From Candidatus Brocadiia bacterium (GTDB taxonomy: Bacteria > Planctomycetota > Brocadiia > SM23-32), in assembly GCA_046538485.1 (NCBI GenBank), contig JBKHIT010000024.1, positions 1 to 64,000 on the forward strand: DNA of 64,000 nucleotides. The letters run 5' to 3'. Below the pieces are notes generated by a model. The model worked only from the letters and a program-made list of their open reading frames with translations. It searched no databases and was not told the DNA's origin. A program made the translations under genes and the position numbers. Below, in pieces: positions 1-64,000 of the stretch (position 1 is the first letter of the stretch; each line of letters opens with the position of its first letter).

Positions 1-1
1 A

Positions 2-3000
2 GGTGATATCTACCTTGTCTCATTGCGGAAAGGTGTCCATGAGATGGCCTGGAGAATTTTGGGGTTTGGGGGATCTGAATCTCCCGGGAATCTACGGCGC
101 CTGACAGGGGCCGAGAGCCTGGACGCGCAGCCATGCTGGCATCCTTCCGGCAACATAATTTTTTACGCGTCCGCCAGTTCCTTTGAGGAGCCATACGAAA
201 TTTTCAGTCTCAAACCGGGTAAAAAACCCAGAAAGCTCACCCGGCGAGGCGGACAGATGCCGGCCTGTTCTCCCGATGGGAGTTATCTGGTGTTTGTCTC
301 GCGTCGCAATGGCAAATGGCCCGCGCTGTATGTCATGCGCCTGAAGGACAGAAACGTGGTTCGGCTTACGGGGGCTTCGGGAATTGATCTTGCCCCGGTA
401 TGGGGACCCGAAGGGAAGAAGATTTTTTTCGTCCGACATCTATTCGATACCAATAAAGACGGGCGACTGGATACCGAGGATCACGGTTCTATCTTCAGCG
501 TATCTTTCAGAAAAGATATTTTTTCAAATAACCGTCGGGCTCCGGTTCGACAGTTGACTTCATGGCAATGGCATGACAGGGCGCCACGGGTTGTAGAGGG
601 CGGTATTATGTTTGCGCGCAGAAAGATGAGGGCCGCTGGAGGCAAATATAGGGCGAACCTGTGGGCTTTACCGGCATGCGGCGAGATCCCCCGAATGCAA
701 ACGGTTGATGCACATTTCGCCTTTGCCCGGAAAGTGTCGGCCGAGGGCAGAGTTCCGAACTGGCGAGAGGCCCTGGCATGGCAAAACGCCCTGTGGGCCG
801 CGCGTGAAAGCCGGCAAAACGGGGATTTTATTCAAGATACTGGACTACCATCTGAAGCTGCTGAAGCCGCTCTGCAGTATGCTGAAGCCCTGGCGGAGCG
901 TAACCACATGGAACGAGCGATTGCGATACTTGAGGAAGTCCCGGAAGAGTTTCCGGAGAGCCCGTTCTACCTGAAAATGGCCAGAATTAAAAAACTGTCT
1001 TTGCAGCGGCAAATCTTTGCCGGAACACCAAATCGCGAAGAAATGGTTCGTCTCCACCGAGAAGCGTTGAAGATATTGAAAGAGCTTCGGGCGGACGGTG
1101 AAAGCGACAATGTGGAATCCCTGACATGCAGGGCGCAGCTTGAACTGGGGCTCGTCCTCCAGGCCATGAAAAAGCATGCCGACGCCCTGAGAGAATTGAG
1201 AGCTGTGCCTCGCCGGTTTCCCCAGCAGAAAGAATTATGTGCCCGTTCTTTGCTTGCCATTGCCGAGATCTTTGAGAATCTCGGCCGCGGAGAAGGAGCC
1301 AGAACGGAATACCTCCGAATTCTGCGGATGTATTCGGAAACCGAACCATACGCTAACCGTGCGGCTTCGCGGCTTGTCGACCGATTGGCGAAAGAACCGA
1401 TGGGCAAAACGGTTCAGCAGAAAGTCAATGAACTGCGGGAAATTTTGGAACAATATGCTCATGAACCTGTTCTCCCCGCACTGGCGCAGAACCGGATCGG
1501 CGATTTGTACTACGATATAAAGGATTATCACAGGGCCAGGCAAGCCTACCGACAGACCATCGAACAATACCCAGCTGCAGGTCGCCAAACAGCCGCAGCA
1601 TACCTTTCCCTCGCGACAACTCAGCTCGACCAGCGTGATTACAGGTCAGCTCTGAATACTTATAAACAACTTCAGCAAAAGCTGGGCGTTCAATTCGGGA
1701 AGGACATCTACCAGCGGGCGCGAAAAGGATATGTCCGGACAATCTTGATGAAAGCTCGTGAAGAATTGAATGCGAAAGATCCGAAACTTGCCCTGAGTAC
1801 ATACTCGCGCCTTGTGGAATTTGATTCGTCAATTCCAGCCGCACACCGGGGAATTGTCGACTGCGAAGCACGGCTGGGACAGACAGACCAGTCGATTATT
1901 CGTTACCGAAAGCGTGTTGAGAAAAATCCGCGGGATCACGTGGCGCACTTCGCTCTGGCCCGAGCTTATAGTTATTATGGACCCCAGGGATGGGGCGGCA
2001 GTGGTGCGGTTCGGCGCAAAAGAGTTGCGGTAGATCGCAAGGCCCTCCGGCTGCTCAAACAGGCCATTTTGATGGATTTTGAAGAACCCTACTATCATCA
2101 ACTTCGGGGATTTTTATTCAATCGGCTTGCATTGATTACGGGCAATAGCAAGGACGAGATCAAGGCGCTTGATTCGTACCTGACGGCTCTCGCGATGAGT
2201 TCACCACAAGAGGATCCTGATAATTATGCCAGTTTGCTTTTCAACGTGGGTGACGGCTACATGCTTGTGGGACAACCGGAGAATGCGTACGAGTTTTACA
2301 AGCGTGCTCTGGACGCCGGCTTTGAGTTTCGTGGAGAAAAGGGGCTGGCGGCACTGGAAAAAATCAGCCGCAGTGCGACCGATTCGGCCGATTTCGACCT
2401 GGCCGTCCGCCTTTTGAAAGAAGCTCTGCAAAGGACAAAGATATCGTCAGGCGCTGAGCAAGAAGAAATCACACAGGTTATGGTTCGCAAGGTGCGAATT
2501 CTTGACCAGCTTGGATTCGTAGAATATCTGGATGGTGATTATGCCAGCGCCGCTGATTATTACAAACTTTCAATTTCGATTCTTCGTAAATTGATGACCC
2601 TCGATCCAAAACGCAAGGCTGCGTATTACCGAAACCTGGTCCTGGCGGAACGCAATACCGCTGTCAACATTTTCCGAGCCGTTCAATCAGGAAACGTTGC
2701 AACTGCCGAATTGAAATCGGCTTACAATTTGCTGAAAGAGGCTGTGGATTCGGTCGCCAGAGTTGGAGTGGCGAGGGGAGAAGAGGAGAAAGCCCCGGGG
2801 CTTTTTACAATTGATATTGAGATCGAAGTGGGGGAAAGCCGGGGCGCGAGCCGTTTTGATCTTGCCACAGAAAAGCGTCTGCTTTTTACCTATATGGGCC
2901 GAATAGCGTCTCATGCAGGAAAATACAACGAGGCTGAACGGTATTTCTCCCGCAAGCTCCACCTTTATCCTTCCGTTGATCCTGAAGAACGGCCGGATGT

Positions 3001-3376
3001 GTTTGTGGAACGTGCAATTGTTTGGACCCAGATCGGAGAACTGAGAATCAGCGCACGAAAATGGGCCGAGGCTGCAGAGGCCTATAAAAAAGCGGCTGAA
3101 ATGGAGGCAAAAGCTGGCAACCTCAGGGGGGAAATGGATGCCTGTTTCTCGCTCGGACAGCTTTACCTGCAGGCAGCGTCTGGAAAATACGACAAACCAG
3201 CCGATTTAAAACTCCGCAATCTGATTGATTACCATCGGGAATTGCTGGCGAAAGCACGAAAAGATGAAGATGAGGACCTGATAGAACAAATGGTCCGACT
3301 GAATACCACCCTTGCCAGGTTGTCGCAAAAAATTCCCGATACAGAATCAGGGGGAGACCGCCATGAAAGCAAATGA
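2..3376 (+). CDS. TolB-like PD40 beta-propeller plus multi-TPR protein (5'-truncated)
   Basis: The frame is open from position 2 (GDIYLVSL...), so the real start lies upstream of the window. PD40-type repeats (PCWHPSG, PACSPDG, PVWGPEG), an EF-hand-like DTNKDGRLDTED, then many TPR-like helices (e.g. AQNRIGDLYYDIKDYHRARQAY). Confidence 0.8.
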   Translation, partial: GDIYLVSLRKGVHEMAWRILGFGGSESPGNLRRLTGAESLDAQPCWHPSGNIIFYASASSFEEPYEIFSLKPGKKPRKLTRRGGQMPACSPDGSYLVFVSRRNGKWPALYVMRLKDRNVVRLTGASGIDLAPVWGPEGKKIFFVRHLFDTNKDGRLDTEDHGSIFSVSFRKDIFSNNRRAPVRQLTSWQWHDRAPRVVEGGIMFARRKMRAAGGKYRANLWALPACGEIPRMQTVDAHFAFARKVSAEGRVPNWREALAWQNALWAARESRQNGDFIQDTGLPSEAAEAALQYAEALAERNHMERAIAILEEVPEEFPESPFYLKMARIKKLSLQRQIFAGTPNREEMVRLHREALKILKELRADGESDNVESLTCRAQLELGLVLQAMKKHADALRELRAVPRRFPQQKELCARSLLAIAEIFENLGRGEGARTEYLRILRMYSETEPYANRAASRLVDRLAKEPMGKTVQQKVNELREILEQYAHEPVLPALAQNRIGDLYYDIKDYHRARQAYRQTIEQYPAAGRQTAAAYLSLATTQLDQRDYRSALNTYKQLQQKLGVQFGKDIYQRARKGYVRTILMKAREELNAKDPKLALSTYSRLVEFDSSIPAAHRGIVDCEARLGQTDQSIIRYRKRVEKNPRDHVAHFALARAYSYYGPQGWGGSGAVRRKRVAVDRKALRLLKQAILMDFEEPYYHQLRGFLFNRLALITGNSKDEIKALDSYLTALAMSSPQEDPDNYASLLFNVGDGYMLVGQPENAYEFYKRALDAGFEFRGEKGLAALEKISRSATDSADFDLAVRLLKEALQRTKISSGAEQEEITQVMVRKVRILDQLGFVEYLDGDYASAADYYKLSISILRKLMTLDPKRKAAYYRNLVLAERNTAVNIFRAVQSGNVATAELKSAYNLLKEAVDSVARVGVARGEEEKAPGLFTIDIEIEVGESRGASRFDLATEKRLLFTYMGRIASHAGKYNEAERYFSRKLHLYPSVDPEERPDVFVERAIVWTQIGELRISARKWAEAAEAYKKAAEMEAKAGNLRGEMDACFSLGQLYLQAASGKYDKPADLKLRNLIDYHRELLAKARKDEDEDLIEQMVRLNTTLARLSQKIPDTESGGDRHESK

Positions 3377-6300
3377 GAATGCAGCGCTTCACATAACAGC
3401 GCGGGCTTCCCAACGGTCTCAGAAAAAAATTGTGTTCATTGCGACCACGCTTGTTTTGTGGCTGGGATTCTGCTCCGGATGTGGAAAGCTGGTGGGCCTT
3501 CGAGGAGTGATCCTGGACGAACCGACTCGGCTTGAACGGGAGATATTGGGGGAGCGGAAACTCGTTGGAGAAGGAAGACCCCTCCTGGATCTGAATGAGT
3601 TACGGGATGGTTTACGTGTATCTGTGCTTCATGAACTTGAGGCAGAATATGCTGCCCAACAAAAAAAACTGCAAGAGTCGGGGACGCTAAAATGGCAGAT
3701 TCGGATGTGGCAGTGTGTGATTTTTCATAACAGGGGGGTTCTGACAGCAATACGGGGCGACAGGGAAAAGGCGGAGGGCCTGATCAAGAAAGCGTTGAAA
3801 TATTGTGAAACGTACGCTTTCGATACGCTTAAATGGCAGGTGCTTTTCACACTGGGTACTCTTGCGGGGGGAGAGAGAGGTTACGCGCGTTTTTTGGAAG
3901 CAGAAAATGCGCTTTTCGAAAGCGTAATTGCCACCCGGACGGATTATCAGGTGGAGAATGGAGAGGCCTGCCAGCAGCTTTACCGGAGACTGATATCGTC
4001 TTCGTTGACTAAAAACGAAGGCGAAAATGCTTTCCGCTTTTTGCTTCGGCAGCACGCGATCGAACTCGCACGAGCATCAGCTCCCGGAAGTTTTCAGTTC
4101 ACAGAAAAACCGGCGGTAGAATATACCAGACAGCTGGGGGCTGCTCGGCAACGGTTCGCCAAAGCGCGGTCAAGACTTTGTCGGTATGCGCCGGATGCCC
4201 TTCTTGCCGCAAAAGACGAGTTGTCCGATGAAGTTAAAGAGGCTCATGATGGCCTGAAACGGGCGCGAAATGCGGTTTCTGATCTGAGAGACAATATGAG
4301 GAAACGACCCGCGCCGGGAAGCCGACGGAGCCGCTGGAATGCCCTTGCGAGTTCCAGTTTGATTATCCCTGTCCCCGCCAGAGCGCCCGCGCTGCAACAA
4401 ATATTATGGTTCGATTCGGCGCTGCTGTGTGTCGAAAGTATCGGAAACCGCGGTCTGGCTGTTTTCGTGCTCACCCGGGAGAAATTCCACTCTTTGCAGG
4501 TCCAGCTGGACGAGAAACTCAGGAATGCTATTGAGAATCAACGCTATGTAAAGGAAACCATCGAGTTGTTTTCCGAGAAAGTGCTGGGACAGGTAAAAAA
4601 AATGCTGGATGATCCGATCCGACGTACTTATTTGTGTGTCGGAGAAGATTTGCAGTCGTTGCCCTGGAGGCGAATGCAGTTGTTCGAGCAAAAACTGGGA
4701 GAACGCATGCAGTTATGCCACCTGGGCGGACCGGCGGATCTGGAGATCGCGTTTCACAGGAAAAGTTACGGACGTGAGCATTATTTGATCTACGGCGACC
4801 ACAAACAGCTGGCAAGCCTCGGCATAGCGGCATTGGATGAGCCGGCGAAAGTTTTGTCTTTTGAAGGAGAAACAGTCGAACGAGCTGAGCTGATTGAAGA
4901 GGTTGCTTTCTCCGACTTTCTCTGGTTCGGGGATCGACTGGCCTTTGATGCGCTACGACCCTGGGAGAGTTACCTGAATCTTTCAAATAGTTTCGGAAGA
5001 ATCGACGGAATGGGGCCAGTAACATTCGCAGGACTTGGGACGCGGGCCGGATGCGCTTGTTTTGCAAAAGTAGATGATTGGAGGCAGGACAGAAGTGAGA
5101 GACTTTCCCTCAGGGTGCTGACGAGGGCGGTTATGGCGGGAGGTGTGCCCACCCTGGTCTTAGTTCGGGATGGAGTTGCGACAGATGTGAGCCGGGATTT
5201 CTGGGAAAGATTTTTACCTCTTCTGCAGACAAAGCCAGTGGGGAAAGCTTTCCAGATAGCGGTTAGTCACGTCCCGGATGAGGAGAAAAAAGCTTTTCAG
5301 CTGCGCGGTTTTTCGGGAATGGGATCGGCGGAATTTGCGCAGTACAGCAAACTTGAATTCAATGATACGGTTCGACGCTACAAAGACTCTCTGGATGAGG
5401 GTGAACTTCAGGGAGCCGCCAAAGAACTCCTTGAACTTGTGCGAATGGCCGAGGCACTGAATTTCGGGTCGCGCAGCCGCAAATTGAAAACGCTTGCCAA
5501 TCTGCAGCAGAGGCTCGTTTTTGTGTGGCGGCAAATGAGGCTTTATGAACGAGCGGCTCAGAGCCAGGAAAAGAGAATCCAATACGTGCAGCAGATTGAA
5601 GCCTTTCCCGGAAGAGCCCTGGCGATAGATTATAAAACGTTGGGTACCCTGTATACGGAAGCGAATCTCTACGAAAAAAGTCTGAAAGCGTACGAAAAAT
5701 CCCTGGAGCTGCTGAAAAAACATGGGAAACAGGAAGATATTGCCCGGACTCTCGGTGAACTGGGCAAAAGTTTTGGGTACGCGGCTCGTTATGAAAAAAG
5801 CATGCAGACCTTCCAAAAAGCGATTGCAAATTATGAACAGATGGGAGACACGGCGGGTGTTGCGGCACAAGAAAGCCAGTTAGGTTCGCTTTTGCTTCGG
5901 CATATGAACCGTCCGCATGAGGCACAGACCCATTTTGAGAGGGCGAGGCAAGCATATGAAGCCGTCGGAGAAATTGCCCGGCAGGCGGAAAGCATAATGG
6001 ATATTGCGCTGTGCCGCCGACGGCTGGGGGATTTTGAGGGCGCCGCTGAACGATTCAAAAAGGCGCTATCGATGGTGCGAGAAGAAAAGTCGAAGAGACA
6101 GAAGGAATCAGACACAAAGACCTCACCTGATAGGACCCGGATTTTAGGGCGGCAGGAAAGCCGGGCGCTTTCGGAGCTGGGAAACACCTCCTGGCTAAAC
6201 GGGAAGTATCAGAAAGCCTTCCAGCAGTGTTATGCCGCACGAGAAATTGCGCAAGAGCTGAATGACGCCTATCGGTTGAATGTTATTGCCCAGTTGCTGG

Positions 6301-8318
6301 GGCTAATCCATTGGGAACTGAACAATTACAAACAGGCCCATGAAGCCATAACAGAGGCGATCAAATATGCAAAACGGGCGGGAAGACCCCGCGAGGTGGT
6401 AACGGCTTACAACAATCGCGGGATTATTTTCCGGCGTCAGGGAGAATACGAGGAAGCGCTTGAGGCTTTTGAAAAAGCTTTCAAAGTCGACCGGCGTCTG
6501 CGGGATAAGTGGGGCTTGGGATACGATCACCGGAACATCGGAATCACTCTGCATCGACTTGGGCGATTGGAGGAAGCCGCTGGTCATCTCGAGAAAGCGG
6601 TGAGGTTGACGGCCGAAATCGGAGATGCCATCAATCATGCGAAAGCAGTGTATTACCTTGGAGATTTACAGCGGGAACAGGGCAAAAAATCGGCGACGAA
6701 ATACCTGGGAATGGCTCTGGAGGAGGCGCGAGGCGTTTATTTGCCACAGATAGAATGGCGCGCACTCAGGTCGCTCGGGTCGCTGCGGCTTGAGGCCGGC
6801 GAACAGGAGAAAGCCGTCAAATTCCTGAAAGAGGCCGTAGATGTTGTGGAAAAAATGAGGACGGGACTGAAAGTGCAAGAATTTCGCAGTGGATTCTTGC
6901 AAAATAAAATGGACCTTTACGAGGAAACAGTGAAAATACTGCTGGATATGGGACGCGAACAGGAAGCGTTCGCGTATTCTGAGAGATCGCGTTCCCGACA
7001 TTTTGTGGACATCCTTGCCGGTAAATCTCTGGAACTTCGCACAGCACAGGAAAAGAGACTTTATGATCGTCAGCAGGAACTGGGCAAGGAAATCCAGGTG
7101 TTAGCACGAGCCGCACGACAGGCCACCACGGATTCCGAGCGCGAGGAGGCAGCGGGTCTGCTGGAAAAAAGGAGAAGCGAATTTAAAGAGAATCTCGTCA
7201 ATATTCGGTCCCTTAACCCGCAATTGGCGAGTTTCGTTTCCGTTGAGGTCGCAGAAATCGAAGCACTGCAGGAAGTTATGTCAGAAGAAGTTCTTCTTCT
7301 CGTATACTATCTTCTGGACGATGAAGTCGTTGCCTGGGTAATCGGCAGGGATCGTTTCAATACCAGGCGCATTCCGGTCAAACGGGTTGATCTTGAAAAA
7401 CAGATCCGGAGTTATCGGGTGTCGGTGCAGGAACGGGAACTGCTGGCGCGTGTGAAGGACCAGTCTCAGCGACTTTACAAGAAGCTCATTTCGCCGGTGG
7501 AAGAGGAAATTGTTGGCCCAAACGTTCTGTGCGTGGTGCCACACGGTGCGCTTCATTATGTTTCTTTTGCTTCCCTTTACAATGGGAAAGAATTTTTGGT
7601 AGAACGGTGCCCCGTTTCCTACCTGCCCAGCGCGAGTATATTCCCACATTCGATTCCCGCTGAAGTCCCGCACCGTGTCGGTCCCGATATGCTGAGAGTC
7701 CTTGCGGTAGGCGATCCTGAAGTTGGCAAGCCGGCCTATCGACTCCCTTTTACGCGGCAGGAGATCAAAAGCCTGAAGCGAAACTTCGTCGAGGTGACGT
7801 CTCTACGAGGCGAGAAGGCTACTGAGAGCTGGGTAACCGAGAACATATCCGATTTTGATGTCATACACTTTGGCGTCCACGGTTATTTCAACCCGTTGAA
7901 CCCGCTGTTCAGTGCTCTGATGCTGGCACCTGATGCGGAACGCAAGCAAGACGGTGAACTTGAGCTGCATGAGGTGAGCGGGTTGACAATTGAAGCCCAG
8001 CTGGTGGCTTTGAGTGCGTGTCAATCGGCTGTAGGCGAGTTGAAATCAGCTGATGAGCTTGTGAGCTTGAGTCGGGCTTTTTTCTACGCGGGCACCAATT
8101 CTATTTTGAGCACTTTGTGGCGTGTGGACGATGTGTCGACGTCCCTTCTGGCGAAACATTTTTACCGCTATTATGCGGGGCATGCTCTGGAAAAGAGCGC
8201 AGAAGGGGGAACAAAAGCGGAGGCCTTGCGTTACGCACAGCTGCAGGTAATGAACGATGGGCGGCACTATCACCCCATGTACTGGGCCGGTATGACTTTG
8301 TCAGGGGATTACCGGTAG
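3363..8318 (+). CDS. TPR-CHAT (caspase-like) domain protein, putative lipoprotein, with an extra degenerate CHAT copy
   Basis: ATG 3363 follows GGGGAG and overlaps the upstream gene end. Hydrophobic stretch ending ...GFCSG-C (lipobox-like); long TPR arrays; C-terminal CHAT with HFGVHG (7866-7883), LSAC (8010-8021) and HPMYWAG. Confidence 0.88.
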   Translation: MKANENAALHITARASQRSQKKIVFIATTLVLWLGFCSGCGKLVGLRGVILDEPTRLEREILGERKLVGEGRPLLDLNELRDGLRVSVLHELEAEYAAQQKKLQESGTLKWQIRMWQCVIFHNRGVLTAIRGDREKAEGLIKKALKYCETYAFDTLKWQVLFTLGTLAGGERGYARFLEAENALFESVIATRTDYQVENGEACQQLYRRLISSSLTKNEGENAFRFLLRQHAIELARASAPGSFQFTEKPAVEYTRQLGAARQRFAKARSRLCRYAPDALLAAKDELSDEVKEAHDGLKRARNAVSDLRDNMRKRPAPGSRRSRWNALASSSLIIPVPARAPALQQILWFDSALLCVESIGNRGLAVFVLTREKFHSLQVQLDEKLRNAIENQRYVKETIELFSEKVLGQVKKMLDDPIRRTYLCVGEDLQSLPWRRMQLFEQKLGERMQLCHLGGPADLEIAFHRKSYGREHYLIYGDHKQLASLGIAALDEPAKVLSFEGETVERAELIEEVAFSDFLWFGDRLAFDALRPWESYLNLSNSFGRIDGMGPVTFAGLGTRAGCACFAKVDDWRQDRSERLSLRVLTRAVMAGGVPTLVLVRDGVATDVSRDFWERFLPLLQTKPVGKAFQIAVSHVPDEEKKAFQLRGFSGMGSAEFAQYSKLEFNDTVRRYKDSLDEGELQGAAKELLELVRMAEALNFGSRSRKLKTLANLQQRLVFVWRQMRLYERAAQSQEKRIQYVQQIEAFPGRALAIDYKTLGTLYTEANLYEKSLKAYEKSLELLKKHGKQEDIARTLGELGKSFGYAARYEKSMQTFQKAIANYEQMGDTAGVAAQESQLGSLLLRHMNRPHEAQTHFERARQAYEAVGEIARQAESIMDIALCRRRLGDFEGAAERFKKALSMVREEKSKRQKESDTKTSPDRTRILGRQESRALSELGNTSWLNGKYQKAFQQCYAAREIAQELNDAYRLNVIAQLLGLIHWELNNYKQAHEAITEAIKYAKRAGRPREVVTAYNNRGIIFRRQGEYEEALEAFEKAFKVDRRLRDKWGLGYDHRNIGITLHRLGRLEEAAGHLEKAVRLTAEIGDAINHAKAVYYLGDLQREQGKKSATKYLGMALEEARGVYLPQIEWRALRSLGSLRLEAGEQEKAVKFLKEAVDVVEKMRTGLKVQEFRSGFLQNKMDLYEETVKILLDMGREQEAFAYSERSRSRHFVDILAGKSLELRTAQEKRLYDRQQELGKEIQVLARAARQATTDSEREEAAGLLEKRRSEFKENLVNIRSLNPQLASFVSVEVAEIEALQEVMSEEVLLLVYYLLDDEVVAWVIGRDRFNTRRIPVKRVDLEKQIRSYRVSVQERELLARVKDQSQRLYKKLISPVEEEIVGPNVLCVVPHGALHYVSFASLYNGKEFLVERCPVSYLPSASIFPHSIPAEVPHRVGPDMLRVLAVGDPEVGKPAYRLPFTRQEIKSLKRNFVEVTSLRGEKATESWVTENISDFDVIHFGVHGYFNPLNPLFSALMLAPDAERKQDGELELHEVSGLTIEAQLVALSACQSAVGELKSADELVSLSRAFFYAGTNSILSTLWRVDDVSTSLLAKHFYRYYAGHALEKSAEGGTKAEALRYAQLQVMNDGRHYHPMYWAGMTLSGDYR

Positions 8319-8323
8319 GTATT

Positions 8324-8353
8324 TTGACACATCCCGGCGGATTGTGTTATCCT
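8324..8353 (+). promoter_or_regulatory. Putative sigma70 promoter upstream of the receiver-domain gene
   Basis: TTGACA (8324-8329), N18, TATCCT with an extended -10 TG. Confidence 0.45.
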
Positions 8354-8426
8354 CTTTCTATTGGATGTTTTATGTGTAAAAGTGTGACTCGGAATTCCGT
8401 ATTTGGATTCACTGAAAGGGCAATGT

Positions 8427-8828
8427 ATGCGCCTTTCCCAGCGTCAAGCGGGAGGACGTCGTTTACTCCTCGTCGAAGAGGATCCGCATGTTATCGATGA
8501 TTTGCGGCAGCTTTTTGCGAGCCGAATGTTTGAGTGTGAGGTTGCTCTCAACGTTGAGACCGCCCGAGACATTCTTGAGGAACGCCGAATGGACGCAGCC
8601 GTCGTTGATACGGAAACGGTCTCCGGAGACGACGATAAGATGCGCTCTTTGCTGGAAGAGATGAAAAAGATTGACGAAGAGATGCGCATCGTGGTTTTCA
8701 ACGGTTCGAATGATAAACAGACACAACGAGAAATGCGGCGAAAGGGCGCTGAGGGATACTTGAGTGTTAAGAGCGATTTGAACGCTGTGGCCAGGTCAGT
8801 TCGTCGTGTTCTGGATATGAAATCCTGA
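8427..8828 (+). CDS. Single-domain response regulator receiver protein (atypical)
   Basis: LLLVEED acidic pocket, AAVVD phosphoacceptor, GAEGYL; no output domain. Confidence 0.8.
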   Translation: MRLSQRQAGGRRLLLVEEDPHVIDDLRQLFASRMFECEVALNVETARDILEERRMDAAVVDTETVSGDDDKMRSLLEEMKKIDEEMRIVVFNGSNDKQTQREMRRKGAEGYLSVKSDLNAVARSVRRVLDMKS

Positions 8829-9480
8829 ACCTTCCAATTGCGCGTCAAAATGTTTACCACGGGGCGGGGGTGGCCAGCTAAAAACGCATTTCTATTCCAC
8901 CACATTTAGAGCCATTTGCGTTAATCAGAAATACTGGCACAGCCGCGACTTAGCATAGCCAGGAAAAAGTTTTGACCCCAGAATCCGGCTCTGACGACCC
9001 GGTCCACAGGCTGGAGAGCCTGTGCTACATGCGTTTTTTAGGAATCCAGGCTTTGCCGCTTATCCTGTGCTCTGTGTGTTTCCCGACCCCTACGAGCACG
9101 TTCCCCGAGCTATTGCAAGCCGCAAGATCAATGTCAGGTTCGTGGTGAATCCCTTCAGGGGCTCGGTCGTTTGTCTGTTTCTTTTGCTTCACCCTGTTTT
9201 CGGGAAGGGAATGGGGGCATGAAACCTGCGGGACTCTGTGCCTGCCCATCAGCGGACAGATCTCCCGGCAAAACAGCAGAACGACCAACGGGAGGTCCGC
9301 CTCGGCGATGCGGACCGACAGCTACCTGGCATTTTCCGGCATTTGTCCGCCTCACGTCCCCCTTCGCCCGCCTGAGCGGACTCAGCTGAACTCGAGGCTG
9401 CAGGATACGCGGTCGACAAGCGGGGTTGCAGGTTTACAGAATGATTGACACCAGACATGATTTATATATTACAAGAACCT

Positions 9481-10278
9481 TCAAAGAGTTTTCCGAAGGA
9501 AACCTGAGGAATTTGCGCCCGGCTCTGTTCGGAGCGGACCCCCTATTTTAAAGAGCGCTACTTCAGGCGGACAGCGGAAACGCAGTCTGAGAGGGCCTGT
9601 ACTCCCGAATCCTCGATTGACGTAGAGCCAGCAGTGAGGAAGTTTATAAAGGCCTTTCGAGAACCCACCGTGTCCTGTGGGCAGCAGTAGACGCCAGAGC
9701 CAGGGAATACGGATCTGGCCGCCGTGAGTATGGCCAGTCAAAATCAAATCCACATTGTGACCGGGGGGGAGAAGTCGCGCGGCGAGAGGGGCATGTGAAA
9801 GCAGGATTCTGAAATCAACGTTTCGGGAACTGCGAAGTGTTTCCTCAATATCAGGGGCGCCCCGAGTGAGATCATCAAGCCCCGCGATAGCTATGTTCCC
9901 GGCTTTTGTTTTGAGAACTTTTTGTTCGTTCTTGAGGAGATAGCATCCTGCATCGGCGAAGACGGCTCGGAGTTTTTGGAGAGTGGGGGCCAACCTGATT
10001 TCCCAATTACCCCGGACGGCATAGAGCCCGTATCGCGGCTCCAGTTTCCTGCATAATGTCCGAACGGCTTCGAGTGATCTGCTGGCCGCGGTAATGAGGT
10101 CGCCCGTAAGCAGTACGAGATCCGGGTTCAGGCCATTGACTGTGCGTACAAGTCGTTCGTGTTCCGGACGCCAGGAGCGAAAATGTGTGTCAGAAATTTG
10201 GGCAATGTTTAAAGGGTTAGATCCAGGACGAAGGGAATGGCGAGGAAGGCGAAATGTTTCGACTTTGAACCGACTCAC
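9481..10278 (-). CDS. Metallophosphoesterase (calcineurin-like, YkuE-type)
   Basis: SDTH, TGDL, GNWE, SHAP, GHTHGGQ and VNRGFG motifs. Confidence 0.9.
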   Translation of the reverse strand: MSRFKVETFRLPRHSLRPGSNPLNIAQISDTHFRSWRPEHERLVRTVNGLNPDLVLLTGDLITAASRSLEAVRTLCRKLEPRYGLYAVRGNWEIRLAPTLQKLRAVFADAGCYLLKNEQKVLKTKAGNIAIAGLDDLTRGAPDIEETLRSSRNVDFRILLSHAPLAARLLPPGHNVDLILTGHTHGGQIRIPWLWRLLLPTGHGGFSKGLYKLPHCWLYVNRGFGSTGPLRLRFRCPPEVALFKIGGPLRTEPGANSSGFLRKTL

Positions 10279-10497
10279 GGGTTCTCCCCGGTGGAGAATG
10301 GTTAAGGCCGGGCTTTGCGTTTATCTGAACACGCTTATTATATGCAGATCGAAGCCTTATAGACAGAAAAAGCCAAATTTTATTTGCGTGGCTGCCCCTC
10401 AAATAGGTATCATAAAATTGAGTAGTAGATCTTGGATACGTTCCGTAACTCCTGAGCTCTTGAACTTTTATTGCTTATTGGGAGGTGGGGCTAACGG

Positions 10498-10956
10498 ATG
10501 ATATATCATGGAGAAGAGCGCAGGAGAGTTGAACGGATTCCGTGTAAGGACGTTTGGCTTACTTATGAAACCGCCGGGGGCTTTCTGGCGAAACTTGTCG
10601 GACGCAAAAAAAAATCTAAAAAACCTCTTCCCGTCCGTAATATTTCGCGAGATGGAGTTTGTTTCCTCGCTAAAAAACGTCTCAAAGCCGGCCAAGTAAT
10701 TCATGTTCGGGTTAATCCCGGTCCTCGACAACCATGGATAAGGGCAGATGCGCAGGTTATCTGGTTGGGGGAAGGAGAAGGACGTTACGACTATCGCGTC
10801 GGGATTGGTTTTTCGAACGTCGAAAAGCCTGAATGGAAGAAGCTGCGGCGTATCAAGGAACTTGTTCGCACAAGAGAAGAGGCGTGGGAATCGTGGCGTT
10901 TAAGGGCTGAGGAGGCCGAAAATCGTGCGGCCGGTTCGTTTGATGAAGAAAAATAA
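10498..10956 (+). CDS. PilZ domain protein
   Basis: RRVER (RxxxR) and NISRDG (D/NxSxxG) c-di-GMP-binding motifs; GGAGG RBS upstream. Confidence 0.85.
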   Translation: MIYHGEERRRVERIPCKDVWLTYETAGGFLAKLVGRKKKSKKPLPVRNISRDGVCFLAKKRLKAGQVIHVRVNPGPRQPWIRADAQVIWLGEGEGRYDYRVGIGFSNVEKPEWKKLRRIKELVRTREEAWESWRLRAEEAENRAAGSFDEEK

Positions 10957-10984
10957 AACCGGCTGATGGAATTTCCGGGAGTCG

Positions 10985-11374
10985 ATGAGCATGGAATATA
11001 TTCTGGCTTTCCAGCTTTTATGTGGATTTTTTTCTGCATTTCTCGCCGTCCGGAAACACCGCAGCCTCACTGGTTGGTTTGCCATTGGTCTGCTTGTGCC
11101 CGTTGCCGGAGTTATTTTTGCCTGGGTGATCGGCCCTTATTCGCTTAAAGATTCGCAGAAGCAAAGCGATATGCCAACGGAAAAACCTGCGGGGAAACGC
11201 CCAAAGCGATGTTGCGGTTATTATGTTCCCGATTGTCAGGGTTGTCCCTACTTTGAAAAACCGTTGTTTGATAAATCCTTCGAGGGGGATAGGAAAGGGC
11301 GGTGCCGCTTTTACGGGCGAGTGCTCGAACAGAACGAGGAAGAGAAGAAAAGCCGCGCTATCGTTGAGGATTGA
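10985..11374 (+). CDS. Small membrane protein with Cys-rich C-terminus
   Basis: Two hydrophobic helices, then RCCGYYVPDCQGC...CRFY; GGGAG RBS; directly follows the PilZ gene. Confidence 0.65.
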   Translation: MSMEYILAFQLLCGFFSAFLAVRKHRSLTGWFAIGLLVPVAGVIFAWVIGPYSLKDSQKQSDMPTEKPAGKRPKRCCGYYVPDCQGCPYFEKPLFDKSFEGDRKGRCRFYGRVLEQNEEEKKSRAIVED

Positions 11375-11549
11375 GCCCAATTAGGGCGAATTTTTACAGA
11401 TTGTTTTTGCTGTGGGAATTGGCACGCTCCTTCGACTTTACTTGACTATCCGGGTATGCTTTGCTAAAAAGGGAGTTCTGGCATCTTGATCTTTCAAAGC
11501 TGCTGGAAGATAAAGGGTGTTTTTGGATTGCTATGGGAGGATTTCCTTG

Positions 11550-12992
11550 ATGACCATCAGGTGCCGAAAAATTTTTATGGTGGGGCTGACAGGTCTTGTT
11601 GTGTTCTTGGCAGCACCCCTTACTGTAATTGGTGGCGGGGCTGGTTCCAGTGCCGAAAGTCTGGTGACAGAATTGCGCGAGACTTCACCGGCGAGAAGGG
11701 CATCGGTTCGAGCCCGTCTCGTTGAGAAAGGTCGAGGAGTTGTGAGTGTTCTCTGCGAAGCCATAAAAGAGTATCCCACCGAAAGGGATGAAAATTACGT
11801 CACGAATTGCATTTTGGCACTTGGAGAAATCGGGCCTGCAGCCAGGGAGGAAGGTACTGATACCCTGGTCTCTATGCTCGCTTCTTCGTCGTCTCGTTAC
11901 CGTTATGTTGCTGCGAAAAGCCTTGGCCAGGTTTGGACTGGATCGAATCTGAGGAGCGAGAAGTTGCAGTCTATAAACGGAGCTCTACTGGCAGCAGTGT
12001 ACCGTGCACAGGGCGAAGCAATTTATGGGCCGGGCCTCGCTTTGGTGTATATAAACCGTATTTCGGTGGATTATGCGGGTGTAAGGAAAAAAAATCCTGA
12101 ATCGCTGCCAGCGTCCAATTTGAAAATACAGATTACAAAATGGTGCAGAAAGAATTCAGATCGACTCCCGCCTTTGGCCTCTCGCCCATGGCGCTTGCTG
12201 CTGGCTCAGTTTTCTATGGGACCCAGAACTGCGGACGGAGAAGAAGCCCGGAAACATCTGCTTAAGAAAAAACCCCTCGAGGCAACAGAACCGATCCTTT
12301 CTGTGCTTGGAGCCGACAAAGTTGAAAGACGGCAGTGGCAAGCCCATGCCGATCTGCTGAGCAAAATCACAGGTGTTGCCCTGAAAGAAACAGGATCTGA
12401 CGATCCCGGAAAAAGAGCCGAACTGATCGAGAAATGGCTTGGCAAGTGGCGAGATCATCTTAAAAAACACCCGGATAAACGACACACAGAATACAGTTTG
12501 TCACGATTTGAAAGCCTGGTTATGGGTTTCCAGAAGCGTCCCACGCCGCCGGAGAGAGAAAAAATATTCAAAATGCAAGACGTTGTCTTGAGCCAGCTCC
12601 AATCACCGGATCAGCTCCCCGAGAAAATGTCTGATCAAGCCAAAGCCCTCCTGGCCCCACCGCTTCGAAAAAAGGCGAGCTTTAAAAGTGCTTTGAAAGC
12701 CCTGAAGGAAGGGAAAATGTGGCATGAGCGCCGCAAACAGCTCGAACAGATGATAGAAGTTGCAGAGAGTCAAATAGGGAAAGATATTGCCGCTCAGTAT
12801 CTGGATGGGTTGAAGGAACAAATTACGAAGGAAGAAAATAAGCAGGTTCTGAACGAGTATTCCCGACTCCTGCGCACTGTCACTAGCGTACCTATCCGTT
12901 TCAGCAGCGAAAGCGCCGAACAACGGGTTCACGCATTCGAAAAGTGGCGGGAAAAAGTGGAAGAACATGGAGCTCCCAAATCCGGGGACTGA
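11550..12992 (+). CDS. Exported HEAT-repeat-like hypothetical protein
   Basis: GGGAGG RBS, signal-like hydrophobic N-terminus, HEAT-like segments (ILALGEIG...RYVAAKSLG). Confidence 0.7.
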   Translation: MTIRCRKIFMVGLTGLVVFLAAPLTVIGGGAGSSAESLVTELRETSPARRASVRARLVEKGRGVVSVLCEAIKEYPTERDENYVTNCILALGEIGPAAREEGTDTLVSMLASSSSRYRYVAAKSLGQVWTGSNLRSEKLQSINGALLAAVYRAQGEAIYGPGLALVYINRISVDYAGVRKKNPESLPASNLKIQITKWCRKNSDRLPPLASRPWRLLLAQFSMGPRTADGEEARKHLLKKKPLEATEPILSVLGADKVERRQWQAHADLLSKITGVALKETGSDDPGKRAELIEKWLGKWRDHLKKHPDKRHTEYSLSRFESLVMGFQKRPTPPEREKIFKMQDVVLSQLQSPDQLPEKMSDQAKALLAPPLRKKASFKSALKALKEGKMWHERRKQLEQMIEVAESQIGKDIAAQYLDGLKEQITKEENKQVLNEYSRLLRTVTSVPIRFSSESAEQRVHAFEKWREKVEEHGAPKSGD

Positions 12993-13347
12993 AGTAACAA
13001 AAAGGATTTTTCCAATTGGGACCGGTGGCAAGAATTATCGTGTTTGCTTATGCCTTTTGCGGAAAGCTCTTACTCCTGCCGCGTGAGGAGTCCATTTGTT
13101 CTGTCTCGCCAGCTTCTAATATCTTTTTGTGTGGGGTTACTCCTAAAAAAAGCAGCGAATAAGGGACCCGCGGCCAAAACCTTGTGTTGAAACCCGATCG
13201 TTCCGATTTTATGATACCCTCGTGAGGATCGAGGAACTGATAATTTTTCTGGCCCGGAATGCCGTTAGATAATTCCGGAAGAAAACTTTTTGGAAGAGGG
13301 TTTTTGTGTTTATCACAACGGGGAAGAGCGGTGCTTATCTGGCAAGA

Positions 13348-15543
13348 ATGAAGATTTTGACCATTGCCCTTCTGTTTATATCCTTCGCGGGCCGAGCGAC
13401 AGCGCAGCTGAATAACCCCTACCCGGCATCAGAGACCAAGGAAAAGATCTATTACAGCGATTTCGATGAGCGACCAAAACACCTTGATCCTGCGGTTGCT
13501 TACAGCTCCGACGAATACAGGTTCCTCTGCCAGATCTACGAGCCCCTCGTTCAGTATCATTACTTGAAAAGGCCGTATCAACTTGTGCCGCTTACGGCGG
13601 TAAAATTGCCAGAGTGCGAGTATTTTGACAAAGAAGGCAATCCACTTTCGCTGGATGCTCCCGCCGAAAAAGTCCACCGGTCAGTGTGGACCATCACGAT
13701 TCAGAAGGGGATTCTGTTTCAGGAACACCCCTGTTTTGCCCGAGATGAAGAGGGTGAGTTTCTGTACCTCAATTTGGGAGAAAAAGATTGCGAGGATATC
13801 CATTCCTTGTTTGATTTCGAAAAAACGGGGACCCGTGAATTAAGAGCGAAAGATTACGTATATGAGATTAAACGTCTTGCGGATCCGCGCCTCCAGTGTC
13901 CGATTTTTGCCTCCGTTGTTGCGAAGTATATCGTTGGGATGAGATCTTATTCCCGCGATCTTACCGGGAGACTTGAAGAGATCCGCGAAAAAAGAAAACG
14001 CGAAAAAGGTATACTTTACAACCGCGCAAAAAACGAGAAAAGAAATCCGATTGTTCTTGATTATAAGAGCATTCCTTGCGAGGGGTTGGAAGTTGTCGAC
14101 GATTACACGTTCAAAATTACGCTCAACCAGAAGTATCCTCAGTTTCGATATTGGCTGGCGATGCCGTTTTTTGCTCCTATGCCCGAGGAGGCGATACGGT
14201 TCTACAGTCAGGAGCAGACGATTGATCGAAATATTGTTCTGGACTGGTTCCCGATTGGGACGGGGGCCTTTCGCATGGCAAAATACCAACCCAATTGGCG
14301 AGTCGTGCTGGCCCGTAACGAGAATTTTCGGGGGGAGCGTTACCCATTGGAAGGAGATGAAGGGGACCGGGCGGCCGGGTTGCTGGCGGACGCCGGCCGT
14401 GAACTCCCTCTCATTGATAAAGCCGTCTACAGCATGGAAAGGGAGTTCATGCCTCGCTGGCAGAAATTCCTCCAGGGTTACTACGATATATCAGGGATTT
14501 CATCAGATAACTTCACCCGCGTTATGGATCTTTCGGGGGTCGAAGAACGACTGAGCAAAAAGATGAAAAAACGAGGTATCCGACTGAGCACCTCGGTGGA
14601 TACCACGATATTCTATCTCGGTTTCAATATGGCCGATGAAATGTTGGGGGGGCTGGAAGAAGAGAGATGCAAACTGCGGCAGGCTATTTCAATCGCTATC
14701 AATCGGGAAGAATACATTCAGATTTTTCTCAACGGGCGCGGGATTGTCGCCCAAAGCCCTATTCCGCCGGGCATCTTTGGACACCAGGGCAGCAAACAGG
14801 GAGTGAATTCTTTCACCCATCGATGGGACGAGGAAAGCGAGATGATCAAGCGCAGGAGTCTCAAAGATGCCCGTAAACTCTTGGAGCAGGCCGGGTACCC
14901 GAACGGGATGGGACCGGACGGGAAGAGGCTGGCAATTGAGTACACCACGGTCCAAAGGCCGGGTAATGCGGCGCGATTGAATTGGTTGAAAGAGCAGTTC
15001 GAGAAGTTGAATATCCGGCTCGTGATTAATGAGACCGACTACAATCGTTTCCGTACAAAAATCAGCACGGGCAACTTTCAGACTTTCATGTGGGGTTGGA
15101 ATGCGGACTACCCGGATCCGGAGAATTTTTTGTTCCTGCTGTATGGTCCGAACGGCAAAATGAAATACAATGGGGAGAATGCTGCCAATTATTCAAATCC
15201 GGAATATGACCGCCTGTTCGAGAGAATGAAAGCAATGCGCAATTCGCCCGAGCGGCTGAAAATCATAAAACGCATGATTGAAATCGTGCGTCACGATGCC
15301 CCCTGGGAATTCGGTTTCTACACCAAATCCTATGCGCTTTATCATAAATGGGTTTCAAACGTTAAACCAAACAAGATGGCAAATAATTCCTTGAAGTACC
15401 GCGATATTGAGTATAAAGCGCGAAACGAATACAGGAAACAATACAATCAACCGCGGTGGGGAGTGGTGGTTCTCGCGCTGGCAATTATCATCGGCGTTCT
15501 GGTACCTGGGGTTATCAAATCGGTGAGAGGAGAGCTCAACTGA
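13348..15543 (+). CDS. Peptide/nickel ABC transporter substrate-binding protein (family 5) with C-terminal TM helix
   Basis: Signal peptide, HLDPAVAY, PIGTGAF, WNADYPDPENF; hydrophobic C-terminal tail. Confidence 0.9.
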   Translation: MKILTIALLFISFAGRATAQLNNPYPASETKEKIYYSDFDERPKHLDPAVAYSSDEYRFLCQIYEPLVQYHYLKRPYQLVPLTAVKLPECEYFDKEGNPLSLDAPAEKVHRSVWTITIQKGILFQEHPCFARDEEGEFLYLNLGEKDCEDIHSLFDFEKTGTRELRAKDYVYEIKRLADPRLQCPIFASVVAKYIVGMRSYSRDLTGRLEEIREKRKREKGILYNRAKNEKRNPIVLDYKSIPCEGLEVVDDYTFKITLNQKYPQFRYWLAMPFFAPMPEEAIRFYSQEQTIDRNIVLDWFPIGTGAFRMAKYQPNWRVVLARNENFRGERYPLEGDEGDRAAGLLADAGRELPLIDKAVYSMEREFMPRWQKFLQGYYDISGISSDNFTRVMDLSGVEERLSKKMKKRGIRLSTSVDTTIFYLGFNMADEMLGGLEEERCKLRQAISIAINREEYIQIFLNGRGIVAQSPIPPGIFGHQGSKQGVNSFTHRWDEESEMIKRRSLKDARKLLEQAGYPNGMGPDGKRLAIEYTTVQRPGNAARLNWLKEQFEKLNIRLVINETDYNRFRTKISTGNFQTFMWGWNADYPDPENFLFLLYGPNGKMKYNGENAANYSNPEYDRLFERMKAMRNSPERLKIIKRMIEIVRHDAPWEFGFYTKSYALYHKWVSNVKPNKMANNSLKYRDIEYKARNEYRKQYNQPRWGVVVLALAIIIGVLVPGVIKSVRGELN

Positions 15544-16955
15544 TGTGGGCCTACATCGTCAGGCGAGTGCTCTACTCGGTTCCAATCCTGATCTGTGTCA
15601 ATCTAATTACGTTCTTTCTTTTTTTCTATGTGAATACTCCCGACGATGTTGCTCATACAGTTCTGGGCCGCAAATATGGAAGTCCGGCCAATGTTTATTC
15701 CTGGAAACGGGAGCATCAGTATCATCTCCCGATGTTCCTCAATCTCAAGGACCGCATCCTTTATGCAAACGGTGAGGGAACTATCCCCGACGATATTAAG
15801 CAGGTTTTCAAAGGATATAAAATCGATAGCTGCCGGCTGAACCGAGAAACTCTGCTCGGTAAACATGCGGCCGACGAGAATGACGATAAAGACAAGGAAG
15901 AAGAATATCTGGAAACATTCCGGAAAAGAGTTTCCAGCATTAAGAAAAACATGGGGGGCAACGAGGTTGTGATGGTAGACTGGCCCGATATGCAGGACGA
16001 CGAAGCCAGAATTTTTCGTTCTGTGCTGGAAAAAAGTGTTCCTTTTATTTGCCTGTTACGGGGCGATGCGACGATTCCTGATCCCCTCAATCTGCCGGTG
16101 GTAGCCCCGGTTTCTGTGCCGAAAGACTCGGGGGAGAGCGAACAGTTCGAAGAGCTACGAAGGACCATTGATGCACGGCAGGCCCGGGGGTTGGAGATCT
16201 TTTCGAATACAGTTTTTTTCAAAAAATCAGTCCGTTTGTTCTGGTTTCAATTCGGAAAATCTGACCGCGGCGATCACGACATCAGCCGGGAAGTTGTGAC
16301 AAGGATGGGGCCGTCTTTGATGATAACCGTGCCCGCCTTTGTTCTCGGGCTGGGGCTCAACATTTTCATTGCAATGATTGTCGCATATTGTCGTGGGACG
16401 TACGTAGACCGCATGATGGCGATTGTCTGTATCATCATAATGTCGGTATTATCCCTGTTCTACTATTTCAGCGTTCAGCTTGTCTTCGGCGTCTGGTTGA
16501 AAGTTTTTCCTGTCTCGGGATTTCTGCCGGGTCTTTCGGCCTGGCGATTCGTGCTTTTGCCGATTGCGGTGTCGGTTTTCATCGGGATCGGCCGGGGTGT
16601 GAGATTTTATCGAACGATATTTCTTGAGGAAACAAACAAAGAGTACGTACGTACCGCTCGTGCCAAAGGCATGACCCAGTTTGTGGTTCTATTCAAACAT
16701 GTGCTGAAAAATGCGATGATACCTATTCTGACAAACGTTGTACTTGTGATTCCCATGCTTTTCATGGGGAGTCTGATTCTGGAATCGTTTTTTGCCATTC
16801 CCGGCCTGGGAAGGTTCACACTTGAAGGAATTCAAGCCCAGGATTTTCGGATTGTTGGATCGATGGTTTACCTCGGTTCTTTTCTGTATATCGTTGGCTT
16901 AATACTAACTGATATCAGTTACACACTTGTTGATCCCCGCGTAAGGCTGGAGTAG
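15543..16955 (+). CDS. Peptide ABC transporter permease (OppB/DppB-like) with large loop insertion
   Basis: MWAYIVRR start overlapping the upstream stop; EYVRTARAKG...HVLKNA; YTLVDPRVR. Confidence 0.9.
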   Translation: MWAYIVRRVLYSVPILICVNLITFFLFFYVNTPDDVAHTVLGRKYGSPANVYSWKREHQYHLPMFLNLKDRILYANGEGTIPDDIKQVFKGYKIDSCRLNRETLLGKHAADENDDKDKEEEYLETFRKRVSSIKKNMGGNEVVMVDWPDMQDDEARIFRSVLEKSVPFICLLRGDATIPDPLNLPVVAPVSVPKDSGESEQFEELRRTIDARQARGLEIFSNTVFFKKSVRLFWFQFGKSDRGDHDISREVVTRMGPSLMITVPAFVLGLGLNIFIAMIVAYCRGTYVDRMMAIVCIIIMSVLSLFYYFSVQLVFGVWLKVFPVSGFLPGLSAWRFVLLPIAVSVFIGIGRGVRFYRTIFLEETNKEYVRTARAKGMTQFVVLFKHVLKNAMIPILTNVVLVIPMLFMGSLILESFFAIPGLGRFTLEGIQAQDFRIVGSMVYLGSFLYIVGLILTDISYTLVDPRVRLE

Positions 16956-18149
16956 ATGAAACCCGTCCTTCTGTACAGCGACATATTTGTTTTCGTCTTT
17001 CTTGCACTGCTCCTGGTGCTGTTTCTGTGGGGCCGGAGGAGGGAAGATTATCGCGAAGCAGCGGGGCGGGTGTTGAAGAACAAGTGGGCCCTGCTTTGTA
17101 CATTGGTGATCGTACTCTACGGGTGTGTGGCATTCCTCGACTCGCTTCATTTTAAAAAAGCTCTTCGAACCGAAAACGGTGCCGTGCAAAAGGATCAGAA
17201 AGGCGAAATTAGCTATGGCGAAATGTGGTCGGTCCTCGATGCCTTTATGGTCGAATTTTACCCGGGAATTCGCGAGGAAAAAGGCCAAATTGATATCAGT
17301 TTTGAGAAGTCTTATTCCGCTCCTTTTGCCTCGAAAACGTTCGACATGATTCAGGACGAAAAGACGGGGGACTGGCATCGGGAAAACCTCAAAATTCCCG
17401 GTGGGCATTTCTGGGGAACCGGCAAAGCCGGCGGAGATGTGTTTTACAAATTGGTAAAAGGTATCCGAACTGCGCTCATTGTCGGTTTGGCAACGACCTT
17501 GATTGTGATCCCGTTCGCCATTGTTTTCGGCGTTACGGCTGGCTATTTCGGAGGTTTCGTCGACGATGTAATTCAATTCATCTACATCACATTGGGAAGC
17601 ATTCCCGGGATCCTGCTTATCAGTGCGATGATGATCATTGTGCAGGCAAAGGTGAAAACCGGCACGGCCGATGCGGCAACGATCTATCTGCAGGAAGACA
17701 AAGTTGTGCTTTTCCTCTGTGCGATTCTGGGTCTCGCCGGGTGGTCGGGTCTCTGCCGCTTGCTACGAGGAGAAACAATTAAAATTCGCGAACTCGATTA
17801 TGTACAGGCCGCTCGTTCCCTCGGGGCAAGCCACGCGAGCATTATCGTCAAACATATCATCCCCAATGTCATTCACGTGGTTTTGATCAGTTCCATTCTC
17901 CGATTCAGCGGGCTTGTCATGGTGGAGGCTATCCTGGCCTACATTAAGATCGGAGTTCCCAAGACCATCCACAGCTGGGGTCGTGTGGTGGACGGGGCGC
18001 GCGAACAGTTGGGCCGCGATCCTGTCATCTGGTGGCCGGTGCTGGGTGCATTCATCATGATGTTTTTGCTTGTGCTTTCGATTAACGTGTTTGGTGACGC
18101 TGTGCGGGATGCCCTTGATCCAAAACTGAGAACGGGAACAAATGCCTGA
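16956..18149 (+). CDS. Peptide ABC transporter permease (OppC/DppC-like)
   Basis: HFWGT, DYVQAARSLGAS, GDAVRDALDPK. Confidence 0.9.
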   Translation: MKPVLLYSDIFVFVFLALLLVLFLWGRRREDYREAAGRVLKNKWALLCTLVIVLYGCVAFLDSLHFKKALRTENGAVQKDQKGEISYGEMWSVLDAFMVEFYPGIREEKGQIDISFEKSYSAPFASKTFDMIQDEKTGDWHRENLKIPGGHFWGTGKAGGDVFYKLVKGIRTALIVGLATTLIVIPFAIVFGVTAGYFGGFVDDVIQFIYITLGSIPGILLISAMMIIVQAKVKTGTADAATIYLQEDKVVLFLCAILGLAGWSGLCRLLRGETIKIRELDYVQAARSLGASHASIIVKHIIPNVIHVVLISSILRFSGLVMVEAILAYIKIGVPKTIHSWGRVVDGAREQLGRDPVIWWPVLGAFIMMFLLVLSINVFGDAVRDALDPKLRTGTNA

Positions 18150-20169
18150 AGCAGATCAAAATGAAGTGTTGCTGGAAGTAAGCAATCTGTATACCCGTTT
18201 CAGCACACCCGACGGGACGTCGCGAGCGGTGAACGGTGTTGATTTCCAGCTCCGGCGGGGTGAAACGCTGGCGATTGTTGGCGAATCCGGATGCGGAAAA
18301 TCCGTGACCGCCCAATCGATTATGCAGATCCTCCAGAAGCCTTCGGGTTCGGTGGAGGCCGGAAAAGTGCTTTTTGAGGGCACCGATATCCTTGAACTAC
18401 CGGAACCACGAAAACGCGAGATTCGTGGCAACCGAATCTCTATGATTTTTCAGGAGCCGCAGAGCAGTCTGAATCCGGTCTACACCATCGGGAATCAGCT
18501 GGAAGAGGTCTTTAGAGTCCACAGGGATATGAGTCGAGACGAAATACGCTCGGAGAGTGTGCGAATGCTGGAACTTGTCGGCATCCCGGATCCCGAAAAA
18601 CGTCTCAGCGAATACCCTCATCAATTATCAGGTGGTATGAAACAGCGCGTGATGATTGCTATGGCGGCGGCGTGCCATCCGGATGTGTTGATTGCCGACG
18701 AGCCGACCACCGCCCTTGATGTTACAATTCAGGCCCAGGTCCTTTCGCTTATCGACGAACTCGGGGAAGAACTTAACACCGCTGTGCTCCTCATCACGCA
18801 TGATCTGGGGGTGGTCAAACAGGTGGCAGACCGCGTGGGAGTGATGTACACGGGGAGAATTGTGGAAAGCGCTTCCTGTGATGAACTTTTTGCGCATCCG
18901 CTCCATCCATACACCCGGAAACTTCTGGAGTCAATTCCTTCAAGCATGGGACGAGGGGAAGATTTATCGGTTATCCCGGGTTCGGTACCTTCTGCAGTTG
19001 ATTTGCCGCCAGGGTGTACGTTTGCTGATCGTTGTTTTGCGGCACAGGAAGATTGTCGGGAAAGCTTTCCGCCGCTCGAAGAAGTTAGCTCCAACCATTT
19101 TGTCGCGTGCTACCACTGGGAGACCCAGGAAGAAGAGCGGCAGAGTGAGCCAACGGAGGAAGCAAAAGCCAAGGAACATGTGGGCGACGATCTGCGAATA
19201 AAAGCGCTGAAAGTTTACTATCCGATCCGTAAGGGGATTTTCAAGACGGTGGTGGGGCAGGTTCGAGCAGTGGATGGGGTGAATCTGCTGGTCGAGCGCG
19301 GCCGAACCACCGCTCTGGTCGGAGAATCAGGCTGCGGCAAAACGACGCTTGGGAAAGCCATCGTGGGCCTGGAAGAGATTAACGGGGGAACAATACATTA
19401 CGGAGATCTTGATGTCTCTTCGGTAAAAGGTTGGAAGGCCAGGGAACTGCGACGCCAGATTCAGATTGTTTTTCAGGACCCATATTCGTCGCTTAACCCG
19501 CGAATGAGAGTTCAGGATATCGTCGGAGAAGGACTGAAAATTCACAATTTGAGCCGGAACAAAAACCAGTACCAAGAGAGAATCAGGGAGTTACTGCAGA
19601 TGGTGGGACTTTCCCCGGGGGATCGGCTCCGGTACCCGCACGAATTTTCCGGTGGGCAGAGACAGCGCATCTGCATTGCGCGTGCGCTGTCGGTGGATCC
19701 TGAGTGTGTTGTCTGTGATGAAGCGACCAGTGCGTTGGATGTTTCGGTTCAGGCCCAAATATTAAACTTGCTCACGCAACTCCAGGGTGAACTCGGTCTG
19801 ACCTACCTTTTTATAACCCACGATCTTTCTGTGGTGGAGTATTTCGCTGATTACATTTACGTAATGTACGTGGGAGAAATTGTCGAGGAAGGTCCTGTGG
19901 AGGAGATTTTTGGCCATCCGCGCCACCCCTATACCCGGGCGTTGCTTTCTTCAGCACCCAAGGTGGATGAGACGACAGGGCTGGAGAAAATCCACCTCGA
20001 AGGCCCGGTTCCCTCGCCCATCGACCCACCGGCCGGGTGTCGTTTTCATCCGCGCTGCCCGGAGGTCCGGGAGCTCTGTCGGCACAAAACTCCCCATGTT
20101 TTCAAAAGCGATGAGGGGGGGGTGTGCTGCCACATGTATGATGAGGCCGAAGCACCTGCGTGGGAATAG
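18142..20169 (+). CDS. Peptide ABC transporter ATP-binding protein with two fused NBDs (OppD/OppF-like)
   Basis: Two GESGCGK Walker A motifs, LSGGMKQR and FSGGQRQR signatures, two HPYT and Cys-rich C-terminal motifs. Confidence 0.93.
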
Positions 20170-20229
20170 ATCTTCTCGTCCGGCAAAGTCCGCTTGAATG
20201 TTGGAAACCCGGCGGGACTTTCGTATCAG

Positions 20230-22224
20230 CTATCTTTCGCTTTTTTTTCGGGCGAGTTTTGGGAATTCTTCGTCTTCAACGCCAAGTGCTTTCCCAACGT
20301 GACGAAGAAGCCTTTCTTCGCTTTCGTGGACGACGCCGTCAGCTTGCGCACAGAGATAGAGCCTGTGGACGAGCTGGCGGACCTGTTCGCGGGACCCCTG
20401 GAATTCACTCAACTGTATTTTTTGTGGGTTGTCGAATAAAAGCTGAAGTTCTTTGGGTTCGAGCCTTATTTGCTTGCCAATCGTTTTCAAAAAATCGATT
20501 TCTTCCTCGGTCATCTGTCCGTCCGCGCGGGTCAGGTGAACCGCGCAGTTGAACAGGAAAAAGTTTCTGCGCCAGGGATTGACAATGCTTTTTTGAGCCC
20601 TCGCAAGAAGGTCCCAATCCGGGATATCTTTGATCTCTACACCAGGAGCATTTTGCATCAGGGATTGGATCCGTTCTATACTCCGCCCGAGCGATTCGAC
20701 TACCTCAGAGAAGCTTTCATCGGTCTCCGCCTGGCGGCTTTTATCCAGCATTGCGACGGCTTTCCGCATATAGCTTCGGCCCTGCTTGGTCAGTTGGTGA
20801 AGCTTCTTGCGGTCGGCAAGAACTTGCTCGATTTCATCTTCAGAAAGCCCCCAGCTCCGGGCTATTTGCTCCAGGGCATTAAGTTCATCCTGTGATAATT
20901 CATCATCGGCAACAGCACAGAGGTAGAGTTTTTCAACCACAGCGCGGGCTTCTTCAGCTGTGCCATCGAACTGTTCTTCCTCGAGTTTGTTACTTTCGGC
21001 AACCAGCTTCTCTGCTTCCTCTGCTGACAGGTGGATGTGGGTCGCAAGTGCATTGAGGAAATCTTCTTCATCAACTTTCATTTCCCCATCGGCATTCGCC
21101 ACCCGTGCGGCACATTTGAACAGGAATCGATTTCTGTTATGGGGTCGAAGAATATGCTCACGAGCTGCGCGTACAAGAGCGGTTGAAGGCAAATTGGGAC
21201 GGTCTGCCCCGGGGATGTCGGAGACGAGAGCGGCAATTTGCCGGCAAAGTGAGTCGAGTTCTTTTACGTTTTTCTCAAGCGAGGCCGACTGCCCTTCCGC
21301 CTTCGCCGTTCTGTCACCTTCGAGTCTTTCAACAGCTTTTTTTAAACTCTTACGCAATTTTCGTGTAATCAGCCCAAGCTTCTCGATTTTTTCCGCTGTG
21401 GCGTCGTCAAATTGATCCAATGCCTGTCTGCGTTTGCCTTCGATTTTTGATCGGATCACGGAACGTTCTTTGGCGATTTCTTTACGGAATTTAATGTGCT
21501 CGAGTTCGTAAAGTTGATCGCTTAAGTCGCGTAGCCGGAAGAACGCACGCAGGGGATCAGTCTCGGGGGTGGTTTCTTCAACGGCGTTTCGAATGTCGGC
21601 AATTTTCCGAGAGAGTCGGATTTCAGCGGTCTTACTTCCCGTTTTGTCGCGGTCCGGGAGCACGTCTTCTTGCGCTGCGATCAAACCTTTAAGATCTTTG
21701 ACATCCTGAGAGTCGCTGAGACGGACGAACACGCTGGCCAGACTCGCGCCTTTTCTGTCCTCTTCCAGGGATTTCAAGGCTCCCATCGGTTTGTTAGCCC
21801 GATCGCGCGAGCGGAGCCGCCAGGCGTCGTCGTCGGATTTTTTGACAACAAAATCCCCGAGACCGGCAAGTTTTTCCCAGTCTTCCGGTTCCACTTCGAC
21901 GAAGCGAACACCGGTTTCGTAGGGGAAGCGCCCTTTCCGCGAACGAGACCACTGGATCTCTCCGCGCAGATCGACCGATGGGCGTCTGGGTCCAAAGTCA
22001 ATACCGAGATCAACTCGTTCTCCCGTTTTGAATTCGCGGTCTGATAGAAACCGGCAGCCGGTCGGACTTATATCCTGGACCGGTGTGGGTTTCCCGGATT
22101 TGCTGGCATTTCCGCGTCCAAGCAGATTATGAAGAAAACCTGTTTTTCGGCAGTCAATAAAAACGTTTCGACACTCCGTGCGATCGGAGGTCCGATGTTC
22201 CTCTGGCTTTTGAGTTTCGTTCAT
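20230..22224 (-). CDS. PilZ - coiled coil - tandem TerB-like domain protein
   Basis: RTSDR and DISPTG PilZ motifs; four TerB-like segments (ADGE...EE, ADDE...DE, ADGQ...EE, ADGV...EE). Start chosen at ATG 22224; the ORF extends to 22260. Confidence 0.75.
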   Translation of the reverse strand: MNETQKPEEHRTSDRTECRNVFIDCRKTGFLHNLLGRGNASKSGKPTPVQDISPTGCRFLSDREFKTGERVDLGIDFGPRRPSVDLRGEIQWSRSRKGRFPYETGVRFVEVEPEDWEKLAGLGDFVVKKSDDDAWRLRSRDRANKPMGALKSLEEDRKGASLASVFVRLSDSQDVKDLKGLIAAQEDVLPDRDKTGSKTAEIRLSRKIADIRNAVEETTPETDPLRAFFRLRDLSDQLYELEHIKFRKEIAKERSVIRSKIEGKRRQALDQFDDATAEKIEKLGLITRKLRKSLKKAVERLEGDRTAKAEGQSASLEKNVKELDSLCRQIAALVSDIPGADRPNLPSTALVRAAREHILRPHNRNRFLFKCAARVANADGEMKVDEEDFLNALATHIHLSAEEAEKLVAESNKLEEEQFDGTAEEARAVVEKLYLCAVADDELSQDELNALEQIARSWGLSEDEIEQVLADRKKLHQLTKQGRSYMRKAVAMLDKSRQAETDESFSEVVESLGRSIERIQSLMQNAPGVEIKDIPDWDLLARAQKSIVNPWRRNFFLFNCAVHLTRADGQMTEEEIDFLKTIGKQIRLEPKELQLLFDNPQKIQLSEFQGSREQVRQLVHRLYLCAQADGVVHESEERLLRHVGKALGVEDEEFPKLARKKSER

Positions 22225-22738
22225 GTGTGGAGCCTTTCCTGCAATGCAACGCTGCCCCAATGTGGGTCGTTGTGTAAACGAACACTTTCCCCGCTGAAAT
22301 TTGGGAAAAATAGAAAAAGAAGACTATCCCCTCTCTCAAATAACCAAGTATAACCTAGATAAAAGCGGGATTCAAGTTTATGGGCAACTTTGTATTGCAG
22401 GTCTGTTCTTTTGAAAAATCTGTGTCGCGAAAAAAGGCTGAGTGGCGTGACAAAAATATCTAAGTTTTACTTTTTGTTTTCAGACCCTGGCGTGCCACAT
22501 AAGTAAAGCCTGAGACTTATCTAAGACCGCTTAGTGCGGCAGAAGCAGCACAAAGTGGAAAACGAACGCGAGTTTCAATCGTCAGTACATGTATGCTTGA
22601 CAAATCCTCTGATTATGGCACAATAATTTTAGATTATTTTAGTTATTGTAATGTGTTCGGGAGGTACCTCTCTCATAGTGCGGCTATCCAGCGCCGAACT
22701 ATCCTCTCCTTCTGTTCCTCCTGCCCCCTGAGTGATAG

Positions 22739-24772
22739 ATGCCCGAAGATTTCCCTTTCCTGCTGCCCACAGATAAAGCCAGGCCGGTTAAGAGTATTCG
22801 TCCCTGTGAGCACGTATGCTGTGTGGCCAGTCCGGAGCGAGCAGCAGAAAGTGTCTTTTTCCCGTATGTTCTTCATGGGCATAATTGCGGGCAAAAAGTA
22901 ATGCTTGTGGCCAATTCCCCGCTGTTGTCTTTGTTGAGTAGCAAGATGAAAGAACAGGGGCTGGATTTGCTTGCATGGCAGGAATCGGGGCAGCTTGCTA
23001 TTGTTGCGCCGGCAGATTTTTATCGGCCCAACGGCCATTTCGAGCGGGATGTTGTGGAAAAAAATATTTCGGAAGCCGTGGCCGACGCGCGAGACGAGGG
23101 ATACGATCATCTATATTGGGCGGGTGATTCTTCGTGGATAGGCACAACAAAAGGCGCATTTGGAAGTTTCAGGGGTTATGAGGCGTGTCTGACTGAAATT
23201 GCTCAGAAAGAAGACGTCACTTTTTTATGCTATTACAATCCCGCTACTGTCCAGACAGATAATCTCGCCGGTATAGTCCGTGTGCATCCTTTTATTGCGG
23301 CAGACGGGAAGATTTACAGAAACAAAGCTTTTCTGCCGACAGCTGATTTTCTTGCGGCCGAAAAAAGTCGGAGCCGTGTGAAAAAATGGCTGGCGGGAAT
23401 GAAGAAACCCGGAATGGCTGATAGGCTGGGAAATCAGAAGACTGAACTTCCCGAAATATTTGAGAGTATGTCGGAAATGGTGATGCTTTATGATTCCGAT
23501 CTTAACGTTCAGTGGGCGAATGAAGCAGCATTGGCACGGGTCGATGGGGAACTTGAAGATCTGCTGAACCGCAAATGTTATTCAGTGTGGCAAAACCGCA
23601 ATAAGCCCTGTGAAAAATGCCCTGTCCGGGATGCTATCAAAACAGGCGAATCTCAGACGGGGGAGAAGTCTCTTGCCAATCGTACATACTTTCTTCGTGC
23701 CCATCCGATGTTGAAGCCTGACGGGAACGTAGCGGGTGTAGTCGAGTACGCTCTTGAAATTACCGAGCAAAAGAAGGCGCAAAGAAAGCTGCGACGGGAA
23801 AGATATTTTCGCCGCGCCTTGATCGAAGAATCTCCGGCCTTTTATGTGGCCATTTCGGCTGATGGCAAAATTTTGACAATGAACGAATCGATGCGGCGGC
23901 AATTCGGATACGAAGAAGAAAAAGTCAGGGGACGGGATTATATCAAGACCTTTGTTCCGGAAGAGGACAGGGAAAAACTGGAGGAAGTTTTCGAACGGAT
24001 TGTTCAGGAAGGAGACAGTGTAGTTACGGTCAATCGTGTAAAAAGCCGCGATGGCCATAGGTCGATCGTTAAGTGGCATGGCACGCCAGTTTTCGACGAT
24101 AATGGGGATCTGGAATTTTTCTTTGGAGTGGGTTTGGATGTCACGGAGACTCGTCTTGCGGAGAGGGCATTGGGCAGCAGTCTCGAACAGCTGAGGGGCG
24201 TTTTAAAACAGACAGTCGAAGCTCTGGCATCAACGGTGGAAATCCGGGATCCTTACACTGCCGATCACCAAAGACGCGTCGCTCAACTGGCCTGTGCGAT
24301 CGCGCAGAAAATGGGTTTCTCCCTCGATAGAATTGAGGGTATCAATGTTGCCGCAACGGTGCATGATTTGGGGAAACTACAGGTTCCGGCGGCGATCCTC
24401 GGGAAACCGACTGAACTCGATGAGAGCGAATACGCGCTGGTTAAAACACACTCTGATGTGGGGTACCAGATGTTGGATCCCGTTGATTTTCCCTGGCCCG
24501 TCGCGCAGGTGATCCGCCAGCACCACGAGCGAATGGATGGATCGGGCTATCCACGGGGGATAAAAGGACATGAAATGCTTCCTGAGGCACGTATCCTTGC
24601 TGTGGCCGACGTGGTAGAGGCCATGTCTTCTCACCGCCCCTATCGTCCGGCAAAAGGTGTTGATAAAGCTCTGGAAGTGATTTTTGAAGGGGAGGGTAAC
24701 CTTTTCGATGATGAGGCTGTGGAAGCTTGCATCGCGATTTTCCGTTCGGGCGAATTTAAGTTTCGCGATTAG
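22739..24772 (+). CDS. MEDS-like sensor - PAS - PAS - HD-GYP cyclic dinucleotide phosphodiesterase
   Basis: RDPYTADHQ, HDLGK, HHERMDGSGYPRG, HRPYR; two PAS-like segments; the N-terminus resembles MEDS (EHVCC...FLCYYN). Confidence 0.88.
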   Translation: MPEDFPFLLPTDKARPVKSIRPCEHVCCVASPERAAESVFFPYVLHGHNCGQKVMLVANSPLLSLLSSKMKEQGLDLLAWQESGQLAIVAPADFYRPNGHFERDVVEKNISEAVADARDEGYDHLYWAGDSSWIGTTKGAFGSFRGYEACLTEIAQKEDVTFLCYYNPATVQTDNLAGIVRVHPFIAADGKIYRNKAFLPTADFLAAEKSRSRVKKWLAGMKKPGMADRLGNQKTELPEIFESMSEMVMLYDSDLNVQWANEAALARVDGELEDLLNRKCYSVWQNRNKPCEKCPVRDAIKTGESQTGEKSLANRTYFLRAHPMLKPDGNVAGVVEYALEITEQKKAQRKLRRERYFRRALIEESPAFYVAISADGKILTMNESMRRQFGYEEEKVRGRDYIKTFVPEEDREKLEEVFERIVQEGDSVVTVNRVKSRDGHRSIVKWHGTPVFDDNGDLEFFFGVGLDVTETRLAERALGSSLEQLRGVLKQTVEALASTVEIRDPYTADHQRRVAQLACAIAQKMGFSLDRIEGINVAATVHDLGKLQVPAAILGKPTELDESEYALVKTHSDVGYQMLDPVDFPWPVAQVIRQHHERMDGSGYPRGIKGHEMLPEARILAVADVVEAMSSHRPYRPAKGVDKALEVIFEGEGNLFDDEAVEACIAIFRSGEFKFRD

Positions 24773-24794
24773 TCGAGACGGCCAAGAAATCCTG

Positions 24795-25235
24795 TCAGGA
24801 ATCGCTGCCGCTCGTGTAGTTGAAGATAGCTCGCAGACAACCTTTGATTCGCGGCTCTGCCTCTTCGAGCTCCTTTTTTTCGCCGACGATTGCATTCAGC
24901 TCGGTGTCGTCCAGCCAGAATCCAAAACAGTTCTCACACCGGTCCACACGAACGGGATTAACAAACGTGTAGGTTTGTTCCCGCAGGCGATTTCCACATC
25001 GAGGGCAACGCATGTACCCGTCGGGCTCAGAAGTTTCAACTTTGGGGTCACCGTATTTTTCCTCAAGGACTTCTTCGATCTCCGAGACCGCTGACTCCTG
25101 AATTTTTTCCAGTTCACCCCGGTCAAACCAAATACCATCGCATTTGTGGCATTTGTCCAGTTCGAGCCCCAGAATTTCTACGTTGCTCAGAATTGTTCCG
25201 TCGCGTGGACATTTCATTTTTGCCTCCACATCCAT
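24795..25235 (-). CDS. Tandem zf-TFIIB-like zinc ribbon protein
   Basis: Two repeats: CPRD...CHKCDGIWFDRGEL and CPRC...CENCFGFWLDDTEL. Confidence 0.8.
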   Translation of the reverse strand: MDVEAKMKCPRDGTILSNVEILGLELDKCHKCDGIWFDRGELEKIQESAVSEIEEVLEEKYGDPKVETSEPDGYMRCPRCGNRLREQTYTFVNPVRVDRCENCFGFWLDDTELNAIVGEKKELEEAEPRIKGCLRAIFNYTSGSDS

Positions 25236-25435
25236 TTGAACAGGTCTCAGGAGAAACGATGATACGTCGTCAGAGCTGGCTTTGCAAATCGCAGTTACGT
25301 CGAATCGCCACTAATTTCAGACTGTCGTTTGAATGGAACTCGGGATTTCTGACAAAAACTGGAAATCTTTGCAATGACGGGGGGGAAGCATTAAACTGTA
25401 CATGTGAGAAGGTACGATATTCGCGCCCATAAATC

Positions 25436-25672
25436 ATGGTTGTATTAGACCTTGTGAGAGAACTCGATGGTGAAATGAAAGAATTCTTCGAGCGAATCCG
25501 TAATTTTGCGGAAAACTGTCGCGGTCAAATGGTGGCAGAATACAGCGTATTAATGTGGTTTTCCACGCTGTTGGGAGCCGCCGCTCTGGTGACAGTTTTT
25601 TTTGCGTTCGAAGAGAGTATAATCAATTACTACGAGAATATCGTTAAAATAATATGCCTGCCGGTTCCGTGA
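25436..25672 (+). CDS. Flp-like minor pilin
   Basis: RG|QMVAEY prepilin motif, hydrophobic helix, C-terminal LPVP. The start may be ATG 25475. Confidence 0.72.
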   Translation: MVVLDLVRELDGEMKEFFERIRNFAENCRGQMVAEYSVLMWFSTLLGAAALVTVFFAFEESIINYYENIVKIICLPVP

Positions 25673-25709
25673 ACCGGTTACATAGAGTCTCAGAGAGGAG
25701 AGGAAACAA

Positions 25710-25964
25710 ATGAGAAAGATATTGGACAGGTTCAAGAAGCTGGCGCGGAAAGGCCAGACCACGAGCGAATATGTCATTATCCTGGCACTGGTTGCTCTTG
25801 GAAGCATCGCGGTTATCCTGTTGTTTGGTAACCAGGTCCGTGCGCTCTTCGGCGCCGGAACGCGACAGCTCGCCGGAGAAGAGGCAGAACTGGATACCAG
25901 CTACGCCGATGATAGCTCGGAAGCGGAACAGGTCGAGGATATGTCGGACGCTTTCAGCGAATAG
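25710..25964 (+). CDS. flp: Flp family major pilin
   Basis: Strong RBS (GAGGAGAGG), RKG|QTTSEYVIILALVA Flp motif, acidic tail. Confidence 0.9.
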   Translation: MRKILDRFKKLARKGQTTSEYVIILALVALGSIAVILLFGNQVRALFGAGTRQLAGEEAELDTSYADDSSEAEQVEDMSDAFSE

Positions 25965-26090
25965 AACCGGCGAATTCTCTATGTGCCCGACCCGGAACAT
26001 TGGCACGATGTCTCCCCGGAGAAGTTGGCATTTCTTCTGAGGGGGTAAAACATATTCGCGTTCCGGCATACTGTTCGGGGAGTCCCTGAA

Positions 26091-26663
26091 ATGGTTCTGG
26101 CACGGCATTTCCTGCTATTCGCATTGCTGATAATCTGTGTCTACACCGATCTGGCTTCGGGCAAAATTTACAATTGGTGCACTTTCCCGGCTCTGTTTGT
26201 GGGAGTGTTGACCAACTACGTGATCGGAGGATTTACGGAAGGCGGCTGGACGGGGATGAATCTGGTAAGTTCCGCAGCAGGTATAATTCTCGTTCTGGCC
26301 GTTTTTGGCTGGCCTTATCTTCGTGGTGGTATCGCAGCCGGTGACGTGAAACTGATGCTTGCTGTTGGTGGCATCGGAGGGATGCATGAACTATACAGCA
26401 TCTATGCGGTTTTCTACAGCGTTCTTGTGGGCGCGTTGATGGCATTTCTGCTTTTTGTTTGGAAGGGCCGCCTCTGGCAGGGCTTGAAAGGTTCGTTTCG
26501 TTATGCGTTCAGCACCGGAAAAGTAAAAGGAGAAAACTCTGAAGATCCCGGTGAGACTGAAGAATCTGAGAATTCTTTTACGGGCCTGACAATCCCCTAC
26601 GGATTCGCGATCGCGGTTGGCAGCGTAATTGCATGGTACCTGGTTGAAGTTCCTGAAATGTAA
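26091..26663 (+). CDS. cpaA: Prepilin peptidase A24 (TadV/CpaA)
   Basis: YTDL...KIYN, AAGDVKL, IPYGFAI; adjacent to pilins. Confidence 0.9.
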   Translation: MVLARHFLLFALLIICVYTDLASGKIYNWCTFPALFVGVLTNYVIGGFTEGGWTGMNLVSSAAGIILVLAVFGWPYLRGGIAAGDVKLMLAVGGIGGMHELYSIYAVFYSVLVGALMAFLLFVWKGRLWQGLKGSFRYAFSTGKVKGENSEDPGETEESENSFTGLTIPYGFAIAVGSVIAWYLVEVPEM

Positions 26664-26692
26664 AGCGCCGCCAACCCTTTTCGATCGCTGTT

Positions 26693-27463
26693 GTGGCACG
26701 CTCACGGCGCGAGAAAGGAGCGAAAAGGGTGAACAAGGTGATTGAAAACTCAAACAGTGTTGGAAAAACAATGTCGGATAATCCAACACATGTTGTGTTT
26801 TCCAACACTTCTGGGGAAGCGAAGAATCGGCCCGGTTTCCCCCCGGCCGGGCTGGAAGGAGGGCAGGCGATTGCGGAATTCGCAATCGCCTTCCCCCTTC
26901 AACTTTTGATTATGTTTGCTATCATGCAGCTGGCGCTGATCTATGTGGGCAAGCAGGTGACGATCTACGCTTCCTATAGCGCCGCCAGGTCCGCTTTAGT
27001 TGCCGATAGCCCCGCCGATGCCTACCGCCGCGCCCATTTTTCCGCTGCACTCGTCTGTTCTCCCGTCACAGGCCCCACTGTGCGAGGCGGGAACGTCAGC
27101 CCGGCAGAATTTGCTGCGGCCAGGATGGAGGTTCCTGGATGGGGGGAGATTAAGAACAGCGGAGTCTCCAGACGGATGAAAACGCATGTTAGAACTATTA
27201 CGTTTATTCCCGATTGGGAAAACCGGCGTGAAGTCAGCGTAACGGTTACACATTATTTCGAGCTCACGCTTCCTGTGGTAAGCTGGGCATTTGATTGGCT
27301 GCACCGATGGAAAGCGCCAACTATCGAGGATGCGACGGGACGAGAGGGCTCGGTCGCTGTTGCCGATGAGCTTAACTTCGAAGAAGATACGGGCATTTGG
27401 AACGTTGATGCACCCCACATGAGATTGCGAGAACATACGCGGCTTGCTATCCCCGGCCGATAG
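26693..27463 (+). CDS. TadE-like pseudopilin
   Basis: G|QAIAEFAIAFP...YSAARS. The true start is uncertain (possibly 26771). Confidence 0.82.
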   Translation: MARSRREKGAKRVNKVIENSNSVGKTMSDNPTHVVFSNTSGEAKNRPGFPPAGLEGGQAIAEFAIAFPLQLLIMFAIMQLALIYVGKQVTIYASYSAARSALVADSPADAYRRAHFSAALVCSPVTGPTVRGGNVSPAEFAAARMEVPGWGEIKNSGVSRRMKTHVRTITFIPDWENRREVSVTVTHYFELTLPVVSWAFDWLHRWKAPTIEDATGREGSVAVADELNFEEDTGIWNVDAPHMRLREHTRLAIPGR

Positions 27464-27497
27464 ATGCCGTTGGAATGAATGGTAAGGAGAGACCAGA

Positions 27498-30338
27498 TTG
27501 AAGGAATTGAGTAAAAAACTCAAGACTCTCTACAAAGGGGAAGACGGTCAATCCCTGGTGTTCGGGGTTATGACAATCTTTCTGGTCCTGTTTTTCGCGG
27601 CCATGGTAATGGGAGTCGGACGGGTGGCGGCCCGGCGAATTCAGATGCAGTTTGCTGCTGATGCTGCCGCTTATAGCGCCGCGACCGCCGAAAGCGAATG
27701 TCTCAATGCAATATCTCTGATCAATAAAGCGATGGCCCAGGTGCGTGCCCGCTCTCTGCGCTATGTCTCCGATACCTACGCATATGGGTCTCTGAACGAG
27801 CTTCGGGAAAAAGCGACGGAACTGCAAACACTGGCGGATCAGCTTTCTGAACAAATTGAGGATTTGGAGCAACAGCGCGATGCAGAGACGAACCCGGACG
27901 CCAGGGCTGCTCTGGAGGAACAGATTGATATGCTCCAGAAAGAGCTGAGTCTCATCGAGGAAACGACAGGTGGAGAGGCGCCCCCTTCGGGACCAGGCAC
28001 CGATCCCGACTGGGTTCGCGAAATCGTCGGAATAGATCGGGCCGATCTGGAGTATCAAGACGCGCTTCAGACAAGCGAGGATTGGTTGCCAGCGGCCGGA
28101 CGATGGACGCGGGAGCTATCACGGCTCGAACATACAATCGCCATTCTCGCGCCATACCTGTCATCCGAGACGGCTTACGCGGTCGCTCAGAAAAATGGCG
28201 CTGAATACGTCTCTGTTTTTCCCTGCTCTCGCTGGCTCCCGAGAGATGATGCCTACCTCAATGTGGAAGTGTTCCATCCTAATGATGAATGCTGGCGAGT
28301 TCAGGGGGGCGATACCCAACTCGAAGTGTGTACGGAGGATCCGCAAGCTTGGGAAATAACATGGAGGCGCGGCGCCAGTATAGAAGGCCGCTACAGAGTG
28401 GAGCGGCAGGGGGAACACAAGTGGTATCTTTACGATTATATCCGGGATAGCTCTGTATGGATTGACCAAACCACCGAAATAAATGTGGTGACGTGGGGCC
28501 CGGAAGGCATCGAAGTCATACAACATGACGGTTTCATGGAGCTCATAAATGAAAATGGAACACCTCCCAACAATAGACTTTTCGTCCGGCGCATTGAAGG
28601 TGATGATGTGGGGGGCGGGTTGCGCTGGGATGAAGAAGAACAGGCCTGGGTTGAGGGAGGTCCGGCAACGGGGGGAGTAATCGAAATGGTGCCGGGGGAA
28701 GAAGTGCCGGCCGGGGAATTACCGGACGATGACGATTTCAGCCCCTTGCCCTCGCCTGACGTGTCGGTCGATGGCGTTGCGGTGACTGTCAATGTCGATC
28801 CGGTAATTCCGCTGCCAGGCAGTGCCATGGTACATTTGCGACATCCTCCGTTTATCTCTCTTACCGACCGTGGCAATCGCGAGTGGGGTCGAGTATATCT
28901 GTATGAAACTACATATTTTACTGCGAATATTAACGGCGTTCATGCCGAAGTTCGGAGCGGGAAAGTAGATTTGCGGAACCGGGGAGAGAATTTTAATACG
29001 AATCATGCGACGGGGCGTTGGCGAACGCATTTTGACCGGGTGGAAGAATACTGGTGGCAGCACCGTTTCACTGAAGTAACCGACGATTACTACTGGTTGT
29101 ATGAGTACATGGAATTTGGAGCGCGGCTCCAGCCGGAGACAAATTACACCCGTCTGATGGGCCACCGTGATGTTGATGATTCTGCCATGCCTAACAGTGA
29201 GGTGGCAGAAGCAGATTACATGCCGTTCTGGTGTTATGATTCTGACAGCCAACCAGAAGGATGGATCGGTGCGAACAACGGATTGCTCCTGCCCGCCAGT
29301 AACGACGATGAATACGCATACGAAGGGTACTGGGTCGAATTGGTGGATGAAGAAGAGGATATCGTTCATAGCAAATACCATCAGGTGAGGGAATGCTGGA
29401 ATCCTTTTTGCCTCGACGGTATGCTCGACATGGACGGGGACGGCCAAGCAGATGATCTGGACAACGACGGGGTCCCTGATCTGGAGTGCGGGACGTGTGA
29501 TGGCAAAGGCTACGTGGTGATAGGCGGGGAGCAGGTCAATTTCCCGCGGGAAGATGTGCCTTTAAATCTGAATTTTCTGAACGAATATCGGCCGTTGGTG
29601 TTGTCTGAAGATTTCTTCAAATTCGGCGTCACCGTTGGCGTGTGGCACCGGCGTGAAAGCCATTTTCCGGCAGATAACACTTCCGAAGCTCCTCAAAGAC
29701 CCCTTGAATATATGCTTCACGATCCTTCCCCGGGTTTGCGGGGCTTGATGGAAGGCCCGCAGCAACAAACAGCTCGTGAGCGAGGCCAGATACTAAAACC
29801 TGAGTGGGGCTATTTTGCCGTCGCCGGAGCCCGCACAGAACTCGTCACGCCCGGCGCTGCCGATGGACCAGGTGGGCTTGAAGAGGGATGTTATTTCTCG
29901 AATACAACCGAAAGAGAAATGTGGATCGAGGAAAATATGAATAATCTTTATGCCCGGGATTATGCGACAGGCTGGTCATACTGGCGCGCAAGACTGTTCC
30001 CCCTCGATAAACAGGTGCTTGATGAAGATGTGTTGTTGGGGCAGTCTGGAGAGGCCGAAACGGGAATAGGCTGGTTAATGCGGCGAATTGCGTATGGATC
30101 CCCGGGAGGAAGAGAACGGACTCGCCAGGCCAATTTGCCGGTCTGGTACAGTTACGGGCGCCGCCACGGTCATGTTTCGGGTTGGTCGAAGAACATGTAT
30201 GGTCACTACGACCAGTCGTATCCGCCTGAACGCATCCGGCAGGATTTGTTGGAACAGATGCGGGGACCAAGCGTGCAACCGGGTAGCGGAAATCAGTTCG
30301 ATTACAATCAACTCGACGACGAACAGGTATTTCACTGA
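27498..30338 (+). CDS. Large TadG-like pseudopilin (946 aa)
   Basis: G|QSLVF...MQFAADAAAYSAA Tad N-terminal motif; AAGGAG RBS before the TTG start. Confidence 0.82.
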   Translation: MKELSKKLKTLYKGEDGQSLVFGVMTIFLVLFFAAMVMGVGRVAARRIQMQFAADAAAYSAATAESECLNAISLINKAMAQVRARSLRYVSDTYAYGSLNELREKATELQTLADQLSEQIEDLEQQRDAETNPDARAALEEQIDMLQKELSLIEETTGGEAPPSGPGTDPDWVREIVGIDRADLEYQDALQTSEDWLPAAGRWTRELSRLEHTIAILAPYLSSETAYAVAQKNGAEYVSVFPCSRWLPRDDAYLNVEVFHPNDECWRVQGGDTQLEVCTEDPQAWEITWRRGASIEGRYRVERQGEHKWYLYDYIRDSSVWIDQTTEINVVTWGPEGIEVIQHDGFMELINENGTPPNNRLFVRRIEGDDVGGGLRWDEEEQAWVEGGPATGGVIEMVPGEEVPAGELPDDDDFSPLPSPDVSVDGVAVTVNVDPVIPLPGSAMVHLRHPPFISLTDRGNREWGRVYLYETTYFTANINGVHAEVRSGKVDLRNRGENFNTNHATGRWRTHFDRVEEYWWQHRFTEVTDDYYWLYEYMEFGARLQPETNYTRLMGHRDVDDSAMPNSEVAEADYMPFWCYDSDSQPEGWIGANNGLLLPASNDDEYAYEGYWVELVDEEEDIVHSKYHQVRECWNPFCLDGMLDMDGDGQADDLDNDGVPDLECGTCDGKGYVVIGGEQVNFPREDVPLNLNFLNEYRPLVLSEDFFKFGVTVGVWHRRESHFPADNTSEAPQRPLEYMLHDPSPGLRGLMEGPQQQTARERGQILKPEWGYFAVAGARTELVTPGAADGPGGLEEGCYFSNTTEREMWIEENMNNLYARDYATGWSYWRARLFPLDKQVLDEDVLLGQSGEAETGIGWLMRRIAYGSPGGRERTRQANLPVWYSYGRRHGHVSGWSKNMYGHYDQSYPPERIRQDLLEQMRGPSVQPGSGNQFDYNQLDDEQVFH

Positions 30339-31426
30339 TGGATAAAACAAGCGACAAAGCGATTTATAGATCGGTGAGAACCGGGAGTAATCGGGGGCGC
30401 AAAGGGGCCGCTATGACTGAAACAGCGCTTCTTTGCTTTTTTATCTATGTTCCTGTCCTGTTGCTTGTGATCATTGCGGGCGATCTGACCCTCGATAAGG
30501 AAAAAGCCCACGTGGCTTCATCGTACATGGCTTTTCGCGTGGATGCTATCGATGATACGGATTTGAGACACGCGTTTTTTCCGCTCGCAACGGGGTCGGA
30601 CGAGGACGGTTTGTCCGTCCGCACGGTTGCGGTTGAGAGCGATGAAATAGACGAGACTGTGCCGTACACGCTTCCGGAATCCTCTTCCGGCGATTATTCC
30701 GGGGGACCGGCTGAACATCAGGACGATTTGCAGTATAAGCTTTATTCGCTTGCGGTCGGTGAAGTACATGCCACGCGGCAGCTTCAGGCTATGCCCGACG
30801 GGACAGTCCAGTTTATCGAACATCTTGAGCGTGAGGTGGACGATGCGGGGGAATATCTGGCCGAGAATGATATTGTGGAACTCGGCAATCTGCCGGAAGA
30901 TCTTGGGACGCACCCTGTCAATGAGTCTTACGAGCTGCAAACAACCGCGTCTTCCCGGGATTACACTCAATACGTTGCGACATTGACGGATCTGATGAAC
31001 GGTAACTGGAACGCAGGGGGAATCTCAGCGGGGGGGGAGATGGGTGAACTGGTGCCTCGTTTTACGTCCGCCGCGGGACTTCGGACGCATCTGGATTCGC
31101 CTTTCCGCTGGAATCTGCAGGAAACATTCGGGAGCGCTGACAACTACGAAGGGCAGAAAACAGAGTTTGTGATGCATTTTGGCGCGACCGATGAAGTCCC
31201 GGAAGACGACTCTTTTCATGGTGGTTACACGTACCTCCAGAATCCTGAAGCGGTCCCCGACGCGAGTGCTCTGAGAGCTGATTTCTACGAATTGTCTCCG
31301 GATATGTTCACCTGGCAGACCTCGGACGGCAGAAATATTGCTATTTTTGATATGGTAGATCCGTTAAGCAGCGAGCGCGGGCCGGAACATCAGAAATTTC
31401 TTATTCCCGGTGACCCCCGAGACTGA
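30338..31426 (+). CDS. TadE/TadF-like pseudopilin
   Basis: RKG|AAMTETALL plus hydrophobic helix; TGATG coupling to the upstream gene. Confidence 0.72.
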   Translation: MDKTSDKAIYRSVRTGSNRGRKGAAMTETALLCFFIYVPVLLLVIIAGDLTLDKEKAHVASSYMAFRVDAIDDTDLRHAFFPLATGSDEDGLSVRTVAVESDEIDETVPYTLPESSSGDYSGGPAEHQDDLQYKLYSLAVGEVHATRQLQAMPDGTVQFIEHLEREVDDAGEYLAENDIVELGNLPEDLGTHPVNESYELQTTASSRDYTQYVATLTDLMNGNWNAGGISAGGEMGELVPRFTSAAGLRTHLDSPFRWNLQETFGSADNYEGQKTEFVMHFGATDEVPEDDSFHGGYTYLQNPEAVPDASALRADFYELSPDMFTWQTSDGRNIAIFDMVDPLSSERGPEHQKFLIPGDPRD

Positions 31427-31570
31427 TATGAGCTGGAATAAGGGGAGGACAGAGGCGCCACAAAAGATGTTTGAAAAGTAGTTGGTGGGCCCGGCCGCCG
31501 AAAAGTCAGGTTGTGGGAAGGCCGGGTTTTGTTGTTTCCCAGAATCCGTTTTCTTCCGCGAGTGTGCGCA

Positions 31571-32065
31571 ATGTCGGATATGATCGCTAAAACCGTGCTA
31601 TCGGTCCTTGTGGTCGCTGGACTCCTGATATTAGGAGTGATGGTGGCTTTTGTGCGTCCTTTTCACGTGTTGGCCGGATTTCGGGGGCCTGACGAAATGT
31701 TTGTCGCTGGCAAAGATCAACAGATAAAAACAGAGGATAGCACGATTCCCATCCCCCCCGAGACAAAACTGACATTTAGAACCCGGGCGAAACGGGGCAA
31801 TCATTACCGGTATCTAAGCCATTTAAGTGTTGAGGGTTTGCAAAAATTCTACGTGGAGCAAATGCCGAAGTACGGATGGAAACAAGACCCCCGTTTCGAG
31901 CGGGCGAAGCGTCATGAAAACTTGCCTCAGGTCGTTTTGTCTTTTCAAGGCGGGGGAAAGCGATGTATAATTGGATTGGAGCGAAGTGGCCCGTTTGAGA
32001 CAGCGCTCAATGTGGTGATTGTCAGGGCTGGAACCGAGGTAAGTTTCTCAGAAAAAGCCCCTTAG
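31571..32065 (+). CDS. Membrane-anchored hypothetical protein in the Tad cluster
   Basis: N-terminal TM helix, FYVEQMPKYGWK-type motif; lies between the pseudopilins and cpaB. Confidence 0.65.
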   Translation: MSDMIAKTVLSVLVVAGLLILGVMVAFVRPFHVLAGFRGPDEMFVAGKDQQIKTEDSTIPIPPETKLTFRTRAKRGNHYRYLSHLSVEGLQKFYVEQMPKYGWKQDPRFERAKRHENLPQVVLSFQGGGKRCIIGLERSGPFETALNVVIVRAGTEVSFSEKAP

Positions 32066-32131
32066 GCGTGCTGCACGCCCACGATTTTTTTTGCTGGCCC
32101 ACAGAACAAGAGGCCGATAAAGGAGGAGACA

Positions 32132-32947
32132 ATGCGTATCGTTGCTCTGATTGTAGCTATCTTACTCGGTATCGCGGCGGCTGTCGGTATAAAGACCTAT
32201 TTGAATAAGCAGGAAAGAAGTTTTGAGAAAAAACATAAGCCCGAATCAGTGGCCATTGCGAAACATACGATTAAGACGGGTGAGTACCTGGAAGCTACCG
32301 ATATTATGTTCCGCGAGATCCCTGCGAAATCATTGAGTCCGGATCTAATAACCAGAAGCCAATTGAGCAGCTTTATCGGGCGCAAAGTGCAAAGGGAAAT
32401 TGGTGAAGATATGGAGATCAGACGATCTCATTTTGTGGAACGCGGGCTACCGACTGCTGCAGGTAGGCTGGGCCAGGGAAAACGCGCTCTGACTGTTGCG
32501 GTCGATGTTACCAGCGGGGTCGCCGGCCTCGTTCGGCCTGGCGACCGTGTTGATGTATATGCTACCAGCACAGCGGCTACGAGTGGGGCGGCCGGGGCCG
32601 CCAAAGAAACCTGGCTCGTGTTGAATAACGTGCATGTGTTGGCGACCGACACACGTCTTACGGATGTTCCTTTCGGTGGTGATAGGTATCGACAGTACAA
32701 AAAGGGCTACAGCACATTGACGCTTTCGGTTACACCGGAAGAAGCACAGCTCCTCACTTACCTGCAGGACAACGCTAAGCTCACTTTTACACTGCGTAGC
32801 TACGAAGAAGCCGTGCGAACCCGCGATGAATGGGCTGCTCCTCCACCTGTAACGTCCGCAGATGTGCGCAAACGGGCCGAGAAAGCCAACGTGCACCGCC
32901 ATCCGACGGAAATCCCCAAAAAAGAAAAGTCCGGTTCGTCCGAGTGA
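32132..32947 (+). CDS. cpaB: Flp pilus assembly protein CpaB/RcpC
   Basis: SAF-like N-terminus, GKRALTV...GVAGLVRPGDRVDV, TLSVTPEEAQ; AAGGAGG RBS. Confidence 0.92.
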   Translation: MRIVALIVAILLGIAAAVGIKTYLNKQERSFEKKHKPESVAIAKHTIKTGEYLEATDIMFREIPAKSLSPDLITRSQLSSFIGRKVQREIGEDMEIRRSHFVERGLPTAAGRLGQGKRALTVAVDVTSGVAGLVRPGDRVDVYATSTAATSGAAGAAKETWLVLNNVHVLATDTRLTDVPFGGDRYRQYKKGYSTLTLSVTPEEAQLLTYLQDNAKLTFTLRSYEEAVRTRDEWAAPPPVTSADVRKRAEKANVHRHPTEIPKKEKSGSSE

Positions 32948-32995
32948 CGAAACCGCGGGAAGCTTATACGTTATTGCCCTCGCGCGTGCAAAATT

Positions 32996-34696
32996 ATGGC
33001 AAAACTTTCTATTACAGAGAATGGCAACGGTAAAACGATGCCAATCAAAGGCGATCGTTTCGTTATCGGCAAGCGCGACTCCTGCGACCTGGTCATTGAT
33101 GACGAACTTGTCTCGCGGGAACACTGTGAAATAATCCCTCATTCAAAGGGGAAATACTTCCTTCGCGACCGCGACAGTCGGAACGGCACCTTTGTGGACG
33201 GGCAGCGTGTGGGTTCCGACGTGTTGTTAAGGGATGGGATGAAGATACGCGTGGGCAATGTCGAAATAGAATTTTTGGGAGATCGTGTTAAAGGTGGACG
33301 GACAGAAGCCCCCGAAGGGCAGCGGTCGAAATCGGAGAGCACCGGGAAGAAGGCTGAAGGAGCTCGAAGACGTGCATGGCAGCAAGCGCGACCAACCCCG
33401 GTCGATCTGAAGCGGACGATTCATAACGAGTTGCTCAAACGTCTGGATCTGAAACACGAAGACTTCGATGATCAGAGCAGTGAGCAAATTCGTGGGAAAA
33501 CTGTGGCGGTGGCGCAGCAAATCGTCAGCGAAGTTTCCGACCAAATACCGGCCTACCTCACAAAAGATAAGGTTGTTAAAGAAATTGTCGACGAGGCTTT
33601 GGGACTCGGTCCGCTGGAAGATCTTCTCGCCGATCCTGAGGTCGATGAAATTATGGTCAACGGTTGGGATCGTGTGTATGTGGAGCGACACGGAAAAATA
33701 GAGAAGACAAACCTGCGTTTCACGGATAACGTTCAGGTGGTCAATATCATCCGGCGAATCGTCGCTCCGATCGGTCGGCGTATCGATGAATCGACCCCGA
33801 TGGTTGATGCCCGATTGCCGGATGGTTCGAGGGTTAACGCGATTATTACGCCGCTTGCTCTCACGGGGCCAACGCTCACCATCCGGAAATTTGCTGAAGA
33901 ACCGTTTGGTATTAATGACCTGATTTCTTTTGGTACCCTGACGAGGCAGATGTCGAAATTCATTGCCATGAGCGTGCAAAACCGCCAGAATATTCTCATC
34001 AGCGGGGGAACTGGGTCCGGTAAGACGACGTTGCTCAATGTCGTATCCTGCAATATTCCCGGGCGAGAGCGTATTGTGACGATTGAGGATGCCGCTGAGC
34101 TGAATCTGCCACAGGAACACGTGGTGAGTCTCGAGGCGAAACCGCCGAATATACGAGGGAAAGGGGCGATTCCGATTCGGAAATTGGTGATCAATAGCCT
34201 GCGTATGCGGCCTGACAGGATTATCGTTGGTGAGTGTCGTGGGGGAGAGGCGCTGGATATGCTTCAGGCGATGAATACGGGACACGATGGTTCGCTTACG
34301 ACTCTCCACGCCAATTCTCCCCGTGATTCAATGTCACGGCTTGAGACGATGGTGCTTATGGCGGGAATGGAACTGCCCTCGAAGGCGATTCGAGATCAAA
34401 TTACATCAGCCATAAATCTCGTCATCCATACGGCGCGTCTGAGCGATGGTAGTCGGAAAGTAATGGAAATTCAAGAAGTTACCGGTATTGAAAGTGATAC
34501 GATTACGATGCAGTCTATTTATGCCTTTCGGCAACGCGGATATGATGAGGAAGGGAAGGTAAGAGGTTTTTTTACAGCGACCGGCAACGTCCCGGAATTC
34601 GTACAGGAGCTGCGAGAACGCCATATCGACGTCGATATGACCCTTTTTGAGCCTTCGGAAGAGGAAAACGAAGAAAGGGCGGAGAAGCGCAGGTAA
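32996..34696 (+). CDS. cpaF: Flp pilus ATPase CpaF/TadA with N-terminal FHA domain
   Basis: FHA motifs (VSREH, DSRNGT); GLGPLE, GGTGSGKTT, LRMRPDRIIVGE, AMNTGHDG. Confidence 0.95.
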   Translation: MAKLSITENGNGKTMPIKGDRFVIGKRDSCDLVIDDELVSREHCEIIPHSKGKYFLRDRDSRNGTFVDGQRVGSDVLLRDGMKIRVGNVEIEFLGDRVKGGRTEAPEGQRSKSESTGKKAEGARRRAWQQARPTPVDLKRTIHNELLKRLDLKHEDFDDQSSEQIRGKTVAVAQQIVSEVSDQIPAYLTKDKVVKEIVDEALGLGPLEDLLADPEVDEIMVNGWDRVYVERHGKIEKTNLRFTDNVQVVNIIRRIVAPIGRRIDESTPMVDARLPDGSRVNAIITPLALTGPTLTIRKFAEEPFGINDLISFGTLTRQMSKFIAMSVQNRQNILISGGTGSGKTTLLNVVSCNIPGRERIVTIEDAAELNLPQEHVVSLEAKPPNIRGKGAIPIRKLVINSLRMRPDRIIVGECRGGEALDMLQAMNTGHDGSLTTLHANSPRDSMSRLETMVLMAGMELPSKAIRDQITSAINLVIHTARLSDGSRKVMEIQEVTGIESDTITMQSIYAFRQRGYDEEGKVRGFFTATGNVPEFVQELRERHIDVDMTLFEPSEEENEERAEKRR

Positions 34697-34721
34697 ACTG
34701 TAAGTCTCTAAGGAGTTTAGA

Positions 34722-35618
34722 TTGCAGACGGTCTTGCCAGGTATTGTCTTCGCCGCTTTTCTGGGCGACCCCCAGGTCTGGGTGATAATTCTGTGTGTTT
34801 TTGCTGCGGTAGCCCTTTTAGCTTATAGCGGCCTGAGCCTTTTTGGGTCCGGGTGGCAGACCTACGAACAGAGGTACCTTGAAGATGCTGAGCGAAGCCT
34901 TGATGCTATCTATCTGACGATTCCTCCGCAGCACGTAGTGTACCTGTCTTTGGCCTGTTTTGTCGTTGTATCCCTTTTGTGGATATGGCTTTTTGGCAAA
35001 CTCCTCGTAGGGATTTTGTTTGGTCTTATGGGTTTGGCAATACCCAAGATAATATTGTGGTGGTTGAAAAAACGTCGTAATAAAAAGTTCGACCATCAGC
35101 TGGTGGAAGCTTTGACAAACCTCGGGAATTCGCTGAAGGCCGGTTTCAGTTTAAATCAGGCCATGAATTTGCTGGCCCAGGAGATGGACAATCCTATGGG
35201 GCAGGAGATTCGCCTTGTTGTTCGAGAAATGCAGGTGGGGGCGGACCTTTCTGAGGCTCTCGGACATCTCCATGATCGCATGCCCAGCCGAGATCTTGAC
35301 CTTATTATCACTTCAATCCTGATAAGCAGAGAGGTGGGAGGCGATCTTACGGAAATCTTTGACAACATTGCCCATACCGTTCGCGAACGACATCGGATTG
35401 AAGGGAAGATTAAGGCTATGAGTGCACAGGGAAAGCTGCAGGGTTTAATTATCCTGTGTATTCCACCGGGCATGGCCATCGCTCTGAACTATATTGCACC
35501 GGACATGATAAAACCTCTCTTTACCGAACCTGTGGGTTGGCTTCTTATGGGTGTGGTTGTGTTGTTGATGGCGATGGGGATCTATACCATACGACGAATT
35601 GTTGCTATTGAGGTGTGA
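34722..35618 (+). CDS. tadB: Flp pilus platform protein TadB
   Basis: T2SSF-like motifs SLKAGFS, EVGGDLTE, SAQGKLQ. Confidence 0.9.
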   Translation: MQTVLPGIVFAAFLGDPQVWVIILCVFAAVALLAYSGLSLFGSGWQTYEQRYLEDAERSLDAIYLTIPPQHVVYLSLACFVVVSLLWIWLFGKLLVGILFGLMGLAIPKIILWWLKKRRNKKFDHQLVEALTNLGNSLKAGFSLNQAMNLLAQEMDNPMGQEIRLVVREMQVGADLSEALGHLHDRMPSRDLDLIITSILISREVGGDLTEIFDNIAHTVRERHRIEGKIKAMSAQGKLQGLIILCIPPGMAIALNYIAPDMIKPLFTEPVGWLLMGVVVLLMAMGIYTIRRIVAIEV

Positions 35619-36571
35619 GTGGTATGACAGGAGAATATCAGGAGCTTATCTATGCGGTCGCCGTTGGACTCAGCGTGTGCGGAATAATGTTCTATCTGGG
35701 GGCTATGTACGCTGATTACCGGATGCAGGAACGGGCGGAAGTTGAGGAAAGACGTGTTATAGAACAACGCGGAGCGAGCCTGCTGAAGTTTTTGAAACCT
35801 CTTGTAGCATTTTTTGGGCACCTGGTTAGTTCGGCTATACAACGCTTGCAAAGCAGTTTCGGTGATGACGGTATGGTAGGTTATCTGATCCGTTTGCGTA
35901 TCAGAATTCAGAGAGCCGTAACCGCAGCCGGGAGTCCGGGCGGGTTGTCCGGTGACCAGATGCTGGGTCTGGTTTGTCTCAGCGCAATCTGGTGGACGGG
36001 TCTGGGGTTTGTTATCTGGTTTTTGCTCGGGATCAGTTTGCCGATATTTATTGGCCTTGTTGTCGGTTTTGTCCATCCATTCCTCTGGCTGAAGGGCCGG
36101 CTGACTGAGCGGCGCAATGAAATACGCCGTCTGATGCCATACGCTCTCGATCTGTTGACATTAAGTGTTGAGGCCGGGCTCGATTTTACCTCTGCGCTGG
36201 CACGATTGGTCCCGAAACTCAAGGGCTCAGCGCTGGTTGAAGAATTCGAAGAAGTACTGCGCCAGATCCGCCTGGGGCGTTCACGCGCGGATGCGCTTCG
36301 TGATCTGGCCGACCGGGTAAGCATGCCCGAGATGACCGCGTTCTGCGGTTCAATGGTTCAAGCCGATGAGCTGGGAGCGGATCTGGGACCGGTCTTGCGA
36401 ATACAGTCAGACCAGATGCGACAACAGCGGTCAAATCTGGCAGAGAAAAAAGCGATGGAAGCTCCCGTCAAAATTTTGTTCCCCCTCATTGCGTTTATTT
36501 TCCCCACCGTTTTCATCATTCTGTTTTCGCCGATGGGTATCCGATACCTGAAGCGAATTTTTGGATCGTGA
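35615..36571 (+). CDS. tadC: Flp pilus platform protein TadC
   Basis: PYALDLL...EAGLDF, AEKKAMEAPVKILFPL. Confidence 0.92.
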   Translation: MSGMTGEYQELIYAVAVGLSVCGIMFYLGAMYADYRMQERAEVEERRVIEQRGASLLKFLKPLVAFFGHLVSSAIQRLQSSFGDDGMVGYLIRLRIRIQRAVTAAGSPGGLSGDQMLGLVCLSAIWWTGLGFVIWFLLGISLPIFIGLVVGFVHPFLWLKGRLTERRNEIRRLMPYALDLLTLSVEAGLDFTSALARLVPKLKGSALVEEFEEVLRQIRLGRSRADALRDLADRVSMPEMTAFCGSMVQADELGADLGPVLRIQSDQMRQQRSNLAEKKAMEAPVKILFPLIAFIFPTVFIILFSPMGIRYLKRIFGS

Positions 36572-36975
36572 AACGGTGGCAAGTTTCAGATAAAATTGTG
36601 TCGGATAGTATGAAAGAATTAAAAATGGTAGAACGTAATACGGGCCGGGTTCTGCTTGGAAATGTAAAAGCAGCTATCGGTCCGGTTGAGCGATTCACTG
36701 GTTTGATGGGAAGAAAATCGCTCAAAGCTGAAACGGGAATGTATTTCCCGCATTGTAGTAGCATTCACATGTTTTTTATGCGTTTTGCCATTGATGCTGT
36801 GTATTTTGATCGTGAGTATCGGATCAAAAAAATAGTGAGTTACCTCAAACCCTGGCGTCTCTCCTGGTGCCCGGGCGGAGATTCTGTGCTCGAAGTGCCC
36901 GCCGGTTGGTGTGAGGAGATTGGACTTGAAGTAGGTACCAGAGTGGAATTCCAGGAAAAAAAGAAATCAGACTGA
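36568..36975 (+). CDS. DUF192 family protein
   Basis: RFTGLMGR, SIHMFFMRFAIDAVYFD, VLEVPAG. The start may be 36610 or 36625. Confidence 0.85.
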   Translation: MKRWQVSDKIVSDSMKELKMVERNTGRVLLGNVKAAIGPVERFTGLMGRKSLKAETGMYFPHCSSIHMFFMRFAIDAVYFDREYRIKKIVSYLKPWRLSWCPGGDSVLEVPAGWCEEIGLEVGTRVEFQEKKKSD

Positions 36976-38246
36976 TGCGATTAAGATTCAGAGTCCTGAA
37001 CACGTCTTTGAAAGGTCTCGAATTTGAGACCGATAACGATACTGTAAGAATCGGGCGTGCAGCCTCCAATGACCTGGTTCTCCGGGAACAGTCAGTCTCG
37101 CGCCGACATGCCACGATCGAAGCATCCGATGGGGAACTGACGGTACGGGACGAAGGGAGCCGGAACAATACGAAAGTTGACGGGGAAGAAATCGACGTGG
37201 AAACGCCGATTTCCGAAAACAGTGTCTTGGCGTTTGGTGACGTAATAGTTCAGGTTTCGTTGCCCGACCAGAGAGTTGTGGATGAAGAAGAGAGCGAGAT
37301 TACTCCCGAAGCAGCAGCTCTGGCTGAAGTAGAGAATGAGGCGCTCGAATCGCCCGCAGAAGAAAAATTTGCTGAAGCTGCAGAACAGTCGGCGCTGACG
37401 ACCCCCGAGGGGAAGGGTATTGAGAAAGCCGAGAAAAGCCCCCCGGCAATCGGCAGCGCGGAAGAAGCGATCGAGCGAAAATTCTGGCCAGTGCTGACAC
37501 TTTTGTGCGGAATAGCAATTGCTGGTCTGCTGATTCTTTATTTCCTCAATTCCAGCGGGGAGCTCGATAAAGCGAAGGGGACAATGGCGATCGCTTTGCG
37601 AGTGGGAAAGAGCAAAGTTGTTAAGGTGCCGACGGGATTTGTGGATAAATGGACCGTTCAGCCCCCGGAGCGTGTGAAAGTGGAGCGACCGTGGAAAAAC
37701 CTCAATTACTTGCTCCAGCTCACAGGAGGATCCCGCGGCATTACCATCATTAAACTCTATAACAAGCAGGGCGATCACGTCGTAATCTACGCTAACGTTC
37801 TACCTCGAAAACGTGAGGAGGTCGGAGAAGGTAGTACCGAAGTCTCACGGTCAAAAACAGAGCGATTGGTGGAAGCACGAAACTGTATCCGGCGTGCAGA
37901 GCTTTTCCGAGAGCAGGACGATATTTACATTGCTAAGAAGGAATACGAGAAGGCTATCAAAATCCTCGAATCGCTTGAACGTGATGCCCCTTCGGAGTTG
38001 AGCCTGGCTATCGAATGGCAAGACGAGCTCGAAGCTCAAATAGAGCGAAGATATGACCAGCTGACCTTTGACGTTTCCAATTTATTGAAAGTGGGTGAAC
38101 GTCGTCGAGCCCTTGAAAAACTGGCACAAATAAAAGCCTTGATTCCAGATGAATCGGACGTTCGATGGCAAAATGCCGATCTGCTCTATCGTATGGTCGA
38201 GCGGATCCTGCGAAAAAAAGAAGAACAAACTCGGAGAGGATTGTGA
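36975..38246 (+). CDS. FHA - acidic linker - TM - pilus-N-like Ig domain - helical protein
   Basis: IGRAASND...VSRRH...SRNNT FHA motifs, a single TM, a beta-rich domain, then TPR-like helices. Confidence 0.8.
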   Translation: MRLRFRVLNTSLKGLEFETDNDTVRIGRAASNDLVLREQSVSRRHATIEASDGELTVRDEGSRNNTKVDGEEIDVETPISENSVLAFGDVIVQVSLPDQRVVDEEESEITPEAAALAEVENEALESPAEEKFAEAAEQSALTTPEGKGIEKAEKSPPAIGSAEEAIERKFWPVLTLLCGIAIAGLLILYFLNSSGELDKAKGTMAIALRVGKSKVVKVPTGFVDKWTVQPPERVKVERPWKNLNYLLQLTGGSRGITIIKLYNKQGDHVVIYANVLPRKREEVGEGSTEVSRSKTERLVEARNCIRRAELFREQDDIYIAKKEYEKAIKILESLERDAPSELSLAIEWQDELEAQIERRYDQLTFDVSNLLKVGERRRALEKLAQIKALIPDESDVRWQNADLLYRMVERILRKKEEQTRRGL

Positions 38247-40192
38247 AGTTCATCGTCCAAGAAGGTGATACGGAGTACGAATTCTTGCTCTCGCCCGGTC
38301 TCTACATCGTAGGCCGGGATCCGACCTGTGATCTAACCCTCGATTCCCAACGAGTATCAAGGCGTCATATGAGTTGTACGGTGACCGAAGATCACGTGAC
38401 CGTGAAAGATCTGGGAAGTCGTAACAGTATCCGAATCGGAGGCGTAAAAGTTGATGAGGCCACGTTGCGCGACGGAGACGAACTTCATGTGGCCGACGTT
38501 CGTTTGAAGTTCAAAGGAGATGCGGGAGGAGCTTCGGCAATTCCGGCTAATAAGAAAGATGAGCCTGTCGAAGCACACGAGGCCGTTCTGGAAAATGATG
38601 AAGAAACTCCACCCGAAGGCGCTCTTGTGCCCGAAGAAGAAGGCGGGAAAAAGCCCGAAGTTACCCAGAAAGATGGACGATGGTTCGTTACCGATCCGAA
38701 TACAGGGAGAGAGGTTGAAATTGTTCCGGCCGGAGAGGAAAAAACCGGCAAGAAATCTAAAAGTCTCCTGAGCACGACCAAAGGCAAAATAATTATCGGA
38801 GGATTGGCGGTGGTTGTGATCGGGCTCTTTGTGGCCGTGGGACTAACCAGCGGCCCCCCGGAGAATAGCGGGTTGTCGCTTAATCGCCAACAATTCAACC
38901 GAGAGATCGCATTTGCCCTTAAGGCCCTGCGCAACGGGGATTCGAAGAAAGCCAGTCACCACGCTTCGCGAATACTGAAAACCCGCCCCAACAGTGAGGT
39001 GGGAGAGGTGCTGGGAGCCCTTGCGGAAAACTGGGGTCCATATCAGGAAAATTTCTTCGAGCAATGGATGGATATGAAAGAATTGCTTGAAGATTTGAAA
39101 ATGAGTCACAGTAACCGTGAAGTGAGCAATTTTGTGACCGACTATCAATCCGAAATTGCGCGTGTTCTGGCAGACGATAAAAAGGCCAAAGAAGCCGAAA
39201 AGAATTACGAAGAAGGAGATTTTGAGTCCGCCTGGCAAAAACTTGTGGAGGTCCCGGAAAACAGTCCCGTCCGGGAAAAATATGCCGAACTTTTCCGGAA
39301 AGTTCATGAAGATTTCCTTACGAGAATTCAACGTCGGATTGACGCAGCAGTCGGCCGAGAAAACTGGAAAACAGCCCTGAAATGGTCGGAAAAACTGGGG
39401 AAATACTATCCAGATAAAAAACAGGAAGCTGAAGAGAAAAAAGAGGAGTTCGATCAATATATCTTACATGCCGAGCTTATCGAGAAAGCCGTGAACGCAA
39501 TCGAGGAGGGGAATTACAAAGAAGCTGTCCAGGCGCTTCGCCAGGTGCCGCAGGAAAGCGCTTGCTACCAGAGAGCTCAACGACTTCTTGCAAGTGCCGA
39601 ACAAGGAAATGAGCTCAAGATAGCAGATGACTTTTACGATGGTGGGAACGCCAGGAAAGCGTTGGAAGTTCTCCAAAAGCTTGAGAGCCCCCTTGCAAGA
39701 GCGAGGGCGCGGGATATCGAGACGGCTTTCGAAACGTATCAAGCTGCTGAAAAAGCGGAAGCCGAAAAAGATCTTGTGACAGCCGAACAAAAGTGGAATG
39801 AACTACAAAATCAGGTCGACGACAGAGATAATTATTACTGCAGGCAGGCCGATAATGCGCTGGACAGTATTGATGTGAGACGAGCTAAACGCGCTGAGGA
39901 AATGCTTGCTCAGGGACGTGCTGCTCTGCAAAAAGATGAGTTCGAAAGGTCGCGCGATCTCTTTGAGAAGGCGAGACGAATGGACCCCAATGAGGAACTC
40001 GGTATCGAAGCGCTTAAAAGGCTCCAAAAACAAGGACGCAAAGTGTACAATCTGGCTATGAACGAGATAGACGAAAATCCGAAAGGGGCGATGCAAAAAC
40101 TGGAACAAGCAATGCGTATGTTGGCCCATGACGATCCTTTTTATCGATTGGCTCAGGACGCAAAAGAGGAACTGGAAGGGCAATTTAAATGA
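38243..40192 (+). CDS. FHA - acidic linker - TM - TPR-like protein
   Basis: GTG 38243 overlaps the upstream stop (GTGA); VGRDPTCD...VSRRH...SRNS; TM IIIGGLAVVVIGLFV; helical repeats. Confidence 0.8.
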   Translation: MKFIVQEGDTEYEFLLSPGLYIVGRDPTCDLTLDSQRVSRRHMSCTVTEDHVTVKDLGSRNSIRIGGVKVDEATLRDGDELHVADVRLKFKGDAGGASAIPANKKDEPVEAHEAVLENDEETPPEGALVPEEEGGKKPEVTQKDGRWFVTDPNTGREVEIVPAGEEKTGKKSKSLLSTTKGKIIIGGLAVVVIGLFVAVGLTSGPPENSGLSLNRQQFNREIAFALKALRNGDSKKASHHASRILKTRPNSEVGEVLGALAENWGPYQENFFEQWMDMKELLEDLKMSHSNREVSNFVTDYQSEIARVLADDKKAKEAEKNYEEGDFESAWQKLVEVPENSPVREKYAELFRKVHEDFLTRIQRRIDAAVGRENWKTALKWSEKLGKYYPDKKQEAEEKKEEFDQYILHAELIEKAVNAIEEGNYKEAVQALRQVPQESACYQRAQRLLASAEQGNELKIADDFYDGGNARKALEVLQKLESPLARARARDIETAFETYQAAEKAEAEKDLVTAEQKWNELQNQVDDRDNYYCRQADNALDSIDVRRAKRAEEMLAQGRAALQKDEFERSRDLFEKARRMDPNEELGIEALKRLQKQGRKVYNLAMNEIDENPKGAMQKLEQAMRMLAHDDPFYRLAQDAKEELEGQFK

Positions 40193-40326
40193 GTTCCGGC
40201 GAAACAGGCAAATCCGCCGAATAACCAAGTCGACTTTTTTGTAACGGATAATGAGTCCGGCGCAATGGTTGCCCGAAAACCATTTTGTTTTGAAGAAAAT
40301 ATTGTTCTTCTGAGAGGAGACTGCTG

Positions 40327-40839
40327 ATGAACGTAATAGATGCTATCTGTGAAAGACGCAGTGTTCGATCCTACGAAGACCGCGAAGTGGAAGAGGAAAA
40401 ACTCGAGCAGGTTCTCGATGCCGGCCGGCGTGCGCCTTCAGCCAACAACCGCCAGAACTGGAAATTTATTGTCGTGCGTGATGCAGATCTCCGTGCCAAA
40501 TTGGTCGAAGCAGCCAACGGACAGAAGTTTGTCGGACAGGCCCCCGTGGTCATTGCCGCCTGCGCAACATCGACGGACCACGTTATGTCTTGTGGACATC
40601 CCGACTATTTGGTCAACCTGGCTATTGCGATCGACCACATGACACTGGCAGCCTGCGAGCTGGGATTAGGCTCATGTTGGATCGGTGCTTTTGACCAGCA
40701 AAAGGTTACGGATTTGCTCAATATCCCCGATGAAGCTTCTGTTGTGGAGCTTCTTCCGCTGGGATATCCCGCAGTCGAGCCCGGACAGAAGTCACGAAAA
40801 TCCCTTGAAGAAGTGGTTTCCTACGATGGGTGGGCGTAA
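40327..40839 (+). CDS. Nitroreductase family protein
   Basis: RRSVRSY, APSANNRQ, GLGSCWIG, LPLGYP. Confidence 0.93.
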   Translation: MNVIDAICERRSVRSYEDREVEEEKLEQVLDAGRRAPSANNRQNWKFIVVRDADLRAKLVEAANGQKFVGQAPVVIAACATSTDHVMSCGHPDYLVNLAIAIDHMTLAACELGLGSCWIGAFDQQKVTDLLNIPDEASVVELLPLGYPAVEPGQKSRKSLEEVVSYDGWA

Positions 40840-40951
40840 ATTGCTCCAGAGGGTAGCCGTTCGAACTGCAGCAAGAAAACCAAAAAAAAGTTGATTCTCG
40901 GTATTGAGCGGGTAGTATATAAAAAGATTTAAGGGACTTTAGAACTGGGAG

Positions 40952-41527
40952 GTGATGCAAATGCGTTTCATGGTTCTTTTATTAATCGGAGCAGCGATTT
41001 CCGGCTGTACGGCGAGGTATCAAAGGGTGACGGTGATGGAGCCGACAAAAGAGCTGGATCCCCAAAAGTCAGTTGCCATTAGCACTCCTGCGAGTGGTAG
41101 CTATGGGGAAGAAGATTACCCGAAATCAGGACACATGACCGCTGGTGCCGTCCGTTTGGCCTTTGAGCGACATAGCAGGGAGGTTTGGATTTCCGAAGAT
41201 TGCAGAGATCTTGAGTGTTTAAAAGGGGGCAAACGCGCCGGTTATTATGTCGTCCCGGAAATCCTGCGCTGGGAGGATCATATCCTTGCCTGGGGAGGAA
41301 CGCCGGATAGAATGGAAGTTAAGCTGACAATCTATGAGGATAAAAGCTGGGAGAGACTTGCTTCCGCTGTCATTTCCGGCAAAAGCAGATGGTTGACCTT
41401 TGGGGCGGAAAGACCGCAACATTTACTGCCTGAGCCCCTGACCCGCTACGTCCGTATGCTTTACGGCGTGGTCCCTGAAGAGGAAGAGAGTTCAGAGCCC
41501 GACGAAGCGAGTAAGAAGGAAGAATAG
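40952..41527 (+). CDS. Lipoprotein (DUF4823-like)
   Basis: AISG-C lipobox, PEILRWED, GGGAGG RBS. The family assignment is from recall. Confidence 0.7.
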   Translation: MMQMRFMVLLLIGAAISGCTARYQRVTVMEPTKELDPQKSVAISTPASGSYGEEDYPKSGHMTAGAVRLAFERHSREVWISEDCRDLECLKGGKRAGYYVVPEILRWEDHILAWGGTPDRMEVKLTIYEDKSWERLASAVISGKSRWLTFGAERPQHLLPEPLTRYVRMLYGVVPEEEESSEPDEASKKEE

Positions 41528-41616
41528 AAGAAGAAACTGCCGAGAAAAATGGAACGGCGCGCAAAATTCTTTTCTTGATGCGTGAGCAAGCGAACAGGGC
41601 TGTTCTCAAAAACGGA

Positions 41617-41934
41617 TCATACAACCCGAATATTGATGGATTTTTTCTCCTCGTCGATCCGTATCAATTCGCCCTCAGCTCCCATCTCAATCATTTGGAC
41701 GAGAAGTTCGGGATCCACCTCCCCGAATTTCTCTCGAGGAATCATATTGAGTCCCGATTCGAGCTTGGCAAGTGGTATGCGGACATCCACGAAGGAAACC
41801 TCATCCGTACCTTCGATCACAGGATTGTGATCCACGATGGTGACGTGCAGGAATTTATTATTTGCCACCTCTTCCCTCCTCTCAGGTGTTTCCTCGGGGG
41901 AAACCTCAAAAGTTTCAATTCCCTCTTCACTCAT
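41617..41934 (-). CDS. Small acidic hypothetical protein
   Basis: 105-aa ORF with GAGGAG RBS upstream. Confidence 0.65.
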   Translation of the reverse strand: MSEEGIETFEVSPEETPERREEVANNKFLHVTIVDHNPVIEGTDEVSFVDVRIPLAKLESGLNMIPREKFGEVDPELLVQMIEMGAEGELIRIDEEKKSINIRVV

Positions 41935-42451
41935 AACGATCTCCTCTGACGAGCAGTAACTCCGATGGGTCGATTCTCCAACGATCTATCCTTATATCAC
42001 AAATCACTGGAATGTCAACGGGGAGGGTATCATTTTGCCTTCAAAGGCTATTTGAAGCCTTTTTAAAGGGGGGGGATCGTTTTGAAAAAACGGGCCCTGC
42101 AGGGCCGAAACGCGCTGCGCACGCTCTCCCGAAGCCGCTAATGCAGCCGGGCTTATGCGAGGGCCATGGATGCCAAAATGGCGGGGCGAATTCACGGAGG
42201 CTATATAAAACGGCGCATGCCGTTCAGGCGTAAAAATTTACAACAACAAGGGTTATGAACGGTGTTCAATAAAGATTCTACCCTGATTGGGCAAGAATGG
42301 CTTCCAATTGTCCGTAAAATCCGGGGTGGCAGTTTCTCGAAGCCTCGAGCTTTGTCCTGAAAAACCGGGTGTTTGCCGTAAGTTATGGCGCTGCGTTAAA
42401 ATTGCTTCCCGGATGTGTCCAGTTTTTGCGCCATCTTTTGAGGAGAATGTT

Positions 42452-43234
42452 ATGAGCGAAGGACAGCACAATAGCAAAAGCCCGCGAAATGCCTTCCATG
42501 TTCGGTCAAAACGAGGGGTCCAGAGCGACTTCGAATTGCTGGACGCCTCGCGTCAACGTACTGAGTTCTCACAGGATGATACCTGGCGAGTGTTCCGCGT
42601 TATGGCAGAATTTGTTGAAGGATTCGAAAACCTCTCACGGTTGGGGCCAGCGGTCTCAATTTTCGGCAGCGGACGCGCTGGAAAGGAAGATAAGTACTAC
42701 GAACAAGCTCGTGTTACCGCTCGTCTTCTGGCGGAGAAAGGGGTTGCAGTTATTACGGGCGGTGGCCGTGGTTTTATGGAAGCGGCTAACCGAGGCGCCA
42801 AAGAAGGCGGGGGAACGTCGGTCGGTCTGAATATTGAAATTCCTTCGGAACAGAAACCAAATGATTATCTCGATCTGATGCTGGAATTCCATTACTTTTT
42901 CTGCCGCAAGGTAATGTTCGTCAAATATAGCATCGGGTTCATTATGTTCCCGGGTGGTTATGGGACTATGGACGAATTGTTTGAGTCCCTTACTCTGATC
43001 CAAACCGAGCGAAATGAAAACTTCGGGGTGGTCCTTCTTGGCAGCGATTACTGGGGCGAGATGCTGAACTGGATGCAGGATAAGATGCTGGCCAGAGGCT
43101 ATATTTCGGAGGATAACTATGAAATCCCTCATGTAACCGACGAACCCGAGGAGGCGGTGGAGATCATACTCGAACAACTCAAGGTCGTGGCGGAGTTAAC
43201 GGCAGCTGAAACCACACGGGAAGACGTTCAATAA
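42452..43234 (+). CDS. LOG family (TIGR00730-type) nucleotide phosphoribohydrolase
   Basis: TGGGRGFMEAAN, RKVMF, PGGYGTMDE; AGGAG RBS before ATG 42452. Confidence 0.92.
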   Translation: MSEGQHNSKSPRNAFHVRSKRGVQSDFELLDASRQRTEFSQDDTWRVFRVMAEFVEGFENLSRLGPAVSIFGSGRAGKEDKYYEQARVTARLLAEKGVAVITGGGRGFMEAANRGAKEGGGTSVGLNIEIPSEQKPNDYLDLMLEFHYFFCRKVMFVKYSIGFIMFPGGYGTMDELFESLTLIQTERNENFGVVLLGSDYWGEMLNWMQDKMLARGYISEDNYEIPHVTDEPEEAVEIILEQLKVVAELTAAETTREDVQ

Positions 43235-43240
43235 AGAATT

Positions 43241-44107
43241 TCAAGGATCGACCGAAACCAGTTCGCCGTAAATTTTCCCAACATAGACTTTAGAGAGGAG
43301 TTTGACAGGGAGTCCCCGTTCCTCGGCAAACCACAACCGGATTGAACGGTATTTTCCATCCTCTTCGCTCCGCTCTTCCTCGCTGCCGGCAAGGGCGTGC
43401 AGACGTAATTCTACCTCGGTGGCCTCGTAATCTCCAGCCTTTACACTCACCCGTTGTTTTTGTTTCGGAACAAATTCCGCGGCATATATTTCGTCCTTGT
43501 GGACGACCTCGAGAACAAGTTTCTCTCCCGATTTGATGCGAAGAGAACGAGCCATCAAAAACGCACCTGGAAGATCAAGTCCATGAACGAATTGCAAACG
43601 CTCCACGGAACGTTCATCGTCTTCCCGTTCATAAAGAGCGGTTTTAACGACTTTGCGCTTTCGATCGAATTCAACAGTATAGACATCTTTTTCATGCCCT
43701 TTTTCAGAACTTGTTCGTCTGCCCCGTGCCGGCAGCAAAGTTTTGCGATTCAGCCAGGTCTTTCCATTAACCCGATAACTCCAGAGTTTTTCAACAAACG
43801 CATTTGTCGTCCTCCCTTCATAGGAGAACACGAATTGATCGGGATGTTCCTTTGCCTTATCAATCGTTAAGGTGAACCGTGCGCACTCCAGGCCGTTCCA
43901 GCCAAATTCATATACAAGTTTTTCGCCGGGGGAAAACGGGGGCTTTCCAGGATTCAAACGGGTGAGGTCTGGCCATTTAATACGCTCGCGTGTCAGGTCG
44001 CTTTGTTTTTTCCCGCGCTTGGTCAGAGCGCGATGTAAAAACAAAAACCCCGGAATCAGGATGATCACTGCGCCGACGCAGATCAAAAGCCGTTTTCTTC
44101 CGGTCAT
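43241..44107 (-). CDS. DUF3108-like exported beta-rich protein
   Basis: N-terminal TM, PFSPGEKLVY, V.VKAG.Y, RLWFAEERGLPVK. Confidence 0.7.
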   Translation of the reverse strand: MTGRKRLLICVGAVIILIPGFLFLHRALTKRGKKQSDLTRERIKWPDLTRLNPGKPPFSPGEKLVYEFGWNGLECARFTLTIDKAKEHPDQFVFSYEGRTTNAFVEKLWSYRVNGKTWLNRKTLLPARGRRTSSEKGHEKDVYTVEFDRKRKVVKTALYEREDDERSVERLQFVHGLDLPGAFLMARSLRIKSGEKLVLEVVHKDEIYAAEFVPKQKQRVSVKAGDYEATEVELRLHALAGSEEERSEEDGKYRSIRLWFAEERGLPVKLLSKVYVGKIYGELVSVDP

Positions 44108-44186
44108 AATGCCTCCAGACAGGATGTCCTGACAGGCTCTCGCAGGAGCGGGCCGATCACTGAAGTACTCTGACTTTTCTCCAGAA

Positions 44187-44208
44187 GTAGCACCGGCATC
44201 TTGCCGGT
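44187..44208. repeat. REP-like GTAG-headed palindrome
   Basis: GTAGC-ACCGGCA-TCT-TGCCGGT: a GTAG tetranucleotide followed by a perfect 7-bp hairpin. Confidence 0.55.
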
Positions 44209-44299
44209 CCAGGGGTTTATACCCCCCGGAAGTTTGTAGGTCTCAGGAGGACCGGTCCCCGTTAATGCTAAAATCATGGAGGTATTTTTTCCGCACCGG

Positions 44300-45445
44300 T
44301 TACCCGATAATTTCGGCAAGTTTATCCATCCGCTCGGCAATTGGCAAACTTTGCGGGCAAACCTCAATACATTCCTCACAGTCTACGCAACGAGACGGAT
44401 CCTTGTTTTCGCCGCTGAGGTTTTCGATTTGCTGCCGGGCATTCTCCAATCCGAATATTTCCGATGCTTGATAGAGTCCCATAAGCTGGTAAATAGCCAA
44501 ATTTTGCGGACAGGCTCCGAGACAATAACGACAGCCGGTGCAGAGGGGTTGTCCTTTGCTGAATTCCTGGAACGCTTCGATAAATGCGTCACGCTGATCT
44601 CCGCTCATCATGTCACCGGAACTGACTATATCCACATTTTGCTCGAGATGTGCGATCTCATTCATGCCCGATAAAATAGTACTGATTCCGGGATGACTTT
44701 GCAGAAAGCGGAATGCGACTTCCTGAACAGGAGCGTCTGCCAGCTCGGGCAGATGTTTGGAGAAAACTTCCGATTTTCCGGTGAGCAATCCTCCACGAAG
44801 CGGGCCCATAATTTTTACGCCGATGTCATTTTCTTGGGCGTAATCCAGAACTTTCTCGCAATAGCGACCGAGAAAATTATAGTAAACCGTGATCGTGCGA
44901 AAATCGGGCACCTGGTCGAGCCAGCTGATAATCTCATCAGCCTGAGCATGAGACGTAAATCCGAGGTGCTTAACGAGGCCCTGCTCCTGAGCTTCTCTCA
45001 TCGCCTGCAACGGACTGTCGTCTCCGTTACGCGCCGTTTCGAAATCCTCGGGTTTACTCAAGTCCCAGAACTGGTAGAAATCGAAATAATCTACGCCCAC
45101 GCGGTCGAGTGAATTTTCGATACTCATCCACATTTCATCTCGATTACGAATTCCAATATTGGCTTCCGCGCGTTCGTGACGTTCCTCTCCAGGGCGAACT
45201 TGAGCTTTTGCCGACAACACCACATCCTCGCGGTTAACATCTTTAATGGCGCGTCCCGTCCACGTTTCGGCGTTTTCCTCGTAACTATCCCAGGAATACG
45301 CACTGCCTATATCGAAGTAGTTCATTCCGAGTTCCAGGCCGCGATGTATAATTTCCGCGGCGTTCTCTCCACTCTTATAACGCATTGTGCCAAACCCGAG
45401 GACCGAGACTTCAATTCCTGTGTCACCAACTTCGCGATACCGCAC
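44300..45445 (-). CDS. Aldo/keto reductase with C-terminal 4Fe-4S dicluster domain
   Basis: LGFGTMR, KHLGFTSH, CTGCRYC...CP and CVDCEECIEVCPQ. Confidence 0.92.
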   Translation of the reverse strand: MRYREVGDTGIEVSVLGFGTMRYKSGENAAEIIHRGLELGMNYFDIGSAYSWDSYEENAETWTGRAIKDVNREDVVLSAKAQVRPGEERHERAEANIGIRNRDEMWMSIENSLDRVGVDYFDFYQFWDLSKPEDFETARNGDDSPLQAMREAQEQGLVKHLGFTSHAQADEIISWLDQVPDFRTITVYYNFLGRYCEKVLDYAQENDIGVKIMGPLRGGLLTGKSEVFSKHLPELADAPVQEVAFRFLQSHPGISTILSGMNEIAHLEQNVDIVSSGDMMSGDQRDAFIEAFQEFSKGQPLCTGCRYCLGACPQNLAIYQLMGLYQASEIFGLENARQQIENLSGENKDPSRCVDCEECIEVCPQSLPIAERMDKLAEIIG

Positions 45446-45796
45446 AACAACCTCCTGAAAGCCAAACGATTGGAAAAATCCAGCGGGGACTTTCCGGTGA
45501 AATCTAACCCGGATAGAACGGTAAGATACCAGTTAGCTGTGGCTGCTTCAAGAGAAGTTGTTTTTTCTCCTTTTGTTCAGAGAGGCAATTTTCTAAAAGC
45601 CGAACGCAGAGTCGCGCTGATTGAAGAGCTCCCCAAAAAGCCTCACCGAACGATTTTGTGTCTCAAATGACCAATATCCTCGGCTTATTGAGCTTCGAAT
45701 TACTGTGTTCACTTGCGCAAAACCGAAGCAGGCTGTAAATTCTTGCCAGCGCGGCAGCGTTGGTACGTCATTTCAGCATTGGCTCTGGAGAATCAT

Positions 45797-46729
45797 ATGG
45801 ACTACGAGGAGTTTGCACAGGAACGTATTGACGAGATTAAGGAGATGGTCGGCGACGAAGTGGCAATTAATGCCCTCAGCGGGGGAGTCGACAGCTCGGT
45901 TGTGACGGTGCTCGGGCACAAAGCTCTTGGTGAAAACATGAAGTCGTTTTTCATCGATACGGCTCTGATGCGGGCCGGCGAACCACAGCACGTTGTGAAG
46001 TTGTTTGCGGATATGGGAATTCCCGTGGAACTGATCAATGCCCGCGGCGAGTTCCTCGACGCACTCGAAGGCGTCACCGATCCCGAGGAAAAACGCAATG
46101 CGGTCACCAGCACGTTCTATTCCGATATCTTCGCCCGACTGGTCGAAGAGACGGGAGCGAAATACCTCATGCACGGGACGATCCTCACGGATATCGATGA
46201 GACGGTGGCTGGAATAAAACGGCAACACAACATACTCTCCCAGATCGGCATCGACACCGAAGAACAATACGGATATTCTGTTATCGAGCCCCTGAAGACC
46301 CTGCGCAAAGACGGGGTTCGGGAACTCGCCCGAGTTCTGAGAATGCCGGACGAGATTTCCGAACGGATCCCGTTCCCCGGCCCCGCGCTGGCGACCCGGA
46401 TCGTCGGCGAAGTGAACGAAGAACGTCTCGAAACGGTCCGCAAGGCAACCAAAGTGGTGGAGGAGGAACTGGCCGAAACGGGAGCGTTCCAGTACCTGGC
46501 GGTTCTGCTTAACGACAGGGCCACCGGTATCCGCGAGGGCCGACGCGAATTCGGCCAGATCATTGTGGTGCGTTGCGTGGAAAGCGTGGACGCCCGAACG
46601 GCCACCGCTACACGCCTGCCCTGGGATAAACTCGAGACCGTTTGCGAACGGATAACCCAGATCCCTGATGTCAACCGGTGCCTGTATGACCTCACGCCAA
46701 AACCTCCGGCCACGATCGAATATGTATGA
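45797..46729 (+). CDS. GMP synthase ATP-pyrophosphatase subunit (no glutaminase domain)
   Basis: ALSGGVDS PP-loop, DPEEKR, PFPGPALATR, YDLTPKPPATIEY; only ~310 aa; GGAG RBS. Confidence 0.85.
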   Translation: MDYEEFAQERIDEIKEMVGDEVAINALSGGVDSSVVTVLGHKALGENMKSFFIDTALMRAGEPQHVVKLFADMGIPVELINARGEFLDALEGVTDPEEKRNAVTSTFYSDIFARLVEETGAKYLMHGTILTDIDETVAGIKRQHNILSQIGIDTEEQYGYSVIEPLKTLRKDGVRELARVLRMPDEISERIPFPGPALATRIVGEVNEERLETVRKATKVVEEELAETGAFQYLAVLLNDRATGIREGRREFGQIIVVRCVESVDARTATATRLPWDKLETVCERITQIPDVNRCLYDLTPKPPATIEYV

Positions 46730-46779
46730 AGAGGACACACTGTTTGAACTTACTTTTACTACCAGGTTAAGGATTCAAC

Positions 46780-47847
46780 ATGGACGGTTATTTGATTCTG
46801 GCTGACGGGACGAAACTGGAAGGAGAGTTTGTTACAGATCCCAAAGAAAATCCCACTGTTGCGGTCGGTTGGGTGGCCGCCAATACCGCGATTGTCGGAT
46901 TTCAGGAAATGGCCACCGACCCCGCCTACCGCGAGCGCATTCTGGCGTTCACCTACCCTGAAATCGGTAATGTGGGCATCACCGACGATGCCTTTGAATC
47001 TGATTCGTTTCAGATCGCCGGACTCATCGTCAAAGTTCTCAGCGACCTGCCGAGCCACTATCGATCCCAGGGAAATTTTGGTGACGCGCTGGCCGAACAA
47101 AAAATCCCGTGTCTGGTTGATGTCGATACCCGAGCCCTCGCAGTGCATCTGCGGACGGAGGGCGAAATGCCGGCTGCGATCGTAACCCCAGACGCGGATG
47201 AGGCTGATGTAACGACGCAACTGGCCGATATGGCACGCCCCGACTTCCAACCGCCGAAACACGTTTCAGAAACTGAAGAGGGGAGCGACCCGCGTGTGAG
47301 CGTCCTCGATCTGGGACTGCGCCGTTCGACACTCCAGCAGCTTGCACGATGCTGCAATCCGTCCCCGATCCCATGGGATTCAGCCCCGGACGATATCCTG
47401 GAAAGCGAGCCCGACGGCGTTCTCGTCTCCGATGGGCCCGGCGGATCGCTTCCCGCGGATCAAACCATCGAGACGTTGCGTGAGTTGCGAGGGCGCGTTC
47501 CGCTCTACGGCTGGGGCCTGGGACACGTTGCCCTCGGTATGGCGCTGGGATGCGAGCCGACGTTCTTGAAACGGGGCCATCACGGCGCGAATTATCCGAT
47601 CAGAAATGTGGTGGACGGAAGCCTTGAGATCGCCGTACAACGTCACACCGTCCTTCTGGATCGTGAAAGCGTCGAATCCTGCGAGAACGCCGAAGTGCTC
47701 TGGGAGAATCTCAACGATGAAACCGTCGAGGGTATACGGAGCGCGGACGGATCAATCGTCGGCATGCAGGTTTTGCCGGTTCCGCCCCATCCGGACGGCG
47801 TTAATCCCCATATGCAGTCGTTTGTGGACAGACTTGCCGGTAAGTGA
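46780..47847 (+). CDS. carA: Carbamoyl-phosphate synthase small subunit with degenerate catalytic triad
   Basis: GFQEMATDPAY, FTYPEIGNVG, DTRAL, DGPG, GHHGANYP; upstream of carB. Has GWGLGH instead of GICLGH and QVLPV instead of QYHPE. Confidence 0.88.
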   Translation: MDGYLILADGTKLEGEFVTDPKENPTVAVGWVAANTAIVGFQEMATDPAYRERILAFTYPEIGNVGITDDAFESDSFQIAGLIVKVLSDLPSHYRSQGNFGDALAEQKIPCLVDVDTRALAVHLRTEGEMPAAIVTPDADEADVTTQLADMARPDFQPPKHVSETEEGSDPRVSVLDLGLRRSTLQQLARCCNPSPIPWDSAPDDILESEPDGVLVSDGPGGSLPADQTIETLRELRGRVPLYGWGLGHVALGMALGCEPTFLKRGHHGANYPIRNVVDGSLEIAVQRHTVLLDRESVESCENAEVLWENLNDETVEGIRSADGSIVGMQVLPVPPHPDGVNPHMQSFVDRLAGK

Positions 47848-47911
47848 GCGCATACTGGCACGGATAATTTTCTGACTCGAAATTCAATGAGAAAGAGCTA
47901 GGAACCTGCAG

Positions 47912-50900
47912 ATGCCGAAAAGAACGGATCTGGAAAAGATATTGATGATCGGTAGCGGCCCCGTCATTATTGGCCAGGCATGTGAATTCGATTACAGCGG
48001 GAGCCAGGCGTGCAAAGCGCTGCTCGAAGAAGGATATGAGGTTGTGCTGATTAACAGCAACCCCGCCACAATCATGACCGACCCGGTCATGGCTCACCGG
48101 ACCTACATCGAACCGATCACCGCCGATGTGATCGAAAAAATTATCGATCGCGAGCGCCCCGACGCTATCCTTCCGACACTCGGCGGCCAGACGGGACTGA
48201 ATGTTGCTGTTTTTCTTGCGGAAAAGGGCGTTTACGACAAATATGGTGTGGAAGTTCTGGGGTGCAATCCCGAGGCCATAAGCACCGCCGAGGACCGCGA
48301 ACTTTTCAAGGAAGCCATCACCGAGATCGGATTGCAAGTACCCGGCAGCGGCATCGCCCGGTCCGTGGAAGAGGGTATGGCAATCGTCGATGAAATCGGT
48401 CTCCCTGTTATCATCCGTCCGGCTTTCACGCTCGGCGGAACCGGCGGCAGCACGGCGTACAACCTCGAAGAAGCTCCGGAACTGATCAACACCGGCCTGG
48501 ATAGCAGCCCCGTCAATGAGGTGCTCGTCGAAGAAAGCGTTATCGGCTGGAAAGAAATCGAATATGAGGTGATGCGGGATTGCAAAGACAACGTCATCCT
48601 CGTTACCAGCATGGAAAACGTCGATCCCATGGGCGTTCACACGGGCGATAGCGCGGTGGTGGCGCCGTCTCAGACGCTCACGGCGCGAGAATACGCACGG
48701 TACATTGATTACTGTCATCGAATTATCCGGCGCATCGGCGTGGGCGGGGGAGGAATCAACATCCAGTTCGCCGACGATCCCGAAAGTGAAGACGTCATGG
48801 TGATCGAAGTCAATCCGAGACTCTCCCGTTCTTCGGCTCTGGCCAGCAAGGCAACCGGCTTCCCGATCGCGCGGATTGCGACCAAATTGGCCGTCGGCTA
48901 TAGCCTCGATGAGGTGCTCAACGACGTCACCGGGTGCACCTGGACGCTCCAGGAACCGACCGTGGATTACTGCGTCTATAAAACTGCCCGGTTTACGTTT
49001 GAAAAGTTCCCTTCCGCCGAACGGGTCATAAATACCAGTATGAAAGGTGTGGGGGAGTCGATGTCGATCGGGCGAACGTTCAAAGAATCGTTCCAGAAAG
49101 GTCTGCGTTCGCTGGAGATCGGCCGGTACGGGTTCGGCGCCGATGGGAAAGATCCCGAAGAGCTTCCGCCCGAAGAGAAAATCGTTGCCAAACTTTCAAA
49201 ACCCAACGACGAGCGGTATTTTTACATCCGTTACGCTTTCCAGCACGGTTTTGACGTCGAACGTGTCCACCAACTGAGCAAAATGGATCGCTGGTTCCTG
49301 CGCAACTTCAAGGAACTTGTGGATTTCGAAGATGAACTGAAGGCCACTGATTGCGCATCCATTGATGCCGAAACGATGCACAAGGCCAAGAACTGGGGAT
49401 ACAGCGACCGGCAGATTGCTTTCCTGCTCGATTGCGAGGAGAGTGAGATCCGCGCGCGACGCAAAGAACTGGGAGTTGCCCCGTCCTACAAACTGGCCGA
49501 TACGTGTGCCGGTGAGGTCGAAGCGGATCGCCCCTATTTCTACAGTGCCTATGAGGAAGTTAATGAGTCCCGAGCGACCGACAAAAAGAAAGTGATGATC
49601 CTCGGGGGCGGTCCAAACCGAATCGGACAGGGTATCGAGTTTGATTACTGCTGCGTGCACGCGGCCATGGCCGTGCGGGAAGACGGGATGGAAGCGGTGA
49701 TGGTCAACTGTAACCCCGAGACCGTCAGCACCGATTACGATACATCCGATCGGCTGTACTTCGAACCGATGACCTCTGAAGATGTGCTCAACATCGTCGA
49801 GGAGGAGGATCCATGGGGTGTGATCCTTCAGTTCGGCGGGCAGACGCCGTTGAACATCTCGGCTGAGCTCGAAGAAAACGGCGTCCCGCTGCTCGGAACG
49901 AGCCCCCGGAGCATCGATCTGGCCGAAGACCGTAAGCAATTCAGCAACCTTATCACCGAACTGGGTCTCCAGCAGGCCCCTAACGGTAGCGGCACGTCCT
50001 ACCAGGAGGCGCTCGAAATCGCCAGCCGGATCGGGTTCCCCGTCCTGGTGCGCCCGTCTTTTGTGCTCGGCGGCCGGGCCATGGAAATCGTTTACGATGA
50101 GGAAGAGCTCGAGCACTTCATGACCGAAGCGGTCGACGCCTCGCCAGAACGGCCCGTCCTCGTGGATAAATTCCTGGAAGAAGCGATTGAGGTCGACGTC
50201 GATGCGGTTTCCGATGGCGAAAATACCGTGATCGGCGCGATCATGGAGCATATCGAAGAAGCGGGAGTGCACAGCGGCGACAGCGCGTGCGTGATCCCGC
50301 CGCAGACGTTGTCGGACGAAGTGTGCGATGAGATTGCCCGGCAGACCAGAGCTCTGGCCGAAGCGCTCGAAGTTGTCGGACTTATCAATGTTCAGTATGC
50401 GGTGCAGAACGGTGAGGTCTATGTGCTCGAGGTCAATCCGCGGGCCTCGCGGACCATTCCTTTCGTATCCAAGACTATCGGTGTCTCACTTGCGAACATC
50501 GCGACCAGGGTGATGCTGGGATATTCACTCGAGGAGACGGATCTGACCGAACAGATTGTGCCGGAGCACGTGGCGGTCAAAGAGGCCGTGTTCCCATTCG
50601 CGCGTTTCCCGGGTATTGATACCCAGCTCGGCCCCGAGATGAAATCGACAGGGGAGGTGATGGGACTGTCCGACGATTTCGGGCTGGCGTTTGCGAAGGC
50701 GCAGATCGCCGCGGGGCACGTCCTGCCGACGGAAGGAACGGCGTTCTTCAGCCTTCGTGACCGCGATAAAGTGCCGGAGATGGCGAAGGTCGCTCGGACG
50801 TTTTCCGAGGTGGGACTCGACCTCTGCGCCACAGATGGAACGGGGAAATTTTTGAGAGCCGAGGGGCTTGAAGTCGAAAGAATCAACAAAGTCAGGGAGG

Positions 50901-51166
50901 GTCGCCCCCATATCGTTGATGCGATCATTGACGGACAGATCGCCATAGTGATCAATACTCCCAGCGGGAAGCATCCTCGCGAAGATGAAATTGCGATTCG
51001 CAGCACATCCTGGGCGAGACATGTCCCAATCATTACAACGGTTCCGGGAGCCGTTGCGGCCGCACAGGCTGTGAAAGAAATGGCCAGCGAGCCACTCGGT
51101 ATCAAAGCCCTCCAGGAATATATTGCCGATACCCGCGGAGAGGCCCCTCAGCCACGCCTCGGATGA
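47912..51166 (+). CDS. carB: Carbamoyl-phosphate synthase large subunit
   Basis: MPKRTD, IGQACEFDYSG, IGQGIEFDYCCVH, GPEMKSTGE, C-terminal MGS domain. Confidence 0.97.
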   Translation: MPKRTDLEKILMIGSGPVIIGQACEFDYSGSQACKALLEEGYEVVLINSNPATIMTDPVMAHRTYIEPITADVIEKIIDRERPDAILPTLGGQTGLNVAVFLAEKGVYDKYGVEVLGCNPEAISTAEDRELFKEAITEIGLQVPGSGIARSVEEGMAIVDEIGLPVIIRPAFTLGGTGGSTAYNLEEAPELINTGLDSSPVNEVLVEESVIGWKEIEYEVMRDCKDNVILVTSMENVDPMGVHTGDSAVVAPSQTLTAREYARYIDYCHRIIRRIGVGGGGINIQFADDPESEDVMVIEVNPRLSRSSALASKATGFPIARIATKLAVGYSLDEVLNDVTGCTWTLQEPTVDYCVYKTARFTFEKFPSAERVINTSMKGVGESMSIGRTFKESFQKGLRSLEIGRYGFGADGKDPEELPPEEKIVAKLSKPNDERYFYIRYAFQHGFDVERVHQLSKMDRWFLRNFKELVDFEDELKATDCASIDAETMHKAKNWGYSDRQIAFLLDCEESEIRARRKELGVAPSYKLADTCAGEVEADRPYFYSAYEEVNESRATDKKKVMILGGGPNRIGQGIEFDYCCVHAAMAVREDGMEAVMVNCNPETVSTDYDTSDRLYFEPMTSEDVLNIVEEEDPWGVILQFGGQTPLNISAELEENGVPLLGTSPRSIDLAEDRKQFSNLITELGLQQAPNGSGTSYQEALEIASRIGFPVLVRPSFVLGGRAMEIVYDEEELEHFMTEAVDASPERPVLVDKFLEEAIEVDVDAVSDGENTVIGAIMEHIEEAGVHSGDSACVIPPQTLSDEVCDEIARQTRALAEALEVVGLINVQYAVQNGEVYVLEVNPRASRTIPFVSKTIGVSLANIATRVMLGYSLEETDLTEQIVPEHVAVKEAVFPFARFPGIDTQLGPEMKSTGEVMGLSDDFGLAFAKAQIAAGHVLPTEGTAFFSLRDRDKVPEMAKVARTFSEVGLDLCATDGTGKFLRAEGLEVERINKVREGRPHIVDAIIDGQIAIVINTPSGKHPREDEIAIRSTSWARHVPIITTVPGAVAAAQAVKEMASEPLGIKALQEYIADTRGEAPQPRLG

Positions 51167-51220
51167 GGAACCGCCTTTTGAGGCAAAAAGCAGGCCGTTC
51201 TGTCGCGATCGTGATCCCGT

Positions 51221-52267
51221 ATGGAGGTGTCAGAAGTGACTTCCCGTGAACGTGTTTGCCGTGCTCTTCGTTTTGAAGGACCGGATCGTCCGCCACGCGA
51301 CCTCTGGACCCTTGAATATGCCCGGATGCCCGAACGACTTGAGGAACTGGAAAGGATCCGGGAGCGGTTTCCGATGGATTTCCAGGACCTCCCGGTCAAG
51401 GGGGGAGAGGCGGATCGTGCCGAGGGAGAAAAGGGAGTTGTCGGAAGTTACGTGGACCTCTGGGGTTCTCGCTGGGAGGTGGCGGAACAGGGCGTGATCG
51501 GGGAGGTCAAACAACCGGCCCTTGCCGACTGGGACGAATTTGGAGCGTACGAGGCTCCCTGGGAATGGCTGGAAACGACCGATTTGAGCGAAGTTAATCC
51601 CGTCTACGAAAAAAGCCAAAAATTCTGCATCTGGCGTGTGAGTGCCCGACCATTCGAGAGGATTCAGTTCATACGTGGCCCGGAAAATTTATACTACGAT
51701 CTGGCCACGCGGCCCAACGATGTTCGGGCTTTGCTTGATCTGCTCCATGAGTTCTACATGCGGGAGATCGAGATGTGGAAAGATCATAAAGCGGATGCTC
51801 TCTGGTTCATGGATGATTGGGGCACACAGCAGGGACTTCTCATTGCGCCCGATATGTGGCGGGAGATGTTCAAACCGCTCTACCGCGATTACGTCGAAGC
51901 GATTCACGATCAGGGCAAGTTCGCGTTTTTCCATTCGGATGGGCATATCGAAGCAATCTACGGCGATCTGATTGAGATCGGTCTCGATGCGATCAATTCG
52001 CAGCTTTTCTGTATGGATATCGAAAAACTGGGAGAAAAGTATGCCGGGGATGTGACGTTCTGGGGTGAGATCGACCGCCAGCACCTGCTGCCCAACGCCT
52101 CGCCTGAAGATGTGAAAAGAGGGGTCCGGCGTGTTCGGAGGGCGCTTGATACCGGTCGCGGCGGCGTTATTGCTCAGTGCGAGTGGGGTCTCCGGGACCC
52201 GGCCGAAAATATCGAAGCGGTCTTCAAAGCCTGGGCCGAACCGCATCCGGATGAAGACCGAAGGTGA
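51221..52267 (+). CDS. Uroporphyrinogen decarboxylase-fold (URO-D/MtaA-like) protein
   Basis: TSRERV, DDWGTQ, FHSDG, FWGEIDRQ. Confidence 0.85.
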   Translation: MEVSEVTSRERVCRALRFEGPDRPPRDLWTLEYARMPERLEELERIRERFPMDFQDLPVKGGEADRAEGEKGVVGSYVDLWGSRWEVAEQGVIGEVKQPALADWDEFGAYEAPWEWLETTDLSEVNPVYEKSQKFCIWRVSARPFERIQFIRGPENLYYDLATRPNDVRALLDLLHEFYMREIEMWKDHKADALWFMDDWGTQQGLLIAPDMWREMFKPLYRDYVEAIHDQGKFAFFHSDGHIEAIYGDLIEIGLDAINSQLFCMDIEKLGEKYAGDVTFWGEIDRQHLLPNASPEDVKRGVRRVRRALDTGRGGVIAQCEWGLRDPAENIEAVFKAWAEPHPDEDRR

Positions 52268-52297
52268 AATGCAAGAGGCGGTCCTCTACGCCGTGGC

Positions 52298-53599
52298 TCA
52301 ATCCTCTTCCTCGATCCTCGCAAGGACCGAACCCGCGTGGGCGTTGAGCTGTTCGGCCTCGGCGATTCTGGTAAGTTTCGGGGCGTCTTCGACCAGGGAG
52401 TCGCGATCATACCGGACAACACTCGAACTCTTCATGAAATGGTTGGCCGTCAGCCCGCTGCTGAATCGGGCCGTTCCACCGGTGGGAAGCGTGTGGGATG
52501 GGCCCGCGATATAATCGCCCACGGCGACCGGAGTGAAATGCCCGAGGAATATCGCTCCCGCGTGCCGGACGTCTTCGCAAATATCCTCCGCGTTATCGCT
52601 CATGATCACGAGGTGTTCCGGGGCGATTCGATTGCTCAGCGCTACGGATTCAATGGTGTTCTGGGTGAGAATTATAGCGCCAAATTCTTCGAGACACCGC
52701 TGGATGTCTTCCGAGCGTGGTAAGGTTGCAGCTTGTTCTTCCAATTCGGCTCTCGTGTCTTCGGCGAGATTGGCGGAATCGGTCAGAAGGGTTGCACTTC
52801 CGCGGGTGTGCTCGGCCTGAGCCAGAAGCTCAGCGGCCACCCAGCGGGCGTTTGCGGTTTCGTCGGCGATAACCACCACCTCGCTCGGACCAGCTATCAT
52901 GTCGATGCCCACGTGTCCAAATACGGCTTTTTTTGCGGAGGCAACGTAGACATTGCCCGGTCCGGCGATGTAGTCGACGGGTTTGATTGTTTCCGTGCCG
53001 AAAGCCAGAGCAGCAACGGCCTGGGCACCGAAGACCCGGTAGATTTCGGTAGCCCCGGCGATGCGCGCGGCGGCAAGACGATCGGCTGAGACGGTACCGT
53101 CGCGCTCGGGCGGGGTGATCATGCAGATTCTTTCGACACCGGCCACGGCGGCGGGTATGACGTTCATCAGAACGCTTGAGGCAAGCGAGGCCGAGGCCCC
53201 GGGCACGCAGATCCCCGCGGATTCAACCGGGCTGTAATGTAAAGAAAGCTGGCGCCCCTCTTTGCGGAGGGGGTCGGGATCGGCGAGCAGAATACTTTTC
53301 TGGAAATCACATATACGTTGGGCTGCCGTTTCCAATGCTTCCGTCAGTTCGCGCGGAACGGCCGCAAAAGCGGCGTCAATTTCATCCTCGCTGACCCGCA
53401 TTCGCTCGGGGGCCAGCTTCACCCCATCGAATCTCTCGGTGTAGTCCAGCAAAGCATCATCGCCGCAGTTCCTGACGGTGTCGACGATCTCAAACACGCG
53501 TTTTCTGGTGGTCTGGACTTCTTGCGAGGCGAGTCCCTGACCGGCATCGAAACGGGATTCGAAATCCGTTTCAGAAGTTTTGAGTTCGGGCAAAATCAT
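52298..53599 (-). CDS. hisD: Histidinol dehydrogenase
   Basis: GPGNVYV, AGPSE, AQAEH, APEHL, GDYIAGPSHTLPT. Confidence 0.93.
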   Translation of the reverse strand: MILPELKTSETDFESRFDAGQGLASQEVQTTRKRVFEIVDTVRNCGDDALLDYTERFDGVKLAPERMRVSEDEIDAAFAAVPRELTEALETAAQRICDFQKSILLADPDPLRKEGRQLSLHYSPVESAGICVPGASASLASSVLMNVIPAAVAGVERICMITPPERDGTVSADRLAAARIAGATEIYRVFGAQAVAALAFGTETIKPVDYIAGPGNVYVASAKKAVFGHVGIDMIAGPSEVVVIADETANARWVAAELLAQAEHTRGSATLLTDSANLAEDTRAELEEQAATLPRSEDIQRCLEEFGAIILTQNTIESVALSNRIAPEHLVIMSDNAEDICEDVRHAGAIFLGHFTPVAVGDYIAGPSHTLPTGGTARFSSGLTANHFMKSSSVVRYDRDSLVEDAPKLTRIAEAEQLNAHAGSVLARIEEED

Positions 53600-53657
53600 T
53601 CTCGGACTCCCGGACAGCAGATTGGGGGATCGGGGCGGGAAGGAGTAGCGGCTTCAA

Positions 53658-53894
53658 TCAGCCAGCGGGAGACGAATCGGAGTCCCCGGTTTCCAGTTCT
53701 TTCAGTTCTTCCTCTTCGGCTTCGTTAACGGCGGACTGCACGCCTTCATTGACGTCGTGCATCCCTTTTTTGAATTCCTGGATTCCCTGTCCCATCGACC
53801 GCATAACTTCCGGCAGCCGTTTGCCAAAAAGCAACAGCGCCACGATGAGGATAATAATCCACTCGTAACCGCCTGGGCCGAAGAAAGCTAACAT
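53658..53894 (-). CDS. tatA: Twin-arginine translocase TatA
   Basis: LLLFGKRLPEVMRSMGQGIQEFKKG; AGGAGG RBS. Confidence 0.93.
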   Translation of the reverse strand: MLAFFGPGGYEWIIILIVALLLFGKRLPEVMRSMGQGIQEFKKGMHDVNEGVQSAVNEAEEEELKELETGDSDSSPAG

Positions 53895-54076
53895 GTTTTA
53901 TCCTCCTGTTTTAACGGGGGCAAGATGCCTGCCGGCTCATTATTTTATTATATGAGGGGTCGTAGACTTTTGTAAAGTGGTCTTATCCGATCGGCGTTTT
54001 GCTTTTCGACCGCAGCTGCCTTACAATGCGCGGCCTTTCGTCCGCAATATCTGTCCCTTTTCCGGTGGGCCCGAGC

Positions 54077-54949
54077 ATGAAAACGTTTTTTGATTGCGTC
54101 CCATGTTTTATCCAGCAGACTCTTGATGCCGCTCGAATGGCGACCGAGGACAAGACGGTTCAGGAGGAGATCCTCCGGTCGGTGCTTGAGGAAACGGCTC
54201 ATCTTTCCTTTTCCGAAACCCCGCCGCATATGGCGCGCCGTATTCATCGCATTATCCGTGAGTGTAGTGGGTGCAGCGATCCGTATGCGGCCGTGAAGCG
54301 TCATTTTAATGAACTGGCTCTTGGAGAACTTGAGGAGTTGCGAAGCCGGGTCGAGGATTCGCCCAACCCTTTCGAAACCGCCGTCCGCCTTGCAATCGCG
54401 GGTAATATTATCGACTTTGGCGTGGCATCGTGGGATTCGGAGTCACCCCTCTGGGATACGATCGAGGAAGTGCTGGAACGACCGTTTGATATAAATGACC
54501 TGCCCCGATTCCACGCGGCGGTTGAGGAAGCCGACGAAATCCTCTACCTCGGCGATAACACCGGCGAAATCGTGCTGGACCAGCTTTTGATCGAGCAGCT
54601 GCCCACCGAGCGTGTCGTTTACGCCGTGAAAGGAGCGCCGATTATCAACGATGCGACACTGCAAGATGCCAGGGAAACCGGTATGGTGGATCTGGTGGAG
54701 GTCGTGGAAAACGGTTCGGATGCCCCCGGGACGATCCTGGATTTGTGCAATGAGTCGTTCCGGGAGCTTTTCTGGCAATCCGACCTCGTGATATCAAAAG
54801 GGCAGGCCAATTATGAGACTCTCAGCAAGAACGGCAAAGCAGGGCTTTTCTTCCTGCTGAAAGTTAAATGTCCGGTTGTCGCCCGAGATCTGAACTGCGA
54901 GATCGGGAGCATTATCGTCAGGGAGACCGAAAATGGAAACGGCGCATAA
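54077..54949 (+). CDS. DUF89/ARMT1-like metal-dependent phosphatase
   Basis: DCVPC, AIAGNIIDFG, DNTGE, INDAT, KGQANYE. Confidence 0.9.
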   Translation: MKTFFDCVPCFIQQTLDAARMATEDKTVQEEILRSVLEETAHLSFSETPPHMARRIHRIIRECSGCSDPYAAVKRHFNELALGELEELRSRVEDSPNPFETAVRLAIAGNIIDFGVASWDSESPLWDTIEEVLERPFDINDLPRFHAAVEEADEILYLGDNTGEIVLDQLLIEQLPTERVVYAVKGAPIINDATLQDARETGMVDLVEVVENGSDAPGTILDLCNESFRELFWQSDLVISKGQANYETLSKNGKAGLFFLLKVKCPVVARDLNCEIGSIIVRETENGNGA

Positions 54950-55775
54950 CGTCCGGCTCACTGTGCTGGTGGAGAATAATGCCGACCCTGCTTCTCTTGG
55001 TTCTGAACACGGATGGTCTGTCCTGGTGGAGACCGACGATAGTTGCGGCTTGTTCGATACCGGACAGTCGGGGCTTGTGGTCGATAATGCCTCTGCCCTT
55101 GACGTTGACCTGCGTGAGCTGGAATGGATTGTACTGAGCCACGGTCACTATGATCACACCGGCGGGCTCGAAGCTGTTTTAACCGAAGCAGAATCGGTCA
55201 CCGTCTACTGCCACCCGGAAGCGTTTCCAATGAAATTCGTCCGCGAAGACGACGGATGCTACCGGGACGCCGGCATGGAACTCAGTCGTCAGGTGATCAA
55301 CGAAAAAGGGGCAGACCTGAAAGTCATCCCCCGGGCTGCGAAAATAGGAAAAGGCCTGACGACAACGGGCGAAATCCCTCGGGTAACCGATTTCGAGCCG
55401 ATTCCGGAACGGTTTTTCCTGGCGCGCGACGGCGAAAGAGTGCCGGACCAGTTCCGCGACGACCAGGCTATGGTTTTTTCCTGTGAACAAGGTCTTGTGG
55501 TGCTGGTCGGCTGCGCGCACGCCGGAGTCGTCAATACCGTCAAACATGCGATTGAACTGACCGGGATCGACAGAGTGTATGCGGTTATTGGGGGGATGCA
55601 TCTGGGCCGCGCTTGCGAAAAGCGGCTGGCCCAAACCGTCCGGGCGTTCCAGGAGTTGGAGGTTGAAATGGTTGGTCCCGCCCATTGCACCGGCCAGAAG
55701 GCAACTGCGCAATTCAAACGTGAATTTGGCGATGGGTGTCTTTCCTGCCCGGCCGGCACAAGACTCGAATTTTGA
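54933..55775 (+). CDS. Metallo-beta-lactamase fold hydrolase
   Basis: EHGWS, FDTG, SHGHYDH, GCAHAG, GGMHL, HCTG. Confidence 0.9.
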   Translation: METAHNVRLTVLVENNADPASLGSEHGWSVLVETDDSCGLFDTGQSGLVVDNASALDVDLRELEWIVLSHGHYDHTGGLEAVLTEAESVTVYCHPEAFPMKFVREDDGCYRDAGMELSRQVINEKGADLKVIPRAAKIGKGLTTTGEIPRVTDFEPIPERFFLARDGERVPDQFRDDQAMVFSCEQGLVVLVGCAHAGVVNTVKHAIELTGIDRVYAVIGGMHLGRACEKRLAQTVRAFQELEVEMVGPAHCTGQKATAQFKREFGDGCLSCPAGTRLEF

Positions 55776-55793
55776 CCCGGGAGTCACGATCTA

Positions 55794-57305
55794 ATGTCTC
55801 AGCCTAACGTTCTTTTTGTTACAAGCGATCAGCAGCACCACGATACCCTCGGCGTGGCAAATCCCCGGATTCAGACGCCGAATCTGGACCGATTGGCGAA
55901 CGAGGGGGCCCGGTTCGACCGGGCGTATTGCTGCAACCCCGTCTGTTCTCCGGCGCGCTCCAGCATGATCACCGGGATGTATCCGGCCTGGCACGGATGC
56001 TGGACGATCGGCGTTAAATTGCCGGAAGACGTTCCGACCGTCGGCGATGTTTACCAGGAGAACGATTACGCCAGCTTTCTGATCGGCAAAGCCCATTTTC
56101 AGCCGCTGGCATCGACCGAGGAAAGTCCGTCCATTGAATGCCAGCCGACTCTGCGAGATCTGGATTTCTGGCGCGATTTTCACGGTCCGTGGTACGGTTT
56201 CGAGCACGTTGAGATGGCCCGCAACCACGCGGATGAATCGCATGTCGGACAGCACTACGCAATCTGGATGGAAGAACAGGGCCTGGAGAACTGGCGGGAT
56301 TATTTCCGCTCCTGGCCGCCTGACCCCGACGAAAAACGGCGCCATCATCACTGGGACCTGCCCGAAGAATACCACTACACCCACTGGACAGCGGAAAGAA
56401 CGATAGCAAAGATTGAGGAATGCGTGGAGGAAGGACGGCCGTTTTTCGGGATGTGCAATTTCCACGATCCCCATCCCGCTTATCTGGTTCCTGAACCATG
56501 GGATACGATGTACGATCCCGACGATATGGAACCCGGTCGGTTTGTGGAAGGCGAGATGGACGATATGCCTCCCCATTTCCAGAAAACCCGAGAAGAAAAC
56601 CCCGATTTTTCGATGTATCAGGAAACCGAACATTATAACCATGGTTTTCGCTCGCACGTGCATGACCGCGAGACGCTGAAGCAAGATATGGCCGTCTACT
56701 ACGGGATGATCAGTTTTATGGACCGCGAGATTGGGCGCGTGCTGAATGCCCTGGACCGGCTGGGGATTGCCGAAGACACGCTGGTGGTTTTCACAACAGA
56801 CCACGGCCATCTTCTCGGCCACCACGGATTGGTTGCCAAGGGGGCTTTCCATTACGAAGATTTGGTCAAAATCCCGATGCTGGCGCGGTACCCGGGATGT
56901 ATACCGGCGGGGGCCGTGGTTTCGGCCCTTCAGTCGCAGGTCGATCTGCCCGTGACGTTCCTTGAGGCCTGTGGCATCGAAGCTCCCGGCTACATGCAAG
57001 GAACTGATCAGCTCGATGTATGGGCGGGGGAGAAAGATTCGGCACGAAACCACGTGATGGTGGAAAACCGCCATCAGCCGACGGCTATCCATTTACGCAC
57101 TTACGTGGACGAAAGATACAAAATCACCGTCTACCGGGACGAGTCGTATGGTGAGCTGTTTGATTTGCAAGAGGACCCCGAGGAACATAGCAATTTGTGG
57201 CACGATCCCGAATATACGGAGCTGAAAGCCGAAGTCCTGCACCGTTTTGCTAACGCCGAGCTGGTCCGGGAACCCACCCGCATGCCCCGCATTGCCGTTG
57301 CTTGA
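55794..57305 (+). CDS. Sulfatase (formylglycine-dependent)
   Basis: PNVLFVTSDQ, CSPAR (CxPxR), GKAH, TDHG, ELFDLQEDP. Confidence 0.93.
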   Translation: MSQPNVLFVTSDQQHHDTLGVANPRIQTPNLDRLANEGARFDRAYCCNPVCSPARSSMITGMYPAWHGCWTIGVKLPEDVPTVGDVYQENDYASFLIGKAHFQPLASTEESPSIECQPTLRDLDFWRDFHGPWYGFEHVEMARNHADESHVGQHYAIWMEEQGLENWRDYFRSWPPDPDEKRRHHHWDLPEEYHYTHWTAERTIAKIEECVEEGRPFFGMCNFHDPHPAYLVPEPWDTMYDPDDMEPGRFVEGEMDDMPPHFQKTREENPDFSMYQETEHYNHGFRSHVHDRETLKQDMAVYYGMISFMDREIGRVLNALDRLGIAEDTLVVFTTDHGHLLGHHGLVAKGAFHYEDLVKIPMLARYPGCIPAGAVVSALQSQVDLPVTFLEACGIEAPGYMQGTDQLDVWAGEKDSARNHVMVENRHQPTAIHLRTYVDERYKITVYRDESYGELFDLQEDPEEHSNLWHDPEYTELKAEVLHRFANAELVREPTRMPRIAVA

Positions 57306-57410
57306 ATACGGTCGGCGCTGGTTTGTTCACCGTTGCTGTTTTTGAGTCCCTGTCGGCCCTTATGTCCTTTTCGCTTTTTATGGTCTCAGTGTTCCGCGGC
57401 TGGTGACGAG

Positions 57411-57439
57411 TTGACGTAACAGCGGCTGATGGATAAAGT
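57411..57439 (+). promoter_or_regulatory. Putative sigma70 promoter of tRNA-Leu
   Basis: TTGACG-N17-TAAAGT, 13 bp upstream of the tRNA. Confidence 0.55.
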
Positions 57440-57452
57440 GGAAAGAAACGGT

Positions 57453-57542
57453 GCGAGGGTGGCGGAATTTGGCAGACGCGCTGGACTTAGGATCCAGTGG
57501 CCTTTCGAGGCCTTGCGGGTTCGAATCCCGCCCTTCGCACCA
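57453..57542 (+). tRNA. tRNA-Leu (anticodon TAG)
   Basis: GCGAGGG/CCTTCGC acceptor stem, CTGGA-CTTAGGA-TCCAG anticodon arm, long variable arm, GGTTCGAATCC T-arm, encoded CCA. Confidence 0.96.
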
Positions 57543-57809
57543 CCCTTATCCCCACGATAGGCAGCCTTTTAGCCAGTATACTAAATGTCAGTATTGTTGG
57601 GGCCAACCGGATAAATGATAGCACCTATTTGATAGCACTTTGCTATCAGGAGTTATTTCATGGCTGACATTTGGTGGTATGAAAAACGGGATTGCTGGTG
57701 CGCGGATGTCCCAGATCCGGAAAAAAGTGCAAAGCCAACCCCTCGGTGATTTTTTTTCTCGTGATATACTGTGTAAATGGGCGACGAAGGCCATATCCTG
57801 TTCTTTAAA

Positions 57810-58104
57810 GGTAAGTATTCGGTGAACCACGTTGGCCTTTCTTCGGCACGCCGGGCCTCCTCCGATCCCCCGCCGGTGGAGGCAACGGATTAACAAACGT
57901 TTCGGATTTGAGTTCAGTATCCGGGTCTGCGAGTGCGGAGTTCGATAACCACGGCACACGCTTCCGCCGTTCAGTACGTTGTTTCCTCCGGGGCACGACC
58001 GGAGGAGAGCGTTAAAGTTCGTTCTGGCGCGTAGTGGCCAATCATGCTTCCACCGGCACAGGGCGCGGCTGGGACGGGCCAACGTGGTTCACTGAATACT
58101 TACC
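57810..58104. mobile_element. MITE-like element, 295 bp, with 28-bp terminal inverted repeats
   Basis: Left end GGTAAGTATTCGGTGAACCACGTTGGCC (57810-57837); the right end (58077-58104) reverse-complements to it with 1 mismatch; no transposase inside. Confidence 0.75.
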
Positions 58105-58265
58105 CGAAAACCGCGTCTAAGCTTTCTGAGAGGCCCCAAAAAGTTGTAAACCCATTTTAAGCAAATAGGTGTGATGGCCCGACCCCAGTGCTCCGGAATT
58201 GGTCCGGAAATATATATTTGCTATGGCACGACCCCCGTACCGCCGCCCCCCTTACCGCCGTCAGC

Positions 58266-58349
58266 CTACTTCCCCGTCGGTGCCTTCCAGACCAGAACGG
58301 TTCCGTCAAGATCTCCGGAGGAGGCTAAGTGGGAAATATCGGTTGATAA
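58266..58349 (-). pseudogene. Orphan WD40-repeat C-terminal fragment
   Basis: The minus strand reads LSTDISHLASSGDLDGTVLVWKAPTGK-stop; nothing recognisable upstream. Confidence 0.4.
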
Positions 58350-58474
58350 GCCTGTTTCATGCGGTAAACTACCAGAGCAGGTGGATTGAGGCCGCCTGAT
58401 ATTCAACGCATGCTGTGGTATGACCTGTTGCGTACGCGATAATAGCCCAACAAAACTGTTCGGGGGGGGTGATT

Positions 58475-59170
58475 ATGAGGCGCGCAAAGCCACACGGAGA
58501 GTCCGGATTTACTTTAATAGAACTTCTGGTCGTCATCGCAATTATAGCCATTCTGGCGGCGATGTTGATGCCGGCGCTGGAACGGGCGCGGGAGGCGGCG
58601 CGAAAAGCTGTTTGCAGTTCCAACCTGCGGCAGAGCGGCCTTGCTGCCATCTTATACGCTCAGGACCATGGTGGTGCGTTGCCAATGCCCAAGATCCATG
58701 ATACCAGTGGCCAGAAGCTGCCTTACGCGGTAGACCCCTGGCAATACGATAGCCTGCAACCGTATGGATTTCGTTATCAGGGACTCGGCTGTCCCAGTTT
58801 CCTGAGGCGCGCTCCGTGGTGGGAAGAGCACGTCACCGGTGGCACTTGGGGTGATCGCTATCGATTCGGCATGGCCATGGCTACTCGGCTGCTGGATAAC
58901 GTGGGTGAACCAACGGATGTCCCCAGTTCCGCCGTAACCCTCCGAGACAAGCGGTCGGCTGAAGAGGTTGTATTTGTCGACATGGTGCACAGACGCGGCG
59001 ACATCTGGGGCGACGGCGACGATCACGTGGTTCACACCCGCACAAACGGGGTGTTGCCTGCCGGCGGCAATGTTACATACCTGGACGGACACACCGAGTG
59101 GGTCCGTTTCAAAGACATGGAAGAACGTTTCGACTGGGCGCCCTATATCGGCCGCGCCTTTTGGTGGTAA
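58475..59170 (+). CDS. Prepilin-type N-terminal cleavage/methylation protein (DUF1559-like, H-X9-DG type)
   Basis: [36 protein letters not shown]-terminal GNVTYLDGH. Confidence 0.9.
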
Positions 59171-59200
59171 AAATACAGAACCGACTCAAGGACCTCTATC

Positions 59201-60496
59201 ATGAGGACGTCTGCCGGCAGAATCCTGTTAGTAGTCGGTGCCGTTCTTGTGGGCGCGATCCTCATCCCCGGCGCGGGGCAAGCATCCGAAAAGAAGGAAA
59301 ACAGCGATATGGAATCAAAGGTCCGGCACATGTGGAACTGTCCTACGCCGAACCCGGACAAACGGGGCGCCGGATTTCCCGTCCTGGAGAATGCCAGACA
59401 TACGGTGGTTTTCCGGGGCACGAGGGAGGGCGGCGCGTACAATCACCACAACCAGTTGATCGTGCACAACGCCGTCTTTTACGCCATGTGGAGCAATCAC
59501 CGGTTCGGCGAGGACGGACCCGGACAGCGGGTGCTGTACTCGATCTCGCAGAACGCTGCCGAATGGAGCGATGCTGAAGTGTTGTTCCCCTCCCCGCAAA
59601 AGATGGGGCCCAGCGAGCAAAAAGGCATTGTGCTCACCGCCCTGCGCTGGGTCACGGTCAACGGTCAGCTTCATGCCGTCGCCAGGTGCCACGCTAATAT
59701 CGGCTTTGAGAACGCTGCCGGGACCGATATTGCCGATACCCGCGACGCCAAACACCCCTTTCGCGCACGCAAAAGTTACGACGGATTCTGTCGCCGGATC
59801 AATCCGGACGGTGAACCGGGGCCGATCCTGCCGCTCGGTCCTGAAACGCCGCCTGCAGACAATCTGAAGTTCACCCCGGAAAGCTGGGGAAACTCGGACG
59901 TGCGCCGAACCAGCAGGAAAGTCATTCACGCGCTTCAACAACCGGCCAATATTCCCGCGTGGAGTCCGCCCGGCATTGAAATCCCCAGGGGGATCGGTAC
60001 CCACGGTCTGTGCGAGCCGACCGTCTACCAGGCCGCCGACGGAACCTACGTAATTCTCCTGCGGGACCTGGACTATTCCCACCGGATGTACGTCAGCACC
60101 TCGAAAAATCTCCGCGAATGGCCGACCGCGCATCCCACCGACATTCCGGATTCGCCCAGCCTCAGCACCACTGTCACCCTGGAGAATGGTACGGTTCTGC
60201 TGATCGGCAATCAGATGGCGCCGAAGTTCGATAACCCGGAAAAAGGCCATTACAGCCGCGATCCACTCATGGTCTCGGTGAGCCCGGACGGCAAAACCTT
60301 CGAAAAAGCCTACGCTCTGCGCTGCGGCATCCAGGATTTCCGCGTCTCACAGTCCCTCGTCAAGGGACGCGGCGGCGGTGCCCAGTACCCCTCGGCGACT
60401 GTTCATAAAAACACGCTCTATGTTCTGTACTCAATGGGCAAGGAAGACATCTGGATTTCATCTGTTCGCCTGGCGGATATAGCGCGGGGACCGTAA
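59201..60496 (+). CDS. Exported BNR/exo-alpha-sialidase-like beta-propeller protein
   Basis: Signal peptide, YNHH, EDGPGQ, LCEP, SPDGKTF Asp-box, QYPS. Confidence 0.8.
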   Translation: MRTSAGRILLVVGAVLVGAILIPGAGQASEKKENSDMESKVRHMWNCPTPNPDKRGAGFPVLENARHTVVFRGTREGGAYNHHNQLIVHNAVFYAMWSNHRFGEDGPGQRVLYSISQNAAEWSDAEVLFPSPQKMGPSEQKGIVLTALRWVTVNGQLHAVARCHANIGFENAAGTDIADTRDAKHPFRARKSYDGFCRRINPDGEPGPILPLGPETPPADNLKFTPESWGNSDVRRTSRKVIHALQQPANIPAWSPPGIEIPRGIGTHGLCEPTVYQAADGTYVILLRDLDYSHRMYVSTSKNLREWPTAHPTDIPDSPSLSTTVTLENGTVLLIGNQMAPKFDNPEKGHYSRDPLMVSVSPDGKTFEKAYALRCGIQDFRVSQSLVKGRGGGAQYPSATVHKNTLYVLYSMGKEDIWISSVRLADIARGP

Positions 60497-60852
60497 GCCG
60501 GGTTGCGAACAGTATTTCCGCAGTCACGATGCCGGTAGGGAGACGGGCCAGCGTCGGGCGGCTTCTTGACTATGGCACGCCATCGTCCGAGCGGACGAGG
60601 GCAGGCCCGCCGCACCAGCGCCAGCACATCCGCGCCCCCGCCCCGGGGCGGAGCGAGTTTTCCCCCTGTACCGCCTCGTTACCTTTACTCCGCGGGTGGG
60701 TACCATGTCCTGGCAAAATTACTAAAAGGAGTTGACATGCGCTACGGATCCCCTCATTAATGGTATCGACTCTGGATTCCCGTAGATTGGAATACGGTGT
60801 GAACGGCGGTCCGTGACGGCGAAAAGTGAGAATAGACCCAACGAGGCATTCT

Positions 60853-62625
60853 ATGAAAGACAAAGTCAGCCAGCTGTGGACATGGATAAAGCCTTTCAAG
60901 GGCGCATTCATCCTGGCTCTTTTGCTTACCACGGTTCTCTCTTTCATCGGGATGATTCCTCCACTTCTCATGCGGAGGCTCGTAAATAATGTTGCAAAAG
61001 AGGGGGAATGGAACCTCTTTCCGTTGATCATGGTTGTTCTCATTGCTATTCCCATCCTCAGGAGTGGTATCAATCTCGTCCATGCCTTCGCCGTCAACAA
61101 AGTCGGGATCGGACTGCTGGGCAGCATGCGGAAGCGTCTTTACGCGCATCTCATGCGGCTTTCGATGGACTTTTATGAGGAAACACCACCGGGGAACATA
61201 AATCAGCGGCTCGTCGGCGATGTCGGAGCGGTTTCCGGGTTTGTCACCGGCGGTCTTGTGAACCTCGTCGCCGATGTGGTATCTGTGGTATTCGCACTGA
61301 TAGTCATGTTTAGAATCAGTCCTCTGCTGCTGGGGTTGTCCCTTTTTTTGCTCCCATTGTACGTTCTCAACTACTTTTTTTTCTCACGACGCATAGCTGA
61401 AACGAACGTTACGCTTCGCAACCATATGGACCACATTTCCTCCTTTTTGCAGGAGCGGCTCAGCGCACACGAGCTTATGCGGTCCTATGGGCAGGAGAAA
61501 CCCCAGTCCACGCATTTTAACTCTCAATCAAAGCAAATTATGGACAATGCTCTTCGCAGTGGCGCCTACAATGCGGCATTCTCCCATATTGGCGCTTTCA
61601 TCAACAGAATTGGAAACACCACCATCTTCTGCGCCGGGTGTTATCTGCTCATACGAGGACGGATGGGATACGGAGATGTAATGGCTTTCGGGGCGTATAC
61701 CACCAGTCTGCTGGGGCCACTGGTGCGATTTTCAACCGTTGCTAACCAATTCAGGCAGGTGGGAGTTTCAGTGGATCGCATCAATCAGGTTCTGCACAAA
61801 AAGCCCGGGATAACGGAAGCATCAGACCCCGTCCCTTTAACGGGGCTTCAAGGGGATATAAAATTCAGTGAGGTGGATTTTCGACATGGTGAGCCCGAAC
61901 CTGCACTGGACAATGTTTCACTTGAGATCCCTGCAGGATCCAGCGTTGCCGTGGCGGGTTTGCCGGGCGCCGGTCGCACGACTCTGGCCTTGTTACTGCG
62001 GAGGTTTTATGACCCGACCGATGGCACCATCTCTGTGGATAACGTGGATATCAAGAAATACAAACTCCATGATTACCGCAAATCCCTCGCGCTCGTTCTG
62101 CCGGAATCTGCTATTTTTGATGGCACAATACGGGAGAATATGCTGTACGGTGCCCCCGGGGCCGGGGATGAAAGGATGAGAGAGATCGCGCATCTGCTGA
62201 GCCTCGATGAATTCACTGAGGAACTGCGTGACGGATATGAAACCAGAGTAGGCTCCGGGGGGTTACGGCTACCGGCGGGAATATGCCAGAAGATCGGTAT
62301 TGCAAGGGCTTTGCTTTCCGACCCCGATGTGTTGATCACCGATGAGGCCACATCCCGACTGGACGGCGATTCGGCCGAAGCCGTTATCAGCGCCATCCTG
62401 GAAGCCATGGAGGACCGCACCTGCCTGATGGTAGTCAACAGGGTTTTGCATGCGCGGGAAACCGATTCGGTGGTTGTCCTCCAGAATGGGAGCGTGCAGG
62501 AGATCGGAGAGCATGAGACGCTGCTTCGGAAACAGGAGGGGCATTACCGGTATCTTTTCGAACAACAGTATGGTCAGCAGGCTCCGCCTTTGGATTCGAC
62601 CGAGACAACAAACGAGACAGGCTAA
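60853..62625 (+). CDS. ABC exporter half-transporter (TMD-NBD) with degenerate NBD
   Basis: Multi-TM domain followed by GLPGAGRTT, LPAGICQK, LITDEATS, VVNR. Confidence 0.88.
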   Translation: MKDKVSQLWTWIKPFKGAFILALLLTTVLSFIGMIPPLLMRRLVNNVAKEGEWNLFPLIMVVLIAIPILRSGINLVHAFAVNKVGIGLLGSMRKRLYAHLMRLSMDFYEETPPGNINQRLVGDVGAVSGFVTGGLVNLVADVVSVVFALIVMFRISPLLLGLSLFLLPLYVLNYFFFSRRIAETNVTLRNHMDHISSFLQERLSAHELMRSYGQEKPQSTHFNSQSKQIMDNALRSGAYNAAFSHIGAFINRIGNTTIFCAGCYLLIRGRMGYGDVMAFGAYTTSLLGPLVRFSTVANQFRQVGVSVDRINQVLHKKPGITEASDPVPLTGLQGDIKFSEVDFRHGEPEPALDNVSLEIPAGSSVAVAGLPGAGRTTLALLLRRFYDPTDGTISVDNVDIKKYKLHDYRKSLALVLPESAIFDGTIRENMLYGAPGAGDERMREIAHLLSLDEFTEELRDGYETRVGSGGLRLPAGICQKIGIARALLSDPDVLITDEATSRLDGDSAEAVISAILEAMEDRTCLMVVNRVLHARETDSVVVLQNGSVQEIGEHETLLRKQEGHYRYLFEQQYGQQAPPLDSTETTNETG

Positions 62626-62628
62626 ACG

Positions 62629-64000
62629 ATGTCAATAATTCGTCGACTTCTCAAATCAGAACTGATGAGTCACTGGAAGGGATGCCTGGCCGTGTTGCTG
62701 ATCGGCGTGATGGTTTCCGCCACCCCTTATGCTTTTGCCATGATGGGCCGATGGCTGGTGGATGATGTTCTTCAAGTGACGCGTAAGATCGTGCCCCCTG
62801 ACGGTGAGCGGTCCGAAGAACAGGTCGGAGACGATACCCGTTCCGAGTCTTCATCCGATGATGCCAGAGGCCTGGACGAGGAACGCCACTCTATCTTCTC
62901 GGGATCTTTTTTGCTGGCAGCATGGGGCTTCATGTGGTCGTTACAGTAGCAAGCATCGTGTCGGCCCTGGTCAACCAGCGAATGGTTCAGCGAATGAGCC
63001 ATGACCTGCGCCGGCGTGTTCACAACAAAGTTGCAACCATGGATCTGTCGGTCTTTTCACAGGAACAGGTGGGTCAACTGATGACACGTGTGATGGATGA
63101 TACCGCGGGGATTCCAGCGAATCTCACGCAGTTTGGTGTCAATGTGATTATTCAAACCTGTATGCTCATACTTGGGGTTGTGCTACTGTTCCGCATGAAC
63201 ACCCGCCTGGCGCTGATGGCGCTGGGGGCGCTGCCTTTTTACGCGGTGGTGTGCTGGTATTTTCTGCCCCGAATCGGCCGCTCTGTCGATGAAATGCGCG
63301 TTCGAGGTGCGGCGTTTAATGGGTTCATTATGGAACGTATTACAAACCTTCTCACGATTAAAAACTATGCTCAGGAAACAAGCGAGATTCACCGATTTGG
63401 CTCGGAGGTGGAGGAGAATCTTGCGTGTGCCAGACGGCAGAATCGACTGAATGTGGTTTTCAATGTCCTCACCACTCTTATAACCGGCCTTGCGGCTCTT
63501 GTCGTTTTGCTGTTTGGTTTTCTCTATATCAGGGCCGGGCGCATGGAACTCGGGGAAGTTCTCGCTTTCAATGGGATAACGTCTCAGCTGTTCGTTCCCT
63601 TGAGCGCACTTGTGAGTATGCTGGCAGTTGGGCGGAATCTGAAAGGGCTGGGCCAGAGGATATACACGTTTCTGGATGCCCCGAACGTAATCCAGGACAG
63701 TTCAGTCGGGGATGAATCTTTTGATTTTCAGGGTGATGTAAAACTGGACAACGTCTCGCTGCAGTATCATGAGGGTGGGCCGTTTGCCGTTAAAAACCTC
63801 ACGGTCCACCTGCCGGCCAAATCCACGGTGTGTGTTGTGGGGCCGACCGGATGTGGGAAGAGCTCTCTGCTGCTCCTGCTGGCACGGCTCTATGATCCCA
63901 AGGAGGGGACAATCATGCTGGACGGCACCGATATGCGGGAACTGCCGGTGTCCAACGTGCGAAAAGCCGTCGCGCAGGTATTCTATAACTGCCCGATCTT
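62629..64000 (+). CDS. ABC exporter half-transporter, frameshifted near 62862-62890 and 3'-truncated by the window edge
   Basis: The first frame gives TM1. A -1 frame, open from 62862 to the window end, encodes the remaining TMs (DLRRRVHNK...GQLMTRVMDD) and Walker A GPTGCGKS. Confidence 0.75.

Follow-up and report, generated by a model that had tools for sequence, protein, structure and literature searches.

A candidate phosphorylation-gated Tad pilus of the Kil family, without TadZ or a secretin of its own, in uncultured Planctomycetota

Kil-type pili have been proposed as a speciality of predatory bacteria, and FHA-mediated assembly at contact sites is stated to be an open question (PMC8460266, PMC12428579). 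An FHA domain also occurs in class III CpaF, an FHA-IDR-ATPase in one chain (e.g., in Achromobacter) that is mostly betaproteobacterial and widespread (PMC12019362). In a model of the Caulobacter Tad/Cpa pilus, CpaB packs against the CpaI beta-sandwich (PMC13170226). Here we describe a planctomycete locus of a type for which we found no published description in the open-licence literature searched. With a probability of roughly 0.55, we read its genes as encoding a Tad (type IVc) pilus that belongs to the Kil family, is gated by phosphorylation, and makes controlled contacts with surfaces or with partner cells that serve attachment and sensing, not killing.

The window (the whole 64,000-nucleotide stretch analyzed) contains a single 14-gene pilus operon at 25436..40192 on the forward strand (Table 1). 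Every gene named in a preliminary description of this DNA, from two Flp-like pilins to two FHA membrane proteins, was found on that strand, and the inventory is borne out by Pfam/NCBIfam profiles, motifs, and relatives. Profile matches comprise an A24 peptidase, TadE, RcpC/CpaB, FHA plus T2SSE, two T2SSF, DUF192, and two FHA proteins; a Tad profile match falls marginally below its cut-off (22.2 versus 22.3 bits). At E<=0.01, Pfam recognized neither of the Flp pilins nor the third pseudopilin; their assignment draws on the prepilin cleavage motif together with a hydrophobic helix, and on homologues that occupy the corresponding place in relatives. For minor pilin 3, whose Pfam search returned no match, the relatives at that position match the TadE profile. 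The peptidase keeps both catalytic-type aspartate motifs. A fourteenth gene, overlooked in the preliminary description, encodes a 184-aa protein; in 21 planctomycete loci a homologue precedes cpaB, and other FHA-Tad loci have weak homologues. A 268-aa Myxococcaceae reading frame considered as its counterpart was rejected, as profile comparison found no homology. Overlapping stop and start codons, described as numerous, occur at 5 of 13 junctions (1 or 4 bases), while the other eight are spaced by 25-126 bases. We placed the start of the last gene most likely at 38243 and not at the open frame start (38165) because relatives align from that codon and it gives a 4-base overlap with the preceding gene. 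Promoter and terminator scans were at chance level (14 versus 12.9 and 20 versus 18.0, respectively), and the HD-GYP and PilZ genes that lie upstream do not accompany the operon in the loci that were fetched. Because the gene order recurs in relatives (TadA identity of 65-73% within the family), chance assembly is excluded.

Table 1. Genes of the planctomycete pilus operon, with the basis of each assignment
Feature	Position	Strand	Basis
Small Flp-type pilin, candidate KilK-like adapter	25436..25672 (start may be 25475)	+	L-P-x-P C terminus
Major Flp pilin, KilP-like, 84 aa	25710..25964	+	Pilin comparisons
Prepilin peptidase TadV/CpaA (KilA equivalent)	26091..26663	+	Pfam Peptidase_A24, E 2.6e-13
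Minor pilin 1, TadE-like (KilM position)	26693..27463	+	Pfam TadE, E 1.2e-8; order as in Myxococcaceae tip genes
Giant TadG-like tip pilin, 946 aa (KilN position)	27498..30338	+	AlphaFold2 model, family search
Minor pilin 3, 362 aa (KilL position)	30338..31426	+	Prepilin-like N terminus, one hydrophobic helix
Conserved membrane-anchored 184-aa protein, no assigned function	31511..32065	+	One hydrophobic segment
CpaB/RcpC alignment protein (KilB equivalent)	32132..32947	+	Pfam RcpC, E 1.2e-24; TIGR03177, 139 bits
FHA-fused motor ATPase TadA/CpaF (class III; KilF architecture)	32996..34696	+	FHA 23-87 plus T2SSE
TadB platform protein (KilG)	34722..35618	+	Pfam T2SSF, E 4.5e-22
TadC platform protein (KilH)	35615..36571	+	Pfam T2SSF, E 4.3e-18
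DUF192 protein	36568..36975	+	Pfam, E 1.2e-22
FHA membrane protein 1	36975..38246	+	FHA, disordered linker, membrane helix, beta-sandwich, helical tail
FHA membrane protein 2, 649 aa	38243..40192	+	FHA, linker with T-P-x-D/E, membrane helix, TPR-like periplasmic part

Host taxonomy was assigned from HisD, a check proposed in the preliminary description, and came out as planctomycete: HisD on the contig is 61% identical to that of the same family, 49% and 48% identical to those of other planctomycetes, and 38% identical to that of Myxococcaceae, which rules out a Myxococcota origin. The host belongs to the planctomycete class that includes the anammox bacteria but is itself non-anammox; an anammox host was rejected in the absence of an HZS_alpha match. 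It encodes acetyl-CoA synthase, HisD, and CarAB and looks like an anaerobic prototroph. Of 300 Planctomycetota genomes sampled, at least 41 carry the locus, the operon is kept across 24 planctomycete families, and the host carries a separate, canonical TadZ-type Tad locus on another contig. A divergent locus of this kind is present in a planctomycete genome consisting of a single contig (G069).

Two Citreicoccus inhibens loci (L042 and L126) represented Kil as stand-ins for Myxococcus xanthus. The resemblance to Kil noted in the preliminary description proved to be homology for the ATPase architecture, the major pilin, and both FHA membrane proteins, and may extend to the small pilin and the tip genes with their order. 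Like Kil (PMC8460266, PMC12075869), the planctomycete locus combines an FHA-fused ATPase with a prepilin peptidase, a KilP-like pilin, and a candidate KilK-like pilin, lacks TadZ, has its three tip genes in matching order, and continues from CpaB-TadB-TadC into two FHA membrane proteins homologous one-to-one (probability, 96-97). Unlike Kil, which is encoded in split clusters, it forms one operon, has one tip against up to four, carries a predicted secretin-N-like domain within FHA protein 1, and includes DUF192. DUF192 had been taken as a Kil-type feature; we rejected it as a marker, since it accompanies tadC generally (36 of 84 FHA-TadA loci versus 28 of 77 plain-TadA loci) and was not detected in L042 or L126.

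The L-P-x-P ending of the small pilin is common to most planctomycete relatives and to the small pilin of Myxococcaceae kil cluster II (L126). This pilin matches the KilK-position pilin over its full length in profile comparison, with generic Flps scoring equally on the N-terminal helix, and is a candidate adapter by analogy with the Kil adapter in the available text of PMC12075869. The major pilin shares 46-47% identity with the best-matching Flp in each of two Myxococcota-set genomes, and a planctomycete-only profile scores Myxococcota-set pilins at 75-87 bits, those of proteobacterial FHA-Tad systems at 49-67 bits, and canonical Flps at no more than 48 bits. These scores suggest a KilP-type major pilin, the Myxococcaceae match probably being orthologous to KilP. 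The tip trio follows the KilL/M/N order and resembles its described architecture, with tip homology to Myxococcales limited to the first ~90-110 profile positions. The AlphaFold2 model of the tip pilin (pLDDT 84.7) comprises long helices and a large beta scaffold. Searched whole, so that single domains may be missed, it has no Foldseek match at E<=0.001; its best fold match (VIA, Z 8.9) lies on a helical hairpin, and an atlas search gave nothing usable. Members of this family occur in 54 of the 56 planctomycete genomes with FHA-Tad and in none of 6 controls; the host has a single member, to which four canonical-type TadG genes on a further contig are weakly related. The planctomycete tip is thus single and conserved over its full length, while Myxococcales carry several variable tips (PMC12075869, available text).

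The ATPase has FHA, linker, and ATPase core in one chain, as class III CpaF is defined, and intact Walker A and B motifs; its FHA phospho-binding positions read K-S-H-N, the first being Lys where Arg is usual. These positions are kept across planctomycetes: 33 of 40 ATPases have K-S-H-N, and the membrane proteins have R-S-H-N in 28 of 32 and 24 of 33 cases. They are intact in Myxococcota also, but have mostly decayed in 12 proteobacteria-rich rows without FHA membrane-protein partners. Class III loci of Acidithiobacillus, Thauera, Piscinibacter, and Halofilum likewise have an FHA-ATPase, no TadZ, and a related long major pilin; unlike the planctomycete locus, they retain a CpaC secretin, mostly lack FHA membrane proteins, and have FHA sites that are for the most part decayed. 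Because Kil and the planctomycetes share these membrane proteins, the planctomycete locus appears more Kil-like in regulation than the proteobacterial systems. FHA fusion and an adjacent TadZ exclude each other: TadZ lies beside none of 84 FHA-TadA loci and beside 59 of 77 plain-TadA loci.

Both FHA membrane proteins have one hydrophobic segment, C-terminal of the FHA domain. In profile comparison, the tail of FHA protein 1 (model pLDDT 84.8) pairs with the first of the FHA proteins encoded after tadC in Myxococcaceae (probability, 96), and FHA protein 2 pairs with the second (97.4) and to the KilD-position protein (96.1), not to the first (0.5). The beta-sandwich of FHA protein 1 aligns with the CpaC N terminus (hhalign probability, 93.9-94.5), and PF13629 is found in 7 of 29 family members, the window's copy being without it. 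Matches to the FHA domain took up the fold searches of this protein, and an atlas search with residues 160-423 gave no match; the beta-sandwich is predicted to be secretin-N-like but may be of a generic Ig-like kind. In FHA protein 2, T-P-x-D/E occurs in 12 of 23 linkers, counted among related sequences, versus 2.2 in shuffles. The host genome has 17 kinase matches above the Pfam cut-off; the operon itself contains no kinase gene.

In a core tree of TadA, TadB, and TadC (49 of 55 rows, 6 long-branch rows being left out), the planctomycete loci form their own clade on the Kil side, apart from TadZ-type systems (branch support, 100/99; 96/91 SH-aLRT with all 55 rows). A grouping with ordinary adhesion Tad systems far from Kil, against which the preliminary description had staked its proposal, was thus not recovered. 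The class III systems and the Bdellovibrio Tad machine fall on the same side, although the latter has a TadZ-TadA fusion and a secretin (bioRxiv 10.64898/2026.07.08.737194). AU tests did not reject an exclusive planctomycete-plus-Kil clade (p-AU 0.30) or a planctomycete clade beside canonical systems (p-AU 0.24; 0.12 in the pruned set); the planctomycete clade satisfies the latter constraint as the deepest FHA branch, so this test does not place it inside canonical Tad.

Kil-like killing, in which the giant tip would attach to microbes that are then killed or fed upon by anaerobic planctomycetes, is an unlikely reading. The part-by-part homology, the intact FHA sites, and the tree side speak for it, and the Myxococcus T3SS* is required for lysis, not for killing (PMC12075869, available text). 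However, KilC, essential in Myxococcus, is missing, no effector gene was recognized in the operon, and there is one tip gene. The FHIPEP profile for the T3SS export gate (FlhA/SctV) found no match in the host genome or in 29 of 56 carriers, against two matches in each of two Myxococcota controls. Moreover, the Acidithiobacillus, Thauera, and Piscinibacter systems are nearer Kil than the planctomycete clade (99/98); since Acidithiobacillus and Thauera are non-predators, kinship with Kil does not mean killing, and an FHA-fused TadA is not supported as a sign of predation. Supplementary Data 1 of PMC12075869 gives no KilB/C/G/H match for Uabimicrobium amorphum, a planctomycete that engulfs its prey, and the host's apparent prototrophy also argues against predation. 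Of the killing or cell-contact apparatus first suggested, cell contact remains plausible and killing a minority view.

No secretin was found in any of 42 planctomycete FHA-Tad loci, nor a CpaC-type secretin in 52 of 56 carrier genomes. The host genome (88% complete) has three other secretin-domain genes, none CpaC-type and none in the locus. Some canonical planctomycete loci (C127, L132, L181, and L182) also have no secretin within the locus, so its absence is not special to the FHA type. A periplasmic or uptake/secretion machine, with a short piston or fibre moving macromolecules in an enlarged periplasm or via a shared secretin, would suit these absences and the single tip, which suggests a conserved ligand; planctomycete fibres and an enlarged periplasm have been discussed as an uptake system (PMC12673574, available portion). 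We nevertheless find this reading doubtful, as the dedicated Flp major pilin most resembles the filament-forming KilP type, other, shareable secretins exist in 55 of 56 carriers, and no cargo or transporter gene among the profiles used is kept in the loci.

With canonical Tad/Cpa systems such as that of Caulobacter (PMC13170226, available portion), the locus shares TadA/B/C, CpaB, TadV, Flp, and TadE/G-type minor pilins; unlike them, it has no TadZ/CpaE beside tadA and no CpaC/RcpA, and carries FHA modules instead. An ordinary, constitutive adhesion Tad pilus with vestigial FHA domains is improbable: class III CpaF is already described as widespread, the clade beside canonical systems was not rejected, and the ATPase FHA has its Lys substitution, but FHA sites and the pair of dedicated FHA membrane proteins are conserved throughout the phylum, the same genome holds a separate canonical locus, and the best trees part FHA from TadZ types.

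We therefore favor the phosphorylation-gated contact pilus, based on the operon conserved in 24 families, FHA/TadZ exclusion, retained FHA sites, the 17 kinase matches, beta-sandwich homology, the single conserved tip, absence of FlhA/SctV, acetyl-CoA synthase/HisD/CarAB, and the non-predators nearer Kil. By analogy with Kil and Caulobacter, TadV would mature the pilins, three minor pilins would build a tip joined to the major-pilin filament by the small L-P-x-P pilin, and the FHA-ATPase would drive extension and retraction on TadB/C. In place of TadZ positioning, a Ser/Thr kinase may phosphorylate a threonine, for example at the T-P-x-E site in the FHA protein 2 linker, and the three FHA domains may gather the motor at the phosphorylated spot, a step that would be new. 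The FHA protein 1 beta-sandwich may replace the CpaC N-domain or CpaI, linking the CpaB ring towards a secretin borrowed from another system, which would likewise be new.

Our preferred reading is that the locus encodes a contact-sensing variant of the pilus that is widespread and undescribed. What appears to be new is the secretin-less loci, the secretin-N-like beta-sandwich on an FHA protein, and the conserved 946-aa tip without a solved-fold match. A bolder version, in which this kinase-triggered, secretin-less pilus, with the secretin-N-like domain on an inner-membrane FHA protein, attacks or parasitizes other cells via its tip, seems unlikely to us; if true, it would mean contact predation by anaerobic, acetyl-CoA-synthase-bearing planctomycetes in many uncultured lineages. 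The locus warns that Kil homology alone is insufficient for calling predation and poses the problem of outer-membrane passage for a Tad pilus without its own secretin. Its compact operon separates a conserved core, consisting of the FHA-ATPase, two FHA membrane proteins, and adapter and tip pilins, from predator add-ons (KilC, multiple tips, and T3SS*), and the planctomycete loci name a candidate phosphosite.

All 14 ORFs of the operon lie on the + strand of the window and together span 25436 to 40192. Pfam and NCBIfam matches to an A24 peptidase, a TadE pilin, CpaB, an FHA-fused secretion ATPase, two T2SSF platform proteins, DUF192, and two FHA proteins bear out the Tad-type gene set claimed in the preliminary description; the Tad/TadG pilin match, at 22.2 bits, falls slightly below the cutoff of 22.3, and the two short pilins, like the third pseudopilin, have no match in either database, all three being identified by motif, hydropathy, and position. 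That description had overlooked a 184-aa membrane protein 5′ of cpaB, and the many overlapping stop/start codons it reported are present at 5 of 13 junctions but not at the others. Neither a secretin nor TadZ was found among the operon ORFs. The two genes immediately 5′ of the operon are not conserved beside it in the fetched relatives.

Features of the window, of other contigs of the same genome (G000), and of one relative (G010)
Feature	Location	Strand	Observation
Two TPR proteins	window 23-8318		Large; one with a CHAT (caspase-like) domain
PilZ+TerB and MEDS-PAS-HD (HD_5) proteins	window 20230-24772		Immediately 5′ of the operon
Small pilin	window 25436-25672	+	
Major pilin	window 25710-25964	+	
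Tip pilin	window 27498-30338	+	Giant, TadG-like; KilN position
FHA-TadA	window 32996-34696	+	
FHA protein 1	window 36975-38246	+	Membrane protein after tadC
FHA protein 2	window 38243-40192	+	Membrane protein after tadC; final gene, start probable
GC step	window ~46000		About 50% to about 57%
Second, canonical Tad locus	G000:C127:26166-35319		TadE, CpaB, TadZ, TadA, TadB, TadC; no secretin
Four TadG-like genes and a DUF192 gene	G000:C38:47552-56262		Remote from any Tad core; two TadG-like genes are a 1,493-base duplicate (99.9% identity)
Canonical-type Flp gene	G000:C63:1019-1306		Stand-alone
Canonical-type Flp gene	G000:C100:15323-15544		Stand-alone
Lipoprotein-like protein	G000:C69:59959-60738		259 aa, shortened secretin domain; candidate borrowed pore
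Secretin	G000:C39:8293-10860		855 aa, long C-terminal extension; candidate borrowed pore
Split tip pilin gene	G010, L094:11638-14720		Two overlapping frames

HisD of the same contig, used for the proposed check of host taxonomy, is 61% identical within its family, 49% and 48% identical to those of two other planctomycetes, and 38% identical to that of a Myxococcaceae genome, with no match in the fifth genome compared. The contig is therefore planctomycete, and a Myxococcota origin is ruled out. Anammox bacteria fall within the class Ca. Brocadiia of the Planctomycetota (PMC12758564), and the class of G000 (5.19 Mb, 88% complete) includes genomes whose HZS_alpha has the same sequence as the alpha chain of hydrazine synthase in PDB 5C2V; G000 itself has no HZS_alpha match and encodes an acetyl-CoA synthase.

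A comparison with 60 relatives gave TadA matches extending into the FHA part for 9 of 30 same-family genomes, for 6 of 9 from five other families (1/1, 4/4, 1/1, 0/1, and 0/2), and for 0 of 21 from the two families with anammox-type HZS matches. Across a 300-genome phylum sample, such matches were found in at least 41 genomes of 24 families, a lower bound that counts matches starting at query position 51 or earlier and excludes fragmentary ones. Gene order is near-fixed across the fetched loci, 20 of which come from matches of these 41 genomes and were selected for long contigs; the genome scan behind the named loci contributed 80 of its 601 rows. FHA-fused CpaF has been published as class III, mostly betaproteobacterial (PMC12019362). 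We found no description of the planctomycete locus type in the open-licence literature searched; the CpaF table of that paper may list planctomycete class III members.

In a 168-row TadA tree, the window lies inside a 40-row planctomycete clade (support, 99), all of whose loci lack a secretin. Concatenating TadA, TadB, and TadC for 55 rows gave a tree that sets canonical systems apart from a group of FHA-TadA and TadZ-TadA fusions (SH-aLRT 96/91). Once six long-branch rows were removed (L183, L052, L178, L177, L034, and L013; LG+G4), this branch and the planctomycete clade each reach 100/99, and Kil, the contact-dependent prey-killing system of Myxococcus xanthus, groups with Acidithiobacillus, Thauera, Piscinibacter, Halofilum, and others (99/98). 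These trees place the operon on the Kil side, with nonpredators nearer to Kil, and AU tests reject no alternative (planctomycete clade with Kil, 0.30; beside canonical systems, 0.24 and 0.12). We read these sequence comparisons as suggesting an old planctomycete branch of the family to which Kil belongs, with nonpredators closer to Kil. The canonical TadA of G000 (C127) has 960 aa and carries two complete ATPase domains in tandem, each with the Walker A and B motifs; G010 and G028 have this tandem form too, and its halves fall into separate clades. The CpaB beside it (752 aa) has a long, repeat-rich extension that by eye resembles WD40.

Kil was represented by two Citreicoccus inhibens loci (L042 and L126) in place of the M. 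xanthus sequences themselves, assigned by gene order against locus tags in PMC8460266 and PMC12075869. L126 (TadE, TadG, TadE, two ORFs, small pilin, further ORFs, CpaB, TadB, TadC, and two FHA proteins) has the same gene backbone as the operon, and the two FHA membrane proteins correspond one to one. A profile of FHA protein 1, built like that of protein 2 from planctomycete sequences only, matched the first Myxococcaceae FHA protein after tadC (probability, 96.0; others, 2.4 and 0.2); that of protein 2 matched the second (97.4) and the KilD-position protein (96.1) but not the first (0.5). The matched regions are helical repeats, and the argument therefore rests on specificity, not on score alone. 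The pilin resemblance proposed in the preliminary description also held: the major pilin shares 46 to 47% identity with the best-matching Flp in each of two Myxococcota-set genomes (34 to 42% for three others), and its profile ranked Myxococcota-set pilins first. Like the KilK-position pilin, the small pilin, a candidate KilK-like adapter, carries L-P-x-P at its C terminus, though generic Flps score equally on the N-terminal helix. DUF192 proved not to be a Kil-type feature: it lies 3′ of tadC in 36 of 84 FHA loci but also in 28 of 77 with a plain TadA, and it went undetected in L042 and L126.

The 946-aa tip pilin is predicted to combine long helices with a large beta scaffold (pLDDT 84.7), echoing the KilN4 description in PMC12075869; no solved fold matched in a fold search, and sequence likeness to Myxococcales tips is limited to the first ~90 to 110 positions. 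The family is present, mostly as one gene, in 54 of 56 carriers (planctomycete genomes with an FHA-Tad locus) and in none of 6 planctomycetes lacking such a locus, whereas Myxococcales have up to three matches per genome, mostly aligned at the N terminus only. At least two FHA-Tad loci with tips of differing size occur in the planctomycetes G001 (L107, L108, and L109), G198 (L145 and L153), and G273 (L141 and L187). The C38 TadG-like genes are probably tips of the canonical system.

The Kil secretin, multiple tips, and partner needleless T3SS (T3SS*) were each looked for and not found in the window system, which for this reason we do not class as Kil. Nothing in our analysis shows killing by this system. 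Contact killing is unlikely: the regulatory parts resemble those of Kil more closely than their proteobacterial counterparts do, and T3SS* is needed in Myxococcus for lysis rather than killing (PMC12075869), but G000 has no FlhA/SctV-family gene (present in 27 of 56 carriers, flagellar and nonflagellar pooled; absent in 29), the secretin KilC is essential in Myxococcus (PMC8460266), and among the rows listed in Supplementary Data 1 of PMC12075869, no match to KilB, KilC, KilG, or KilH is given for the prey-engulfing planctomycete Uabimicrobium amorphum. That supplement covers complete genomes only, and its listed rows include generic Kil-gene matches in planctomycetes.

All 42 planctomycete loci lack a secretin, several of them being cut by contig ends; several canonical planctomycete Tad loci likewise lack one, which counts against a special status of FHA-Tad loci on this point. 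CpaC-type matches at E of 1e-80 or better occur in 4 of 56 carriers (one further genome, G041, is ambiguous); that of G010 sits in a canonical Tad locus and that of G028 adjoins a plain TadA. Other secretins are present in 55 of 56 carriers; of the three genes with a secretin domain in G000, none is CpaC-type. Beyond Planctomycetota, FHA-Tad loci L014, L016, and L034 (one Lentisphaeria, two unclassified) have no secretin in the locus; L024, L032, and L038 retain it. The predicted model of FHA protein 1 (pLDDT 84.8) begins with an FHA domain and a disordered linker; a seven-strand domain at 202-276 then lies between the membrane helix and a tail of helices. The seven-strand domain aligns with the CpaC secretin N-terminal domain (probability, 93.9 and 94.5), and 7 of 29 family members match Pfam T2SS-T3SS_pil_N. 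CpaC of Caulobacter carries a beta-sandwich at its N terminus, and the published model there sets CpaB on the CpaI beta-sandwich, CpaI being a bridge between the two membranes (PMC13170226); by analogy, the seven-strand domain may have a bridging role. A periplasmic or uptake piston we rank below contact killing, as doubtful.

Adjacent TadZ accompanies 0 of 84 FHA-TadA genes versus 59 of 77 plain TadA genes. The FHA site is kept as K-S-H-N in 33 of 40 planctomycete ATPases and as R-S-H-N in all 21 of the Myxococcota set, while Ser and Asn are both kept in just 3 of 12 mainly proteobacterial rows. FHA domains prefer pThr-x-x-Asp. At 12 of 23 loci the FHA protein 2 linker contains T-P-x-D/E, against 2.2 in shuffles (at most 7), and 11 of 41 ATPase linkers contain it too (shuffles, 1.4), relatives not being independent in either count; it occurs in 1 of 31 FHA protein 1 linkers and in no Myxococcota row. 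G000 has 17 kinase matches above the cutoff, none on the operon's contig. An ordinary pilus for adhesion, its FHA domains vestigial, has little probability. Instead, we favor, at a probability of roughly 0.55, a contact pilus that would be gated by kinase and FHA modules, would exit through a secretin borrowed from elsewhere, and would serve in attachment and sensing. Although not classed as Kil, this planctomycete system works with Kil-type parts.
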